From a virus: a stretch of DNA of 64,000 nt. The position numbers were made by a program, and so were the translations under genes. This document shows positions 1 through 64,000 of this stretch, one piece after another (within the stretch, counting starts at the first letter, position 1; each line of letters starts with the position of its first letter). The DNA is taken from IMG/VR virus record IMGVR_UViG_3300005253_000946; one strand, written 5' to 3'. Below the pieces are notes generated by a model. The model saw only the letters and a list, made by a program, of their open reading frames with translations. It was not told where the DNA came from and made no database searches.

Positions 1-307
1 AGCTCCTCCATTATGCGATGGAAGTCTGTCCACTGTCTGCCATTTTTGTCCTGGCAAGCATTAATAAAGGACATACCACCTCCGCCTGCTTCTTGGAATG
101 ATTCAGGTAATTGGCCGAGCATATCTATAATCACAGACGCTTTCTCTTCTAAGCGCCCAGGATGGAATCCAAACTTGGTAGTAATACCATCTACCAGTAC
201 GGCTTCGTCAGGTGTTTTACCGTCTATAACTTCATCATCGTTATACAGACAGTATTTCATGGTCTCTTGGACTAAATCGCTTGTAAGTTCCATTTGTTAA
301 ATCTCCT

Positions 308-673
308 TTAGAATATGTTGCTATCTTTTAAGTATTTGCCGAGTAGCTTCCTTAGATCAGCGTTCTTCTTCATTATCTCTGTTGTCGGTAGAGCACGGAT
401 ACAGTTGAATGCCTCACAAGCTTTAGGTCTGTGATCGTAGATGACACATTTGTCGTCTTCTAAGAACGGACAGGGATCTGCTGCAAGCTTAAACATATCT
501 CCATCAGAAAAGATATATTTTATAGGGTTTTTCTCTAGAACTAGTAACAGTCCTATAAGATTATCAGCTTCCGACCTATTGATTTCTACTGCCATTTGCT
601 TACAACAAATCCCCGTACATAGATGACATGGAGGGTCTAATTTAGCTAACCGTTCAGCCTGCTCTTTACTCAA
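308..673 (-). CDS. YkgJ-like cysteine-cluster (Zn/Fe-chelating) protein
   Basis: CHLCTGICC at the N-terminus and CPFLEDDKCVIYDHRPKACEAFNC, the typical Cys pattern of this family. Confidence 0.75.
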   Translation of the reverse strand: MSKEQAERLAKLDPPCHLCTGICCKQMAVEINRSEADNLIGLLLVLEKNPIKYIFSDGDMFKLAADPCPFLEDDKCVIYDHRPKACEAFNCIRALPTTEIMKKNADLRKLLGKYLKDSNIF

Positions 674-1236
674 ACGCTATCACCTATAACTTTAGCTTCA
701 GGTATATTGGGGTATGTTCCCATAACTTTCTCAATTTCAACACAAGTATTTTGGATCAAAGCTATTGGATCCATCTTTGATAAATCCAGGAGATAGAGGT
801 CATTGTAGTTGAGAGTGTTGGCATCTAATGCTTTACGAAGCCGTTCTATTTCTAGTTTGCTTGGTAGATCCTCTACTGCTGCACGGATAAATGCCTTAAC
901 TATACAATCTGCTAAGTCTCTTATACGAACAGAATCTGGTTTAATAAAAGTGCTACCACGTTCACCTAACATAGTTTGCGGCTGTCCGGTAAAAGGCCTA
1001 CAAGGGTCTATGGAGTTATCGAAAATACCTTCAACAGCATCTACAATTTCCTGCGGCATACCTATTAACGTGTCTTTAACGTTGTCGGATGAGACAAATA
1101 CAGTCTCACCATTTAGAACTATCTCTATCCCTCCATCTCTCTGGGCGACCCCGAAAGTACCTTGATCGGTTTCGATCCCAATTGCATTAAAAACGTCACC
1201 TAAAATTAATTCGTTGTTCTCTATCTTGAGTTTCAT
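670..1236 (-). CDS. hypothetical phage protein
   Basis: 188-aa ORF overlapping the next gene by 4 nt; SD-like GGAG upstream. Confidence 0.6.
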   Translation of the reverse strand: MKLKIENNELILGDVFNAIGIETDQGTFGVAQRDGGIEIVLNGETVFVSSDNVKDTLIGMPQEIVDAVEGIFDNSIDPCRPFTGQPQTMLGERGSTFIKPDSVRIRDLADCIVKAFIRAAVEDLPSKLEIERLRKALDANTLNYNDLYLLDLSKMDPIALIQNTCVEIEKVMGTYPNIPEAKVIGDSV

Positions 1237-1564
1237 TCTTTTATCTCCAAAAAGTGTTTGTAAATAGATTTTACTGGTTAATACTCTTATGACGTAAAAT
1301 CGAAAGATTTAACAGTGTTAAAACTCTATACTTTTCTATGAGCTAAAGCTCTGTGTTTTAAAAGAGTTAGAAGTGTTGCTCCGAAACATTTACTAGACCA
1401 CCTAGGTGTAGTGACTTCTAGAAGTTCCCCATTTAGTTCAAATATCCCAACGAACCAGTTACCTTCGGCAGCGATTATCTTTAGTCTATACATGTCCCCT
1501 AACACCAAACCTTCAGGGAAATGCCCTGAAGTATTTGGGTCAGGGAGTTCTGTACATATAGCTA

Positions 1565-2302
1565 TCACGCTACATCATCTTCGCTAGGGAAAGGTACGTC
1601 TTCCCCTAGTTGATGGCGTCTAAATGCTGCTAAAGCGTGAGGCACGTAAGGTTCTATCATCTTAAACATGACGTTGGCATAAGCCTGTATCTCTGGTTGT
1701 GCATGTGAGTCCATACGTAGCTTCAGAAAGTGCATCAGATTCTTTAGATCTATCTTCCAGTACCATTCGGTATATACAGCTAACGGCAGTACTATCCTGG
1801 CTAATTCTTTAGCTACACCCTGCTCTATGTAGGAAGAGTATAGACGGTAACTGGTCTCCATATGCGCCATCATGGAGTCCTGGATGTTTTGAGCATCGAC
1901 AACAGTTACGCCATCACTACCTTGCTTATTTTTAGTATCCTGGCCTTGGATACGGCTTTCTTCTGGCACATAGAAGTGATTCTTCATTTCAGAGTATCGG
2001 CCTGAATACTCATTTACCGAAGCTGTACGATGCCTGATCCATTGTCTAGCAATAAAGATAGGCATTTTGGCATGGAACTTAAACTCGGCCATTTCGAACG
2101 GACCTGTGTGTTCATTTCGAAATAGGTAGTCAAGTAGTTTCGCATCCTCTCGTAATTTTGTAGTTCCTTTACCATAAGATACACGTGCGGCTTCTACGAT
2201 AGCGGAGTCGTCTCCCATAACGTCTATAAGACGTATGAATCCAAACTCATGTATACGGGTTGCTCCTTCAGGTATCTCTGTGGCTATATTTCTAATGCTC
2301 AT
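1565..2302 (-). CDS. thyX: FAD-dependent thymidylate synthase
   Basis: ThyX signature RHRTASVNEYSGRY, plus EHTGPFEM and ELARIVLP. Confidence 0.97.
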   Translation of the reverse strand: MSIRNIATEIPEGATRIHEFGFIRLIDVMGDDSAIVEAARVSYGKGTTKLREDAKLLDYLFRNEHTGPFEMAEFKFHAKMPIFIARQWIRHRTASVNEYSGRYSEMKNHFYVPEESRIQGQDTKNKQGSDGVTVVDAQNIQDSMMAHMETSYRLYSSYIEQGVAKELARIVLPLAVYTEWYWKIDLKNLMHFLKLRMDSHAQPEIQAYANVMFKMIEPYVPHALAAFRRHQLGEDVPFPSEDDVA

Positions 2303-2529
2303 TTTAGTCTCCTTGTGCTAGACGTTCTTTATGTAATGTATAGCGCCTAAGATTTGATCTACGTTGCCATCGACAAAGACGGATTTGTATTCCATACCCA
2401 TTTTATCTTCTTCTTTAATGTCCTCGGTAAAGAACTTAAGCATATTGGGTGGAAGATCGTCGACCTCCCACCCTTTATCTTCCATACGCTCAATTTCTTC
2501 TGGAGTCATCAACCCGATTATGTAAGCCA

Positions 2530-3564
2530 TTAGAACTCAATCTCCACTCCGTACCTACCGTCACCCTTGTTGACTATTATCAGTCCTGTATAGGCGCAGG
2601 TAGGTATAAATGATGGCACTGACGCACCACCTTCAACTTCGGTGAAGATCACATCCATAGATACCTTATTAGGTTTCTGTTTAAGCGTTTGATCGTTTAC
2701 GTTTTTGACCTTCACAGGTTGGTTGTTTCTATGGAATTTGTCCATAGCGTCTTTTTGAGTGATAGAACCATGCCCGTCATTCAGTTTGAATACGTGAGGG
2801 GAAACACTCATTTGAGATACTATAATACCGCGTGACTCTAATTCCTTCAGACGTCTAACCACTGTCTGCGAACTAAATTTGACATGCGATGCTATTAGAC
2901 CTGTGTTTACCCACGTACCTTTTTTGGTATCCGACAAGACTTGTACGATATTGGTTATCTGTTCGTCCCGACCCTTCTTTGTAAAAGTCCTCTTCTTAAT
3001 AGGGGTAGGACTTTGTATATCAGCCCAGAAGTCTTTTGGTATTGCATTGGCACAAAGTTCGTACTTAAATGGGCTTGCATGGGTGTTTCTACGAATGAAA
3101 CCGTGTTTGCTTAAGCTGTTTAGAGTTCCATATAAGGTGGCTATCTTAGGTATATACGACTTTACTTGTTCATGGATTACTTTTGCTGGCACCGACCTCA
3201 TAACGAGCGGTCTTTCTAAAAATGATTTAACTACAATTTGTTTATTACTCATTTTATTTTTATCAGTTGATTGCGGAGTTTTCATGTCATTCCCTTTCTC
3301 AAGTAGTTGGATTATTTTTTTGTTGGCGTTATTACTTGCCTTACGTTTGGGGTAGGTAGCCATATGTAAGTCTACAGAGGTTTGGTAATCTTGAGAGAAG
3401 ACACCTGTTTGTCCTAGACAGCCTCCAACGTTAAACTCTTTGAATGTAGGTTCATTCAAGGCTTTTATAAACTCAGACCTCCTATCAGGGTCTGTTTTGC
3501 ATTCTTCTATTAATATGTCGAACATTTGATTGAACAGTGCGACTTGTTGTGTGTTGAGAAACAT
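2530..3564 (-). CDS. protein with two winged-helix-like DNA-binding segments
   Basis: LYGTLNSLSKHGFI and IASHVKFSSQTVVRRLKELESRGII resemble wHTH recognition helices. Confidence 0.5.
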   Translation of the reverse strand: MFLNTQQVALFNQMFDILIEECKTDPDRRSEFIKALNEPTFKEFNVGGCLGQTGVFSQDYQTSVDLHMATYPKRKASNNANKKIIQLLEKGNDMKTPQSTDKNKMSNKQIVVKSFLERPLVMRSVPAKVIHEQVKSYIPKIATLYGTLNSLSKHGFIRRNTHASPFKYELCANAIPKDFWADIQSPTPIKKRTFTKKGRDEQITNIVQVLSDTKKGTWVNTGLIASHVKFSSQTVVRRLKELESRGIIVSQMSVSPHVFKLNDGHGSITQKDAMDKFHRNNQPVKVKNVNDQTLKQKPNKVSMDVIFTEVEGGASVPSFIPTCAYTGLIIVNKGDGRYGVEIEF

Positions 3565-3677
3565 ATAACCTCCTTTTGATTAGTAGTTCGTTGACTAGGG
3601 TTTAAATATTGTGGTACTGTTTCTAAGAATTAGGTTACTAATATCTGCAGACAAACAATTTCTAGGAGAACTTAAAA

Positions 3678-3887
3678 ATGGCCTTGAAAAATACAGCCAA
3701 AATCTTTACTCGCGTTTTAAACGACGCTAACGACTTAACTGATCTCGAAGCTGAGATAGCTGCTTGGCTTGTCAGTGACACTACTGTAGAAGCAAAAGCT
3801 CCTGTGTCTACCAACGTAACGCAGACAGTTGATGGTCGTGGCTTGATTACGATGACTGTAGTAGTGGTTATCGGGTCAGCAGTCTAA
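3678..3887 (+). CDS. small protein, tandem paralogue A (Cse60/DUF2758-like)
   Basis: 69 aa; AGGAG RBS; near-identical to 3924..4136. Confidence 0.75.
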   Translation: MALKNTAKIFTRVLNDANDLTDLEAEIAAWLVSDTTVEAKAPVSTNVTQTVDGRGLITMTVVVVIGSAV

Positions 3888-4123
3888 TTTAATCAACAAG
3901 TTACTTTTTAGGAGAACTTAAAAATGGCCGTATTAAAAAACGCAACTAAGATTTTTACTAGAGTATTGAATGACGCTAACGATCTAACTGATCTTGAAGC
4001 TGAGATACAAGATTGGATCGGTGTTACCAACACTGTAGAGGCTTTAGCTCCTGTGTCTACCAACGTAACGCAGACAGTTGATGGTCGTGGCTTGATTACG
4101 ATGACTGTAGTAGTGGTTATCGG
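3797..4123 (+). repeat. 78-bp identical direct repeat (3797-3874 and 4046-4123) within the tandem gene pair
   Basis: AGCTCCTGTGTCTACC...GTGGTTATCGG is identical in both copies, offset 249 bp. Confidence 0.9.
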
Positions 4124-4136
4124 AGCCAATCTCTAA
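3924..4136 (+). CDS. small protein, tandem paralogue B (Cse60/DUF2758-like)
   Basis: 70 aa; same leader TAGGAGAACTTAAAAATGGC as paralogue A. Confidence 0.75.
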   Translation: MAVLKNATKIFTRVLNDANDLTDLEAEIQDWIGVTNTVEALAPVSTNVTQTVDGRGLITMTVVVVIGANL

Positions 4137-4429
4137 TAGAGATAGCTAAGGGCATTACACCCCTATTATCAGGAAGCCGCTTCTACAGCTGCTTCCTTCT
4201 TCGCTTTCCAGCGTGACCGGCCGCGTGACTTTTTGTCTGCGGCCTGTTCGCGTTTCTTCTTACCAGGAAGGTTTTTATAAGCCTTTACAGACTTATGCAC
4301 GGCCTTACTGATCTGTTTCTTGTCTTTGCTTTTTCTCATCGTATACTCCCTAAGTCCTGGTCCAAAAGAACAGCCCACAGACAGGTAACCGCACCAAGGT
4401 TGGTGCTCAAATAGTTAAAGGAGTTTAGC

Positions 4430-5128
4430 ATGTATCCATACTTTCGCCCCCTATATTTCCCTCAACTTTTCCAGGTTCATGGAGAGGCTACTTTAGATGG
4501 CCCAGATCCTATAAAGAATTTGGAGTTCCTCTATAATGGAGAACCAGTACCGAAGAACTTCTACGTTCTAGATTGGAATAAGTCTCTCGATATAGCATCT
4601 AAGCGTTACGGAGATAGGATCCCTATTTTCCCTAATGCTCCTGAATGGTTAGACGATGTAGATAAGGCAGTTTACGTATTATCCTCTAATTATGTAGATG
4701 GTGTTAGAAAAGCGGCGAAGTTAGCTGTAAGTGCCTGGAATGAGGAATGGTACTTCGATACTATAGTTAGAGATCAAGGTCTTAAACCGGCTATAGAGTA
4801 CGTGTACTACGCTTTCTATTTACTAGCAGATTGTCTGTACGATTTAGAGACTAAGTATTTTGCCAGACACCCTCTTAGGTCGATACTTCCACAGATATTA
4901 GCCTTCGAGTTTTGGTGGTTCCAAACAGGTAGCGGTAACATCTTGGAACATTCTAAGACACCTTCTGTTGCTGATGTAGAGCGTTCTATGCAGGCAGGAG
5001 CGTCTTCTATTAATGAAATACAGCTAGAGTGGTCTAAATATGCTGAGGATCGTGTGATGGCCTTAGATGTCTCTCTAGAGGAAAGACGTACCATATCCGC
5101 TGATAAGGTATTCGGTACACCTGAATAA
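4430..5128 (+). CDS. hypothetical protein
   Basis: 232-aa ORF with AAGGAG RBS, ending at a convergent hairpin. Confidence 0.7.
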   Translation: MYPYFRPLYFPQLFQVHGEATLDGPDPIKNLEFLYNGEPVPKNFYVLDWNKSLDIASKRYGDRIPIFPNAPEWLDDVDKAVYVLSSNYVDGVRKAAKLAVSAWNEEWYFDTIVRDQGLKPAIEYVYYAFYLLADCLYDLETKYFARHPLRSILPQILAFEFWWFQTGSGNILEHSKTPSVADVERSMQAGASSINEIQLEWSKYAEDRVMALDVSLEERRTISADKVFGTPE

Positions 5129-5139
5129 GCTAAAAGAAA

Positions 5140-5167
5140 GTGGGGGATGGTTAAGTCCGTCCCCCAC
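5140..5167. terminator. hairpin between convergent genes
   Basis: GTGGGGGATGG-TTAAG-TCCGTCCCCCAC with an A-tract on the left. Confidence 0.6.
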
Positions 5168-5828
5168 GTTCTGCATCTGATCTACTAAAGTGATTAGCTG
5201 AGTAGATGTGGTATTCACAATCTCCGTCTAAGCAGCAATCGTCTGGGTTACAGCGTCCTCTATAACCAGGCTCACACGAAATTACGGCTTCACTACTACA
5301 AGGCATTAAGTCCTCTATAAGACAACTACACCCACTATCGCTGCTAACTAAACCGTCAAAACCTCTCTGTATTAGATGTTTTTTCACTATTCGGTAGACG
5401 CTTATATTCCTAGTAATAACTTCTTCTACATCATTATCATCAGGTATCCTAGGAAATACGAATGGATCCATTAGTCGACACCTCCTTCTGTGCTATCAAT
5501 TCTTGTACCTCTGTCTGTGTTAAAAAGGCCAAGGCTTTTATTTCTTCCGGACACTCACCCCATTCCTCTTCGTACAGCATACCGCAGTTCAGCCATTCAT
5601 CTATTGCTAAATCTGTACCTGCGGCGACATCTCTGAGGTGTAGGTAGATAGTTTGACACCTCAAACACCTCTTAATAGTTTCGGCGGTACCTTCGTAACC
5701 TACATTTGTTCTTTGGTATTTGTGGCCAGGTTTGATGAAGTCCCCACAAGCACTACATTTATGCTTTTTCCTGGCAACTACTCCTTTAGTCTGGTAGAAG
5801 CTGAATGCCTCGTCAGATTCGAATCCCA

Positions 5829-6281
5829 TCAGTTCTCTCCTACGCGCCCGTAGTCAGGATGTTTGTTCTGCATATGGCTATGAAGGTCTTTGAACTCCTT
5901 ATCGCAGTAAGGACATTTACCTGCAGCTAGACGCTTCTTTACTTTAGTTACTTGGCCTTTGTAGCTGTTTCTGGAGCGTTCTATAGTTTCTTTGTCTTTC
6001 TTCTCGTCTATATAATAACTGTAATGACGATCAGCTTTAGTATTAGCGTCTACAAGCTCTGACTCTATCTTCCTGATCTGGTCTTTAAGCTTCTGTTCTT
6101 CGGTAATACCGTTGTAGCTTTGTGGGTGTCCTGAAGGGCAATAAAAGGTATCATGGTCTTTACGACGCCTCTTTTGAAAATCTTGAGGTATCATAAAAGG
6201 AATAGCACATTTGCAACACTCTTCTAATATCATTTCTATGGTAACTCCATAGTTAGTTCCTCTTCGATTTAATGTCTGCAT
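5829..6281 (-). CDS. zinc-finger/coiled-coil phage protein
   Basis: CCKC, CPSGH, and C-terminal CPYC...H...H. Confidence 0.55.
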   Translation of the reverse strand: MQTLNRRGTNYGVTIEMILEECCKCAIPFMIPQDFQKRRRKDHDTFYCPSGHPQSYNGITEEQKLKDQIRKIESELVDANTKADRHYSYYIDEKKDKETIERSRNSYKGQVTKVKKRLAAGKCPYCDKEFKDLHSHMQNKHPDYGRVGEN

Positions 6282-6894
6282 TAGATATATTGCTCCAGTT
6301 CTTTATCGTGTATAAGCCACATAGGAAGTTCTATCCACTTTTCGTCTTCTTCGTGATGAGAAATTAATGATTTAGGTATCCACACTTCTCTCTCATCTAT
6401 AAGGAATAGTTTAGCGTCAGGGGTCTAGTGGAGGAAATCATCGTAGTAGACACAGCATATTTCGTCTTCATTCACAAAATCGGGATCGTTATCATAAACC
6501 ACAGCTATTCCTTTTGTGTACAGAGTCCGTCTTCTATAAACCTTTCAGCCATTCTGCCATAACTACCTTGTAGCTTCCATACCAGTCCCGAATCAATCAG
6601 CTTCTGGAAGCCATTTACGATTTCTGAGTGTTCGAGATAACCATCTTCATATCTTATTATAAATTCGATGTGATCGAATGATTGTTCTGTATCCACTTCA
6701 AGTTCCTTTAGTTAGAGGAGCGGTACGAGGACAGAATACGCTAAGTAAACTATCCCCGTACCACAAAAAGAGAAGGAGTGAGTATGCCCAGACGCTAGGA
6801 GCATCTTTCAAATCAAGGAGGAACATACTCACTCGGCGGCTGTTGTTCAGGTATTATGGGACCTACGTCACCTGCCGCTGGACGTTAATCTGTA

Positions 6895-7473
6895 TTAACC
6901 CATAAATCCCTCTTGAAAGCTAGAGCGTTGTTGTTTGTAGAAGTGTTCTAACTCCCTTATAACATATTCAGCGTACTCTTTAGAGAATTCTTTAGCTAGT
7001 TGATGTTCGAGATCACAAAGAGTTAAATACATAGCATCTCCTGATAAGAACTGTCTTCCTAACACAGCAGCGAACATCTGCAGTTCTTTAGATAGAGGAG
7101 GGAACTTACGTTCTATATCGTCGTAATCTATCTCAGGTGGTCTACGGCCCTCAGCGATGTCCTTACGGTGTGTGTTACCTATATTAGCGCAACAACCTTC
7201 ACCGGCATACAGCTCTTTACGGTAATTCTCTCCTAGTTTGCCTGGGAGCTGCATTAACCTACACACGTACTTGGTTTGACTCTCATCCCAGGCTAATCCA
7301 GGACATCTGGTATGGTTACCGTAAGCACGTAGAGACGCTTCACAAGGAGCTTTTTTACAACAGAATCCACTACCTATACACGGAGTGACATACATTATTC
7401 GAAAAGCGACAGGAGCAAGAATACAAAACCTACTACCCCAGACACCACAGACAGTATAAAGATCATATCCCAA
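6895..7473 (-). CDS. Cys-rich protein, YkgJ-like
   Basis: CIGSGFCCKKAPC...CPGL...YVC...GCC. Confidence 0.45.
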   Translation of the reverse strand: MGYDLYTVCGVWGSRFCILAPVAFRIMYVTPCIGSGFCCKKAPCEASLRAYGNHTRCPGLAWDESQTKYVCRLMQLPGKLGENYRKELYAGEGCCANIGNTHRKDIAEGRRPPEIDYDDIERKFPPLSKELQMFAAVLGRQFLSGDAMYLTLCDLEHQLAKEFSKEYAEYVIRELEHFYKQQRSSFQEGFMG

Positions 7474-9975
7474 AAATCAGCTCGTTGGCTATTTTCGTCT
7501 TGGTTCGGCATCTCTTTCTCCTTGTAAATATTCTTCGGTGACTACTAGTATTTCGCCAGACTTTAACAACTCGGCAGCTTGTTTAAGAGATTCAGTTGTT
7601 CCGTATTCAGATTCATGGTGACCACCATCTCCGTGAATATTAGCTAAAATATTAGATATAGGGTTTGCTGCTTCTTTATCGTCGACTCTACCTCTTTCAA
7701 GTGCAGTAGCGATCCGCTCTAACGCATTAGCTATTTTAGGAGCAGTGCCTTCATAGAATCTCTTACCTATTACCGTTTGAAAAAATTCCATTACCTATTC
7801 TCCCTAAACAAAGGTTTAAGACATTCAGCTCTCTGCATCGGATCTTGTATCTCTGCACAAGTCTCTCTTAAAGCCTTAGCGTTATCTTCTGCTTCTGTCC
7901 CAAGTGGACCAAAGCAATACACGCAGCTATGAGCACAGGCTAGTATAAATATAGCTATGCCGATTATACTCCACATCTCTGATGTTGCTGCCCAGGCTTC
8001 TACTCTAACTACTCGTGGTTTCTTTTCTTTTTCTTCAGACATAGGGGAGTTCCTTTTCCATGGTTTATTGTTGCAGCTAGGACAAATGAAACCTAGTTTC
8101 AAAGGACAAGTACACCATTTATCGTTATCCATTATAGTCCCAACTCCTTCGTTCGTTCGATTGTTTTTAGTCTTCTTAATTCACACCATTCATAGGCAGC
8201 TTCCCACATCTTCTGCTCACAGGTAGCACACATAGTATATGAGGGGCCTTTACCCTCTCCCATATAGACAGGCCTAAAGTTAAGAATAATCTTCTTACTG
8301 GTAAAGTCGCTATTATCCAACTTCTTACCACAAAGTTCACAGTTACCTTCATCTAACAGCTTATCTAATTTATCGAATAAGCGTCCTAGGAATCTTTTTC
8401 GCATTACAGCAGCTGGCCCTTCCTACGCATAAGGAAGTACACGCCAGGACCAAACTCAGACTCAGATGCACTAAGTATATGACAGTGTACACACGTACCG
8501 TCTCCAGTACATTCACGGTAATCAGCCTGCCTACGTAGGAGCCAGTTATAATAACGTGCCTTACTACGACGATACCAATTGTATACTTTTGTTATATACT
8601 GGATAATAGGTAAGATTTGAGCAGCATCTTCGACTGTAAACTCTGTTTTGTAGTACCCAATAGATTTATCCACAACCACACTCCAGATCTTCCATAGTAC
8701 ATTTAAACTCTATCATCTGTTTCTTACGTACCTCATCAGTTGTACATTTAAGGCCTTGAGACATACGCCAAAGTTTACCTTTAGTAGGGAAGTCCCAACC
8801 CATCTTTTCACAGATCGCCTTTAGAATAGGAGCACCATAATTCTGGTAAGAGATCTCTTTGTTTTTTATCTTATAGACGAGATCATCTTTACCTAATAAC
8901 CACATCCACTCTGTCATCTTTTCTATAGTACGGCTGGCGGAAAGGCTTCGGTGGTTTTTTGCTTTTCTTTTGCCATAGTCTTCCATATAAGTCTTAGCTT
9001 CAGCTTCAACACCGTCTAAGGGTAGTGGGTAATCTTTCCAGTTTTGTTCTGAAGCATCCTCTTTTAAGAAGGCTTTAGCGTTATCCCAATCTAAGTAAGG
9101 TAATAACACATCCAGTTCAAATCCTAAAAAGGAGTCTTCTTTAATTTTGTTGATACGATCAACTATCTCTTGTTGTGTTTTCATAATAAAAACCTCCTAC
9201 ACACCTTATAACTGTTTTTGGTCTAAGTTTTCTTACCCTCTTCTGATTTAGTGTTGTGTTCTGTGTTTAGGATCATCAAACATTTACCTTTGAATTCCTT
9301 AGTTTTAGAAGACAGAGTAGTTCTTTTTGTAGGACTTATACCTAGAGGTATATCTATCTTCACATTTGCGTAACCATCACCCATGTCATACATAAATCTA
9401 GTTCATCCATCAGACACTGTTCGTCTGCGGCAGTGTACCTACCATACCACTCACCTGAATCTACCTTCTCGAATAGAGACGCACCTACGTTTCTAGTGAG
9501 TAGCTTTTCGAAATGTTTAGGCATCAATAACTCCTTAATGTTTTGCTACTTCCTATACCACTTATAGGGTCTAAAAAATCACCCCAATGTAGAATCTTTC
9601 CTTCCTTATCTAATTGTTTTACTGCTTTTACTAGAGGCGAATATTCTTCTGAATCTTTTTCCATAAATTGTTGTTCTATATCCCTACAGCTATAACATAT
9701 GGAGTAAAGAACCAAAGCCTCTGTAATCTTGTCTCGTACTTCATTAGCGCCCTTCCCCTCCTTGTGGTATAAAAGACTCACTGTTCCCCTACCTTCTTTA
9801 TCTTGACCACAAAGCATACATTGATTACTTACTGAGGCTACAGATGCGACTATTACCTCTATATACACCCAGGTTAAGATTACTGGGGTATCTCCATCAA
9901 ACATACCTTCTTTCTTAATCTGTATAAGTTCTTTTCTGAGTTCAGTTTTTACTTTTTTAAGATCACTCGATTTAA

Positions 9976-11100
9976 TCATTCTCTTGATACCTCCTCTTCA
10001 GTAGGTTTAACTTTTATAACGTACTGTTTTTTAGACTCTCGTAGGTATCTACCTCTGGTATGGGGTTCGATCCAAATCAGTTTGTGTTGTGACCATCTAA
10101 TGCCACAAGCTTGCCATCGGCCATGACCTCGAACACGAGTTTGGACTGTAATCTTTATACCAGTTTTTTCAGAAGGTTTATTAACCTCTTCCTCTGTTTT
10201 AGGTCCTACTATGATGTAAGAAGGTCTTACGTTGTGAAGCTTTCTCTCAAGCTTTTTACGCTTCCCGGAGCTTTTAGCCCGTTTCAACTTCTTTCTAATC
10301 TCTACTTCGTCATTAAAGACCTTCATCATGTCTGGAGTTTTAGAGGTTAGGTACAGGCACGTATTCAAGACGAACCTGAACATTTCTTTGGTCCGCTCAT
10401 AATTCGGACCCATGATATTATTTGCTTCGTTCTTGTACTTCGCTAGAAAAGCTTTTAAGCACTCGTCTGCTGTAGGCTTGTTTAGTACGATATAGAACCA
10501 AGTTACAGCGTCGTCTATGACTTCATCTCTTATAGTGCCCCCAGCTAGCTCTACGATTTTTCTAGCGCTCTTTTCTTCACCAACTCCACAGATATACATC
10601 CTTCTATCTTCTTTGGGCTGATCTGGTGGTAAACACACATAGATACCAGTTAAGTTGTGTTCACCAGATAGTTGGTTCCATATCTGCATAATAGGTGGAG
10701 CTGATATATAGAAGAATTCGAAGGGTGTCTTTATTGACTCTGTAGGCACCTTATTGAGTTTAGTATATAGCAGTCTGTCAGCCATTTCAGGTAGTATATG
10801 GAAGATACCTTTACCGGCTTTCTGTAAACCCCACATTTGATACATAATATGTAGAGAGGCTACAATAGATGCCGCATCATAAGATACCTCGTCCTCTTCA
10901 GATAATCCATAGAGGTTAAACATTCTCCCAGTGAGTTCTCCTACAGCTTTTGTATTTAAAACATCGGTAAATGTAGGAAATTTCTTACCACATTCTTTGG
11001 CAGCTCTATCCATCAATTTCATCGATGCCTTTGCAGTAGTAGATCGACTCATCTTCTCGAAGTGAGTAAGCTTTACTTGATGTTTCATCAGCCTGTCCAT
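9976..11100 (-). CDS. conserved large-phage hypothetical protein
   Basis: 374 aa; C-terminal VRGHGRWQACG...IWIEPH motif common in phage proteins of unknown function. Confidence 0.6.
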   Translation of the reverse strand: MDRLMKHQVKLTHFEKMSRSTTAKASMKLMDRAAKECGKKFPTFTDVLNTKAVGELTGRMFNLYGLSEEDEVSYDAASIVASLHIMYQMWGLQKAGKGIFHILPEMADRLLYTKLNKVPTESIKTPFEFFYISAPPIMQIWNQLSGEHNLTGIYVCLPPDQPKEDRRMYICGVGEEKSARKIVELAGGTIRDEVIDDAVTWFYIVLNKPTADECLKAFLAKYKNEANNIMGPNYERTKEMFRFVLNTCLYLTSKTPDMMKVFNDEVEIRKKLKRAKSSGKRKKLERKLHNVRPSYIIVGPKTEEEVNKPSEKTGIKITVQTRVRGHGRWQACGIRWSQHKLIWIEPHTRGRYLRESKKQYVIKVKPTEEEVSRE

Positions 11101-12200
11101 TCTATGTCGACAGAAATCTCGCCGTCTGCGACTTTACATGTACCGCCTTCAATTACGTCACGGCCTAAAAACTTCCCACCTTTAAGTTGAGGGTTGTCAT
11201 TTAATACCTTTTTAGTGAGTATGATTTGATTTGGTGTAAAGCCTCTTTCGGCTAGAGACTTCATAGCATCGATTACGTCAGAAACATTAAAATTCAATAT
11301 ATCCATGCCTGGTGTTAATTCCTCGTATAGGTCTCTCATGCTTGCTCCTCGATGGCTAAAGGGGTGTTCCCCCTTGTTTGTGTTACGTGAGTACTTATTC
11401 TAGTACTCACGTCTTCCTGCTCCTACGAATGCGCCGATGATATCTTTGGTAACATCAACGATGGCTTCACGATTTGCAGCACGCTCTTCCCGCTCAATAG
11501 TTTCTATTTCACGGTTGTGGCGACGCCGTTCGGACACTTCCGATTTTAATATTTTAGTTTGCTTTTCGTCTTCCGTTAACTCCTCGTGAAAGGACACAGA
11601 GACTTCACCAAAATCGACTCGTTCACTTGCCTTAGTGTCATTCAAGTGTGCTTTTCTACTCATAATAATCTCCTCCTAGTAAAAGGATGTGGGTTGTAGT
11701 TTTTGCCTTCATAAATCTTATGGCACTAATTAGCCGATTATTTCACTAATAGCTAAGGGATTTTACTCCCTTTTGACCCACGCCCGTAGGCGAGGCCAGA
11801 CACGTAGATAGCACCAGTACACGACCGCCGCCGCCATAAATACCAGTACTTCGAAACACGCTGCTAGTAAGATTTCCACGATGGTCTCCTAACTGTCTAA
11901 GTATGCGACGCCGTTTATTGTGAATTGCTTGACTCCATCTATAAAGACGGAGAATTTGTTATTCGCTACTTTGTCGCACACTGCTTTGAATTCTCTTTCG
12001 ACGTCTTCGACTACAGCGTGTATAATGGTCTCAGACGAATTTCTAGTTTCCCTAATCATTAATTTGACCGTATCCGCGTCCTTAACCACACTGCTGAGTA
12101 CTTCTAGGCCTGTCATTAGTTTCATTGTTAGTCTCCTTAGAATGAGTGTTTTTGCCTTCACTATTCTTATACCACGTAAGTGCTTGTTATTTCAGGGCAA

Positions 12201-12236
12201 AAAGAAAGACACCTACTAGAGGTGTCTTTCTTTCAA
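12201..12236. terminator. intrinsic terminator
   Basis: AAAGAAAGACACC-TACTAGA-GGTGTCTTTCTTT. Confidence 0.75.
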
Positions 12237-12254
12237 ACTACGCATAGTAGTTCA

Positions 12255-12536
12255 CTATCTTTGTGCGTCAGCGTATCTCCTTAAAGGGCTGGGTAGTGAA
12301 TAAGTAGTGATGAATACATCTGCTTGCTCGGTAAATACATAGATCTGGTGTCCATAGAGTAGAACTTTCTTTGGTTCACCACTAGAGTCTCTCATTCGAT
12401 CTTCTATATATCTTTTGAGCCTTCCTTTCAGATCTTTCACACTTTTTCCTTGTTCTAATACCTTTCTCAGCAGGTTTTCTGAGTAGGTTCCTATACGTTG
12501 ACGCATCCTCTTTTTACCGTGATGCGTGACTTTCAT
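12255..12536 (-). CDS. small basic protein, possibly RelE/DUF4258-like RNase fold
   Basis: N-terminal VTHHGKKRMRQR (H-x3-R-x3-R) and C-terminal FITTY. Confidence 0.35.
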   Translation of the reverse strand: MKVTHHGKKRMRQRIGTYSENLLRKVLEQGKSVKDLKGRLKRYIEDRMRDSSGEPKKVLLYGHQIYVFTEQADVFITTYSLPSPLRRYADAQR

Positions 12537-12652
12537 TTGAGTTTACTCCTTTCTAAAGAGCTGTTCTTTTGTCTCTATTAATCTTATACCACTTTAACAC
12601 AGGGTATTTCGGTATTGAAGTGCAGACTACTCTATGTTAGTTTTATATTTCA

Positions 12653-13459
12653 ATGGATAGCCAAAAAAATGTGGAGGAGTATGCGTTAGAACTAGTGCGT
12701 GCTCAGTCCTTTAGGGACGAACTTTCTGTTATACGGGATAGAGGTTTAGACAAAGAAGCCTCTATAGCTGCTGAACTCTTGTCGACAGTGGCAAATATGG
12801 GTCCAGAAGCTATTGCAGCACTAACAGCTACTGCAGCTGCTGCTAAAGCTTATGCCTATACTCACAGTGCTTTATGGGCCACCAATGCGTTTCAGCGGTA
12901 CGGTTCTAACTTTAAATTGATCAGAAAGATGCACGCTGGTTTGGGGGGTATAGCTTACCGAGCTGGTAGAGAAGGTATGCCTTTAGGAAAGGTTATTAAG
13001 ATTCCAGGTATTCTTACAGGCAACATTAAAAACCCAATCAAGATGGTTAAAACTGAATCAACTTTTGCTGGCCATATAGCTGGAACCTTTTTAACTCCAG
13101 ATCTAGTCAAAGGATTGAAGTGGGCACATAAAGCAGGAGCAGCTTCTCGTTATATACCTAAAGCGATAGCTCCAGATAAAATTGCAAAGTTAATTACATC
13201 TAATGAGTTTATCAAGAAGAGGATGCCTGCTAGTGTATTAGAGGCTGCTCAATACATCCCACAAGGTAAGGGTGGAGCTACAGGTAGAGCATTGGGTTAT
13301 GCTTTTACGAGGCCTGTTAAAGGTATAGCTGAAGATGTAGTAAACAAAAAAGCTATTAAGAAGCTCGTAGAGATAGGTAATACTCCTGTAAGTCAGTTAG
13401 GCAAATACCTCAAGCCGAAAACTAAGATACAGAAGATCAAAGAGATTCTGACGGAGTAG
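12653..13459 (+). CDS. Ala/Lys-rich hypothetical protein, possible internal virion protein
   Basis: isolated plus-strand ORF with TTGAAG-N17-TAGTTT upstream; SFRDEL...DKEAS near the N-terminus. Confidence 0.5.
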   Translation: MDSQKNVEEYALELVRAQSFRDELSVIRDRGLDKEASIAAELLSTVANMGPEAIAALTATAAAAKAYAYTHSALWATNAFQRYGSNFKLIRKMHAGLGGIAYRAGREGMPLGKVIKIPGILTGNIKNPIKMVKTESTFAGHIAGTFLTPDLVKGLKWAHKAGAASRYIPKAIAPDKIAKLITSNEFIKKRMPASVLEAAQYIPQGKGGATGRALGYAFTRPVKGIAEDVVNKKAIKKLVEIGNTPVSQLGKYLKPKTKIQKIKEILTE

Positions 13460-16097
13460 TTTCAGACAATTTACAGGCTATAGAGTGTATACACAGCCCA
13501 ACAAACATTCCTAAAAAACCCCATCCAGGCGACATATATTCCCAGTTGTCTTTAGCGAACTGTACAAAAGCCTCTAAGCCCATCCAGTCTTGTATGAAGG
13601 TATACAGACTCACGGTAAAGACGAATCCACCTACAAACGAGGTCCGAAGTAGATACTTCATTGAACAGCCTTTGTTATGTCTCGTCTTACTCGGTTCAGT
13701 GTTTTAGGTATCTGCATCGCTCGCTCGTGTAACCTACGCCAGTACTGGATTTTCTTCTGTAGCAATACCCATATACTATAGGTAGTAGCTCCAAGTAAGA
13801 ACGCTAAAGCAAGTTTTACAGCCATGTTATCCTCCACATTTGATGCAAGACCATTTAAGGGTTTTTGTGTTTAGTCGAACTATATTTCGAGTTTTATTCT
13901 TAGTTTTGTAAACTCTCTCTTCTCCGACTCCTATATACAGTTTACCTTTAGTAGCACAATTTGGACATGCAACTTTTTTGTTATTTAAGTCTGCTCTCCC
14001 CTGTACGCTTTTATGTATAGCTTCAGCTATTGTTTTACCTTTAAAGGTCTTACCTACTTCAGGGGTCTTCTTCATACTGATCCCGTAATGAAATACAGCA
14101 GTTTTAGGGTTGAACCAGAGTATAGGATGTAATTCAGATACAGAGTCTGCCTCTATACGATTGTAAGTAGATAGCGCCGCTTTAATACGCAACTGCCTTC
14201 TGTCAGACATAAGATTTCCTTTAAAAAAACGGGGGCATTGACGACCCCCGTTGGAATATTTTGCGGTTCAAGGACCGCACCCGTTCTCGATGAGGACTAC
14301 TTATCTACAGTTTTGACCCGCTTATTAAGTTTAGTGTCTGATACTGGTTTTTGGCCCATCATACCAGCTGCACCTAAAGGAACTTCCTGTATAATCTCTT
14401 CTTCTCCTGAAGCTGTTTCAGTGATCTCCTGTGGTGCATCTGCTTCTAGAACAACTGCTTCATGTTTAGCGGCCGGTTCGGGGATCGGTTGTATTGGCCA
14501 ACCATATTTAGCTTCTCTAGCAGACATTCTTTTCTGAGAGTCTTCAGCGATAGCCTCAGCCATCTCAAAGTTTAATTCTTCAGGGTTGTCGTATATTTTA
14601 CCTTCTGGGGTATGTCGGTAGTCGATAAACCCTAAAAAGATTAACTCACCCTTCTCGTTGCGTGTAAGGGCTATCTCGGTACCCATAGCGTGGGCTGCAA
14701 GCCTGTTGATCTCTTGTAGCATTCCGCTACTTACAACTTCTTGTAGTGATATTTTTCTGAGAACTGACATGTATATTTCTCCTTATGAGTTAGCGGCATG
14801 ACTAGCCGCTTCTTGCTTCGTTTTAAATTTAGCTGTTGGTTTTGCTAGTGGGCCTTTTGCTTTTACTATGAATGGGAATGATGGGTCTGTAACGTCTAGC
14901 TCGACGATAAATCCTCTAACCATCTGATTATTTTTAAACACATCCCAGGTTTCAGGATTTGAGTTGAAACGTTTCTTTGTAGTAGCAATAAAAGAAGGGG
15001 TTTGACCAAGAACAGTATCGACTTGCTGTACAGACATATTAGACTCCTTAGTTAACGTCGGAAGACTTTCTAACTGAGAATAAAGCTCTATCAGTAACTT
15101 GTCTAGCGAACTCAAACACGTTTGGGTTATTCATCTCTAAATTAGCAAGATATTTTTGAAGATTCTCGTCAGTATCGTCGGCATTATCTACGTTTACGAT
15201 TACCTTATCGACAACAGCTGGTGGTACGCAGTTGTAGATCAGAGTAGCAATAAAGGCCAGCATCTTATCGCTGTTAAGCTTTATTTCTTCTCCAGGTTTG
15301 ACTGTTTCTTCCACGATATTTCCTTGTTCCATTATACATTCTCCAGATTAGTTGTGGGCCTTTAAACTTCGAAGTAGACGTTAAACGCCTTCCTGGTTAA
15401 AAGCCTTACATAGTCCAAATACAATTGCAACTCGTCTCCTTTGTGATCTAGGATAAAAATATCTGATTTTTCATGTATTTTGTTATCTAGAACAGCCATC
15501 ATCCCTTCTAAGTCATTCCTATTTATCTCGTTTGTTCCTGGGTCAAACAGTAAGAATCTTCTCTCTGTTTGGTCTGTATATAGTATATCAAATATTTTAC
15601 TAAGTTCTCCGTTGTTACTTAGTTCGTGTTCCTCCTCAATATCGTGTAAAGTATCTTCTTCTACTTCTAGGGCTGTGGGGGTGAGATATCCGGTACGTTT
15701 GCATATTATAGTGTCAATCATCGTCTTCTCCTACGTAGACTGGGTTTTTCTTTAAAGCTAATATGATTCCGATCAAGAAGAAGTACACAATTATCTCTTC
15801 TCCGTTAGTTTTTAGGGGGATATATCTGATCATTACAAACAGGCAAGCTGTCAGAGATAATTCTACAAAAGCTATAACGTACAGCTTCCAAAAACCGACA
15901 GTCTTACGATGTACGAAAGCTTTAATTGCACCCAATGTTGTCAGAAACAGATGATAAAAACCTAATACCAATATCAAAGGTTCTAAATATTCTATTGTTA
16001 TTTCCATGTCTTCACAATCCTTATACCAGTTTTAGTATTGTAATTGCGTCCGTTGATCTTTACATAGGATCGGTGGGTCGTATACACTCATTGTGGT

Positions 16098-17561
16098 ATG
16101 AACTATCAATTCTATAGTGGTTTTACTTCTGAGCTAGAAAAAATAGCTAAAGTAAAAACCCCCCTTAAAGAGCACCAACTACGTGTCGTTAAGAGGATGC
16201 TCGAAGAGGACCAGGAAGGTCTGGTAGTAGCTCACGGACTAGGTAGCGGTAAAACCCTTACCAGTCTTGCTGTAATAGATGCACTCAAACAGCCGACAGA
16301 TGTAGTAGTCCCTGCCTCACTGCAGGATAACTACGCTAAAGAACAGAGGAAGCATACTAGCGGCATTAAGCTAGAGATCCAGTCTCTTCAAAATATCGCA
16401 CGTAAGCGCAGGGTTCCTTCTAAGCCTGTTTTGATTATAGACGAAGCTCACCGCGCACGTAATCCAGATACAGCTCAGTATCGTACCCTTGCCGCATCCC
16501 CAGCTAAAAAGAGAATGCTTCTTACAGCATCTCCTATATATAACCACCCAAGTGATTTAGCACCTTTGGTAAATATAGCTGCCGGAAACAAAGTTCTTCC
16601 TCTAAATAAGAAGGACTTCGAGAATGCCTACATACTAAAGAAGAAAATATCTCCAGGATTTTGGAAGTCGCTCATAGGTATTAAACCAGGAGAACTCGCT
16701 GAACTTAATCCAGATAAAAGGGATGAGCTTAATGAGGTTATGCGTAAGTGGGTCGATTACCAGGAAAATTCTAGAGAGGGATTCCCTGAGAAGACTACCA
16801 CGACTATCAAAGTTCCTATGACCGAGGAGCAACTTAAAGTACATGATTCTATTTTAGGTAAGGCACCATTTTGGGTACGTATGAAGGTTAGAGCAGGTCT
16901 TCCGCCATCCAAGTCCGAATCTAAACAACTGAACTCGTTCCTTACCGGTACTAGACAGATATCTAATACTACCAAGGCTCACCAGCCAGATGCTGTCCCA
17001 CAAGAACCTAAGATAGAAGATGCATTTAGACGTCTCAAGAAAGTTCTGAAAGAGAAGGGTAAAAAAGGTAAAGCAGTTGTTTATAGTCAATACCTTAGTG
17101 CTGGTATCGAGCCGTACAAACGTCGACTAGAAGAAGCTAAGATACCTTATGGAGAGTTTACAGGTAAGATGCGTAAGAAAGAGCGAGACCAACTTATCAG
17201 GGATTATAATACTGGTAAGAAAAAAGTTCTCTTACTGTCTCGCGCAGGCGGAGAGGGTCTAGACCTAGTTGGCACAAATCTTGTACAGATAATGGAGCCA
17301 CACTGGAATAACGAGGCGATTAACCAAGTTATCGGTAGGGCTGTCAGATACGGAAGCCACGCACATCTACCTAAGAAAGACCGTAAGGTACAAATACAAA
17401 AGTTCCTTGCTCGTAGACCTGACCCTGGTTTCTTTGGTAAGCTTATAGGTAGTGACAAAGACAGGGCTACTGATGAATATTTACAGATGCTGGCCGATAA
17501 CAAAGATTTATTAAATATACAATTCATAGACTTATTAAAAGGTTCTACTAGTGAACAATGA
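16098..17561 (+). CDS. SF2 (SNF2-like) helicase/ATPase
   Basis: AHGLGSGKT (motif I), IIDEAH (II), LTASP (III), GGEGLDL (V), QVIGRAVR (VI). Confidence 0.9.
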   Translation: MNYQFYSGFTSELEKIAKVKTPLKEHQLRVVKRMLEEDQEGLVVAHGLGSGKTLTSLAVIDALKQPTDVVVPASLQDNYAKEQRKHTSGIKLEIQSLQNIARKRRVPSKPVLIIDEAHRARNPDTAQYRTLAASPAKKRMLLTASPIYNHPSDLAPLVNIAAGNKVLPLNKKDFENAYILKKKISPGFWKSLIGIKPGELAELNPDKRDELNEVMRKWVDYQENSREGFPEKTTTTIKVPMTEEQLKVHDSILGKAPFWVRMKVRAGLPPSKSESKQLNSFLTGTRQISNTTKAHQPDAVPQEPKIEDAFRRLKKVLKEKGKKGKAVVYSQYLSAGIEPYKRRLEEAKIPYGEFTGKMRKKERDQLIRDYNTGKKKVLLLSRAGGEGLDLVGTNLVQIMEPHWNNEAINQVIGRAVRYGSHAHLPKKDRKVQIQKFLARRPDPGFFGKLIGSDKDRATDEYLQMLADNKDLLNIQFIDLLKGSTSEQ

Positions 17562-19108
17562 TTTCTTAAAAGGCTTTGTAAAAGAAGCCATCTCTGTTAA
17601 AGATTTAGGAGCTGTAATGAAGGCGGTTAAGTTTGGAGGATATTTGAGAGTATTCAATTTCGGCCATTCTTTGTTCTATACGTTTCTTTACTTTTTTACG
17701 TGTGTTTGTCTCGGTGTCTAATTCTAGCCAATTAAGACAGTCCATCAACAAGTAATGTCTTAAAGTAGATTCTCGTCCTTGAGATTTATTCAATTCCCGT
17801 AGTTGTCTGATTTCTGCAATAAGTAGTGGCACCATACTTAAGATTTCTGCTGTACGTGCCCATTCCTCAGCGGCATCGTCTTCGACTCGACTGTTTTCTA
17901 ATGCTGTTAATACTTCCTCGCTCAGAACCTTGTTGTCCTCGTTCAGATCCTCATCCGAATTAGATAAAAGCTTTGCAAAATTATCTGGAAAGCATTCAGC
18001 ATCGGAGTAGTCTGAATTTGCTTCAAGGTCGTTGCAGAAGCCACTACTGTCTCCATATACACAATTTTTACCTATCGCACATTTAGTTTTTTTGTTCATC
18101 GTAACCCTTCTTCGAATACCATAAGTTGTGGTCTGTACACTGCTCGAAATATTATATTACACTTTCCCTTTCTTTCTTTAGTCGAAGTCTTTTTTGTTCT
18201 GCCTCTTTTACATACGCTAACATTTTAGGGTCTGGTTCTAGGACTTCAAAACAATGTACTGACCAATCGTACCAAGCTTTAGTTAGATCGTCCCTTGCTG
18301 AATCTACTCTCTTTCGAGCCTCTTCTACAGCTAATATTAATTCTTTATTTTTAGACATTATTTTAACCCTTCTTCGAGTATTATAAGTTTGGTCTCACAT
18401 TTCATAAGTTGCGGTCCGTACACTACTGTTCCCGCAAGACAACCTAACAAAAAGCAGATAACGCCTACCGCTATTGCTCCTTTTATCGACACATAGTTAA
18501 TCTCTATATCCATATTGACCTAACGTTCTGCCCTACAGTAAGGGACCAAGTATTACGATTGCGTTTAATTTACCTACAACTGTGCCGTAGAAGGTATCGC
18601 TAACGAAGCGGTCTTCCCATCCAATATCTATGTCGACAATGCCGTAAATCGTGTAACCCATTTACCATTTACTCGCCGGGTTCTGGTAACAGTTGGGGAC
18701 TACCCTATTGGTCTCTATGGTAGTAATCCCTTCTTTATTAGATGAGATTGTCCTGGTTTTTATTAGTGTGTAAATACAGAATACTCTTGGGTGTGAGTAG
18801 TTTAATACTCTAACCTCTGCACCTTCATCCTCTGTAGTATATGAAGCTACTGGAGTCATATCACCAGTAGAGCCCTGGTACCCTTCTGTATCAGCTATCG
18901 GTACCAGAAGTATTGCCATCAGGATTAACAGTTTCTTCATTTTTGTTTACTTTCTCCTTCAAGTTTTTTAATACTTGCTTCGGTTTGTAGTTGTCTCTTT
19001 TTTGCTCTTAACTTCTCGATCTTGTTTTCAGTAACTTTGTACTGATTCCTTAGACCTCCTAATTTCTCGTAGAGCTTATTGATCTTTTCTGTAAAAGCTT
19101 CTATAGAT

Positions 19109-19585
19109 TCACTCATTAGCTTCCTCTAATATCTTTAACGCTTTCTCGTATCGTTTTCTCATACCGTCTGGTAAGATATAGCTTCCACGGTCTGTACGCA
19201 TGTTATCATTGATGTCTGCCTTTTTTATCTTAATAGCATCAGAGTCTGTAGCAGATCTTTTTACAAAGTCAAAATAGGTCTCACCTTCTCTACGACTTAC
19301 AAGGTCTACTAATTCAGCCACCCGTACCCCAAAGCAACGTTCTATACCTTCGATGGTGGTAGTTGTGTCCTCTACAATGTCATGTAAGGCTCCAGCAGCC
19401 TGTATCTCTTCAGACTCGTCCTTGAGGGTTTCAGAGACTGTTAGAGGGTGTAGGATGTAAGGAAGACCCCCTTTGTCTAGAGCACCTTCGTGAGCGTTTG
19501 TAGCTAACTCTTTAGCTCGTTCTACAAGTCCCAGCCGTGGCCCACTGGTATGCGACCCCTGTTGTTTGGTATTATCGGTGGCCAT
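19109..19585 (-). CDS. HD-domain hydrolase (SpoT-HD/Mesh1-like)
   Basis: AH...G.PYILHP...ALHDIVEDT...IKKADINDN. Confidence 0.85.
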   Translation of the reverse strand: MATDNTKQQGSHTSGPRLGLVERAKELATNAHEGALDKGGLPYILHPLTVSETLKDESEEIQAAGALHDIVEDTTTTIEGIERCFGVRVAELVDLVSRREGETYFDFVKRSATDSDAIKIKKADINDNMRTDRGSYILPDGMRKRYEKALKILEEANE

Positions 19586-20139
19586 AGTTTTGCTCCTATC
19601 CAGTATGTTATTCTTGTTAATCCTATGCCTACATAAGTACCCATACTAAAGTAGATTGAGTAGACTACTAGAGGTGCTCCTACATCATCTGTAGTCTTTG
19701 CTAAGATGAAATAGAAGACACCTCCTAATACTAAAGCAAAGAACAGAGTCGTCAGTTGGACCCATAGATGATGTATTACTTCATGCCACGCCATTAACAT
19801 GTCTATCACAAACTTAACCATCCTCTCTGCCTTCGTCGGTCTCTTTGCCAAAACTTGTCGCCTCTGCCATACTCTCTAATCTACTTTTTGGAGTATCACT
19901 TATGTTCGGTCGATCACACCTTGTGCGTCCAGTTTGTGTGCCTGAAAAATGTTGAGTTTTCATTGGGTTCGTAGTTTCTATTTCAAGTAAGTTCTTGGTT
20001 GCCCAGTTAAATATCCAGGCAACCGATTTAAGGAACCAAGAACGCCAACCTTCTACATCTCCGCGTACTCGTAATCTAACATTACATAAAGCACTCTGTT
20101 CCCGTACTAATATATTTACGCCAGCTTTTCCGCCTGGTA

Positions 20140-20445
20140 TCATTTTTTATTCTCCAAGAATGTTAACCGCTGGTAGATGCCTGCGAGATGTTTGTTCTCA
20201 ATACGTTCTACCCTGCTTACTAGGTTGGGACCTGTCTCAGGCCGTAGTTCATATCCTACCAACCAATCTAGAGTGCAGCCTAAAACTTCTGCCATTCGTA
20301 TCAGAATTTCTACCGAAGGCAGTCTCCGGCCGGATGTATATCCTTTGAGAGTAGATGGGGCTATGTGTACCAGTTCAGCAAACTCTTTAGGCTCCATTCC
20401 CATTTTATCTAATTCCTGGTTTAATCTGTTTTGTAATGTGTCCAT
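20140..20445 (-). CDS. XRE-family helix-turn-helix regulator
   Basis: FAELVHIAPSTLKGYTSGRRLPSVEILIRMAEVLGCTLDWLVG. Confidence 0.9.
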   Translation of the reverse strand: MDTLQNRLNQELDKMGMEPKEFAELVHIAPSTLKGYTSGRRLPSVEILIRMAEVLGCTLDWLVGYELRPETGPNLVSRVERIENKHLAGIYQRLTFLENKK

Positions 20446-20447
20446 TA

Positions 20448-20732
20448 TTAAGTAACCTCTTTAGTTTTTGGTAGTATGTGTACACCCATTCTACAAGGGG
20501 CGTCTGGGCTTGATTCTATCTGTCCATGACTGAAACAAGGAGTGTCCTCATACCAGGGTTTGTCGTGTATCGCACAAGAGTACTGCCCTGGAGTATCTCC
20601 GATGAGATGTTTACATTTTGTGTCAAGACCCTTATGAGCGATTAAATTGCCTTCTACGATACCTTTATCTGGGTCATTTACAATAACTACAAAACAACGT
20701 ATACAGCAGTAGCCGCAGCGTAAGCAAATCAA
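20448..20732 (-). CDS. YkgJ-like cysteine-cluster protein
   Basis: CLRCGYCC...CKHL...CAIHD...PC. Confidence 0.6.
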   Translation of the reverse strand: MICLRCGYCCIRCFVVIVNDPDKGIVEGNLIAHKGLDTKCKHLIGDTPGQYSCAIHDKPWYEDTPCFSHGQIESSPDAPCRMGVHILPKTKEVT

Positions 20733-20985
20733 TTTCCGTTATTAACGTCGGTTGGGTTTACTGTTTCCCATGCTTCTGTAAGATCTTCAGGTCTTAATAT
20801 AAATACTGCTCTCCCGCCAGGAGAAGGTACTATATTATAACACTTTGAATCATGTATAGAATCTGGTTTATATGCTACAGCCTGTTTATGACCTTTCCAG
20901 CGTATAGGACGTGCCCATAAATTTACATAATCTTCTTGTATAGCTAGTAGAGCTTCTATCATATTCATGTATTGCTCCTAATATA

Positions 20986-21018
20986 GAGAAAGGGCGACCT
21001 CCCGAAGGAAGCCGCCCT
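20986..21018 (-). terminator. intrinsic terminator after the tRNA
   Basis: minus strand GGGCGGCTTCC-TTCG-GGAGGTCGCCC-TTTCT. Confidence 0.75.
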
Positions 21019-21025
21019 AAAGTTC

Positions 21026-21101
21026 TGGTGACCCAGGTGGGATTCGAACCCACAACTAAATCTGTTAGAAGGACCTACTCTACCAGTTGAGTTACCGGGT
21101 C
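21026..21101 (-). tRNA. tRNA with CUA in canonical register (putative amber suppressor)
   Basis: 76-nt cloverleaf GACCCGG...GGTCC-TTCTAAC-AGATT...GTGGGTTCGAATCCCAC-CTGGGTC-ACCA; the anticodon stem is weak. Confidence 0.7.
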
Positions 21102-21730
21102 TTGTCTATTTTTATTTTATTAAAGACGGTCCATCTATTGCCTCTACAAAATGTGGGAAGTTGTGCATCACAGTTAGGGCACACTATTCTAAGGTTTATC
21201 CTCCGGTTGTCTGCACTATCTCCATTAATGTGATCAAGACGTAAGGTAAGAGGTTTGCCTTTCCATTTAGGACCTAATTTACAGATAGCACATTCCTCGT
21301 CTATTAGCTTTTCGCGTAGCAATCTTTTTCGTAATTTAGAAGAAGCAATAGGTGGACCATCTTTAATAAGATAATACTCGATTGGACGTCCTTTTCCATT
21401 AAAACAGTTTTTGCCAAAAGGATTAAAATGAGACGTGTCAAGTTCTAAGGCTTTTATACGTCTACCTACACTTTTATAATTAGCTCCCCGTGGATCTAGA
21501 CCCAAACCTCTTAAAACATCAGCCACAGATTTACTTTCAGGAACTAACTCTTTAAGTTTGTTATCACTCCAAGATCTCTGTGACCATTTAGAGGATAAGC
21601 TATATTTTCTCATCCAATAACGAATGGAAGTAGCGCTTTTTCCTGTTTTAGCTGCTATCTGTCTTATAGATAATTTCTCGTCTATTAGGTTTTCAAGGAG
21701 GTGTTTCTGCATCCTTAACTTGTAGCTCAT
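21092..21730 (-). CDS. HNH homing endonuclease with N-terminal HTH
   Basis: CAIC...LRLDHINGDSADNRRINLRIVCPNCD; stop codon lies inside the tRNA 5' end. Confidence 0.9.
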   Translation of the reverse strand: MSYKLRMQKHLLENLIDEKLSIRQIAAKTGKSATSIRYWMRKYSLSSKWSQRSWSDNKLKELVPESKSVADVLRGLGLDPRGANYKSVGRRIKALELDTSHFNPFGKNCFNGKGRPIEYYLIKDGPPIASSKLRKRLLREKLIDEECAICKLGPKWKGKPLTLRLDHINGDSADNRRINLRIVCPNCDAQLPTFCRGNRWTVFNKIKIDKTR

Positions 21731-21767
21731 TTGTACAGGTTAAGTCAAGCGAAACACCTCCCATATA

Positions 21768-21785
21768 CAACTGAGCTACTGAGCC
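21768..21785 (-). pseudogene. tRNA 5' fragment (acceptor strand plus half of the D arm)
   Basis: GGCTCAG-TA-GCTC-AGTTG; its acceptor strand pairs fully with the 3' strand CTGGGTC of the downstream tRNA. Confidence 0.6.
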
Positions 21786-22489
21786 ATTGTCTCTATCTCT
21801 TCGAGAATTCGTACATCCTCAACCTCCCTGATCTCTTTAGCTATCTGTTCCGCTGAAATTTCTCCAACAGCTTCTGCTGAGAGAGAGACTTCTACATCAT
21901 ATTGGACACAGGGGTCTGTATCCCAACCTTTTGGTGTAGGAGATGTAGGGATATTGAAGATCACTGCGTCTGCTAACCAAGGCTTATTAAGTTTCTTAGC
22001 TACATCAGCAGATTCAGCCCTAAGAGCATTCTTGATAGCTGTTGAAGAGATCTTGTTGTCGATAGCTGTCTTAGGCTCTATCTCGGACATTGCACGCCCG
22101 CGTAGGAGGCATTGAACTACATGAATAGCTCTAAACCTATCTCTTTGGCTGTCTTTGTCATTTAAGTTGCTTACCATGCTGCTCCAGTTGGAGTGTTTGG
22201 TATTAAGCTCAAATGCACGTTGAGACTCTTTATAGTTGGTTTTGACCTCTCGAATTGATTTTACGAGGGTGGCTTTAGATACGCCGCATTCAGCAGCGAT
22301 TAGGTTTCTTACTTGGTTGCTAAGATTCATAGAATCCTCCGTTGGTTAAGTGGTTGTTAATTTGGAACTTTTTTTGGTTAAGTTCATAACCAACGGAGGA
22401 TCGCGTGAAGATGTAGTAATCTACGTCATGGCGTTAATATAACCTTTCTTGGTTAGAGTTACAAGGGGGTAATTGTATCTACAAACGGG

Positions 22490-22810
22490 CTACGTTTTAT
22501 CTTGTTCTTTATTCCAAATCATCATTACGAAGTTGGCTACGTCTACCATATCCCCACTATCTAGATGTTTGACTAACATCTCTTTTAGGTCTGATATTTC
22601 ACAGTCTTCCATAAACCAGCCACCACGACCTTCGTCACGTTTCTCGGCAAGCTTTTCGATCATAGCCTTACCTAGGTCTTTTACCCCTTCTTCGTCGTAT
22701 ATACGATTTAGAATATCTCGCAGATCAAGTTCGTATTCAGGATAAAGGGTTCTAGAAATATTCAGTGATTGATGTATTAAACCTTTTAATTCTTCAGATA
22801 CTTTGCTCAT
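22490..22810 (-). CDS. MazG-like helical NTP pyrophosphatase candidate
   Basis: LKEMLVKHLDSGDMVDVANFVMM. Confidence 0.4.
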   Translation of the reverse strand: MSKVSEELKGLIHQSLNISRTLYPEYELDLRDILNRIYDEEGVKDLGKAMIEKLAEKRDEGRGGWFMEDCEISDLKEMLVKHLDSGDMVDVANFVMMIWNKEQDKT

Positions 22811-22832
22811 CTATACTCCTCTTATAATTGTA

Positions 22833-22919
22833 TGGTGCCGGGGACGGGAGTTGAACCCGCACGCAGTTTATTACTCTGGATTTTAAGTCCAGTGTGTCTA
22901 CCAATTCCACCACCCCGGC
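22833..22919 (-). tRNA. tRNA-Leu(UAA)
   Basis: CTGGA-CTTAAAA-TCCAG, long variable arm, encoded CCA. Confidence 0.95.
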
Positions 22920-24631
22920 TAAGAACCCATGTAGAAGGTGTAGACCTTAACATTTGATTCAACAGATAGGAAGTAGGCTAGTAACCATTCATCTTTAAGC
23001 TGTGGAACTTTTGTAATAGGTCTGTCTTCTATTTCACCTATACCTTCCAGAAATACATGATGCTTGTCTTGCACAACTTCTATCATCTTATCGGTTTCAT
23101 CCAGTACATGGCTCCATGTCGGGTTTTCGAGAAGTGGACCTATATAAGTTGACCCATGTTCGCCCCAGTAGATGTCTTTAAACTGTACAAAGACTACTCT
23201 ACCTTCTACAGCTACATCTCTCTTTTTATGACCATCACATTCTATACAGGAGTCAATTACGTATTTTCGTTGCCTACTCATGTATCAAGCTCCGATTGTT
23301 TTAGACTAAACTTTTCTGTGCCAGTCCATAGGTTTAACTGCATCGCTCCCTTACCATTATATGCTAATTTTTCTCCTGATTTCTTTACACCCTTTTGTTG
23401 CGCGAAGCTGGAATTAGCGTACTTATAGGAGCTAGGTGGTGTAGGATGTTTAGGCGTACCTTTTATTTTGACCTTACTATTGCCATCTGGAAAGACTTCG
23501 ATAGTGTAGGTCATTATAGGTTTATCCTTATCCGGCAACGCAATAGGAAGACGGTCTGTAACATCCCAAGCTATTACGTTCATACCTGTAATAGAGCATA
23601 TCTTCTTACCCGCTTCCTGAACTACTCCAAGGTTACGAAGCTCTGATAAACGTTTATGACCACTATTTGTTTTGTGTATATCGTTTATCTCTCTACCGGT
23701 AAGAGGTCCATTCATATACAAAAGGTGGTAGACTTTCCATCTGGTCCAACTTAGTAGTCCATTTTCTTTAATCTTTTTCCAAGCATCTTTACTGGATTGT
23801 CTGACTCTTTTACCCACTAGTTTCCTCCTTTATTTTTTCTCTAGGGACCCATACTACTACGTTACCTTTGTATGTATGGTCATTATTGTTCCCTATAATA
23901 GGGAGTGTGAAATGGTTTTTTTCTTTGTGATTGAACACGGTACATCGCCGTTCCTCGTCGACCCAACCTCTAGGATCACCACCACACCAATATTTTATCG
24001 CATCATTGAAGGGGTTAGTAGACCCTTCTGGGTACATTGCGATAGTAAATTCGTATTCCTCTAATAACAGATCCAGATTAGTCCAGAGAGTGTCCCAGGT
24101 TATTCCGTATTCTGCGTCTAGGTGTTTAGCGATCATAGCTATGGTTCGTTTAGCTATGTCTTTAGTAATATAAATATGGTGATTGTCTGCTACTTCGTAA
24201 ACGTCATCTACATCCCAAGTGTCATCGACGAATGAGTCGTGGTTTTGTATTTCGATCTTCCAATTAGTTACTTCTGCAGGGCTATCTCCTGTTAGAAGAC
24301 CATCACCTATCGCACGGTCTACCATAGATAGTAATCTGGCTTTTAGATTTTCTTCCCGTACACCATTTAATTCATAAGTTACGTCTAGTTGCATTCTTAG
24401 TTTTGTCATAGTTTATCTCCAGGGATTATTGTGAGTGTTCAAGAGCCGACACCACCCTAGAAGTGATGCCGACTCTCTACAGGTCCATAGGTTGTGGTTC
24501 TGATTGTAGGCTTCCTGTACAGCCCAAAGTCTCCTACGAATAGCATTCAGTCCAGCCGATGAATTTTCCCCTGTACCTTTCTCAGGAATAGTTCTCGACA
24601 ATCACCGCTATGGCATATAGGAGATTTTTTG

Positions 24632-24707
24632 TGGATCAGGAGGAAGGAATTGAACCTTCAACCACCAGAGCCAAATTCTGGTGCTCTACCAATTGAGCTA
24701 CTCCTGA
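24632..24707 (-). tRNA. tRNA-Gln(UUG)
   Basis: U1-A72, CCAGA-ATTTGGC-TCTGG, encoded CCA. Confidence 0.9.
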
Positions 24708-25137
24708 TTGGATAAAGGTTTTGTGCTTGTTTCCAATGCAGCTTTTTATGGCAATTGGAGCACAACACGACACATTTTCGAATTTCTTCTTCTATCTTCT
24801 TAATTGACTTCAGGTTATGTACTGCATGGCTGATATTAAATTCCTTCTTACTTGCGTCTGTATGATGAAAATCGAGACATGCTGGGTGACTTTCTCTACA
24901 TTTAATACACTTTACTCCATCCTTATATTTGAGAAACCATTCTCGGTGCTTTTTAGCTAAACGCTGTCTTTTATTTTTGTAGTACTGTGGGTTGTTCCGG
25001 TAATGCTCCTTAAGATTGAGAGCATTACAGGGCCGACAGTAAGACGCATACTTAGGAGCACCAGTCGCAAGCTGGCCTCTAATATTAAAGTGTTTAACAT
25101 CTTTTTCTTTCTGGCACCGAACACAGAGCTTCTTCAT
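24658..25137 (-). CDS. HNH endonuclease (probable start MKKLCVRC at 25137)
   Basis: CVRC...CRPC...CIKC...LDFHH...CVVLCSNCHKKLH; reads about 50 nt into tRNA-Gln. Confidence 0.9.
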   Translation of the reverse strand: MKKLCVRCQKEKDVKHFNIRGQLATGAPKYASYCRPCNALNLKEHYRNNPQYYKNKRQRLAKKHREWFLKYKDGVKCIKCRESHPACLDFHHTDASKKEFNISHAVHNLKSIKKIEEEIRKCVVLCSNCHKKLHWKQAQNLYPIRSSSIGRAPEFGSGG

Positions 25138-25194
25138 ATAGACCCCGAATAAAAATTTCCTCAACCCTACTAAGTTTTGGTATATGTGTCAAGA

Positions 25195-25230
25195 TCAAAT
25201 CCCGTTGTCTTACCCTTAGACCACTCCTGA
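25195..25230 (-). pseudogene. 5' half of a tRNA-Gln(UUG), truncated just after the anticodon
   Basis: TCAGGAG-TG-GTCT-AAGGGTA-AGAC-A-ACGGG-ATTTGA, followed directly by TCTTGACA. Confidence 0.85.
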
Positions 25231-25272
25231 TCAGAATTTTACCCTCTCAACCCTTATAACATTTTTAAAGGC

Positions 25273-25309
25273 AAAAAAGAGGGGCCAGAGTTGGGGGACT
25301 CTGGCCCCT
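25273..25309 (-). terminator. intrinsic terminator
   Basis: minus strand AGGGGCCAGAGT-CCCCCA-ACTCTGGCCCCT-CTTTTTT. Confidence 0.75.
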
Positions 25310-25661
25310 ACACTCACAGATGGGGAGAGACTCTAAGAGCCTCTCCGAGGAGGAGGGACTTATAGTATAGACCTTTTAATAAGGTCTCGTCAAAAACTAC
25401 TAACCAGATCCATTCCTATATCGCTACCTCTAGACCCTTTACAGGAATTGCATCGACAATTAGAATTTCTAGGCCACCTAGCCCAACCAGTTTCAAATGG
25501 CTCTTTGCATTGGGCACATAGCTTAACAACTGTGCCTGTTTCAAATATACAAAGAGGTTTTGCTTCTTTGGCTCTTTCCTTGTCTTTGTCGTAAGTGATT
25601 GTACCTACTACCAGGTTTTTGTTTCGTTTCCCCATTAGTATCCTTATATTGAAAAATTGTA

Positions 25662-25739
25662 TGGAGCCGAATCTCGGATTCGAACCGAGGACCTGAAGTT
25701 TACAAAACTCCTGCTCTAGCCAAGCTGAGCTAATCCGGC
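25662..25739 (-). tRNA. tRNA-Thr(UGU)
   Basis: GGAGT-TTTGTAA-ACTTC, encoded CCA. Confidence 0.95.
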
Positions 25740-25752
25740 GTAATAAGTCTTT

Positions 25753-25836
25753 TGGCTCCGGGAGCCGGGGTCGAACCAGCATAGGATTTCTCCACGAGTT
25801 AACAGCCCGCTGCATTCCCTATTATGCTATCCCGGA
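25753..25836 (-). tRNA. tRNA-Asn(GUU) with an extended variable arm
   Basis: GCGGG-CTGTTAA-CTCGT; variable region GGAGAAATCCTAT. Confidence 0.9.
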
Positions 25837-25949
25837 TTTATGTATATTTACAACCTCTATCATTGAGCTACTCTGGTTTAACCCGGCTCTAAGGGTAAGG
25901 TAATTAATGCAGAACATCAACTATCTTAGTTAACCCCCTTAGAGCCTTG

Positions 25950-26158
25950 AGAATCGGGATCGGAAAGCTCCCTTACCAGCTCACATCGAAATCCTTTTAA
26001 ACGAGCCAACGCAATTTTTGCTTTGATGGTACTGTTCAGTCTTACCAACCAATACAGCCCTATAAGCTCTTAAGTGGTCTGCCACTGCCCTACCTAGTTC
26101 AAGAGTAGAGAAGGAAGCTTCATACAGCCTTTCGGCAATTTCGACTCTGGACGATTCT
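25950..26158 (-). ncRNA. putative structured ncRNA (unknown family)
   Basis: closing helix AGAATCG/CGATTCT, GCC-GAAA-GGC GNRA hairpin; no long ORF. Confidence 0.45.
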
Positions 26159-26205
26159 GTGCTTTTATTCTATATTCCGGAATAAGGAATATTTATTAGT
26201 TAAAC

Positions 26206-26399
26206 CCACAGGTGCTCGGACGTAACTCCGATGTGAGGTATCCCCCGTTTGCTGGTGTCACCCGGTTATGTCTGACTCGGGTCACCTTTCACCAACGGCC
26301 TAAGCTTTGTAGTATGGTTTTTCACCGCTGACTCGACCTAGTACCACCCGTATTATTCGGGCTATGGGCGTGCATATACTTCACGCCATACACCTGTGG
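26206..26399 (-). ncRNA. putative multibranch ncRNA (unknown family)
   Basis: 9-bp closing helix CCACAGGTG/CACCTGTGG enclosing at least four hairpins. Confidence 0.55.
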
Positions 26400-26421
26400 T
26401 AATCATACTAGGTATGATTGC

Positions 26422-26497
26422 TGGGCCGCCCTATGAGAATTGAACTCACATACCTGGCTCCACAAACCAGTGTCTTAGCCGTTAGACGAAGGGCGGC
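26422..26497 (-). tRNA. tRNA-His(GUG)
   Basis: CTGGT-TTGTGGA-GCCAG; encoded G-1:C73 and CCA. Confidence 0.93.
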
Positions 26498-26509
26498 GAT
26501 GTTGTGACT

Positions 26510-27025
26510 TTACCAGTTTTCTCTGGTTTTTAGTGCGTGGCACCAGACACATCTTACCTCAAGATTCTCTACATTATTGTTATTTCTGTCTCTATCTTTA
26601 TGATGAACATCTAACATTTTTTCTTTGACTTCATCAAAAGGACAGTCTGAGTTACTACATTTTTTACCATACTCTTTGAATGCCCTCGTTCTGTAAATAT
26701 ATTGGCCGTGTTTTAAGTTTCTTCCACCACTCTCTTGATTGTTTATTGTAATAGCACAGCTCTGAGAACAGTACACCCTTCCACTTTTACTGTTACGTAG
26801 TCTCTTTTTGGTAACCTCAATAGGTTTCTCACAGTTATTACATTTAGTGGAAATAAGTCCATGCCCGTGTTTGATGCTATAGTAAGTTCCACTACAGCTC
26901 TGGCTACAAAAAGCTAATGGACGTTTTTTAAGTCGTCTCCGTTCTTTCCATACAACTGTGCTACACTGTGCACAGTTCTTCTTAACTCTCCAAACCCCTT
27001 TTATCTTTTTCTCTTGAATATGCAT
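26510..27025 (-). CDS. HNH homing endonuclease with Zn-ribbon repeats
   Basis: FCSQSC and YCSQSC repeats; LDVHHKDRDRNNNNVENLEVRCVWCH. Confidence 0.9.
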   Translation of the reverse strand: MHIQEKKIKGVWRVKKNCAQCSTVVWKERRRLKKRPLAFCSQSCSGTYYSIKHGHGLISTKCNNCEKPIEVTKKRLRNSKSGRVYCSQSCAITINNQESGGRNLKHGQYIYRTRAFKEYGKKCSNSDCPFDEVKEKMLDVHHKDRDRNNNNVENLEVRCVWCHALKTRENW

Positions 27026-27031
27026 TGACTA

Positions 27032-27060
27032 ATGGTAAGCTAGGCTGGATTGGATGTCAA
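27032..27060 (-). promoter_or_regulatory. sigma70-type promoter of the HNH gene (leaderless)
   Basis: TTGACA-N17-TACCAT, 6 nt before the ATG, no SD. Confidence 0.75.
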
Positions 27061-27061
27061 A

Positions 27062-27098
27062 CCACAAACCGGCGCATTACCAATCTGCCACGGACGAC
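27062..27098 (-). pseudogene. 5' half of a tRNA-His(GUG), truncated just after the anticodon
   Basis: G-TCGTCCG-TG-GCAGATTGGTAATGC-G-CCGGT-TTGTGG, followed by TTTGACA. Confidence 0.8.
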
Positions 27099-27115
27099 TT
27101 AGTTAAAATTGCAAG

Positions 27116-27263
27116 GCATATTCGATAACCGGCTTTCCACCTATTCTAGAATAAGCTTCTATGTTTTCAGACATCCCGGCTGAGATGATTAAAGCTAGCC
27201 ACCATCTCACTTCTTGACCTGTCTTCCATACTATCGAATATGCATCAGGAACCTCACGGTTCC
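27116..27263 (-). ncRNA. putative structured ncRNA (unknown family)
   Basis: perfect 12-bp helix GCATATTCGATA/TATCGAATATGC; GGAACC-GTGA-GGTTCC GNRA hairpin. Confidence 0.5.
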
Positions 27264-27409
27264 CGAAATATGATTGCATCTCGGAGCGTACCGGAATGTT
27301 ATAAACTTTCCGTTTCCTTGACGGGGCAACTACTAGTCTAGCACACCGTTTAATATGGCTGCCGCCACAACGGTCACTAGCGACTCATCGCCCTACTTAT
27401 ATAAGGTCT

Positions 27410-27485
27410 TGGTCGGGATAGTAGGATTTGAACCTACGTCTCCGCGTCCCAAACGCGGTGCTAAGCCGGATTCAGCTATACCCCG
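27410..27485 (-). tRNA. tRNA-Pro(UGG)
   Basis: CCGCG-TTTGGGA-CGCGG, encoded CCA. Confidence 0.95.
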
Positions 27486-27500
27486 TAGCTGTGGATACTA

Positions 27501-27989
27501 CTACGCTGTTTTCTTTTTTTCAATAGGAGCTATCCAGGGTAAGATACCGTCAAAAGGTACTTTCTCTCCAAATAGTTTTTCGTATAACTCTACAGCCGGT
27601 CTCCACTCTTCTACGGTACCGTCGTCATTGTCACTAAACTCAACAACTGGAAAATACTTTTTCAGACGTATTAGCGCAGTCGTAACTACTATGTCGTAGG
27701 GATATTTACCAGTCTTACAGTAATCGTGATACAGACCAGATTTTTCATCTTTAGAGTCCATCCATATGACCGGATCAATATTCTGCTCTACACCGAAAGT
27801 CTCAAGACCATCGTCTAATTTTCCATTTATCCAAACATAGGTGTTGGTTAGTTCTGGATCGCCAGTACCGCACCCGCCCGCAATAGGTACTCCAGCCGTG
27901 TCGACTATCTTTTGCACGTCTTCAGACCACGCTGTGAATAAGTCTTGTTCTAGAACTAGTGGTCTGTACCAATAGTGCGTATAACCCAA
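27501..27989 (-). CDS. conserved phage hypothetical protein
   Basis: MGYTHYW...CKTGKYPYD motif pattern. Confidence 0.6.
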   Translation of the reverse strand: MGYTHYWYRPLVLEQDLFTAWSEDVQKIVDTAGVPIAGGCGTGDPELTNTYVWINGKLDDGLETFGVEQNIDPVIWMDSKDEKSGLYHDYCKTGKYPYDIVVTTALIRLKKYFPVVEFSDNDDGTVEEWRPAVELYEKLFGEKVPFDGILPWIAPIEKKKTA

Positions 27990-28852
27990 AAGTATCCTCC
28001 TGTGTGTTTAGTTAGGTTTGCAACCACCTTTTTTGGTGTGGTTGGTAATAGCTGCTATGAGACTCTCGATGTTAGGTTCAGTAGGTCTGGGTCCGCCTAT
28101 ATTAAGAGACAGATTATCGCCTTCCATTATATTCTTGAAGTCTTTTATAGGGCACTCATCAGCTTTGAAACAATTATCGCAATCAGGGAAGCCTTTACTA
28201 TCTCCTTCCATGATACTCATTTCTACCTTGATAACTCTGTTTGACTTGTCGAAGTCTCTCATTAGAGTTAGAAGGAATGCTTCTAAGTTTGAGCCTGGTT
28301 TGAATGCGGCGTCAAACCTTTTTTCTAACGCTCCAAGACTACCTATAATTGTAGATAAAGATTTATCACTAAATTCACCAGCTACTGACGAAGCTAAGTG
28401 TATAATGTCACTAAGAGCGCGTGCCTGCCCCCGTGTGATACTGTAGTACATCTCATCGTCGTTTTTTTTATCTTCCATGTGGTTGCTCTTCCTTATCTAT
28501 AGGGAATCCTATTTTTTTGGTTTCAGTACACTCTTCGTCTGAGCATTTGTACTCTTCTACCCCATCGTCTATAGATTCGAGGATCATAACACTACCACAG
28601 TCACACCATGTTTTGGTATACCCCATGAGAAGTTCCTTAATAGTAAAAAGTTAATGTAGATAAGCTAAGGGGTGTTTACCCCCTGTTTTAATACCACTGA
28701 CTAGGCAGCTTTTCATCTGCTTTATCAGTAGTCCTGCCCGACAGTATCGCGTCGACTTTTACTCATGTTAGTCTCCTAGTAAAGAGTTGTGGTTTTTGCC
28801 TTCATAAATCTTATGACACAAACCTACCGGTTATTTCACTAAGAGAAGTGCT

Positions 28853-28928
28853 TGGTGGATCCTCCCAGATTTGAACTGGAAACCCACGCATTATGAGTGC
28901 GGCGCTCTACCAATTGAGCTAAGGATCC
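28853..28928 (-). tRNA. tRNA(CAU), Ile2 or elongator Met
   Basis: CGCA-CTCATAA-TGCG, G1-C72. Confidence 0.9.
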
Positions 28929-29357
28929 ACATAAGAGTTAATTATTCTCATACCTAGTTTTAAGGGTTTCTACGACATATTTAGGTAAGAAGTCAGGAGC
29001 GCCATCACGGATGTCATAGTACCCTAGTAATCGGTCACTACAACTACCTCTAGTCGTTAGATGATGGTGTAACGCCCAAGCACGTTTCGCTCTCCAACCA
29101 GCTATAAGTCTGCCTTTACTTTTACTGAAGTTGTCGTTGGGGTGGACTACCGCTATACCTACATAAGCTTTGTATCCAGCTATTACAGCAGCTACTGTTA
29201 CTTTTCTTGTATCAACTCTAGTTAGGTCTAATTGTTCTCCAGCCATTTCTGTGTGGAAGAATATAGGACTAAGTTTCAGTACTTCTTTGTCATTCGGCCA
29301 TTCTTGTATACTTTTTTGTTTCGACATGATTATCTCCGTTTTTGTTTATAGATTGCT

Positions 29358-29432
29358 TGGTGGGTCCACAGCGATTTGAACGCTGACAATTAGCTTAAAA
29401 GGCTAAGATGCTACCAATTACATCATGGACCC
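29358..29432 (-). tRNA. tRNA-Lys(UUU)
   Basis: TTAGC-CTTTTAA-GCTAA. Confidence 0.93.
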
Positions 29433-29462
29433 GTGAACATTTCTGGAGTGTCTAAATACCAA

Positions 29463-29538
29463 TGGTAGCACGGACTGGACTTGAACCAGCAACCTTCCCC
29501 GTATGAGAGGGATGTTCCACCATTTGAACTACCGTGCC
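29463..29538 (-). tRNA. tRNA-Met(CAU), probably elongator
   Basis: TCCCT-CTCATAC-GGGGA; 1-72 paired. Confidence 0.9.
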
Positions 29539-30607
29539 TTAGCCACTAATATCAGTTGGACCAATTATACGTTTCGCAAGATCTTCACTTTCCAAATAAA
29601 ACTCGTCTTTCCAGTATACTGTTTCAGTCTCTATTGCAGGTAACTGAGGATTAATTTTAACTGAAGTCTCGTATACGAAACCGAAGTTACGCAATATTTG
29701 CCCAAACCTCAAGTCGGGGTTTTTATCTACGAGTTCACTTAACATCTTGGCCAGTAGTTTATTTGCTTCTTGCCTTTTCATATTATAACTTTAACTCCTA
29801 TTTCTCCTTGTAGACGGTTTGTCATGTCCTCATTAGATTCTATTCCAAGGTGGAGATAGTCGCACATTTCAGAGTAGACTCCAAAAGCTTTGTCTCTAGT
29901 TTCTGATTCTGGATGGCGATAGGCTATAACTTCAAATGTGTGCATTAGGTGTCCGTAGTAATGAACAGGTAACATGTCAATAGCCTGCTGGTTGCTTTTA
30001 CCTATATCTTTGATGGATTGGAATTCTGTGTTGATCAAAAAGGATGAAGGTATTTTTTCTGCTGGTTGAAGCATTATACTACGTATCCAACGAACCATCA
30101 TCTTAATTTCTTCAGTGCTAGCGTTGTCTGGTCCACGTAGCCCAGTTATTAGAGTCGCTTGCTCCTTGCGAGGTAAATTCATTACCCAATCTTGTAAAAC
30201 ACTATCCATTAATGATCTCCTTTTCTCTCTTTTTTGTTTTAGATTTAGTGGTAGATCTTCGCCTGTACATATTCCTACCTTTTTCGTCCTTACGGTCGGC
30301 CACTACTAAAATGCCGTCTGCTACAAGAACATCCAACCAGAAAGCTACAGCTCCTGTTTCTTCATCCAAGTAGTCTCCGTATATATGACCCTTTTTGTCC
30401 CATACACCTTGTTCTCTTAAATATTTGGCCCGTTTTCGTACTTGCCATTCAGTAGTACCTAAAAACTTCGCTATAGGTTTACACCAAGGACCTACCTCAC
30501 AGATAGCTATGAGAAGTATTAAAGCAGTAAGCATGTCTTCATCTTTAAGACAAGGGTCTATTTTACGTAAGTTTCTCTCATAAAACTTCCTGGTTCTAGG
30601 TCTACCT

Positions 30608-30904
30608 CTAGTCTCGGATGTGTTCAATTATTCCCTCCGAATCAGGTTTGCCCCATTTACGTTTTTTGTTTATCTCAAGCTTCTTTTTAGCCTCTTCCAG
30701 TAAATCGTAGCCCACTAGGTCTGAATGTCTGAGTAGGAGTATAAGTATGTCTGCTGCTTCTACAGGGTCTAGTGGATGCTCTAATAACTCCTCAGCTTCT
30801 TTGTGTATATGTTTAACGACAGGTACGATCCGTTCTTTACCTCCACCAAAAGTCTCTCTTGCCCAGTGGATAGCGTGTATTGCAAATTCTGCGTATTTCT
30901 CCAT
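30608..30904 (-). CDS. DUF550/MazG-like dNTP pyrophosphohydrolase
   Basis: KHIHKEAEEL...EAADILILL...KKLEINKKRKW. Confidence 0.75.
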   Translation of the reverse strand: MEKYAEFAIHAIHWARETFGGGKERIVPVVKHIHKEAEELLEHPLDPVEAADILILLLRHSDLVGYDLLEEAKKKLEINKKRKWGKPDSEGIIEHIRD

Positions 30905-31049
30905 AGAAAAGCTCCTTTTAAAATTTCAGACCCACCCATCTAGCGGTGGGGCTAGACAGGTGGGCCTATAGGTGTATCGACTTACAGGCAGGGGATACTT
31001 CCTGGCGATACGTTTATATCTTACCTAACTTTTGGTTAGGAAGATAGTT

Positions 31050-31135
31050 TGGTGCCGGAGGCGAGAATCGAACTCGCACACCCGAAGGCACGAGGTCCTA
31101 AACCTCGCGTGTCTGCCTAGTTCCACCACTCCGGC
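31050..31135 (-). tRNA. tRNA-Leu(UAG)
   Basis: CGAGG-TTTAGGA-CCTCG, long variable arm. Confidence 0.95.
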
Positions 31136-31137
31136 TT

Positions 31138-31214
31138 TGGTGACTCCAACGGGATTTGAACCCATGTTGCCAGGGCGAAAACCTGGTGTCCTAACCAAGC
31201 TAGACGATGGAGTC
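31138..31214 (-). tRNA. tRNA-Glu(UUC)
   Basis: CCAGG-TTTTCGC-CCTGG. Confidence 0.93.
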
Positions 31215-31252
31215 TATGTATCTCTTATAACATAAAGAGTAGCTAAATTAAA

Positions 31253-31333
31253 TGGCGGTGACGATGGGATTTGAACCCACATAAACCTCCTTGACAGGGA
31301 GGTACTTTACCTAGTCTTTTAAGCTACGTCACC
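31253..31333 (-). tRNA. tRNA-Asp(GUC) with an enlarged D loop
   Basis: CCTCC-CTGTCAA-GGAGG, G73. Confidence 0.9.
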
Positions 31334-31334
31334 G

Positions 31335-31410
31335 TGGTAGGACTGGTCAGGCTTGAACTGACGACTTTCTGCGTGTAAGGCAGATGCTCTCTCTACTGAG
31401 CTACGGCCCC
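31335..31410 (-). tRNA. tRNA-Val(UAC)
   Basis: TCTGC-CTTACAC-GCAGA. Confidence 0.93.
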
Positions 31411-31445
31411 GAAGAGATAATAAACTAACTGTACAAATATTTCAA

Positions 31446-31521
31446 TGGCGGGAAGTAGAGGACTCGAACCCCTGACTCAAGATTTGGAGTCTTGTGTGTT
31501 ACCAGTTACAACCAACGACCC
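31446..31521 (-). tRNA. tRNA-Trp(CCA) with two acceptor-stem mismatches
   Basis: CAAGA-CTCCAAA-TCTTG; GGGTCGT/ACTTCCC. Confidence 0.8.
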
Positions 31522-31522
31522 T

Positions 31523-31599
31523 TGGAGTCGGCGGACGGAATCGAACCGTCGATGATCGGTTTTGCAGACCGACGCTTTAACCAACTTAGCTACGCCGAC
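31523..31599 (-). tRNA. tRNA-Cys(GCA)
   Basis: TCGGT-CTGCAAA-ACCGA, U73. Confidence 0.93.
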
Positions 31600-31624
31600 A
31601 CTATAAGATTCGAGTATAATTGCG

Positions 31625-31716
31625 TGGCGGAAGGAGTGGGACTCGAACCCACAAGCCGACTTACGCCGACCACCTGATTAGCAGTCAGGCTCAATAGCCA
31701 GTTCTGACACCCTTCC
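31625..31716 (-). tRNA. tRNA-Ser(GCU)
   Basis: CCTGA-CTGCTAA-TCAGG, long variable arm, G73. Confidence 0.95.
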
Positions 31717-31744
31717 TATAATTGCTGGTAGCTGGAATGGGGCC

Positions 31745-32101
31745 TTACTCTACTTTCTTTTCCCATAAAGTTTTATGTGTTCTTATCCGATGACAATTAG
31801 CACATCTAATTTCACACTTTTCAATCTCAGCCCTTATCCTATTCATAGACACACATCTCTTTACAAGATTTGAAACAGAGTCTTCTTTCTCCCCGCGAAC
31901 ATGGTCAAAATCAAGAGCACGGATATCTGAAAAGCCGCAGTCCACACAAGGATGCTGTGACAAATAGTCTGCGATAAACTTCTTGCGAAGAGCGAACTGC
32001 TTTCGTTTAGATAACCGTGATCTCTCTTTATATATTTCTTTGTTAGCTTCGTAATGTTGTTTTGCCGCTTGCTTCTGCTTCTCTTTGTCTTTATAGGCCA
32101 T
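31745..32101 (-). CDS. HNH endonuclease
   Basis: CVDC...LDFDHVRGEK...CEIRCANCHRIR; upstream TTGACA-N17-TAAGCT-N6-ATG. Confidence 0.88.
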   Translation of the reverse strand: MAYKDKEKQKQAAKQHYEANKEIYKERSRLSKRKQFALRKKFIADYLSQHPCVDCGFSDIRALDFDHVRGEKEDSVSNLVKRCVSMNRIRAEIEKCEIRCANCHRIRTHKTLWEKKVE

Positions 32102-32138
32102 ACCGACAGCTTATGGGGTTCAAATATCTTTGTCAAGA

Positions 32139-32178
32139 TATGAGACCTACGCTGGAACCAACTCCAGTCTATCCCGCG
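32139..32178 (-). pseudogene. 5' half of an initiator-like tRNA(CAU); 3' remnant at 31726-31744
   Basis: CGCGGGA-TAGA-CTGGA-GTTGGT-TCCAG-CG-TAGGT-CTCATA, then TCTTGACA; after the HNH gene comes GGCCCCAT-TCCAGCT-ACCA. Confidence 0.7.
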
Positions 32179-32912
32179 TCTATACGTACGTAAGGTTCGC
32201 ACACAGCTAATACTTCTTCAACCTTAAATAAATCTAATCTATCATCTGTTCGTACACCAGTCTCCATATCTATCCAACCTATACCTGCTGGAGATTGTTC
32301 GAAAGCCTCTAAAATATCTGATATATTCTCTGGTGTTATTCCTCCAGCCCATCCACAATAGTGTCCAGTAATAGGTATAGGGAGTCCTTTTTCTAAAACC
32401 GATACTCCTCTACCACCACTACTGTCAAATAGAACATGGTGTCGGATATTTAAAGCTGCTGTCTTTTTCCACAGGTCTACAGTATTACTCTTATGCTGAG
32501 TGATGATATCTATCTTCCGGTTACGCATTACATCTACCCACCATGCGAATCCGGTCAGATCGTCAGGATACTTTTGAACATTTATCTGTATCCGAGAAAA
32601 TACTTCTCCCATGTAATCAGGATTGAAGCCAAAATACTTTAGCCACTGAGGGGCTGAAATTTCCTCACCTTCAACAAAAGCTTTAGCCACTGAGCCGCAA
32701 ATATGTAAAGCCAGATTTATCTTATTCTCTAACTGATAAGCCCATTTTCCTAATTCACCAATCCAATTGCTTGAAGGATACCTGTCACGTCCTTGTTTAG
32801 TGCTTATTAAAATACCCCACTCTACGAATGGGTATTTTTTAGAAAGAGCGTACATATCGGCAGAAGATACGTGATCGTCAACTCCTGTAATAGTTACTCG
32901 ATTTAGTTTCAT
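32169..32912 (-). CDS. TrpF/phosphoribosylanthranilate isomerase-like TIM-barrel protein
   Basis: VTITG, LFDSSGGRG, GWAGGITPENI, WIDMETGVR. Confidence 0.75.
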   Translation of the reverse strand: MKLNRVTITGVDDHVSSADMYALSKKYPFVEWGILISTKQGRDRYPSSNWIGELGKWAYQLENKINLALHICGSVAKAFVEGEEISAPQWLKYFGFNPDYMGEVFSRIQINVQKYPDDLTGFAWWVDVMRNRKIDIITQHKSNTVDLWKKTAALNIRHHVLFDSSGGRGVSVLEKGLPIPITGHYCGWAGGITPENISDILEAFEQSPAGIGWIDMETGVRTDDRLDLFKVEEVLAVCEPYVRIDAG

Positions 32913-33094
32913 TTTTTGTCCTTCAGGATCGTATCTGGATAGTCTATAAAAATAAATTCCTGATCATCTGGTAGTGTAGGTATTGAATGTAGAGATCTGG
33001 GTTGAATAGCAGTTACAACAGTTACATTATACTTTTTTACTAGTTCACGTAACTCCTGGAAAACTTCAGCTTGTTTTTTATATGACATTTTGTA

Positions 33095-33391
33095 CTATCC
33101 CGCATTCACATCTATTGAAGCTATAGCCCATATTGCTGTTAGAGCTACATCTGCTAACTCGTGTTTTACTTTTTCTTCGTCATTAGAGTGGACTGCTTTA
33201 ACTAATTCGTATATTTCCTCTATTAAGATTCCCAGTGCTTCGTGTTTGTTAATAAAAGCTCCACGACCATGTTTCATCTTAGCTTTATGGAGAATCTCAT
33301 TTACAAACCTTTCTGCATCACCTTGGTCTTCGTAAGTAATATGTTTTCTTAGTTCTCCCGGTTCTTGATTCATTTTATCGTTCCGATCCAA
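33095..33391 (-). CDS. MazG-like nucleotide pyrophosphohydrolase
   Basis: HEALGILIEEIYEL...KHELADVA. Confidence 0.75.
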   Translation of the reverse strand: MDRNDKMNQEPGELRKHITYEDQGDAERFVNEILHKAKMKHGRGAFINKHEALGILIEEIYELVKAVHSNDEEKVKHELADVALTAIWAIASIDVNAG

Positions 33392-33605
33392 ATTGTATGT
33401 TTAAGAGATTATGTAATGTTTTTGCTTCTAGGGTACTCATCATCACTTGCCCACAAACATGCGTATAACTGGTGTCCTCTATAAAGGTTCCATTCTCCAT
33501 CTTAAAGTCGATACATATACCTGGTTGATTGTCACTAGGAATATTGGCTATTCCTATATTGTCAACTGCCTTGAGTGTAATCACTTTGTATTTCCTTAAA
33601 ATTGC

Positions 33606-33683
33606 TGGTCCACTAGATTGGATTTGAACCAATGACCGCTCGGTTATCAGCCGAGTGCTCGAACCAGACTGAGCTTCTAGTGG
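33606..33683 (-). tRNA. tRNA-Ile(GAU)
   Basis: CTCGG-CTGATAA-CCGAG. Confidence 0.93.
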
Positions 33684-33697
33684 TTATATAATTGTGG

Positions 33698-33859
33698 TTA
33701 TTTTACTTTAAATTTGGAAGTTACTTCTGCTCTCTCAACAGTTGCTGGATTAAAACATTCAGGACACATAACGACACCATCTCGTTCGGCCTGCTTTATG
33801 TCTACCTCAAATTTATGTCCGTTTATACACTTAGCCTGCATTGTTACTTTCTGATTCAT
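33698..33859 (-). CDS. 53-aa Zn-ribbon protein (not in the ORF track)
   Basis: AAGGAG RBS; MNQKVTMQAKCINGH...CPECF...KFKVK. Confidence 0.7.
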   Translation of the reverse strand: MNQKVTMQAKCINGHKFEVDIKQAERDGVVMCPECFNPATVERAEVTSKFKVK

Positions 33860-34470
33860 TTTCACTCCTTCGGAATTAGCTTCTAGTGGCCGTGAAATAA
33901 TATTATCATGGAATTGTTATCTATTCCATGCTTGTAGGCTATCTTACTGAAGGCCTCTTCATCATAGGCTAGAGCTTTACCGTCTGCTTCCCGTTCCTTG
34001 TTGGTGGTGATCATACCTTGTATCTCTGCAAAAGCTTCTACGCTTGCGGCGACTACATAGGCTGCTTTCTGTTCATCTGTCATAATGTTCTCCTTAAATG
34101 AATGCTGGGCGTTCCTTCGAGTGTTCTAAAACAATGCATCACGCGGTCCGGTACTGTGTGTGTAATCAAGACTCGAAAGCCTTGTTAGCACTACCACAGA
34201 AGGTGACCGATGTAATAGGATATACCCTTGTTTGGGGTCTGGTACTTCCTTCTCAGTGATCCAACGAAATGCTATCTGGATGCCCCGGTTCTCTGTAATT
34301 AACGCTACCTCTTCAGCAGTATTTAGGTCGATGAAGCAGTCATCGGGAACGTCAGCAGATGTGAAATTCCTAGCTAACTGTTCCTCCCCTACTATGTCTA
34401 AGGTCAGCGAACCGTAATGATTGTTGTACTGTGTTGTATTTTCCACTTTAATTCTCCTTTAAGTATTGCT

Positions 34471-35305
34471 TGGTGCCCTAGGAGGGATTTGTTAGGTGTT
34501 TTTCTTTTTTCTTTATGATATAAAGGTAACATGAAGACGTATAAAATTCGACAATTTATAGAAAATCCTAAATTGCTATCTCAATTTAAATCCAGGGAAG
34601 TTGTTCCTATGCTTTGTGAGTATTGTAGAAAAGATGCTTCAGCTAGAAAGAATAGAGTACAGTCGAAGATTAACCATGGATTTAAGAATCGTTTCTGCTC
34701 TTCATCTTGTTCTATAAAATATCAAGTAGTAAGTAAGGGATTAGAATTAACCAAAGAGTATTATTGTGTTAAGTGTAAGAAAGTGTTTAAGAGAATCTTT
34801 TCACAGAGTATCAGATCAAAAAACTGCTTCTGCTCAAAATCGTGTGCGGCAAAGTATAATAATGCTCATAAGTCTTACGGCATTCGTAGATCTAAGTTGG
34901 AAATTTGGTTAGAGCGACGTCTTGTTGAACTATATCCTGATTTAGAGATTCTCTTTAATTATAAGAAAATTATTGAATCTGAACTTGATATTTATATCCC
35001 TTCTCTAAATCTAGCTTTTGAGATAAATGGTATTTTTCATTATAAACCTATCTTTGGTCAAGAAAAGTTAGAGCAGATCCAAACTAATGATTCTAAGAAG
35101 AGTAGTCGATGTACTCAAGAAAATATATCTTTACTTATTATTAACTGTTCAAAACTTACGCACTTTAAGGTAAAGGAGTTTTACAAGTATTTAGGGATTA
35201 TCGAATACCATATAAATATCTTAGTAGATCTATTTGGTAGTCAAGATAGTCCCCGACATGTGGCTTCGTAATCATATGCTACTATCCGGGCTGAGCTACT
35301 AGGGC
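34471..35305 (-). pseudogene. tRNA-Arg(ACG) split by a 759-bp insertion (5' part 35251-35305, 3' part 34471-34491)
   Basis: GCCCTAG...TTACGAA...GTCGGGG, then insert, then CAAATCCCTC-CTAGGGC-ACCA; the acceptor strands are perfectly complementary. Confidence 0.85.
34531..35271 (+). CDS. Vsr/DUF559-like (PD-(D/E)xK) homing endonuclease with Zn-ribbons
   Basis: CEYC, FCSSSC, CVKC, FCSKSC; SKLE...ELDIYIPSLNLAFEINGIFHY. Confidence 0.85.
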   Translation: MKTYKIRQFIENPKLLSQFKSREVVPMLCEYCRKDASARKNRVQSKINHGFKNRFCSSSCSIKYQVVSKGLELTKEYYCVKCKKVFKRIFSQSIRSKNCFCSKSCAAKYNNAHKSYGIRRSKLEIWLERRLVELYPDLEILFNYKKIIESELDIYIPSLNLAFEINGIFHYKPIFGQEKLEQIQTNDSKKSSRCTQENISLLIINCSKLTHFKVKEFYKYLGIIEYHINILVDLFGSQDSPRHVAS

Positions 35306-35752
35306 GTTATTGTTTAAGGAAAGATACAGTAGCACGGAATCCATTTGTCGCTGGATTCACACTTATATTCTTCGACTGCTTCAGTATCTGTACTACTTAG
35401 AAATTCTCTACAATACTCCGTAGTACAAAAACCTTCTCCAAGAAATTCTTCAGGGACAGCATGGAAGCCGTTTCCTTCTGGATCTATGGACATTATAACT
35501 TCTTTGTCTTGATCCAGTTCTTGTAGTTGCTTTATAAATTCGCTTAATTTCATAGTGTTCTCCTATAATTGTTCTGCCTACTACCCTGACGAACCGCTGC
35601 TCTGTAGGCATAATTCTTCAAGGTAATCAATAAGGGCTATACCGTCGGAATAGTCGGCTTCTCCTTTAAATAGCTTGCTAACATAGTCAGCTGCGGCTGC
35701 CTTAGCCTTTTTCTCTTGTTCTGTCATGTTCCTGTTTCCTTTGTATAATTGC

Positions 35753-35849
35753 TGGCGGAAGGAGTGGGATTCGAACCCTACACGGCTTTTACACCTAACG
35801 GTTTTCAAAACCGCATCCGGTAACCAGCAATCTTTCGGATTATCCTTCC
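35753..35849 (-). tRNA. tRNA-Ser(UGA) with an enlarged D arm
   Basis: GCGGT-TTTGAAA-ACCGT; 97 nt; G73. Confidence 0.85.
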
Positions 35850-36118
35850 GCTGTTATATTAAACTGCTGCTTGAAGTGTTTCTAATGAATTAAAAGGCCC
35901 TACCCAAGGAGTTTTTTTGTCCTGAATCATTTCAAAGGTTGCCACCATTGCGTCTATGTCTGGCAGGCTTTTAAAATCTTTGTCGACTTTTACATAATAC
36001 CACCCGTTAGGGAATCGGTGAGCTTCATAGTCAGGTCCATGAAATCCTTCTTGGCAATGTATAGGGTTAGGTATTATAGGCTTCTCTGTTTGCATGTTAG
36101 TCTCCTTTAAGATTGCAG

Positions 36119-36205
36119 TGGTGGGTCAGGTTGGATTCGAACCAACGTAGGCCGAAGCCACCGGGTTTACAGCCCGGTCCTTTTGACACACTCAGGCACT
36201 GACCC
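36119..36205 (-). tRNA. tRNA-Tyr(GUA)
   Basis: CCGGG-CTGTAAA-CCCGG, long variable arm. Confidence 0.95.
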
Positions 36206-36209
36206 ACTG

Positions 36210-36286
36210 TGGTGGTCGAGACCGGAATTGAACCAGTGACACCTAGATTTTCAGTCTAGTGCTACTACCAACTGAGCTACTCGACC
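36210..36286 (-). tRNA. tRNA-Phe(GAA)
   Basis: CTAGA-CTGAAAA-TCTAG. Confidence 0.93.
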
Positions 36287-36290
36287 TCAG

Positions 36291-37130
36291 TTATTTTTTA
36301 GGGGAGTCTTCTCCGCTAGGGAGGAGTGGCTTTAAAAGTTCGACCGGGAATAAAACGACGTCGATGAGTATACCCACGACATCATCCACAACATCCTTTT
36401 CCGCCTGTTTAGGTGCAGGCTTTGAACAATCTTTTTTGAGAGTTCCATCGATACTTTCTCCAGAGGTCATATCTTCTAGGTGAGTGGTTGTACAACCGTC
36501 ACCGTAAATAATTGTGACCTCAATAGCTTTTTTGTCTTTGTAAGTTGATTTTCGTTCTTGTCTGTCTACTATGCATGTAGCTTTAGGTTTTTTCTTCTCT
36601 TCTTCTGCGTAAGCTGTTTCTATGAAGGAAGGATAATAGCTTGTTTTAATATTCTTTTCAAGGTACTCGTCAATAGGAATTGGAGTAAGCCATACTCGGC
36701 GGGTATATATGCCTACTTCTTTCTTTACGGTCAACTGAATCATTACCATATTCCCTGGGAATACTTTGACCTCTAAACGATGATCATCAGCACCTACTGG
36801 ACACTCTTCATTAGGCTTACAGCCTAAAACTATCGCAGCCGCATTTGGAGATACACCTACGAACTTTTCAGAGGCTACACGGTTAAGTTGTTCAGCTTTA
36901 CCAATACGTTCACCCCACCAACCCCAGTCTACTCCTTGCTCATAAGCTCCTTTAAAAGTACCTGTACCAAGAATACCTGTACTTACGAGGACAGCAAGTA
37001 TCTGCCATAGGGAGGCTTTTTTAAGCTTAGATAAACTGAGAAGCGCCTTGGCGGTAGAGTTGCCAGCGACTAAACCTTCTAGTTCGTCAATAGCTTCATC
37101 TTCTTTTTTCTTTTTCTTTTTGGTAGGCAT
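36291..37130 (-). CDS. predicted membrane-anchored protein
   Basis: hydrophobic segment LWQILAVLVSTGILGTG; 279 aa. Confidence 0.55.
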   Translation of the reverse strand: MPTKKKKKKEDEAIDELEGLVAGNSTAKALLSLSKLKKASLWQILAVLVSTGILGTGTFKGAYEQGVDWGWWGERIGKAEQLNRVASEKFVGVSPNAAAIVLGCKPNEECPVGADDHRLEVKVFPGNMVMIQLTVKKEVGIYTRRVWLTPIPIDEYLEKNIKTSYYPSFIETAYAEEEKKKPKATCIVDRQERKSTYKDKKAIEVTIIYGDGCTTTHLEDMTSGESIDGTLKKDCSKPAPKQAEKDVVDDVVGILIDVVLFPVELLKPLLPSGEDSPKK

Positions 37131-37254
37131 CTCATAGACCTTTGTGGTTTAAGTTCTACTGAGATGATAATACTATAACTAGTGAGTTGTCTATAAAGAG
37201 AAAAGGACTTGGTTGTTACACCAAGCCCTTCTCTATGTAAGTTTACTGAATAAG

Positions 37255-37716
37255 TTATTCAGCAGCCGGTGCTTTTTCCGCTCCAGTGACGTTCTGAAGT
37301 CCGTGTAGTCGTACACGATTACGGAATTTATCTAGGTCTGTTACACCCATTGCTTCCGCAGCTTTTTCTTCGTCACCTTTGAATTCTATGAGATACCCAT
37401 TCATCTTCTCCATTTCCTGCTCAAGCGACATACCTCTACGAAGAGGTACTATACGTTGCTTCCGAGCTTTCTTTGGAGGAGCTGCTTTAGCGGTCTTCCG
37501 AGCTTTGGTTTGTATAGCGTTACCTGGAATGAAGAAAACGATTTTACGCTTATCTCCTCCATTCTGGTAAGCCATATTAACTACACCGTTACCAGACGGT
37601 CCAGCAATGCTGATGATTCTTGACAGGTCTTCGTCTGCAGAGGCTTCTACAATAGCTGTAATATTAGCCCCTCTTGGGACAGACGCTAAAAGGTTTGTCA
37701 CATCTCTACTATTCAT
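37255..37716 (-). CDS. protein with a C-terminal Fis-like HTH
   Basis: LIEFKGDEEKAAEAMGV...FRNRVRLHGL. Confidence 0.55.
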   Translation of the reverse strand: MNSRDVTNLLASVPRGANITAIVEASADEDLSRIISIAGPSGNGVVNMAYQNGGDKRKIVFFIPGNAIQTKARKTAKAAPPKKARKQRIVPLRRGMSLEQEMEKMNGYLIEFKGDEEKAAEAMGVTDLDKFRNRVRLHGLQNVTGAEKAPAAE

Positions 37717-38101
37717 TTTATTTTCCTTTAAAGGTAGTTGTGGGTTTAAGTGAGAGTTTATACATGAACTGTCTTAAAAGTAAAGAGCTGCTATCATAAC
37801 CGTATAGCCATCTGAACCATAAATAAGTCTCCGAAATACATCTTGTTTCCAGTACTATCGACCCCTGTTCCTATACAATCAACGGCGACTTTAAGCTTCT
37901 TGTACATCACATTATCGTGTGAGAACAAAGCATTGTTTCTTAATTTACCGAACTCTATACCTCTGAACTTAAATTTATGTGAAGATTTTGCTGCTTCAGC
38001 CATTAATACCTCATAATAGTTAAAAGGTTTTGGTAGTAACTAAAACGCCGCACCAGATGTTACTCCGATGCGACGCTTAGTCTCGCCAACAAATTTTTGC
38101 A

Positions 38102-38562
38102 TGGTGGAGGTGGCCGGAATCGAACCGGCTTCCGCGATCTGTTCTTCTTCTAACTTCTACGTGTGTAGTCCTTTTTTATTTCTGCTCACATTTCGATAAA
38201 GTAAAGAACCAACTATTCGAAATGCACTGCCCGTTTCAACACACCCTCGGCTTCATAAGATATCCGAAGGCAGCAGCACTTACTTAAACGGTATCGTAAG
38301 TACCGGGTGTCTTACTAGTTTTGAAGTCTAGGCAGATGTAAGACGGTATCTGTTAGTCCCTAGACTCATGCAATTCGCTTTTTTAGCCCGGTAGGTTTAA
38401 GCAGCTAGTTGCATGGGAACTTCGGCAGAACCGAAGCTCACGTTAACCACGTTGTCGTGATTGGCATTTGTGTTTTTACCCACAATTTTTAACGAGGTTT
38501 GTAGATATCCCCGACACGCTATTAGAGGTTTACTTGGTCCACGTCGAACCCAAATCACCCCC
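38102..38562 (-). ncRNA. ssrA: tmRNA
   Basis: 5' GGGGGTG-ATTTGGGTTCGAC; 3' GGTTCGATTCC-GGC-CACCTCC-ACCA with G3.U70; tag ORF ANHDNVVNVSFGSAEVPMQLAA*. Confidence 0.95.
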
Positions 38563-38597
38563 GTAGTACCCTTATAACACAAAAGACCTATAATTAC

Positions 38598-38783
38598 TTA
38601 TACGTCTTTTCCTTGAAGGGTCTTGCGGTCGTTGTCGACAGCTCTTCTAGCTGCATCGTTGACCAACTCTTTTACTTTGGCGTCTAAAGCTTCAGCTACA
38701 TCACCACCGCAGTTTAGGTCGTGCGTTTCTTTGATGTACTCTTTTACTGTTTTCGCCTTGACTAGAACTTTATCATCCGACAT
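38598..38783 (-). CDS. bacterial histone-fold protein (Bd0055/DUF1931-like)
   Basis: VLVKAKTVKEYIK...LNCGGDVAEALDAKVKELVNDAARRAVDNDRKTLQGKDV; RKT-x3-KD C-terminal motif. Confidence 0.85.
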   Translation of the reverse strand: MSDDKVLVKAKTVKEYIKETHDLNCGGDVAEALDAKVKELVNDAARRAVDNDRKTLQGKDV

Positions 38784-38800
38784 TTTCTTCTTCTCCATTT

Positions 38801-40795
38801 TTAAGGTTGAGTATCTATAAGACAAGCATCGCCGTCGCAGAACTTATCTGTCAACTCGTGTGCTTGTAGTTTAGATATGTTTAACGGCTTAATCTTTGAT
38901 ACTAGACCCTCATAAGCCTCTTTGTCTATAGTTATATAGGGTGCTTGAGGATAACCATGATCTTCTAGAGGAAGTAGAGAAACAGATTTTAGACTGGTTT
39001 CGTACATAGACAAAGCCATCGCTAGTTGACACGCTTCCTCCGGTTTAACTGTAATAGTTACACTCACTTGGTTGTCTGACCAGTATCTTTGAATACTCGC
39101 TACAAGTTCGAACTGTTCCCAAATAGTAACATCGCTCTTTGACTTAGAGAAATACTCTTCGTGAACCGGGAAGGATACTACTATCGTATTGTCATTCTGT
39201 ATTGATGGTTCTACCGGGTATCCTGCTTCTGTTAAATGAGGCAAGATAGGGGAGAACTTATCGAATCTGACATTACGAAGGTAGTATTCTGAGTGTGGAT
39301 GGTGTACTCCAGGTGTCGCTCCTACTAGTAAGCTGATAGTCCCACTAGGTTTCACACTTGTCCTTTTGATCGATGTAGGTACTCCGAGCCACCTTGAGTA
39401 GATCTTGTCCAACTCTGTTAAGTAATCATAACCCTGATCTAAACTATTCATCAGGTTTCGAAACTTAAACTTCTGTATTCCCTGAACTATCCCTGATGGA
39501 GCAGTTCCTATCCTACGATTTCTTCCTATGACAGCGTTTGTTTTAGGATTGTGTGTAGGAATTAGAGTTACGGATTTGGCGTAAAGGTATGCAAATTTGA
39601 GAGTCTCTTGCATATCTTCTAAAGAATCGTGCTTGAAGGGGTAGAACTCTACTAGGCAGCATAATTCGCCGTCCTCTAGAGATTGCTCTCCGCAAGGGTT
39701 CTGGCCGTCTACAAATATATCCCAATCACCCCAGCCATCTTTCATCCGGCCGTAATGACGAGCGTTCTCTAACCAGAAGAAGCTTGGTTCTCCGTTAGCC
39801 ATTATTCGTGGTACGAATGGCTCATAGTCCATCCCTATTGTAGCGAAGTTACAATTATTAGATGCCCAGCGATAATCCTTAAGCTCATCAGGAAACAGAT
39901 CGGGGTTCTTTAGATTGTTAAACTCTATGTCTTCTGGGAATCCTAACATTAACTCAGCTGTACGCCTGATACCTCCGGCGACCACACATTTGCCTATGTA
40001 GTTAAACAGGTCGACGATGAGGGTAGATGTAACATCCTTACCTATATAGCTAGTCAGCATCTTTATGACGGTGTTGTGGAGATCTTCTAGAGGCTCTGGA
40101 CCAGAAGCTATGCCGCCGAAGGACTTGAGAGGCATCCCGGCTTTCCGTACTTTAGAGTAATCGAATCCTGCTGGTAGTTTGGCTCCTGCACCACCGAAAG
40201 CATCAAGTATTATTTCTACAGACGCTACCCAGCCTTCTCTAGAGTCTTCTACTACAAAGATCTCCTCTGAGTGTGCTGGTTCATGCATCTTAGTAGTCCC
40301 TGCACCTCTGGTATCGCTTCCTACGCCTACCCCTAACATACTCATGTCCATAAGGAATGTGAATGGGTAGGAGAAGTGTTTTCTGATGGTTTTGGTGCTG
40401 ATAAAGCCACAGTTATTGAGGGAAGCAGCTCCTCGTTCCTCTACATATTTAGTCCCCATAGCCCATAAGCCTCTACCAGGAGGTAAAAATTTCATTGTGA
40501 AGATCAAGTCGTACATCTTCTGAGCAGATATCTGGCCTTTATTATAATTGAATTCTAGATTGAATTTGGAGCAATGTAGTATCTGTGCATAATAAGCCCC
40601 CTCTACTACCCTCTTTATAGTTTCCCACCACTCTTCAAACTTACCGTCTTCTTTCTGCCTAGAGTATGTTCTCTTGTATACCACTCCTCCTAGTGCATCG
40701 TAGCCCCATTGCGGTTTCCTCCGTTTGTAAGGTGTCAAAAACGCATCCGTCAATACCAGCCGCTTAGGTGCTGTCATTCTATAGTGTCCTTTCAT
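38801..40795 (-). CDS. nrdJ: class II (B12-dependent) ribonucleoside-triphosphate reductase
   Basis: PPGRGLW, SLNNC, NPCGEQSL, CCLVE, VKPSGTISLL, C-terminal CDGDAC. Confidence 0.95.
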   Translation of the reverse strand: MKGHYRMTAPKRLVLTDAFLTPYKRRKPQWGYDALGGVVYKRTYSRQKEDGKFEEWWETIKRVVEGAYYAQILHCSKFNLEFNYNKGQISAQKMYDLIFTMKFLPPGRGLWAMGTKYVEERGAASLNNCGFISTKTIRKHFSYPFTFLMDMSMLGVGVGSDTRGAGTTKMHEPAHSEEIFVVEDSREGWVASVEIILDAFGGAGAKLPAGFDYSKVRKAGMPLKSFGGIASGPEPLEDLHNTVIKMLTSYIGKDVTSTLIVDLFNYIGKCVVAGGIRRTAELMLGFPEDIEFNNLKNPDLFPDELKDYRWASNNCNFATIGMDYEPFVPRIMANGEPSFFWLENARHYGRMKDGWGDWDIFVDGQNPCGEQSLEDGELCCLVEFYPFKHDSLEDMQETLKFAYLYAKSVTLIPTHNPKTNAVIGRNRRIGTAPSGIVQGIQKFKFRNLMNSLDQGYDYLTELDKIYSRWLGVPTSIKRTSVKPSGTISLLVGATPGVHHPHSEYYLRNVRFDKFSPILPHLTEAGYPVEPSIQNDNTIVVSFPVHEEYFSKSKSDVTIWEQFELVASIQRYWSDNQVSVTITVKPEEACQLAMALSMYETSLKSVSLLPLEDHGYPQAPYITIDKEAYEGLVSKIKPLNISKLQAHELTDKFCDGDACLIDTQP

Positions 40796-40991
40796 ATGAG
40801 TTTAGAAAATAGAAGCCAAAGGGTAAACAGGTTATAATACGATCTACCATGCCGTCAAAGCCTCGAATCCCTTATAGCTAAAAAATAGGATTTAGTGCTA
40901 GAAGCACTGTTCTGTAGTTATAAGACATTTACTGTCTGATGTTCGCTGTTAAAAATAAATAGAACATAACCACTAACAAAAGGAGCTGAAA

Positions 40992-42002
40992 ATGCCAGCA
41001 CAAGTCGAATCAATGATGTTTGCGGGGGAAACGCCGTGGCATCGAGAAGGTGTTTACGTAGGAGATCACAACCTGACTTCAGAAGGAGCTATTGTCAAAG
41101 CAGGATTGGACTGGGAAGTAGAGCAAGTACCTTTTTACACAATGGAGCTTAAGGCTCATACTGGACCCAAATCTGATGTAGAGTTCAATTCTCCTGCAGG
41201 GTCTCCAGAGATATTTAACGCTAAAGAAGTTGAAGGTCTAAAAATAGTTCGTCGTGTTAGAGACAAGAACGTCTATGGGGTCTTTACTGATGCTTACGAG
41301 CCTTTACAAAATAGAGACGCTTTCGGGTTTATAGATAGTCTGGTAGAGACCGGTGGAGTTACTATCCATACTGCAGGATCGCTCCAGGGCGGTAAGAGGG
41401 TTTGGATATTAGCCAAGCTTCCTAATGTAATGGAAGTCCTTAGAGATGATATAGTAGATAAGTATCTCCTCTTCGCTAACTCTCACGACGGGTCTTTAGC
41501 TGTAACGGCTCTATTTACTCCTATAAGAGTAGTATGTTGTAACACACTGTCTTTGGCTCTGAGCAGTAGGGATAAGGCTAGGACCGTTAAATTTCGACAC
41601 AGTAAAAACGTTATGGAGAAAGTCGAAGAGGCTAAAAATATTCTAGGGATTGCCAATCAAGAGTTTGAAAAGTCTTTAGAGATGTATAAAGCTTTTGCGG
41701 TTAAGCAGATGAACTTCTCCAAGTTACAGTCTTTTGTAGAGGAGTTATTCCCTAAACTAGAAGACAAAGAAGAGGCTTCTACGAGAACACAGAATATCCG
41801 TAATAAAGTTCTTAAACTACACGAAGACGGTATAGGGACAGATATTGCTGGTGTCAGGGGAACAGGATGGGGTGTCTACAACGCGGTTGTAGAGTACGCA
41901 GACTTCGAGCGTGGCCGAGACAGTTCTAGATTGAACTCAGCTTGGTTTGGGTCTGGTGCCCAATTAAAGAGTAGAGCTGCACAGCTATTGGCTGCTGCTT
42001 AG
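40992..42002 (+). CDS. DUF932 / phage-plasmid TIGR03299-like protein
   Basis: TPWHREG, AGLDWEV, PLQNRDAF, TAGSLQGGKRVW, NSHDGS, TPIRVVCCNTL. Confidence 0.9.
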   Translation: MPAQVESMMFAGETPWHREGVYVGDHNLTSEGAIVKAGLDWEVEQVPFYTMELKAHTGPKSDVEFNSPAGSPEIFNAKEVEGLKIVRRVRDKNVYGVFTDAYEPLQNRDAFGFIDSLVETGGVTIHTAGSLQGGKRVWILAKLPNVMEVLRDDIVDKYLLFANSHDGSLAVTALFTPIRVVCCNTLSLALSSRDKARTVKFRHSKNVMEKVEEAKNILGIANQEFEKSLEMYKAFAVKQMNFSKLQSFVEELFPKLEDKEEASTRTQNIRNKVLKLHEDGIGTDIAGVRGTGWGVYNAVVEYADFERGRDSSRLNSAWFGSGAQLKSRAAQLLAAA

Positions 42003-42577
42003 TTCTACAAGACACTGTAATCATTTCAGGTCCGTCTTAGGAAGCTAGGGCGGACTTGAGTTGGTACATCGGATTTCTACTATTTGTAACTAAAGATTGT
42101 ATGTCTCTTTGAGTCACAGCTATAGAGTTGTCTAATCTTTTTAGCTCTCTTTTATTTGTGGCTTCTGCTCTTTCGGACGTTAAACGTCTTAGTTGAGTAT
42201 TAAGCTCCATTAGTTCAAGCGTTTTCATATCGAAACTCCTTTAAAGGTTTCTCAGTTATGTATATGTTAAAACATTTTTGGACAAATTTCAATTAAGCAG
42301 TTCTTGAGAATAGCTTTACGGCTCCGGTTATCCAGTTCTTGAGAACATGTCCAGCTCTGTACACGGTGTACATATCTAAAGCTGTTCCTAAAAAGTCGAA
42401 TATAGTTAGAGTTTGAAACTTTAAACCTTTTCTCGGATTAACCGCTTCGTGGATGTTATGTATCTTCTCTGCAGTACTTGATGAGTTCAATAGATCTCCT
42501 ATGGCTTGATCAGCCGTTAGAATGTATGTATGCTTTTAAGACTTCCAAAATCCCTGTACAGATAAGGAATCTATATT

Positions 42578-42799
42578 ATGAGACTAGACGGACCGTCTAA
42601 AAAATTAGCTGAGACGTTACAAAAAGAGGCCCAAGATAACCAAAAGGTTTCACAGACTACTGCTGGGTATAATGATTCAGGTGAGATTAATAAATGCTCT
42701 ACGTGTAAAACCTTTAAAGCACCTAACTCCTGTACAGTTGTGTCAGGGATTATTTCTCCAGAGGGAACTAGCGATCTCTACTCTCCAAAAACAGAATGA
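42578..42799 (+). CDS. HiPIP-like small protein lacking the fourth Cys
   Basis: KVSQTTAGY...KCSTCKTFKAPNSCTVVSGIISPEGTSDLY. Confidence 0.55.
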   Translation: MRLDGPSKKLAETLQKEAQDNQKVSQTTAGYNDSGEINKCSTCKTFKAPNSCTVVSGIISPEGTSDLYSPKTE

Positions 42800-42850
42800 G
42801 TCAATACTTTTGACTCTCTAATCCCTTATAACAGTAAACGTCTAATGATT

Positions 42851-43024
42851 TCAACGTAATTTTTTTGTCTTACCGCTGCTAGCGTTTACACTATGTAAGT
42901 AGCCACTTAACAATTTCGTGTTTAGATCAGTTACTCTCTTACGACGCTTTAGGTATAGTAATAGTTTAACAAAGCAGTAGACTCCTGCCAGGGATAGTAT
43001 AACTATTACCGTACTGTTACTCAT
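42851..43024 (-). CDS. 57-aa single-pass membrane protein coupled to the E1 gene (not in the ORF track)
   Basis: ATGA overlap with the E1 stop; MSNSTVIVILSLAGVYCFVKLLLYLKRRKR...KKLR. Confidence 0.65.
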   Translation of the reverse strand: MSNSTVIVILSLAGVYCFVKLLLYLKRRKRVTDLNTKLLSGYLHSVNASSGKTKKLR

Positions 43025-43698
43025 ACGACAAATTCTTTGACCATTTGCTGATTGAAGAAATCTACCATCAATCTTTTGTCGGACTCTTCTAGTCCTCCCA
43101 TTAAAAACTTCTTTACCAACCTAGCTATAGGTTGAGCGATACCTAATACTGTATAGATAATCGCCTGCGCAGTGCAAGGGAGTTCTTCAGCCTCGTCATC
43201 GTTGAACAAAGTCTTTTCGTACTCTTCAACGTCTAGTTGATCGGAAGGCCGTAATGTAAATATCTGCGCTACCTCACCACCCATTCTAGAGTCTATGTAG
43301 AGTTCTACCTCTGACTGAGTTCTGACCATGTCGAAGATTGCCTGCCGTGATTTCATAGAATCCACTGCACTGATGACTATACCCGACAGATTCTCGTCCT
43401 CATACCGTTTGTTGTTAATTTTGATATCGAAGTCAGTAAATTCTTTAACAATGTCTGCTAAAGCCTCTACCTTAGACCTTCCAATATCCTTCTTGCGAAA
43501 GAATTGGTTTGGCAGGTTATGAAGCTCTACAGTGTCATCGTCGAAAATTTGCATACGACTTGCGCCCATTTTAGCTAAGGCCAGGGTTGCGAATGAACCT
43601 ATACCTCCGACTCCGATGACGGTGATTCGCTGCTTTTGGAGTTTGTCGTTGTCAATGAAGTCATGTTGACGCCAGTATTCTCTTTGGTCTCGTTGCAT
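43021..43698 (-). CDS. ThiF/E1-like adenylyltransferase
   Basis: VIGVGGIGS, DDDTVELHNLPNQ, KVE, AVDS, IDSRMG, and LPCT putative catalytic Cys. Confidence 0.92.
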   Translation of the reverse strand: MQRDQREYWRQHDFIDNDKLQKQRITVIGVGGIGSFATLALAKMGASRMQIFDDDTVELHNLPNQFFRKKDIGRSKVEALADIVKEFTDFDIKINNKRYEDENLSGIVISAVDSMKSRQAIFDMVRTQSEVELYIDSRMGGEVAQIFTLRPSDQLDVEEYEKTLFNDDEAEELPCTAQAIIYTVLGIAQPIARLVKKFLMGGLEESDKRLMVDFFNQQMVKEFVV

Positions 43699-44729
43699 AT
43701 GTCTTTCCCTTCTAATCTTTGTAGCTCGTTTTCCATAAATCTGAGCATTGTTGTCGCCGTTTCAAATTTAATTACTTCGGCCTCTTGTAAAATCCTGATG
43801 GTGGCTACTATATATCCATTGAGTAAAGCGTATACAGCCCGTTCAGGGTCATCGGAGTACGCAAGAACTGTTTCACTCAGATACTCTTGAAGCTTTTCAG
43901 GTAACCTATCAAACAGACTGAACTCTGTTTTATTATGGATACCATCTAGAGGAACTGGCAGATTTGTAGTGTCTATTAGAACAGGCAACACATCACTCAT
44001 GTCGGAATCTTCGTCAATAGTAAATTCATCAATCATGTCGGAATCTTCGTTAGGAGGCCAGACTTGATCTACAGGTTTGGTGGGGTGCGAAGTAGTTGGA
44101 GGTTTTGCAAACCCAGCAGCTGTTTTCGGTTTAAACTGTTTAGCAGCTGCAGCTCTTTGTTTCCAAGTACCTCCGTAACCATAATACTGGAGATAATCGT
44201 CTGCGAAAAAATCTTCCTTTACTTTCAATTTGTACTCCTCTGTATACCTTTCAGTGTCCTCAATAGGGATGTCTGGGTGTATTACATAGTCAAGATTGTC
44301 GCAGTTTATTTTAAACGGATCCCATGCATCTATTCGTAATTTGTATGATCCTAGAGAGTTGACTACCAAGGAGATAAACCAAGGCAGATAGCTCATAGAA
44401 TTTATGGTCGAATTATCTTGACCACTCCAGAAGGTGCCAGTAGTCCCATGACTATGCCACCAGAATCGTAGATCCTCAGTAGGTATATCTTTCTTGTTTA
44501 AGTCAGCCATTAGTTTCATAACTTCCTGCTCATCTAGGTCACTGTCAGCAGAAGTCACTTTTTGTTTAAGCAGGAAAACGGCATAGACTTCAAACACTGA
44601 CCCTACTTTTTTGACAAGACCTATACCTGACACTTCGTTTGGAGACGATAGTCTCGTCCATAAAGATATTTTGGCCAGAACTGAAGACCATACTTTTATC
44701 ATAGGTACTGTTACACTTATATTTTTCAT
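43599..44729 (-). CDS. JAB/JAMM metallo-isopeptidase (probable start 44729)
   Basis: NEVSG...WWHSHGTTGTFWSGQD fits E...H-S-H-x7-S-x2-D; long acidic C-terminal region. Confidence 0.9.
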   Translation of the reverse strand: MKNISVTVPMIKVWSSVLAKISLWTRLSSPNEVSGIGLVKKVGSVFEVYAVFLLKQKVTSADSDLDEQEVMKLMADLNKKDIPTEDLRFWWHSHGTTGTFWSGQDNSTINSMSYLPWFISLVVNSLGSYKLRIDAWDPFKINCDNLDYVIHPDIPIEDTERYTEEYKLKVKEDFFADDYLQYYGYGGTWKQRAAAAKQFKPKTAAGFAKPPTTSHPTKPVDQVWPPNEDSDMIDEFTIDEDSDMSDVLPVLIDTTNLPVPLDGIHNKTEFSLFDRLPEKLQEYLSETVLAYSDDPERAVYALLNGYIVATIRILQEAEVIKFETATTMLRFMENELQRLEGKDICNETKENTGVNMTSLTTTNSKSSESPSSESEV

Positions 44730-44742
44730 ACTAGTTGTTCCT

Positions 44743-46134
44743 TTAGTCGCGGTCATAGTCGCTGTCTTCCCAAGGATCTCCTCCAGAATCATCCCATTCT
44801 ATATAACGATCCACCTCTTTATTCTCTAATGACTTGTCCCACAAAAGTGCAGGAGCATACCAGCTAGGTGGGTAGATTGAGTCTAGATACCGATCCATAA
44901 ACATCACTATCTGATATAGATCGCCTTCTTTTAGGAAATGAGATATCTCAGAGAGATTATCTCCCCAACAAGGATCTCCTCCTCCTGTTATGTGAGGATG
45001 TATATAATGTTCACCACTCCAGCGTTTAGTATCTGAATAGGATCCTACTTTAATAGTCTTTCTATCCAGATCTATCATAATTTCAAAGGGACCCCATTCT
45101 AATCTGAAGTCACGGCCGAAATCGTTAGAATCCCATGCCCAATGTATTATTCTGGCACGTGTCTTTAATTTACAGACAAGAGAACCACTGTGGTGAGATG
45201 TTCCTATGGAAATAGAGGTAAACTTCTTTGGCACAAAATCTCTGGCGATCTTCTTGATGATATCTTTAACCATCTGTTGGTGCTGGTGTCTGCTTACTGA
45301 TGTTAGATACTTGTTTTGTATTTCGATACCTCTTATTTTTGAGAATATATCTCTCGCCTCGTTCTGTAGATGTAAGACTTTGTTTCTGCTGTCATATAAC
45401 ATTTGAGTGTTTTCATTAACAGTTTTTTGTAGTTGGTCCCATTTTTGTCTCTCAAACTTCTTACCCATGTTTGCCACTAGGTAATCATTAACTAGTCTAG
45501 GAGGGTTTAGTGTTGAGTATCTTAGACGAATAGGTATGTCTCTAGTAAAAAACTGATTTAGAGGCATATCGAAGTCCCCAACTACCAAATCGTCTAGATA
45601 CGCTTCTAGTAAGTTTCCGTTCTCATGGATTTTTTTTAAACTATTTGAGAACACGTACCCTAAGTGCCCACTTCGATTATTTGTGTAACTCATAAGAAGG
45701 TCTAGGGGTGTATATAAAATAACAGTACTAGTTAAGGTGTCTACCCAACCGGCCTCATGGTTGGGTCCATTATTTTTGAGGTATATTCTTAGGCGGTTAT
45801 CTTGGTGATCAGCGCCTTCACAGTAATCTTCTGAGAACAACATACAGCAATGTGGGTATTGGATTTCGTGTTCTCTTACTCTAAAACGGTAGCAGTCCAT
45901 GTTGTACTCGTTTTCGAATACATAGTCTCCACCAAAATTTTGGTATGGTGGGTATTTATTGCTGTCACAGGACATCGGAAAATTTATAGTCATTCCGGTA
46001 AAAGATCCAGAAGATCGAATACTGTCTAAAACTGATGTACCCCAAGGCAGGTCGACAGAACTTTCTACAGCCATGAAAGGAATATTAGGAAATTTTTCTC
46101 TGATACTCGCCGGTAATATGCTAGTGACATCCAT
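44743..46134 (-). CDS. coiled-coil protein with a C-terminal prokaryotic E2 (UBC-like) domain (probable start 46134)
   Basis: YIHPHITGGGDPCWG aligns with the E2 HPN...G.ICL active-site pattern; AAGGAG RBS before MDVTS. Confidence 0.75.
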   Translation of the reverse strand: MDVTSILPASIREKFPNIPFMAVESSVDLPWGTSVLDSIRSSGSFTGMTINFPMSCDSNKYPPYQNFGGDYVFENEYNMDCYRFRVREHEIQYPHCCMLFSEDYCEGADHQDNRLRIYLKNNGPNHEAGWVDTLTSTVILYTPLDLLMSYTNNRSGHLGYVFSNSLKKIHENGNLLEAYLDDLVVGDFDMPLNQFFTRDIPIRLRYSTLNPPRLVNDYLVANMGKKFERQKWDQLQKTVNENTQMLYDSRNKVLHLQNEARDIFSKIRGIEIQNKYLTSVSRHQHQQMVKDIIKKIARDFVPKKFTSISIGTSHHSGSLVCKLKTRARIIHWAWDSNDFGRDFRLEWGPFEIMIDLDRKTIKVGSYSDTKRWSGEHYIHPHITGGGDPCWGDNLSEISHFLKEGDLYQIVMFMDRYLDSIYPPSWYAPALLWDKSLENKEVDRYIEWDDSGGDPWEDSDYDRD

Positions 46135-46186
46135 CTTGTGTAGTCTCCTTTGATAGATAGGTCTAAAGTTTAAGTGAGTTTTGGTC

Positions 46187-46222
46187 ACGGTGTGAGCGCC
46201 TAAAAGTAGACGCTCACACCGT
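46187..46222. promoter_or_regulatory. strong stem-loop between the Ubl and E2 genes
   Basis: ACGGTGTGAGCG...CGCTCACACCGT perfect 12-bp stem. Confidence 0.7.
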
Positions 46223-46268
46223 TAAACAATAATCAATAAGTCACGAGAGACAGAGCGTGTAGCTAAAT

Positions 46269-46487
46269 TTAAGCTACAAGACCCGCCTTCATTTTACCGG
46301 AGACGTAGAGTTCGCAATCCTCAGTTAGAGGTGAGGCTAATGTGACAGCCTCACCGTCGATAGAAAGGGATTGACCATCCGTAGGGATGCTGGCCTTGTT
46401 GAGAGCGTCTTCGACTGTTTGGCCGGATTCGAGTTCAACAACCTGTTTATCGCTTCCGAACCTGTGTATAGTTACTCGCACGTGCAT
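46269..46487 (-). CDS. ubiquitin-like (ThiS/MoaD beta-grasp) protein with a C-terminal extension
   Basis: VELESGQTVEDAL...LSIDGEAV...PLTEDCELYVSGKMKAG-LVA; GGAGG RBS. Confidence 0.85.
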   Translation of the reverse strand: MHVRVTIHRFGSDKQVVELESGQTVEDALNKASIPTDGQSLSIDGEAVTLASPLTEDCELYVSGKMKAGLVA

Positions 46488-46546
46488 TGGTTTATTACCT
46501 CCGTAATAATTGGTTTAGTTAGAGTCGTGCACAATTTGCTTCAACA

Positions 46547-46576
46547 TCCTTATGGCAGTTTTTATGAGAAAATTGC
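46547..46576 (-). promoter_or_regulatory. phage-type promoter of the Ubl operon
   Basis: GCAATT-N18-TAAGGA, one of eight motif copies with 18-nt spacing. Confidence 0.6.
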
Positions 46577-46624
46577 AGGCAGTAAAGGGTTGCGTTTAGA
46601 TTGGCAATGTACTATTTTTAGACT

Positions 46625-47149
46625 ATGCCGAATCCAGACAGCCATCTGACAAATATAATAAATAGTAAGCTGGACAGTTTAACCCTGGCGCTAACCGATC
46701 TGGTTGTTACTGCTGAAGAGTTAGACGGAACTGGTGTCGGTCCTTACGGTCCTGCAACCAGCCTCCCGATACAAGCAGGTTCTTACATTGCTTATGACGG
46801 AGTAACTCCTTTAGTAGAAACTACTAACTACACCATAGTCACTGCTACAGGTCTGTTAACTTTCACTCCAACCTATAATGGTGGTCTCGGCCCTATAGGT
46901 ATAGTCACTTTGGATTATTCTGTGTCTCCAGCGACATTAGATGACTCTAACCTCTTCCCTGTTTCGCAAGCCAATAGTGTTCAGGTAGTTATAGCTGTAA
47001 AGGACGGAGTTTGGGACCAAGCTACATTCGATCAGTATGTAGCAGATGTTACTACGATCCAAGGCAGTCCCTACCTGACTGGCGACCAAGTGCAGATACT
47101 GCAATATCATTTAGACGACATTAATGCTGCCGCCGCATTAGTCTTTTAA
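46625..47149 (+). CDS. probable virion structural protein
   Basis: Thr/Gly/Asp-rich, beta-rich sequence; TTGCGT-N17-TATTTT-N6-ATG upstream. Confidence 0.5.
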   Translation: MPNPDSHLTNIINSKLDSLTLALTDLVVTAEELDGTGVGPYGPATSLPIQAGSYIAYDGVTPLVETTNYTIVTATGLLTFTPTYNGGLGPIGIVTLDYSVSPATLDDSNLFPVSQANSVQVVIAVKDGVWDQATFDQYVADVTTIQGSPYLTGDQVQILQYHLDDINAAAALVF

Positions 47150-47311
47150 AACAGATATAAGCTAGTCGTCCTTGACAAGGTTGGTCTCTTAAAAGAGAGA
47201 GGCCAAGGTTTCTTTGAAGAGTTCGCACTTTCTTGGTATTATTGTGCTGTAGATTTTAAAAAGTCACACCCCCAAATCAAACCCCCCTTACAATTTAAAA
47301 AGGAGGCACTG

Positions 47312-47878
47312 ATGCTTATCAGTACGTTGATCACTGTGTGCACGTTATTCCCTTTGAGTTTCACTACCGATGTAGTCGAGATTCGAAAGGTAGTGTCCAA
47401 GATACAAGAAATTAACCCTAAGATTGAAGAAGATACCGCTCTTGAGATTGTTAGAGGTGTCGGTGCAGGTTCGTGCGAGTTCGGTATTGAGGAGGCATTG
47501 CTACTAGCTGTCATTCATACAGAGTCTACTTTTAAACCTCATGTGGTAGGTGATGGCGGTAAATCTTGGGGACTTACTCAGATAAACTACCCGGTATGGA
47601 AAGCTTTCCCTGAAAGTTTAAAACGTAGTACGGATATTGGAATTCAAGTTGTTGCTGGTGCGTACGCCTTGAATTTTTGGTGGAACTGGGCTAAAAACAA
47701 CTCTAGAAGGTCGAAGAAGGGTCTTTATTGGATCAACCATTATAACAGTGGTGTCTCCTGGAAGGCCGGAAAACCCTGGGCCGCTAAAGTAAAACGACGA
47801 TACAAGATGTGGAAACGCTTAATGTCTGAAGACATAGTCGCTGAGAAAAAAGGCGACGAGGAAGGTACTAGTGGATAA
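47312..47878 (+). CDS. SLT-family lytic transglycosylase
   Basis: AVIHTESTF, SWGLTQIN, HYNSG; hydrophobic N-terminus. Confidence 0.88.
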   Translation: MLISTLITVCTLFPLSFTTDVVEIRKVVSKIQEINPKIEEDTALEIVRGVGAGSCEFGIEEALLLAVIHTESTFKPHVVGDGGKSWGLTQINYPVWKAFPESLKRSTDIGIQVVAGAYALNFWWNWAKNNSRRSKKGLYWINHYNSGVSWKAGKPWAAKVKRRYKMWKRLMSEDIVAEKKGDEEGTSG

Positions 47879-48171
47879 CGAACAGGTACACAAAGCTTTA
47901 ACCGAAGCAATAAACGCTTATGTTTCTAAGCATGACTTCATGCCTGAATATGTAGTCTGCTACGACCTTGACATTTATGAGAACCTTCCAAGACCTTTTA
48001 AGATAATCACGTCCTCTAAAGGAGATGAGGAGCTTTTAAATGTGTTCTATTCAGATACCAGGGAAGGTGCTCTGTTTGAGATAGGATCTTTTATGAACGA
48101 TCCAGTTGTAGTTTATGAACCAGAAGCAGTTCCAGACACAATAGCTCCTGTTATTGTAGGAGGTTAAATAG

Positions 48172-48813
48172 ATGGACGATCTTAAGTTACATCCTCAGAT
48201 GACTCTACAAGAAGTCTCTGAATTAATAACTAGTAAGTTAGATGAAGGTGTCGATATAAAATCTTTGTTTGCTGCCACGGCATCGACTATATTACGGCCG
48301 ATCCTAACGTATGCTGCAGATTCTTTTATTACAGGTGATACTTCAAAGATTGATGTGGAGAAATTGATCAGAGTTTATAGTAAGTGGGTAGAATTAGCAT
48401 TGATACCTGCCTTCTTTGAGATCAGTAATGAATTCCCTGAAGGATGGGATTTGCCTAGGTTAGCTTCTGTCTTAGACCCAAACCAGATGTTGGATATAGA
48501 CGCTTATGGCGAGAACCTATCTAAGACCTTAAACTACTCCGCTGAACTAGAAGATCTACAGGTAGCTATTTCTGAAAGTTCTGGACTTAGTGTGGACTCT
48601 AGATTGGTCGTATTTCTACCTTTAGTGAAAGCTTTGAGTAATTGTTTGGAGGTTATGTTTCTGGAGAATCTTTACTTAGAGACAAACGAGCCTGTAGAAG
48701 TCTCAATAGAAACAGAGGAAGAATTTATAATAAAGTGTCAAACATGGTCTCTTTTATTTGTTTCTCAACTAATCCATTCTGTAAAAGGGGCAGCATCAAG
48801 CTCTGGACTTTAG
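48172..48813 (+). CDS. hypothetical protein
   Basis: 213 aa; its TAG is followed immediately by the in-frame ATG of 48814..49155. Confidence 0.6.
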   Translation: MDDLKLHPQMTLQEVSELITSKLDEGVDIKSLFAATASTILRPILTYAADSFITGDTSKIDVEKLIRVYSKWVELALIPAFFEISNEFPEGWDLPRLASVLDPNQMLDIDAYGENLSKTLNYSAELEDLQVAISESSGLSVDSRLVVFLPLVKALSNCLEVMFLENLYLETNEPVEVSIETEEEFIIKCQTWSLLFVSQLIHSVKGAASSSGL

Positions 48814-49151
48814 ATGGACGAACTGATAGGTAAGTATTTTCTTGTGGGTAGTCGCATTGGTATATCTATTTTTGAGGTGACCAATGTAGTACGCAGAGAT
48901 GGAGACCCTGTTTTTGTGTCTGGAGTACTTATTAAAAAAGGCAAGAAGGGTAGACCTAAAGCGTTAGCTGGACCAGAACTTAAGAACTTAAAATTTATTG
49001 AGCAAGATGAGTTGAAAGATGCACACAAAGCCCTTATGCTTTTACAGAAGTCACGAAGACTTGGTGTTGAACTGACTGTACACGACAATATGAGTACTGT
49101 AGAAAAGATTGCCGCTAACTTTAAGGACTCCTGGATCTGGGGAGCTTTAGA

Positions 49152-49841
49152 ATGATAGCCAGATTATTTGTACTAATAAAGTCGATTCTGTTAGCGATTA
49201 TAGGAAAAAGAGCAGAGTCAATCGCAAGCAGTGTTCCTCCAGAGTTTATAAAAGCTTCTGATGTAGATGTAACGAAACCCCCGCCAGTGAAGGAAACTAA
49301 AACCATGAGTAAAAAAGATGCCGGATTTGATGCAGCATTTGAACTTATCTTAAAACACGAGGGTGGTTTTGTTAACGACCCAGATGACCCAGGCGGGGCT
49401 ACTAAATATGGCATAAGTAATCGAGCAAATCCTATTGACCGTGACGGTGATGGAGATGTTGATGCTGAAGATGCCAAGATGATTACTGAAGAAGAGGCTA
49501 GAGAGATTTACCATGATAAATATTGGACCCCTTCCTTCTGTGATGAGCTTCCTTCTTCTCTAGCTCTCTGTATATTTGATAGTGCTGTTAATCAAGGTAA
49601 GAATCGAGCGTTTAAGATTTTACAACAATCCTTAAAAGTTAAAGTTGACGGTAAAGTTGGTCCTCAAACTTTAGGAGCAGTTAAGAAGAAAGATCCTATG
49701 AGAGCCTTTAGAGACTTCCAAGCCTATAGACAAATATTTTATGCTAAGCTAGTTTCTAGTAAGAAGAAGTTTAAAAAATATGAGTATGGTTGGACTCGTA
49801 GAGTTATCGAAACCACGATAGAAGCTACCAAGCTTCTGTAA
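49152..49841 (+). CDS. glycoside hydrolase family 108 endolysin with a peptidoglycan-binding domain
   Basis: HEGGFVNDPDDPGGATKYGI, FDSAVNQG, VDGKVGPQT, YGWTRRV; EF-hand-like DRDGDGDVDAED insert. Confidence 0.93.
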   Translation: MIARLFVLIKSILLAIIGKRAESIASSVPPEFIKASDVDVTKPPPVKETKTMSKKDAGFDAAFELILKHEGGFVNDPDDPGGATKYGISNRANPIDRDGDGDVDAEDAKMITEEEAREIYHDKYWTPSFCDELPSSLALCIFDSAVNQGKNRAFKILQQSLKVKVDGKVGPQTLGAVKKKDPMRAFRDFQAYRQIFYAKLVSSKKKFKKYEYGWTRRVIETTIEATKLL

Positions 49842-49878
49842 GATACAGGCCCACACAAACCAATAAGGAGATAGTTAA

Positions 49879-50664
49879 ATGCCACCTAAAGATAAAAGTA
49901 CACCAGCTGACCTGGATGGACCGCAACCTGCTAGAAGACGTGGTCCTACGAGACCGTTAGGTGTAGGTTCTGCCTACGTCGCTAACCAACCAGGGAATGT
50001 AGGTAAGCCAACAGCTCTTAATACTATTACTGAAACAATAGAGGAAGAAGGGTTACCTGTAGTAGGGATACTTCAAGAAGAACAAGTAGAACCTCCTCCT
50101 GTAGAGGAAGAACCTGAAACAGAGATACCGGAGGAAGAACCTGTTCAAGTTGAGGACGAGACATCCAGCCTTTCTGATATCGATATTGACAAACTTCCTC
50201 TAGATAAGGAGTTTGACTTCTTCGATGAGTACCGTAATTCTAAAAAGGTACGAGCAGAAATCGAGAAAGACTTACCGAAAATCAATATTGGCGATTTGAT
50301 TGTGGCCGGGTATGTTGAGCAGACGGTAAGAGTTATGGAAGGATTTACGGCTACTTTTAGATCGGTAGATGGTGTCTCGATTCTAGGTATTGAACAAGAC
50401 TCTTACACTATCGACGGTAGTGGACAGTACATAATCAGGGTTATGCAGTACAGGCGTCTCGCTATAGGTATCTCCTCTATAAATGGAGATAACCTCCCTC
50501 CTCATTTAGACCACAACAGTGAGTTTGATACAGAATCCTTCAAGAAGAAATTTAAGAGGATAGTGAAACTCCCAGGTAATCTAATCGATATGCTGTGGGC
50601 CAACATGCTGTGGTTTGAAGAAAGGGTTGCAGACGCTGTAACACCAGATTCACTAAAAAACTGA
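49879..50664 (+). CDS. probable tail assembly chaperone (short form)
   Basis: acidic N-terminus; ends CTA AAA AAC TGA, containing an A-AAA-AAC slippery heptamer. Confidence 0.65.
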   Translation: MPPKDKSTPADLDGPQPARRRGPTRPLGVGSAYVANQPGNVGKPTALNTITETIEEEGLPVVGILQEEQVEPPPVEEEPETEIPEEEPVQVEDETSSLSDIDIDKLPLDKEFDFFDEYRNSKKVRAEIEKDLPKINIGDLIVAGYVEQTVRVMEGFTATFRSVDGVSILGIEQDSYTIDGSGQYIIRVMQYRRLAIGISSINGDNLPPHLDHNSEFDTESFKKKFKRIVKLPGNLIDMLWANMLWFEERVADAVTPDSLKN

Positions 50665-51101
50665 TAAGCTCTCCGTACGAGCTTGCTAGGCTACGTTTGT
50701 GGCTATCTACTCTTAAGAAGTATCCCAAAGTAGGCTCATTACAGGAGAGCATTGCAGTATCAGTGACAATGCAAGACTCTCTAGCCAAATTACAGGCTAC
50801 AGAAGTAATAGCTATTGCTGCCTTGGGTGAGCTTATACAAGAGCCGTACAAGTATGTAATAGATTCTCTAGAGCGTTTAAATGAGCTTCTGTACGGTTCT
50901 ACTACGTCTGCAGAAGCTAAACGTAATGTTACAGAAGAGACTATGCTTAAGATGTTGGATAATGCAGCGAAGACTAAAATAGCGATCACTGTTCCAGAGT
51001 GGTACACGACAGGTGGAGAAACCAAGACACTAACTTCAGAACAGAGAGATAAATTAGCTGATCTTAAATCTAAAGGTAGATCGGCAACTAAATTAGATTA
51101 A
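50661..51101 (+). CDS. -1 frameshift extension of the preceding gene
   Basis: -1 frame open from the slippery site (LISSPYELARLRLWLST...); no ATG or SD of its own near the 5' end. Confidence 0.65.
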   Translation: MISSPYELARLRLWLSTLKKYPKVGSLQESIAVSVTMQDSLAKLQATEVIAIAALGELIQEPYKYVIDSLERLNELLYGSTTSAEAKRNVTEETMLKMLDNAAKTKIAITVPEWYTTGGETKTLTSEQRDKLADLKSKGRSATKLD

Positions 51102-51492
51102 GGAGATATTACCATGAGTAAAAAGAATAATAAACAGAAGCAATCGGCACTACCTACCAGAAAAACTATAGTAGGTAACCAGCAATTGATGGATCAGACA
51201 TTAAATAATGTTATCCAAACCCTACAAGCTATGCAGGGAGAGCACGCTAGGGCACTACAAGCAATAAACAGACATGACGCCTCGTTCCTTATTTTACTAA
51301 AGATGATGCAGAATTTGGTAGCAGCTTTAGAAGAGCATGGTATCGGAGATTTACCAGATCCCTCTTTAGAGGGAGTGGTCAAACAGTCTACATGGCTGGC
51401 AGTTTGTAATTCTTTTGCTGTGTTTTGTTACCGTATTGGTGTCTGGTATAAACAAAAAGAGGCTGAAGAATTACAAGCCCAAGAAGAGGCAG

Positions 51493-52152
51493 TTAAGCAG
51501 GAGCAGTCAGAGGAATCCCCCGCGACCTCAGACGAAAGTTAATATCGTCCCATACCTCTTTGTGTATCTCGTCTACTGTCTTAGTGGCGTCGAGTGTGAC
51601 AATATTTATGGCAGGGAGGCCTGCATAAGAAGCTAGTCTTCCTTCATGGATATCGTCCATCAGATCTTTGTAGATGTCGTAAAGACGTGTATGGAAGTCT
51701 AGGTCGAGTCCCTCAAAGCCGCCTGGGTCATCTTTGTCTGGATTAGGACGTGTAAAAGCTTCTTCCGGTTTGATGTCCATAAAGTAGACTACAGATGGAA
51801 AATGGATCCCGAATATAGAAGCTGTTTTACAATAGTCTTGTACTGTCACCAACTGCTCCGATAAGCATTGATAAGCGATAGTAGAGATAGCAGACCTGTC
51901 GCCTACAAATATTTTTTTGGTTTGACCTCCTAAACCAAACTCTGGCCATTCAGGCAGTCCCTGTGCCATAGAAGTCATATATAAACCAAGCTGTGCTCTT
52001 TTGTTTAAATTTAATTCCTTGTTACTAAGGAGTTCTCTAAATATTCCTGATGGTTCTTTAACAAGTTTTGCTCTGTCACCAATCCTGGTGGTTAAGAGAG
52101 TTGCTTGCGTTCCTTTGCCGGATCTTTCTCCGCCTTCGAATGCGACGTACAT
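51493..52152 (-). CDS. tmk: thymidylate (dTMP) kinase
   Basis: FEGGERSGKGTQ P-loop, KEPS, GDRS...AYQ. Confidence 0.9.
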   Translation of the reverse strand: MYVAFEGGERSGKGTQATLLTTRIGDRAKLVKEPSGIFRELLSNKELNLNKRAQLGLYMTSMAQGLPEWPEFGLGGQTKKIFVGDRSAISTIAYQCLSEQLVTVQDYCKTASIFGIHFPSVVYFMDIKPEEAFTRPNPDKDDPGGFEGLDLDFHTRLYDIYKDLMDDIHEGRLASYAGLPAINIVTLDATKTVDEIHKEVWDDINFRLRSRGIPLTAPA

Positions 52153-52265
52153 ATTGGTTCCTTCCTTCCTTTTCGTTTATTTCTTTTAGCTCTTAGTTTG
52201 TGCTTCTTACCCACGTTTATCCTTTCCGTGTCGGTGGTTTTAAGGTTATACTAACTTGATCAGTG

Positions 52266-52294
52266 TTGACTCTTATCAGTTTGAGAACTAGAGT
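52266..52294 (+). promoter_or_regulatory. sigma70-type promoter
   Basis: TTGACT-N17-TAGAGT upstream of the fibre-like gene. Confidence 0.6.
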
Positions 52295-52312
52295 GCTTCT
52301 AGCAATTCCTTT

Positions 52313-53854
52313 TTGAGAGAAAGCTTTATGGCACAAGTTAAAATATTCTCTGAAGCGTATAATACCCCTGAGTCTATAGACGACTTAGTGGCGAGAGTTA
52401 ACACCTTCTTGCTTACGTTGTCTCCAGGAGACCTGGTCACTATAGAGTATAAGTTTTTAGAGAGCAACTACAGAACTCATACTCAGAATGTTTTGTTTGC
52501 TACATTGCTCTATGGTCCAGATGTTGTAGGAGGGTCTACAGTAGGTTCTTCTATCCTAGATTCTATTTCGTCTCCGGTACAAGATTTAACAGGTTTAAGA
52601 AATGTAGAAATAGCAGACCGTGCAGAAAAACAAGTACGGTTAGTAGAGGATGAAGGAGGTCTTTATAGGTTCGATCAACAAGCTGTTGGTGTTGATACGC
52701 CTCCCGCAGGTCCGATAGTCCCTAGTGATTCTCCTATTACTGGTAGATGGTTTAAAACCAGTGCAGCAATTTCCTCTCATAATGTTTTGTCGGGTATTCA
52801 GGGAGGAGCAGCAGGAGATTATCAACATCTTACAGCTGCTGAGTTGACCGCGATTTCCGATAACTCGGTGCATCGTACAAGCGATGGCACCGATCATACC
52901 TTTATAAATCAAGATGTAAGGGTGGCTGCCACCCCGCAATTTGCAGGACTTGGTTTAGGTGGAGCGCCGGGAGCATCGGCAATCTGTCAAATGGATAGCA
53001 CTACGAAGGGGTTTCTGCCTCCTCGGATGACACCCACACAGCGAGACGCCATTGTAAGCCCAGCGACGGGATTATTAGTTTTTAATACAACAGGGAACGG
53101 GTACAATTTTTATACAGGCGCGAATTGGCGTCAACTTATTAATACTCCGGTAGCGACCTTAACTGTTGGCGGTGTTGCTTTTGCAACAGCCTCTAGCATG
53201 ATTGAAACCGATGCCGCAAATTTCTTTTGGGATAATACGACCAAGCGTTTTGGAGTCGGGACGGCAACCCCGAATGCCACATTAGATGTTACAGGTAACT
53301 CCCCCGGAAATGTGGGCGGATTTCCGGCAGGGGCTTTGCAGATAACAAGCCCTACTGACGCTGTAAATGCTAGCGCAGTTATTACAGGCCATAATTCTTA
53401 TCAGGGCAATAAACAGCTTTGGTATCTCGGATCAAGTTCAAGTAGCAATGACAATATAACACTTATAAATAGACAAAATGGTAATTTAGCACTTGCAACA
53501 AATGATACAACAAGAGTGACTATTCAAAGTACTGGTAATGTAGAAATAAACGAATACATAAAACTAGGCTCTGGCGCTCCCGTAATTAAGATGAAGAAAC
53601 TTACCGGAACCGCAGGAGCAGAGGGAAGTACTAACGATATCGTTCATGAGTTGGTAAGAGAAAAAGTTCTTGGAATGGAAGTCTGGGTAACTAATACTTC
53701 AGGGAACCGAGTGCCGCCTGTGTTTACGTCTCTGCCTGAGCACGAATACGACGTATTTATCAGTGCCACTATTGTACGTATTCAACTTACCACAACTAAC
53801 AGCGCCGATATTGCAGGCGGCGCAATTACGATTTTATTAACTTACGAGAACTGA
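52313..53854 (+). CDS. tail-fibre/virion appendage-like protein with a Cse60-like N-terminal module
   Basis: DSTTKGFLPPRMT...GLLVFNTT, RFGVGTATPNATLDV and NDTTRVTIQSTGNV are typical fibre-shaft motifs. Confidence 0.75.
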   Translation: MRESFMAQVKIFSEAYNTPESIDDLVARVNTFLLTLSPGDLVTIEYKFLESNYRTHTQNVLFATLLYGPDVVGGSTVGSSILDSISSPVQDLTGLRNVEIADRAEKQVRLVEDEGGLYRFDQQAVGVDTPPAGPIVPSDSPITGRWFKTSAAISSHNVLSGIQGGAAGDYQHLTAAELTAISDNSVHRTSDGTDHTFINQDVRVAATPQFAGLGLGGAPGASAICQMDSTTKGFLPPRMTPTQRDAIVSPATGLLVFNTTGNGYNFYTGANWRQLINTPVATLTVGGVAFATASSMIETDAANFFWDNTTKRFGVGTATPNATLDVTGNSPGNVGGFPAGALQITSPTDAVNASAVITGHNSYQGNKQLWYLGSSSSSNDNITLINRQNGNLALATNDTTRVTIQSTGNVEINEYIKLGSGAPVIKMKKLTGTAGAEGSTNDIVHELVREKVLGMEVWVTNTSGNRVPPVFTSLPEHEYDVFISATIVRIQLTTTNSADIAGGAITILLTYEN

Positions 53855-53900
53855 TTATATTATGAATAAACGCAAAACAAGTTGAGGCTTTACAGAAAAC

Positions 53901-54371
53901 ATGAAGACAATGAAAAATAGAGATGTATTACGGATCGCTGCCGGGTTGTCTGCGGTAGCCAATATCAAGGGTGTAAAATGGAATTATGCCGTTGCCAGGA
54001 ATCTGCGAACTCTGGAAATGATCGTGCAGAGTTTACAGGATGCCTCAAAACCGCCTGAAGCATTTATGGCCTACCAGAAAGAAAGAATCGATTTATGTAT
54101 CAAGCACGCGGTTAAAGATGACGATGGCAAACCTCAGGTTTCAAACTTTGAATATATTATACAGGATCGTGTTAGTTTCGATGTCGAACTAAAAGCGCTT
54201 CAAGATCAGCACGCGGATATGATCAGCGCGCGCGAGCAACAGATAGAGGAATACAACGAACTATTGGAAGACTCTGTTGATATCAATCTTTTCCTTTTAT
54301 CACCTGATAATATTCCCGAAGAAGTTACGGGCGGTCAGTTAGCCGCTATCATGGAAATCATCGAGGAATAA
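53901..54371 (+). CDS. helical phage protein often found after fibre genes (chaperone-like)
   Basis: KWNYAVARNLRTLE...position directly after the fibre gene. Confidence 0.5.
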   Translation: MKTMKNRDVLRIAAGLSAVANIKGVKWNYAVARNLRTLEMIVQSLQDASKPPEAFMAYQKERIDLCIKHAVKDDDGKPQVSNFEYIIQDRVSFDVELKALQDQHADMISAREQQIEEYNELLEDSVDINLFLLSPDNIPEEVTGGQLAAIMEIIEE

Positions 54372-54619
54372 TTGTGGATTTGATTTCTGTACAATTTATA
54401 GCTAATGGTTCACAGGCTAAGGTACTTGATTTACTTGGAGAAGTTATTCGTGTAAAAGTAACAGTTGGTGGACAGGCTGGTGATAGTGCCGATGTTGAGT
54501 TGATGCATGAATTATGAGCAACCTAGAAATGTACTTGAAGTAAGATAGATGGTTAAACAAGCAAAATTATCTTACAGATCTATAAATGATCTTACCGCCA
54601 GGCACAATAGGATAGGGAT

Positions 54620-54808
54620 ATGAAAGCTGTTAAGATATTTATCAAAACGTTAAACGCTCCTACAGACATAGAAGATCTGGAAGATGAGATTAATACTTGG
54701 TTTGCTACTTTAGATCCTGCGGCAGAAGTAGCTGTGACTCAGACAGTACAAGACAATGAGCTTAGACAGAGGGTACTTTTGTATACGTATTTGTACTCTA
54801 TTCCTTAA
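54620..54808 (+). CDS. small Cse60-like paralogue
   Basis: MKAVKIFIKTLNAPTDIEDLEDEINTWF...VTQTV, similar to the 3678/3924 proteins. Confidence 0.6.
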   Translation: MKAVKIFIKTLNAPTDIEDLEDEINTWFATLDPAAEVAVTQTVQDNELRQRVLLYTYLYSIP

Positions 54809-57800
54809 CCAGAATGCTCGAAGGATGAGTACATAGTTGTATTTTTGTACTCACCTGAAAGCCAATAGTCCGGGTATCTAGGTGCTAAGCGATAATCTCC
54901 GTGCACTATATAATCGTAGATTATCCGTCGACTACACATTCTGAGAGGCTCGTTTACCTTTCTATACATTCCAAGGGGACCTATCAACCAGACTAAGTGT
55001 TTTCTGTGTTGTATCTCACCCATTAGTTTCTCTAGGTCTTTTTGAGAACTGGGCATATTTAAATGCTCTATGTATGCAGGGGCAAAAGTATCAGACCATT
55101 CTTTTAATGGGTTCTCAGATCTTGCTCCCTTACGTACCCACCATCTATATAATTCGTCTGGTATAGATAGCCTGTTTAATTTCATATGAGAGAGACTTTT
55201 GATTCTAATATCTGCAGAAGCAATCATCCTTCCTCCTGACACAATACCGTCTTCTACCAGCAGTGCGCTGTGCTTACTGTTCGTCGCTAACATTTCTCGT
55301 AAGGCAGAACACTACCGCTTTTTCAGGTATGTCTACTATCTCGCTTAGTTCATTACAAAGTTTCATAACATCTCCTCCAAATCTATCTAGTGTGTGTTCT
55401 AGTTGTACGTTTTGTACTAAGGATGGTTGATATTTTTTCCACAACTTTCCTGTTTTAAGGCGTGAGCTTATAACAGATTCTTTAAGTATGCCCTCAAGAA
55501 TTTTTCTACTCACTTTGTCCTCCATAACAGACCGCATCTTCGAATAGAAGAATGCTACCAGACCTATGATCGACTCATCCTCCTGCGTAGCAAGAAAGTG
55601 CGTAAACGGGTTTTGATCTGAACTCATTTCCATACCTATCTACTAGAACAACGAAGTCTAGTTTTCTCCATTCTCGTAGAGATTTAATTCCTGTTTCTTT
55701 CCGAAGTTTGTGGATAAACTCTTCGTCGAACGTTCCGTACTCTTGGTGTGTCACTATACCTGTAGGGGTAACGGTGAGGATTCCATAACCTCTTTCCTCT
55801 CTAGTCGAGAATACAAGTTTAGTTCCAGTACTAGACTCTTCAACTATAATAGTATCTCCCGCAGCAGTGACTCCGTGGTAGAACCACCAATCCCATCCGT
55901 TTAGATAATCGTCTATTTCATATTCTGCACCTTTATGTTTTAACTGTTTTATGTGTACTGCTTCATCACTCATAAGTCCTGGAAGAGACTCTATAGGCTC
56001 AAAGTTATCAAACAGATAGTCCTCTTCTTCAGAATTTAGGTGTCTACTTTTACTATCGTCAATTATACAAATTGTCTTCATACATGAGGGTTCCCCATCG
56101 CTAAAAGGACAACAACTGTCCCTAAAGAATGGGCATCCTTCTGATATCAGAGTGCTGTTCCTTTCAGTATCTTAGTTATGTCTGCTAGAACATCGTCGAT
56201 CTTATACGTTTCTGTCATCTCTAAGAAGATTTTCAGTATGTTCTCTACTACCTTTTTAGAAGTGGCTGCGGCATAAGTTTTTGTGTTAGCTAATTTTTGT
56301 AGTGTTTCCGCAAGAGTTTTTGCAGAGGTTAAAGCAGAGTTCGGATCTCCAACTATTATGTTGCCTACTGCTTTCTCTATTACATTGGTTAATCTTATGT
56401 TTGCCTTTCGGGTTAAGCCAAAATCAATTAAAGTTTTTAACATTGAGATTACCTTTTAGAATTCAACGGATTTATTCTGACCGTTGTTGTTTTGTGTTGG
56501 CTAAGAAAATGTACTTGACCTCCAATTATCTTATACACAATTTCATTTACAACAGGTTTTTCACCACGAACGTCCACTAAAATATTTAACGTTTGACCGT
56601 CTACATCTCTTATAACATTTTCTTCTTCAGAATTTACGGCCGAGATTGTCTCAAAAATAAGGACGTAGCCATAAGCCCTAGTTTGCATATAAATAGATGA
56701 GAACAGTTTACGCCATCTTTTCATGTTCTCTGCTTCAGAAGAATCTAGTGATAAAGGAACTACGTTTGCAAACCGGCCTGACTCTATTAACTTTGTAGAT
56801 GGAAATATTAAAGCGATAACTTCGTGTCGACAATGCTCTGCTAGATACTTTTTTGCTGTATTTGTGTAGTGCTCAAGGAGTTTATCCCTGCTGTGTTTGT
56901 TAGCCTTCATTATCGTCTGACGGTGGTGCCGGAGCACCAAACTCTAAACCTTCTGATGTATCTTCAGGTTCCGGTACTCCTTTATATTTGTCTGGGAGAT
57001 GTGTAGAAAGAAGTGCGTGTATGTCGGTTTCTGACAGGTGTGCGCTAAGTTGTTGGATTAATAGCTCTAAACCTTCCTCTAACTTTATCACCATCTTTGT
57101 AGTGATCTCTTCTGGAGTATTTGGGTCTAGCAGAAGCTCTTTGTCTATCATTTTATGAACTACGAGTTTTGACGAGGTTTCCTCAATCAGGTTAATTATA
57201 AGTTCCAACCTGTCGTCTACAGTAGCTCCAAATATGTCACTTAGTATCTCTACTAACTTCATGTTTTCTGTAATATTCAACTGCAGAAGTTTTCTGTTGG
57301 CATAGATTAAAGGTAGGTCTTCCATTATTTGTCTCCGAGTAAAATTACTCCGTTAAGAATTATGTGGGGTAGGTTGCAATGATCGCACTCCCCTGTTTCG
57401 AATACTCCTAGATACAGCTTGTCTCTTCTTTTAGTTTCTCGCAAGCAGTAGTCGCACAACCAAAAGAAATTTCCACGAACTTCTCCCATCGCCAGACCTA
57501 CTAGGACCTCGTTAATGAACTCATCTAGATGGTCACAGGAATGGCAGTTAAGGGATTTGCACCATATCTCTCCATCAGTAGAACAGTCTTTTAATATCTG
57601 ACAAAAAGCTCCTGGCATTTTTTTCCTCCACAGTACTTATAGCAGCAAAATTAGACTATTGCATTTTATCGAACTATGCGGTATCACTAAGGAAAGGCTC
57701 TTCAACTCTAATAACAGGAGAATAGTAAAATGGCGATAAAGACGAAGAATCTACTGCTTCAACTTTTTCGGGAGTGTGACGCATGTGGAAAAGAATACGG

Positions 57801-58419
57801 AGACACTATACCTTATAATCCGAACAGCCCCCCAGATTTAGAACAACCAACAGACTTAGCGGCTTACGTAGAGATAGATCTTGGAGACGATCAGACATTT
57901 AAAGTCGAGATGAACGATCTCTGTGTAAGATGTAGGAAGAACTTGAAGAGAGTGATTCAAAACTTTTTCAATAAAAGAGCTATTGCTAAGAGAGAAGCTG
58001 CAAGAGTTGACAACTCTGGTGTGGTGGAGGCTTAAAATGATGACAGAACAACCTAAAGATACACAATTTACAGAGATACCTGGGACAGCTGATCAGAGCC
58101 TTGGTGCTCCACCAGCTACCATGTCTATCGACGATCTTACCAATGCTCTGCGTTATGTTTTTAAACTTGAAGGAGGTAAGGCTCAACATAAAGAGGATGG
58201 CGTCATTATGATGCCACGTGGTAGACTCATTGGGATACTACCAGTAGATTTTAGAGAGATTGATGAAGAGTACTCTTCTATAGATGTATCGGTTAGTAGC
58301 CCAAGACAGCCAAATAAAAGATTAACTCTACGTAAAGATGTTAGGTTCTTCTTCTTTCCTCCAGAGATAAAGATAAGTCAGGCCTATGACTACCTGCAGA
58401 AAGTTTTAGTCGGTGACTG

Positions 58420-61400
58420 ATGCCTTTAACTAGTTCTCAAACTGCTAGTCTAATTAATCAGCAGGTAGGAGCTTTCGGCCAACGCGATGCTTATGCAAGT
58501 TCGTTGAGTCCTGGTTACGGTGGAGGTAGAGGTGGAGGTGGTGGGCCTTCTTATAATTCGTATGCTGGGTATGATCCTTTTATGTCCCAGCCTGCAGGAG
58601 GTGTCGGTGCTGGCGGTAATTTTAGTCCCTGGCAGATGCCGCAGAGTGTCCAATCTTTTGGAGGTATGAGAGATCCCTACATGCAGTTTGGGGGTATGGG
58701 TGGAGCGATGTCGTCTCTGATGGGTAGAAACCCTATGTCGATTCCATTTTCTAATTCTCAGATGCGTGGTGCAGCTGGTCAATATATGGGTGAACAGTTA
58801 GGCGGCGCTGCTGTTAGTGCGGGGGCTGGTGCAATTGGTATGGGTGCTACCGTAGGTATGTTAGCTGGAGGTATAGGGTTAGGAAAATTATCTGCTGGTT
58901 TGATGCAGCCGGGTGCTGGTTTAGCTAGTAGAGCAGCTGGAGCAGCTGCTGGTGCCGGAGGTGGTATTCTCAATATGGGCTTTGGTAGTGTGACCTCCGG
59001 TGCTTATGGAGCTGCAAAAGGGGCAGCACTCGGTAGAGGTATGGGTATGACTGCCGCAAGAGGTATAGGCGCTCTTGCTGGTGGAGCAGCTTTTATGCCT
59101 CAATTTGCTGCCGGTATGGCTTTATATCAAGGAGTCGATTACCTAACTGGAAATATGGCTGAAGGTGTGCGTTCTGAAAGACAGGCCCAAGATATTACTC
59201 GTAGGTATGGTAATCAGATGTTTGGAGGAGCTGGTATCGGTGGTGGAGCTGGTGGTGGCGCTACTCGTTCTCAGATGAGGCAGATGGGTGGTTTAATTAG
59301 AGGTATGGGTGCCGAAGATACCCAAACTTCCACAGACGAGTTAATGACCGTCATGGAAAAAATGGGACAAAAAGACATGTTCCGTATGATGGGTACGTCT
59401 AAAAACCCAGAACAGTTTGCCAAGAAGTTTAAAGATACTCTTAAGACCTTAAAGGATGTAGCTAGAGCTACACAAACTTCTCTTGAAGAAGCTGTTGATA
59501 TCTTCGATGAGATAACCCGTATGGGTTTTTATCGTGCTTCTGATGCTGCTCAGTTTGCTTTAAACATGCAAGTGAGTGGAAATTTAACCGGTATGGGTAT
59601 GCAAGGAGCCGGTAGACTAGCTTCACGGGGAGCTGGTGCTGGAGGGTATGCTACTAAGGCAGGAGGCGCAAAGGCAGCTTTAGATATAGGTACCCAACTA
59701 GGGACAATGGAGAAGTTACAGTATATAACACCGGGAGATATAGAGCAGGTCGGCGGCGTAGAGAAGTTCACAGCTTTGCTGCAAGAAGCTGGATCGAGAG
59801 CTTTGCGGACCGAAGAAAGTGGCGGTACAGGAGCAGCGGTAATGCCAGCCATAGCTTTTATGAATAAAAACGGAACAGTTGATAGAAAGGCTATGAACAA
59901 ATTCCTGAACGGTGGAATGTCCTGGTCGGAAGTTAGGGATTTAGCAACTAGAAAATCTGTTGATTTTGGGAGAACTTTTTTAGCTGAACTAGGGAAGAAC
60001 ACTAAAGTGTTCCTGGATGACGTAGGTGGTGACTTACCTTTATTTCTTGAGAAGTTCTCACAAGGAACTGGTGGGCAGATAGCGGTGGGCGCGGGTATTT
60101 CTAAGGAAGCTGGGGTAGGTAAAGCTAGAGCCACTATTTATGGTCCAGATATGGCAGACACTCCAGCCTTTAGAAATATTATGGATGAATTTACTCCTAC
60201 TAATAGGCAGGCCGTTAAAACCCTTCAACAACAAGCTACAGTCCAAGTAGCTAAAAAAGCTGAGATGGACCGGCAAGAAGAGTTATACTCTATAGGAGGT
60301 CACTTAGATAAAGTTTTAGAAAAATTCGCTACTTCTATTCAAAATGCTGCGGCTGATATAGCTAATGCTTTTCAAAAAAAAGTAGTGGATCCTGTAACAG
60401 GCGCTCTTGGAGGTCAGACTCCAGTTATGTCTACCCAGGGTATGAAGACAGCTTTTTTTGCTGAACAAGAATCTTATCTGGCGAAGATGTCTCTAGGCGG
60501 GGCGGGCGGGGACCAAGTTTCTAGACCTTCCTTTGGAGAGGGGAAGTACAGAGTTACGGATTTGTCTTCATATGCTGATATACGTCGGTCTGCTGCTAGA
60601 TTATCCGCTGGTGATGTATCTATAAGAGAAGCTTCATTTAAGGGAAAGGAGTCGGCGTTTAGAGGTATTTTTGCGGCCAACATAGGTACCGAGGGTATGA
60701 AGGATTTAATGAGTGACGTAGAGGTGGGTTTTGGAGATGTACTCACAAGAGCTTTAGAAGCCCGTAGTGGTGATGCGGCAGGACGTGAAACAGCAGCTAA
60801 AATAACTAACACATACCAAAAAACACAATTTTACAAAAGAGTAATAGAAACATACAATCTTGAAGACTTAAATAGAAAAGAATCCGAAGGAGGTTTAAAT
60901 TTAAGCCTGGATTCTTCTGATATAGATCGATTAAATGAGTTCAAACAAGAGTTGGCAGATCAGCTAGGTACGAACTTACCAAATCTTCCTCACGCACTTC
61001 GGAGAGCCACTGGAGGAGAACCTATAGAGGCGACGGTTCTCAGACTTATGGGAAAAGAGAATAGAGGAGAATTAGGAATAAATGCATCTGAGCAGGCTGC
61101 GGGTATGAGGGCCGCTGTCGATACTAGTGGGTTGAATGCAGTAGGTGATGTTCAAGAGGACTTGGAAGACATATTAGGAGATAAAGCGGTAAAAGGTAGT
61201 AAACTTAGTAACGTACTATATGGAGATCAGCAGAAGACCATAGCTAAATTGATGGCTGGTGCATATAAACAGGCTATCGGTATAGGAAAAAGCAAGGGGG
61301 GTAGGTTTACAGACCCAAAAGGGAAGGCTGGTGTACGGGCCAAGCTTTCTGCTTTACGTTCCGCTACAAAGAAAGAGTTGATTAAGCTGGTAGGGCATGA

Positions 61401-62226
61401 AGCGGCTGCACCTTTATTATCGGTAATAACGGATAGTTTCAGTCTCGACAAAGTTGCTGGATGGGGGGCGAGGAACTATGGTAATTTACGAGCATCTTTC
61501 GAAAAGCTTGCTGGAGTTGGTGGTGAGGGGTATGGATCCCTAGCTCAATTAAATATCGGCTCGATACAAGCAGGGTTAGAAAAGATAATTCCCGACGTTT
61601 CGGAAGAGACACGAGGAGATGTGTCGGAGTTTTACGCAGGCGTTAAAGATGTTCTAGGCGGTAGAGGTTTAGAACAGTTTAGGAAAGTTGCAGGGGCGGG
61701 CGGTAAACTTTCTGCAGGGGAACTTGAAGAATTAAGTGGCGAAGGAGGTATGATAGCTGACGTGTCTATTGTGACTAAGGTATACAGAGAACTGATGAAG
61801 GAAAAGCCTGATCTATCAGGAATTTTAGCGATGATTGAAAGCAGTGGTCTGCCGGAGGCCAAGAAAGCAGAGTTAAAGAAAGTAGTTACCAAAATCCTTG
61901 CAGAAGGTTCAGCAGGCGGGGTCGGTGTAACGAGAAAGGGAGCTAAAGGTAAGGCATCAGAAGAAGCTTTATTTGTCTCTACTGTAGGAGGTCTATACGG
62001 ATTAACTGGTGACGAGATAAAAGTTGGTCCTGGTGGAGGTATTTCTGGTGGAGTAGCTGGCTCCGGAGTCCAAGCGAGGCCTTCAAAGGCAGAAGCTCTT
62101 GATGCAGCTGGACGTATAAAAGCCAAATTTGAAAACGCAGAATTTACAGGAACCGTAGAATTTAAAGGGCAAGGAACCCCTGGTGCGGTTGTGCTGCCTC
62201 CGGTCAATCCCGGAGAAGTCAGGTAG
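58420..62226 (+). CDS. tape-measure-like / large tail protein
   Basis: 1268 aa, Gly/Ala-rich, hydrophobic Gly-rich N-terminal block followed by helical repeats. Confidence 0.7.
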   Translation: MPLTSSQTASLINQQVGAFGQRDAYASSLSPGYGGGRGGGGGPSYNSYAGYDPFMSQPAGGVGAGGNFSPWQMPQSVQSFGGMRDPYMQFGGMGGAMSSLMGRNPMSIPFSNSQMRGAAGQYMGEQLGGAAVSAGAGAIGMGATVGMLAGGIGLGKLSAGLMQPGAGLASRAAGAAAGAGGGILNMGFGSVTSGAYGAAKGAALGRGMGMTAARGIGALAGGAAFMPQFAAGMALYQGVDYLTGNMAEGVRSERQAQDITRRYGNQMFGGAGIGGGAGGGATRSQMRQMGGLIRGMGAEDTQTSTDELMTVMEKMGQKDMFRMMGTSKNPEQFAKKFKDTLKTLKDVARATQTSLEEAVDIFDEITRMGFYRASDAAQFALNMQVSGNLTGMGMQGAGRLASRGAGAGGYATKAGGAKAALDIGTQLGTMEKLQYITPGDIEQVGGVEKFTALLQEAGSRALRTEESGGTGAAVMPAIAFMNKNGTVDRKAMNKFLNGGMSWSEVRDLATRKSVDFGRTFLAELGKNTKVFLDDVGGDLPLFLEKFSQGTGGQIAVGAGISKEAGVGKARATIYGPDMADTPAFRNIMDEFTPTNRQAVKTLQQQATVQVAKKAEMDRQEELYSIGGHLDKVLEKFATSIQNAAADIANAFQKKVVDPVTGALGGQTPVMSTQGMKTAFFAEQESYLAKMSLGGAGGDQVSRPSFGEGKYRVTDLSSYADIRRSAARLSAGDVSIREASFKGKESAFRGIFAANIGTEGMKDLMSDVEVGFGDVLTRALEARSGDAAGRETAAKITNTYQKTQFYKRVIETYNLEDLNRKESEGGLNLSLDSSDIDRLNEFKQELADQLGTNLPNLPHALRRATGGEPIEATVLRLMGKENRGELGINASEQAAGMRAAVDTSGLNAVGDVQEDLEDILGDKAVKGSKLSNVLYGDQQKTIAKLMAGAYKQAIGIGKSKGGRFTDPKGKAGVRAKLSALRSATKKELIKLVGHEAAAPLLSVITDSFSLDKVAGWGARNYGNLRASFEKLAGVGGEGYGSLAQLNIGSIQAGLEKIIPDVSEETRGDVSEFYAGVKDVLGGRGLEQFRKVAGAGGKLSAGELEELSGEGGMIADVSIVTKVYRELMKEKPDLSGILAMIESSGLPEAKKAELKKVVTKILAEGSAGGVGVTRKGAKGKASEEALFVSTVGGLYGLTGDEIKVGPGGGISGGVAGSGVQARPSKAEALDAAGRIKAKFENAEFTGTVEFKGQGTPGAVVLPPVNPGEVR

Positions 62227-62452
62227 TTATGGACCAAGTAGATTTTAATGTAGACGTAGACAGTAAGAAATCCGAGATGAAGATTCGGATTCAGGGTAAT
62301 ACTATTACCATGAGAGTATCAGATCGTGTTACTGTCGAGGATGCATTATCTGTTAAGATGAAAGCATATCTAGCCAAACGTGTCACAGGCGCTAAAGGTG
62401 ACCCACGTCCAACCGATAATAGAATAAAAGAATTTTTATTAGGTAGGTAATC

Positions 62453-64000
62453 ATGGTAGCTCCTTTAAGATTTTTAACTATAGAAGTCGACCCGTTCAGG
62501 GATCGGTTTGAAGAAGCTCGTAGAGCGACCAAGGCTGATCCTACTAAGTCTAAGTTTACCGCTCGTCCATTATATGTCCGTCGTCCTTTAACAGGTATAA
62601 CAATTAAAGAAGACACATTTGCATCTCTGTCGGTTTTTACTGACGAAGGTCCTATAATGATTTTGAACTCCTCATGGCCTAAACCTGAGAGTATACCCTC
62701 TACAGATCAGAGAGCTGAAAGATTTCTAGCTGATGAGTTACCTGAAGGATTATCGCAGCCAATAGAGCAAGCAGGAATTTTCTTTCCTGATTACCAGCTG
62801 GGACGTTCTAACTTTGGTGATTTTGGTGAGGACCGGGTAGCAGAGGCAGGATTTGATGACAAAGTTAGAGAAATAGCTGGTGGATTTAGATCCATCAAAT
62901 TAGGTGCTACTTCTGGTTGGGAATATCCTACTCAAGACAACCTTAATACAGGGTTTGGTTATGATAATGCTAACTTCCTGATCCAATCCGTACAAGAATC
63001 TAGAGTAGAACGGGCACAGATTATAGAGACATTTGGAGAATCTTTTGTATTCTTCTTCGACGAACGTCCTGTAGTGCTACAGATAGCTGGTGTACTTCTG
63101 AACTCTTACGATTTTGAGTGGGCGGCAGAATGGTTTGAGAACTATGAAAGGTATCTCAGAGGGACTAGATGTGTAGAGGCTGATGCTAGAGTGTATTTGG
63201 CTTACGATGACATAATCGTAGAGGGGTATATTATGAATACCCAATCTACGCGAGAGGTAAACATGCCTTATGCGGTACCGTTTAGTTTCTCGTTCTTTGT
63301 AACCAATTATTACAACTGGGGTTTTAGAGAGCCTCCAGGAAATATAAGTCCAAGAGATAAAGTACGTAATTTTGATATTGACTACTCACGTAGTCTGAAG
63401 GAAACAGTACTTAAAGCTTTACAATATGGAGACTTCGTTCTCAGGACTGGATTAGAAAGTTTAAATTCAGCTCTAGATTTTGTAATGTTTGCAGGCAATG
63501 CTGCTGGAGCTATAGCCAGTACAGGTGGTCAACTAGAATCTATACCTCCAGAAGAGAAAAGAAGGTATAACGAAATTTCGGGAAAATTTACAGTACCTGA
63601 CTACTATGAAAGAAAGGTAGAGTATCTGATTTATGATGGCGGCGTAATTGAGGATGATTTAGGAAAACTTTCCAGATGGATTGGTGACAACCTTATCGAT
63701 CCTATAGGGTGGTTCGGCAAACTAGCTGATGCGTATAGTGCCTTTGGTCCTTACGTAGCTAGATTGGCCAACCTTCTTTTAGCTATTAGATGGTTAGTTA
63801 AAGCGCATGAAGAAACACCGTTCTTTGAAAACAGCCTTAGTCTCAGTATTAACGATTTAGCTGATCTATTTCCTTGGGAACCTGAAGCTCCTCAGCCTAG
63901 ATACGGTTTAGAGGAGGAAGGAAGACGCCCAGTTGATTTACTTCAGCCTCCAACGTTATCATACGAATTTACACCCTCGTTTAGCGGAATCATAGTTAAT
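62453..64000 (+). CDS. structural (baseplate/tail-like) protein, truncated by the window end
   Basis: ATG at 62453 (MVAPLRFLTIEVDPF...); frame read open for the first ~260 codons and again in the last line (...YEFTPSFSGIIVN); missing from the ORF track, consistent with no stop before the window end. Confidence 0.65.
   Translation, partial: MVAPLRFLTIEVDPFRDRFEEARRATKADPTKSKFTARPLYVRRPLTGITIKEDTFASLSVFTDEGPIMILNSSWPKPESIPSTDQRAERFLADELPEGLSQPIEQAGIFFPDYQLGRSNFGDFGEDRVAEAGFDDKVREIAGGFRSIKLGATSGWEYPTQDNLNTGFGYDNANFLIQSVQESRVERAQIIETFGESFVFFFDERPVVLQIAGVLLNSYDFEWAAEWFENYERYLRGTRCVEADARVYLAYDDIIVEGYIMNTQSTREVNMPYAVPFSFSFFVTNYYNWGFREPPGNISPRDKVRNFDIDYSRSLKETVLKALQYGDFVLRTGLESLNSALDFVMFAGNAAGAIASTGGQLESIPPEEKRRYNEISGKFTVPDYYERKVEYLIYDGGVIEDDLGKLSRWIGDNLIDPIGWFGKLADAYSAFGPYVARLANLLLAIRWLVKAHEETPFFENSLSLSINDLADLFPWEPEAPQPRYGLEEEGRRPVDLLQPPTLSYEFTPSFSGIIVN

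Follow-up and report, generated by a model that had tools for sequence, protein, structure and literature searches.

The window analysed here, a stretch of 64,000 nucleotides from IMG/VR virus record IMGVR_UViG_3300005253_000946, covers the tRNA array of a phage genome of 174,885 bp (~175 kb), and this array harbours all five nuclease genes found (N1–N5), each beside tRNA fragments (Table 1). All five are separate ORFs with promoter motifs of their own. N1–N4 match HNH families of PHROGs, of which no extra members were detected elsewhere in the 174,885-bp genome. The fold matches of N5 were weak (1cw0, 1vsr and 3r3p, E 0.017–0.18), and searches of Pfam, PHROGs and NCBIfam gave no GIY-YIG domain in the nucleases. 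The inserts are 0.45–0.8 kb in size and contain only the nuclease ORF; neither an integrase nor an att core duplication was found at them, the longest direct repeat being 9 nt.

Table 1. Nuclease genes, promoters and tRNA sequences of the five loci (positions in the 64,000-nt window)
Feature	Coordinates	Strand	Remarks
Complete tRNA, anticodon CUA	21026..21101	-	amber-suppressor-like, weak anticodon stem
N1 HTH + HNH endonuclease	21092..21712	-	206 aa from leaderless start
N1 promoter	21713..21748	-	TTGACT, 18-nt spacer, TACAAG, then ATG after 6 nt
N1 tRNA 5' fragment and inverted-repeat left arm	21764..21785	-	acceptor strand and D arm
tRNA-Gln(UUG), complete, putative replacement	24632..24707	-	
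N2 HNH endonuclease (PHROG 2255)	24658..25137	-	159 aa
N2 promoter	25164..25192	-	TTGACA, 17 nt, TAGGGT; with leader
tRNA-Gln(UUG) 5' scar	25193..25230	-	positions 1 to about 39; abuts TTGACA
tRNA-His(GUG), complete, putative replacement	26422..26497	-	
N3 zinc-finger + HNH endonuclease (PHROG 1271)	26510..27025	-	171 aa
N3 promoter, leaderless	27026..27060	-	TTGACA, 17 nt, TACCAT, then ATG after 6 nt
tRNA-His(GUG) 5' scar	27061..27098	-	G-1 present; abuts TTGACA
fMet-like tRNA 3' remnant	31726..31741	-	T-stem 3' arm, acceptor strand, CCA; assigned partly by interpretation
N4 HNH endonuclease (PHROG 2255)	31745..32101	-	118 aa
N4 promoter, leaderless	32102..32136	-	TTGACA, 17 nt, TAAGCT
Initiator-like tRNA-Met(CAU) 5' scar	32137..32178	-	abuts TTGACA
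tRNA-Arg(ACG) 3' remnant	34471..34491	-	T loop through CCA
N5 zinc-finger + Vsr/PD-(D/E)XK-like endonuclease	34531..35271	+	246 aa, antisense to array
tRNA-Arg(ACG) 5' part	35251..35305	-	up to T stem; anticodon stem decayed

tRNA fragments and putative substitutes at the nuclease genes

The coordinates of the fragments confirm the preliminary description in that every nuclease gene adjoins or interrupts tRNA sequence, and that on the tRNA strand a tRNA 5' fragment is followed by TTGAC(A/T), either directly (Gln, His, fMet) or after 19 nt (N1) or 6 nt (Arg). Since this hexamer occurs only 25 times on the tRNA strand of the 64 kb, such coincidence is not accidental. Complete tRNAs indeed follow three HNH genes (N1, N2 and N3), and their isotype repeats that of the scar for Gln and His. 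The scars of His, Arg and Gln are three of the top four matches of half-tRNA profiles outside intact tRNAs in the whole genome; their scores (14–18) overlap with the best shuffled ones (~15), so that the evidence lies in position and anticodon match. Fragments of fMet and N1 are absent from the top 15 genome-wide matches, and the Gln scar by itself was not detected with Rfam.

The Gln and His loci fit the full layout, that is a 5' scar, a sigma70-type promoter, an HNH gene and a tRNA with the same anticodon. The N2 ORF extends 50 nt into tRNA-Gln, which differs from the scar in D arm and anticodon stem and shares with it a 9-nt direct repeat. The acceptor strand of the His scar forms 6 of 7 pairs with the 3' strand of the downstream tRNA. 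Changes between the two alleles fall mostly into stems, leaving the loops nearly unchanged in both cases. In-silico joining of scar and downstream tRNA gave a good ARAGORN score even with a mismatched anticodon stem, and since the program tolerates such mismatches, this score proves acceptor complementarity only. At the N1 locus, where the ORF and the CUA tRNA overlap by 10 nt, this tRNA is probably the cargo; compared with the scar it has a recoded D arm, including a compensatory D-stem pair. The scar itself measures just 18 nt (21785–21768), lies 19 nt upstream of TTGACT, and the fragment overlaps the stop codon of the upstream ORF. Recoding of TAG was ruled out for this phage, 24 of 131 long ORFs being terminated by this codon.

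The N4 and N5 sites combine a 5' part with a 3' remnant of 16–21 nt and have no replacement tRNA, the next tRNA after N4 being an unrelated Ser(GCU). Thus, the earlier count of five instances of one cassette does not hold: two lack the replacement, and one is antisense and not HNH. Because N5 runs antisense to the tRNA strand, the TTGACT found 6 nt behind the Arg 5' part (35305–35251) is not its promoter; its -10 box is probably located at 34519, 6 nt upstream of ATG. Acceptor strands pair across both inserts, in 5 of 7 positions for fMet (including the C1 mismatch typical of initiators) and in 7 of 7 for Arg. Such pairing could be expected if the halves were functional, as exons of tRNA introns or as split tRNAs joined after transcription. 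However, no group I or II intron was matched within 19–38 kb, no join across N4 rebuilt a tRNA and only one across N5 did so (score 87.6), positions 40–60 of the fMet-like tRNA are gone and the Arg anticodon stem is decayed, which makes functional halves extremely improbable.

A cut 1–2 nt behind the anticodon had been proposed for Gln, His and CAU. Breaks in the anticodon arm were indeed found there, but TTGACA begins 3–4 nt past the last anticodon base, leaving 2–3 tRNA-like bases in between. Three of the five breaks lie inside this arm, that of N1 falls into the D loop and that of N5 into the T arm, with breakpoints spread between position 11 and the T loop and not always at the anticodon.

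Promoters and inverted repeats of target-like sequence

The strict pattern TTGAC(A/T)-17-TAnnnT was registered at nine sites in 175 kb, three of them belonging to N2, N3 and N4, and the leaderless pattern at five, three of them at N1, N3 and N4. A general promoter scan revealed no excess (49 versus 40.7 in shuffles), and only the strict pattern is informative. The N1 promoter is straddled by an inverted repeat with the left arm at 21779–21764, within the tRNA fragment, and the right arm at 21737–21722, which is the strongest at 146 TTGAC(A/T) sites genome-wide and the only significant one in the window, since those of N2, N3, N4 and N5 did not reach significance. In the spacer of the N4 promoter there is an inverted T-loop motif resembling that of phage EGole gp125.

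In the N2 family inverted repeats precede 43% of the starts, as against 9% in shuffled sequences. Both strands carry a loop 5-mer of the neighbouring tRNA in 7 of 27 cases (permuted mean 1.5, p=0.0006) and in 8 of 23 (permuted mean 1.85, p<0.0002), these p values being optimistic because the loci are partly related. Promoters of this HNH family carry inverted repeats of the neighbour's anticodon loop (p about 0.0006), which is a new feature. They probably act as operators through which the nuclease represses itself, and so disclose its target. Such isotype-matched repeats lend indirect support to the supposed targeting of the anticodon loop.

Should captured halves of the target serve for autorepression, some scars may be operator DNA brought by the element rather than remains of a resident tRNA. 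The N1 fragment, being an arm of the strongest repeat among the 146 sites, speaks for this, as do the tRNA-like arms of phage JimJam that are missing from the empty site. Yet no significant partner arm was detected for the scars of Gln, His and fMet, and in phages EFDG1, EFGrKN, EcSzw_1 and JimJam (at gp171) the empty-site allele has the scar sequence unchanged at its 5' end. As a general explanation operator DNA is therefore improbable, although for N1 it is compatible with the main one given below.

Homologous nucleases at filled and empty sites

Members of the N2 family have a tRNA within 200 nt at 53 of 67 loci; 23 ORFs overlap the downstream tRNA, often ending inside this cargo, which represents 18 anticodon types. 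Columns of His, Asn and Cys are invariant in the N2/N4 family. A long 5' scar is not obligatory: a strict test counted it at 2 of 33 family loci and visual inspection at about 4. The N3 family is tied to tRNAs less, two of the three homologs checked residing in tRNA arrays and one not. Nucleases of the N5 family, which comprises about 2,500 clusters, are free-standing; 50 of 52 are antisense to a tRNA, and an intact tRNA with a T-loop 3' scar is clearly seen in about six cases. Invariant residues of this family are E151, D153, E164, N166 and H170.

The preliminary description had called for comparison with empty sites, which proved feasible for homologs in Streptomyces, Enterococcus and Felixounavirus phages. 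No empty-site relative of the 175-kb phage was found: the flanking PRAI-like protein and N1 had no match in viral contigs, neither viral nor metagenome contigs contained the scar patterns, the fMet and His scars had only chance-level matches by blastn, and the sole genome retrieved by exact protein identity was the phage's own (marine sediment run SRR1555744). The origin of its scars is therefore judged by analogy with the homologs, for which presence and absence at the same site among close relatives were observed.

In Karimacvirus phages of Streptomyces (~99% identical) all nine tRNA-adjacent HNH insertions, eight of them homologs of N1, N2 or N4, are accompanied by a changed tRNA that kept its anticodon and altered its stems (the tRNA counts exclude KentuckyRacer gp110, whose insertion site is a protein gene). 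A distance of at least 3 nt from the empty allele was registered for 13 of 19 tRNAs adjacent to HNH genes versus 5 of 152 others and, among unique alleles, for 8 of 14 versus 3 of 46 (p=1.4e-4). At the Phe site the exact displaced T arm remains downstream as a scar. The Pro-HNH-Pro and Leu-HNH-Leu arrangements of JimJam were considered as duplications and rejected, as the empty site has both tRNAs, the second of which is re-sequenced. Compared with Ben, Enterococcus phage EFDG1, which has an N1 homolog, contains the scar of Ben's intact allele, the HNH gene and a new Leu(UAG) that retains the resident T arm. In Felixounavirus EcSzw_1 the filled site has a re-sequenced tRNA with the same anticodon, and the empty site of SME50 has the intact displaced, scar-type allele. 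The L107 layout is a Pro half, TTGACT, HNH and a new Pro. As at N4 and N5, the replacement is absent in the T4-like phage Ozark, where Gln is lost, and in SME50. These pairs bear out the earlier idea of an element with a re-sequenced tRNA of the same anticodon, a scar and its own leaderless promoter. Replacement-type alleles also exist without a nuclease, in Bop, wV8, KentuckyRacer (Gly), TomSawyer and PumpkinSpice (Lys), which leaves unproven in which direction the change went.

Based on these data one can assume, with a probability of about 0.72, that free-standing homing endonuclease genes specialised on tRNA genes spread by cut-and-replace. In a mixed infection the nuclease would cut a tRNA gene of one particular isotype in the phage that has no such nuclease, as suggested by the family data and SegB. 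Repair would then copy the nuclease gene with the fused tRNA piece, crossover presumably taking place in conserved tRNA motifs. The incoming piece would make the tRNA whole again, with its anticodon kept and its D-arm, anticodon-stem or T-arm sequence changed, the displaced part being deleted or kept as a scar; such replacement is evident from filled and empty pairs of the homologs, and we infer it for Gln, His and CUA. The altered sequence may abolish the recognition site and make the carrier immune. Over the element's own sigma70-type, usually leaderless promoter lies an inverted repeat of the target motif, and by binding there the enzyme would repress itself, as I-TevI does. At fMet and Arg(ACG), where cargo is missing or decayed, the phage has probably just lost the tRNA gene and may obtain the tRNA from the host.

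A mosaic could also arise by hitch-hiking, if generic cutting at tRNA motifs or passive movement brought the adjacent tRNA within a block from a distant phage, with no specific resistance. SegB recognises a universal T-loop motif and cuts T4's own tRNA genes too (PMC2330249); the 18 anticodon types of the cargo, the nuclease-free replacement alleles and the high variability of breakpoints also agree with this. It is rendered unlikely by the constant anticodons and changed stems of all nine Streptomyces replacements, promoter repeats matching the neighbour's anticodon loop beyond permutation, and nuclease ORFs that often terminate within the cargo. That benefit to the phage is the main force, allele turnover shielding its tRNAs from host anticodon nucleases, seems very improbable: loop changes let phage tRNAs evade these enzymes (PMC10264068) and SegB amplifies anti-defence tRNA loci (PMC13096335), but here changes are mainly in stems, the Gln and His loops are almost constant, and two insertions destroy tRNAs. 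Extending the cut-and-replace reading, we tentatively suggest, at somewhat less than even odds, that large families of HNH and Vsr-like nucleases act on tRNA genes as cleave-and-rescue drives specific to an isotype. Each member would read one anticodon, D or T arm in DNA, carry a resistant tRNA of that isotype fused to its frame and display the target in its inverted-repeat operator; together they would be a principal source of tRNA allele turnover across phage lineages and host phyla, with targets predictable from sequence.

If so, phage tRNA arrays with their mosaic structure, half-genes and allele swaps that keep anticodons would find a selfish-element account, and this touches on the reasons why phages carry tRNAs and diversify them. 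Cultured phages one insertion apart (JimJam and SaltySpitoon; EFDG1 versus Ben and Bop) make replacement directly testable, and operator repeats, if they report the target, would predict recognition sites for hundreds of small nucleases (118–250 aa). For annotation it is important that standard finders miss fragments of tRNAs, as well as tRNAs without a D arm, next to HNH genes.

Comparison with known systems

The literature searched yielded no published description of tRNA-replacing nuclease cassettes; a partial precedent may be contained in Pope et al. 2014, on HNH genes of mycobacteriophage tRNA clusters. It is well known that integrase-driven islands and prophages restore the tRNA 3' end at insertion. 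Insertion into a tRNA gene, its restoration and the displaced fragment are common to both; unlike islands, the present elements have no integrase or att core, are only 0.45–0.8 kb long, carry diverged rather than identical cargo and may replace the 5' half. From tRNA group I introns with homing endonucleases they differ by the lack of a ribozyme core and by exons that fail to rejoin into a full tRNA. HNH genes inside phage tRNA arrays are also known from mycobacteriophages, where they were proposed to spread or diversify tRNA genes, by association only (PMC6409571, citing Pope et al. 2014, PMC3958112). A Vsr-like catalytic fold, suggested by weak matches, would link N5 with EDxHD homing endonucleases such as I-Bth0305I (PMC3239194, PMC2677866), from which its family differs by being free-standing, by the nearly constant antisense orientation to tRNA and by the motif ExNGxxH instead of EDxHD. 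I-TevI is autorepressed at an operator resembling its homing site (PMC2988022), and a target-like sequence likewise overlaps the nuclease promoter here; I-TevI is intron-encoded with a single operator, whereas in this HNH family the putative operator is an inverted tRNA-loop repeat around or beside the -35 box.

SegB of T4 and T6 is a free-standing GIY-YIG homing endonuclease in a tRNA cluster, which has tRNA genes as DNA targets and flanking tRNAs co-inherited with it; it binds a universal T-loop motif and cuts many isotypes, including T4's identical genes, and in their available text PMC2330249 and PMC13096335 describe neither re-sequenced cargo tRNA nor a scar. N1–N5, in contrast, are HNH or Vsr-like enzymes encoded inside or directly beside the putative target, and at Gln, His and probably CUA they are accompanied by a substitute of matching isotype. 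The strategy as such has a precedent, contrary to the initial suggestion, in gene hybrids of fungal mitochondria, namely atp6 of Allomyces and atp6, atp9, cox2 and nad3 of Glomus (PMC3630166), where the element supplies a foreign gene end and the native end is stranded beside the nuclease gene. A diverged substitute together with a stranded native part is seen in the homologs, agrees with the layout at Gln, His and probably CUA, and is not found at fMet and Arg(ACG). Those hybrids involve LAGLIDADG or GIY-YIG enzymes and mitochondrial protein genes with replaced 3' ends, while here HNH or Vsr-like enzymes with their own sigma70 promoter are associated with phage tRNA genes, the 5' or 3' part of which is replaced. 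By analogy, the tRNA-gene cassette would work like SegB-style homing of T4 combined with the gene-end replacement known from fungal mitochondria.

The five nuclease genes and their tRNA fragments

The window belongs to a large phage genome (174,885 bp, 41% GC, standard code) assembled from a marine sediment metagenome. Its minus strand carries about 21 tRNA genes between 21026 and 36286, and this array holds all five nuclease genes (N1–N5); searches of the 174,885-bp genome detected no further members of their families elsewhere. N1–N4 match PHROG HNH families; the predicted model of N5 (pLDDT 89) weakly matches Vsr-type PD-(D/E)XK folds.

Positions of nuclease genes and associated features in the window and in comparison loci
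Feature	Position	Strand	Remark
CUA tRNA	21026-21101	-	
N1	21092-21712	-	
N2	24658-25137	-	
Orphan tRNA 5' fragment	25854-25876	-	
Multibranch structure	26206-26399	-	
N3	26510-27025	-	
Trp(CCA) gene	31446-31521	-	missed by default ARAGORN; recovered at relaxed thresholds or by Rfam
N4	31745-32101	-	
PRAI-like gene	32169-32912	-	
N5	34531-35271	+	
Ser(UGA) gene	35757-35851	-	as for Trp(CCA)
D-armless tRNA-like gene	L007 ~24830-24910		JimJam record 92830
D-armless tRNA-like gene	L015 ~2180-2258		
D-armless tRNA-like gene	L002 ~3180-3265		
KentuckyRacer gp110	L016 1650-2160		
N3 homolog	L009 3870-4010		

tRNA fragments adjoin each of the five genes, as the preliminary description held, but the identical cassette it proposed (half-tRNA scar, TTGAC promoter, endonuclease, replacement tRNA) is complete in only two or three of them. 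At N2 a Gln(UUG) 5' half is followed by TTGACA, the HNH gene, whose frame extends 50 nt into the tRNA, and a complete Gln(UUG), which differs from the scar in D arm and anticodon stem and shares a 9-nt direct repeat with it. The same order was registered at N3 for His(GUG), where the acceptor strand of the scar and the 3' strand of the new tRNA form 6 of 7 pairs. N1 is preceded by an 18-nt tRNA 5' fragment with TTGACT 19 nt further on, and overlaps a complete CUA tRNA. N4 lies, behind TTGACA, between an initiator-like Met 5' half and a 16-nt 3' remnant followed by an unrelated Ser, and N5 lies antisense between an Arg(ACG) 5' part and a 21-nt 3' remnant; joining the flanking parts in silico gave no credible tRNA at either site. 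The TTGAC at N5 cannot be its promoter, since this gene is on the plus strand. In the whole genome the strict promoter pattern occurs 9 times, three of them at N2–N4, and the leaderless one 5 times, three of them at N1, N3 and N4. A half-tRNA profile placed the His, Arg and Gln scars within the genome's top four non-tRNA matches, though shuffles attain such scores too.

Several other features of the array were registered. The CUA tRNA occurs in a phage for which TAG is a normal stop, and its anticodon stem, with two G-U pairs and one mismatch, looks assembled from halves of different alleles. The stop of a PRAI-like (TrpF fold) gene overlaps the fMet scar at N4. The orphan fragment, which comprises an acceptor strand and a D arm, lies 18 nt upstream of tRNA-Asn; it has no nuclease and may be a scar left by a sixth element that has been lost. 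A GC-richer multibranch structure of about 195 nt without ORF (fold energy −76.8 kcal/mol) had no credible Rfam match.

Filled and empty sites in cultured phages

Homology and scar-pattern searches found no relative of the window's phage; homologs of N1, N2 and N4 are present in tRNA arrays of cultured phages. Leu(UAG) is intact and long-armed in Enterococcus phage Ben. In EFDG1 the 5' part of this allele, broken in the anticodon loop, precedes an N1 homolog, which is followed by a new Leu(UAG) with a short arm but the same T arm and acceptor as in Ben, with an 11-nt direct repeat; Bop carries the new allele alone. Felixounavirus EcSzw_1 has the same arrangement: its scar comprises 11 nt of the SME50 allele, and its cargo tRNA is similar to that of EFDG1. 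The intact scar-type allele that comparison with relatives was to reveal at empty sites was seen in the empty-site counterparts of the phages with homologs (Ben, SME50). An unrelated viral contig (L107) carries a Pro half, TTGACT, HNH and new Pro. An N3 homolog shows another order: Pro 5' scar, complete Pro(UGG), HNH, Arg(UCU).

Karimacvirus Streptomyces phages, which share about 99% identity over the compared region, were analysed with SaltySpitoon as insert-free reference. At all nine distinct tRNA-adjacent HNH insertions (JimJam, KentuckyRacer, TomSawyer, PumpkinSpice) the neighbouring tRNA was altered and its anticodon kept (Pro, Ile, Leu, Phe, Gly, Lys, Arg(ACG), Arg(CCU)); eight of the enzymes are homologous to N1, N2 or N4. 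For Pro, either the anticodon stem was recoded or the whole gene replaced. At the Phe site the T arm now comes from the element; the one it displaced persists in exact form, together with the acceptor strand, behind the HNH gene. The Arg(CCU) site retains a 14-nt 5' scar, then a promoter, and a same-anticodon D-armless tRNA-like gene overlaps the ORF end, built on the resident T arm. Differences of at least three bases from the empty allele were found in 13 of 19 nuclease-adjacent tRNAs versus 5 of 152 others (control count), or, for unique alleles, 8/14 versus 3/46 (p = 1.4e-4).

Streptomyces and Felixounavirus phages contain unannotated tRNA-like genes that have no D arm and a long variable region (Arg CCU, Ile GAU, Arg UCU); one is nuclease cargo and two were replaced or split by HNH genes. 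KentuckyRacer gp110, likewise HNH, has inserted where the tRNA nucleotidyltransferase gene begins, and the old 5' end remains as a stump; apparently a replacement start comes with the insert, as in the tRNA cassettes but here in a protein gene.

Promoter repeats and family surveys

Nuclease promoters also contain inverted repeats of tRNA motifs, a feature absent from the preliminary description. The N1 fragment supplies one arm of a 14/16 repeat scoring above all 141 other TTGAC(A/T) sites, and its D-arm motif is recoded in the CUA tRNA with a compensatory pair. The N4 promoter spacer, like that of EGole gp125, has an inverted T-loop motif. In the N2 family 43% of starts have a strong repeat in front of them, compared with 9% of shuffles. 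Loop bases 33–37 of the neighbouring tRNA were found on both strands in 7/27 cases for the downstream tRNA (permuted 1.5, p = 0.0006) and 8/23 for the upstream one (permuted 1.85, p < 0.0002); some of the loci are related to each other, which makes these values optimistic. By comparison with I-TevI (PMC2988022), these repeats probably serve as operators for autorepression; many members would then recognise the anticodon arm in an isotype-specific way.

Among 67 distinct N2-family loci, 53 have a tRNA within 200 nt, on the same strand in 47 cases, and in 23 the reading frame runs into the downstream tRNA; long 5' scars are uncommon (2/33 in a strict test, against a mean of 0.4 after permutation). 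The N5 family (L131–L210), with about 2,500 clusters and no name in Pfam or NCBIfam, lies antisense to phage tRNA genes in nearly all cases, and several genomes have two or three copies. A tRNA lies near 52 of 71 loci, with the nuclease antisense to it in 50. Of 39 loci tested for a 3' scar, 8 passed (mean 1.9 and maximum 8 under permutation), and about six of these have a clear T-loop scar whose match is an intact tRNA on the opposite side. Based on this survey one can assign N5 to a T-arm-inserting, 3'-replacing family, its substitute end being absent or decayed in the window.

Proposed mechanism and known systems

Cut-and-replace homing at tRNA genes is the best reading, with a probability of roughly 0.7. 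The architecture, promoter motifs and isotype-matched repeats are directly observed, as are, in homologs, the replacement of alleles and the origin of scars. The nuclease would cleave the tRNA gene, the cargo would be resistant, inheritance would be biased and the nuclease would probably repress itself; the window phage's own scars would be remains of resident tRNAs. Breakpoints are recombination junctions, not necessarily cut sites. Some tRNAs are destroyed without replacement (Gln lost in Ozark, Arg split in SME50, likewise N4 and N5). The alternative that allele turnover may protect from host anticodon nucleases fits poorly with the two tRNAs destroyed at N4 and N5.

Association of HNH genes with phage tRNA clusters has been reported (PMC6409571). 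The literature searched, to which Pope et al. 2014 did not belong, gave no description of tRNA-replacing nuclease cassettes. According to the reports on SegB (PMC2330249; PMC13096335), this enzyme likewise targets tRNA genes, but it recognises the universal T-loop motif and also cuts T4's own identical genes. Fungal mitochondria contain elements that similarly exchange a gene end for a copy carried with the nuclease (PMC3630166). What this analysis adds is proof from filled and empty sites of cultured phages and, in the probable operators, a clue to target specificity.
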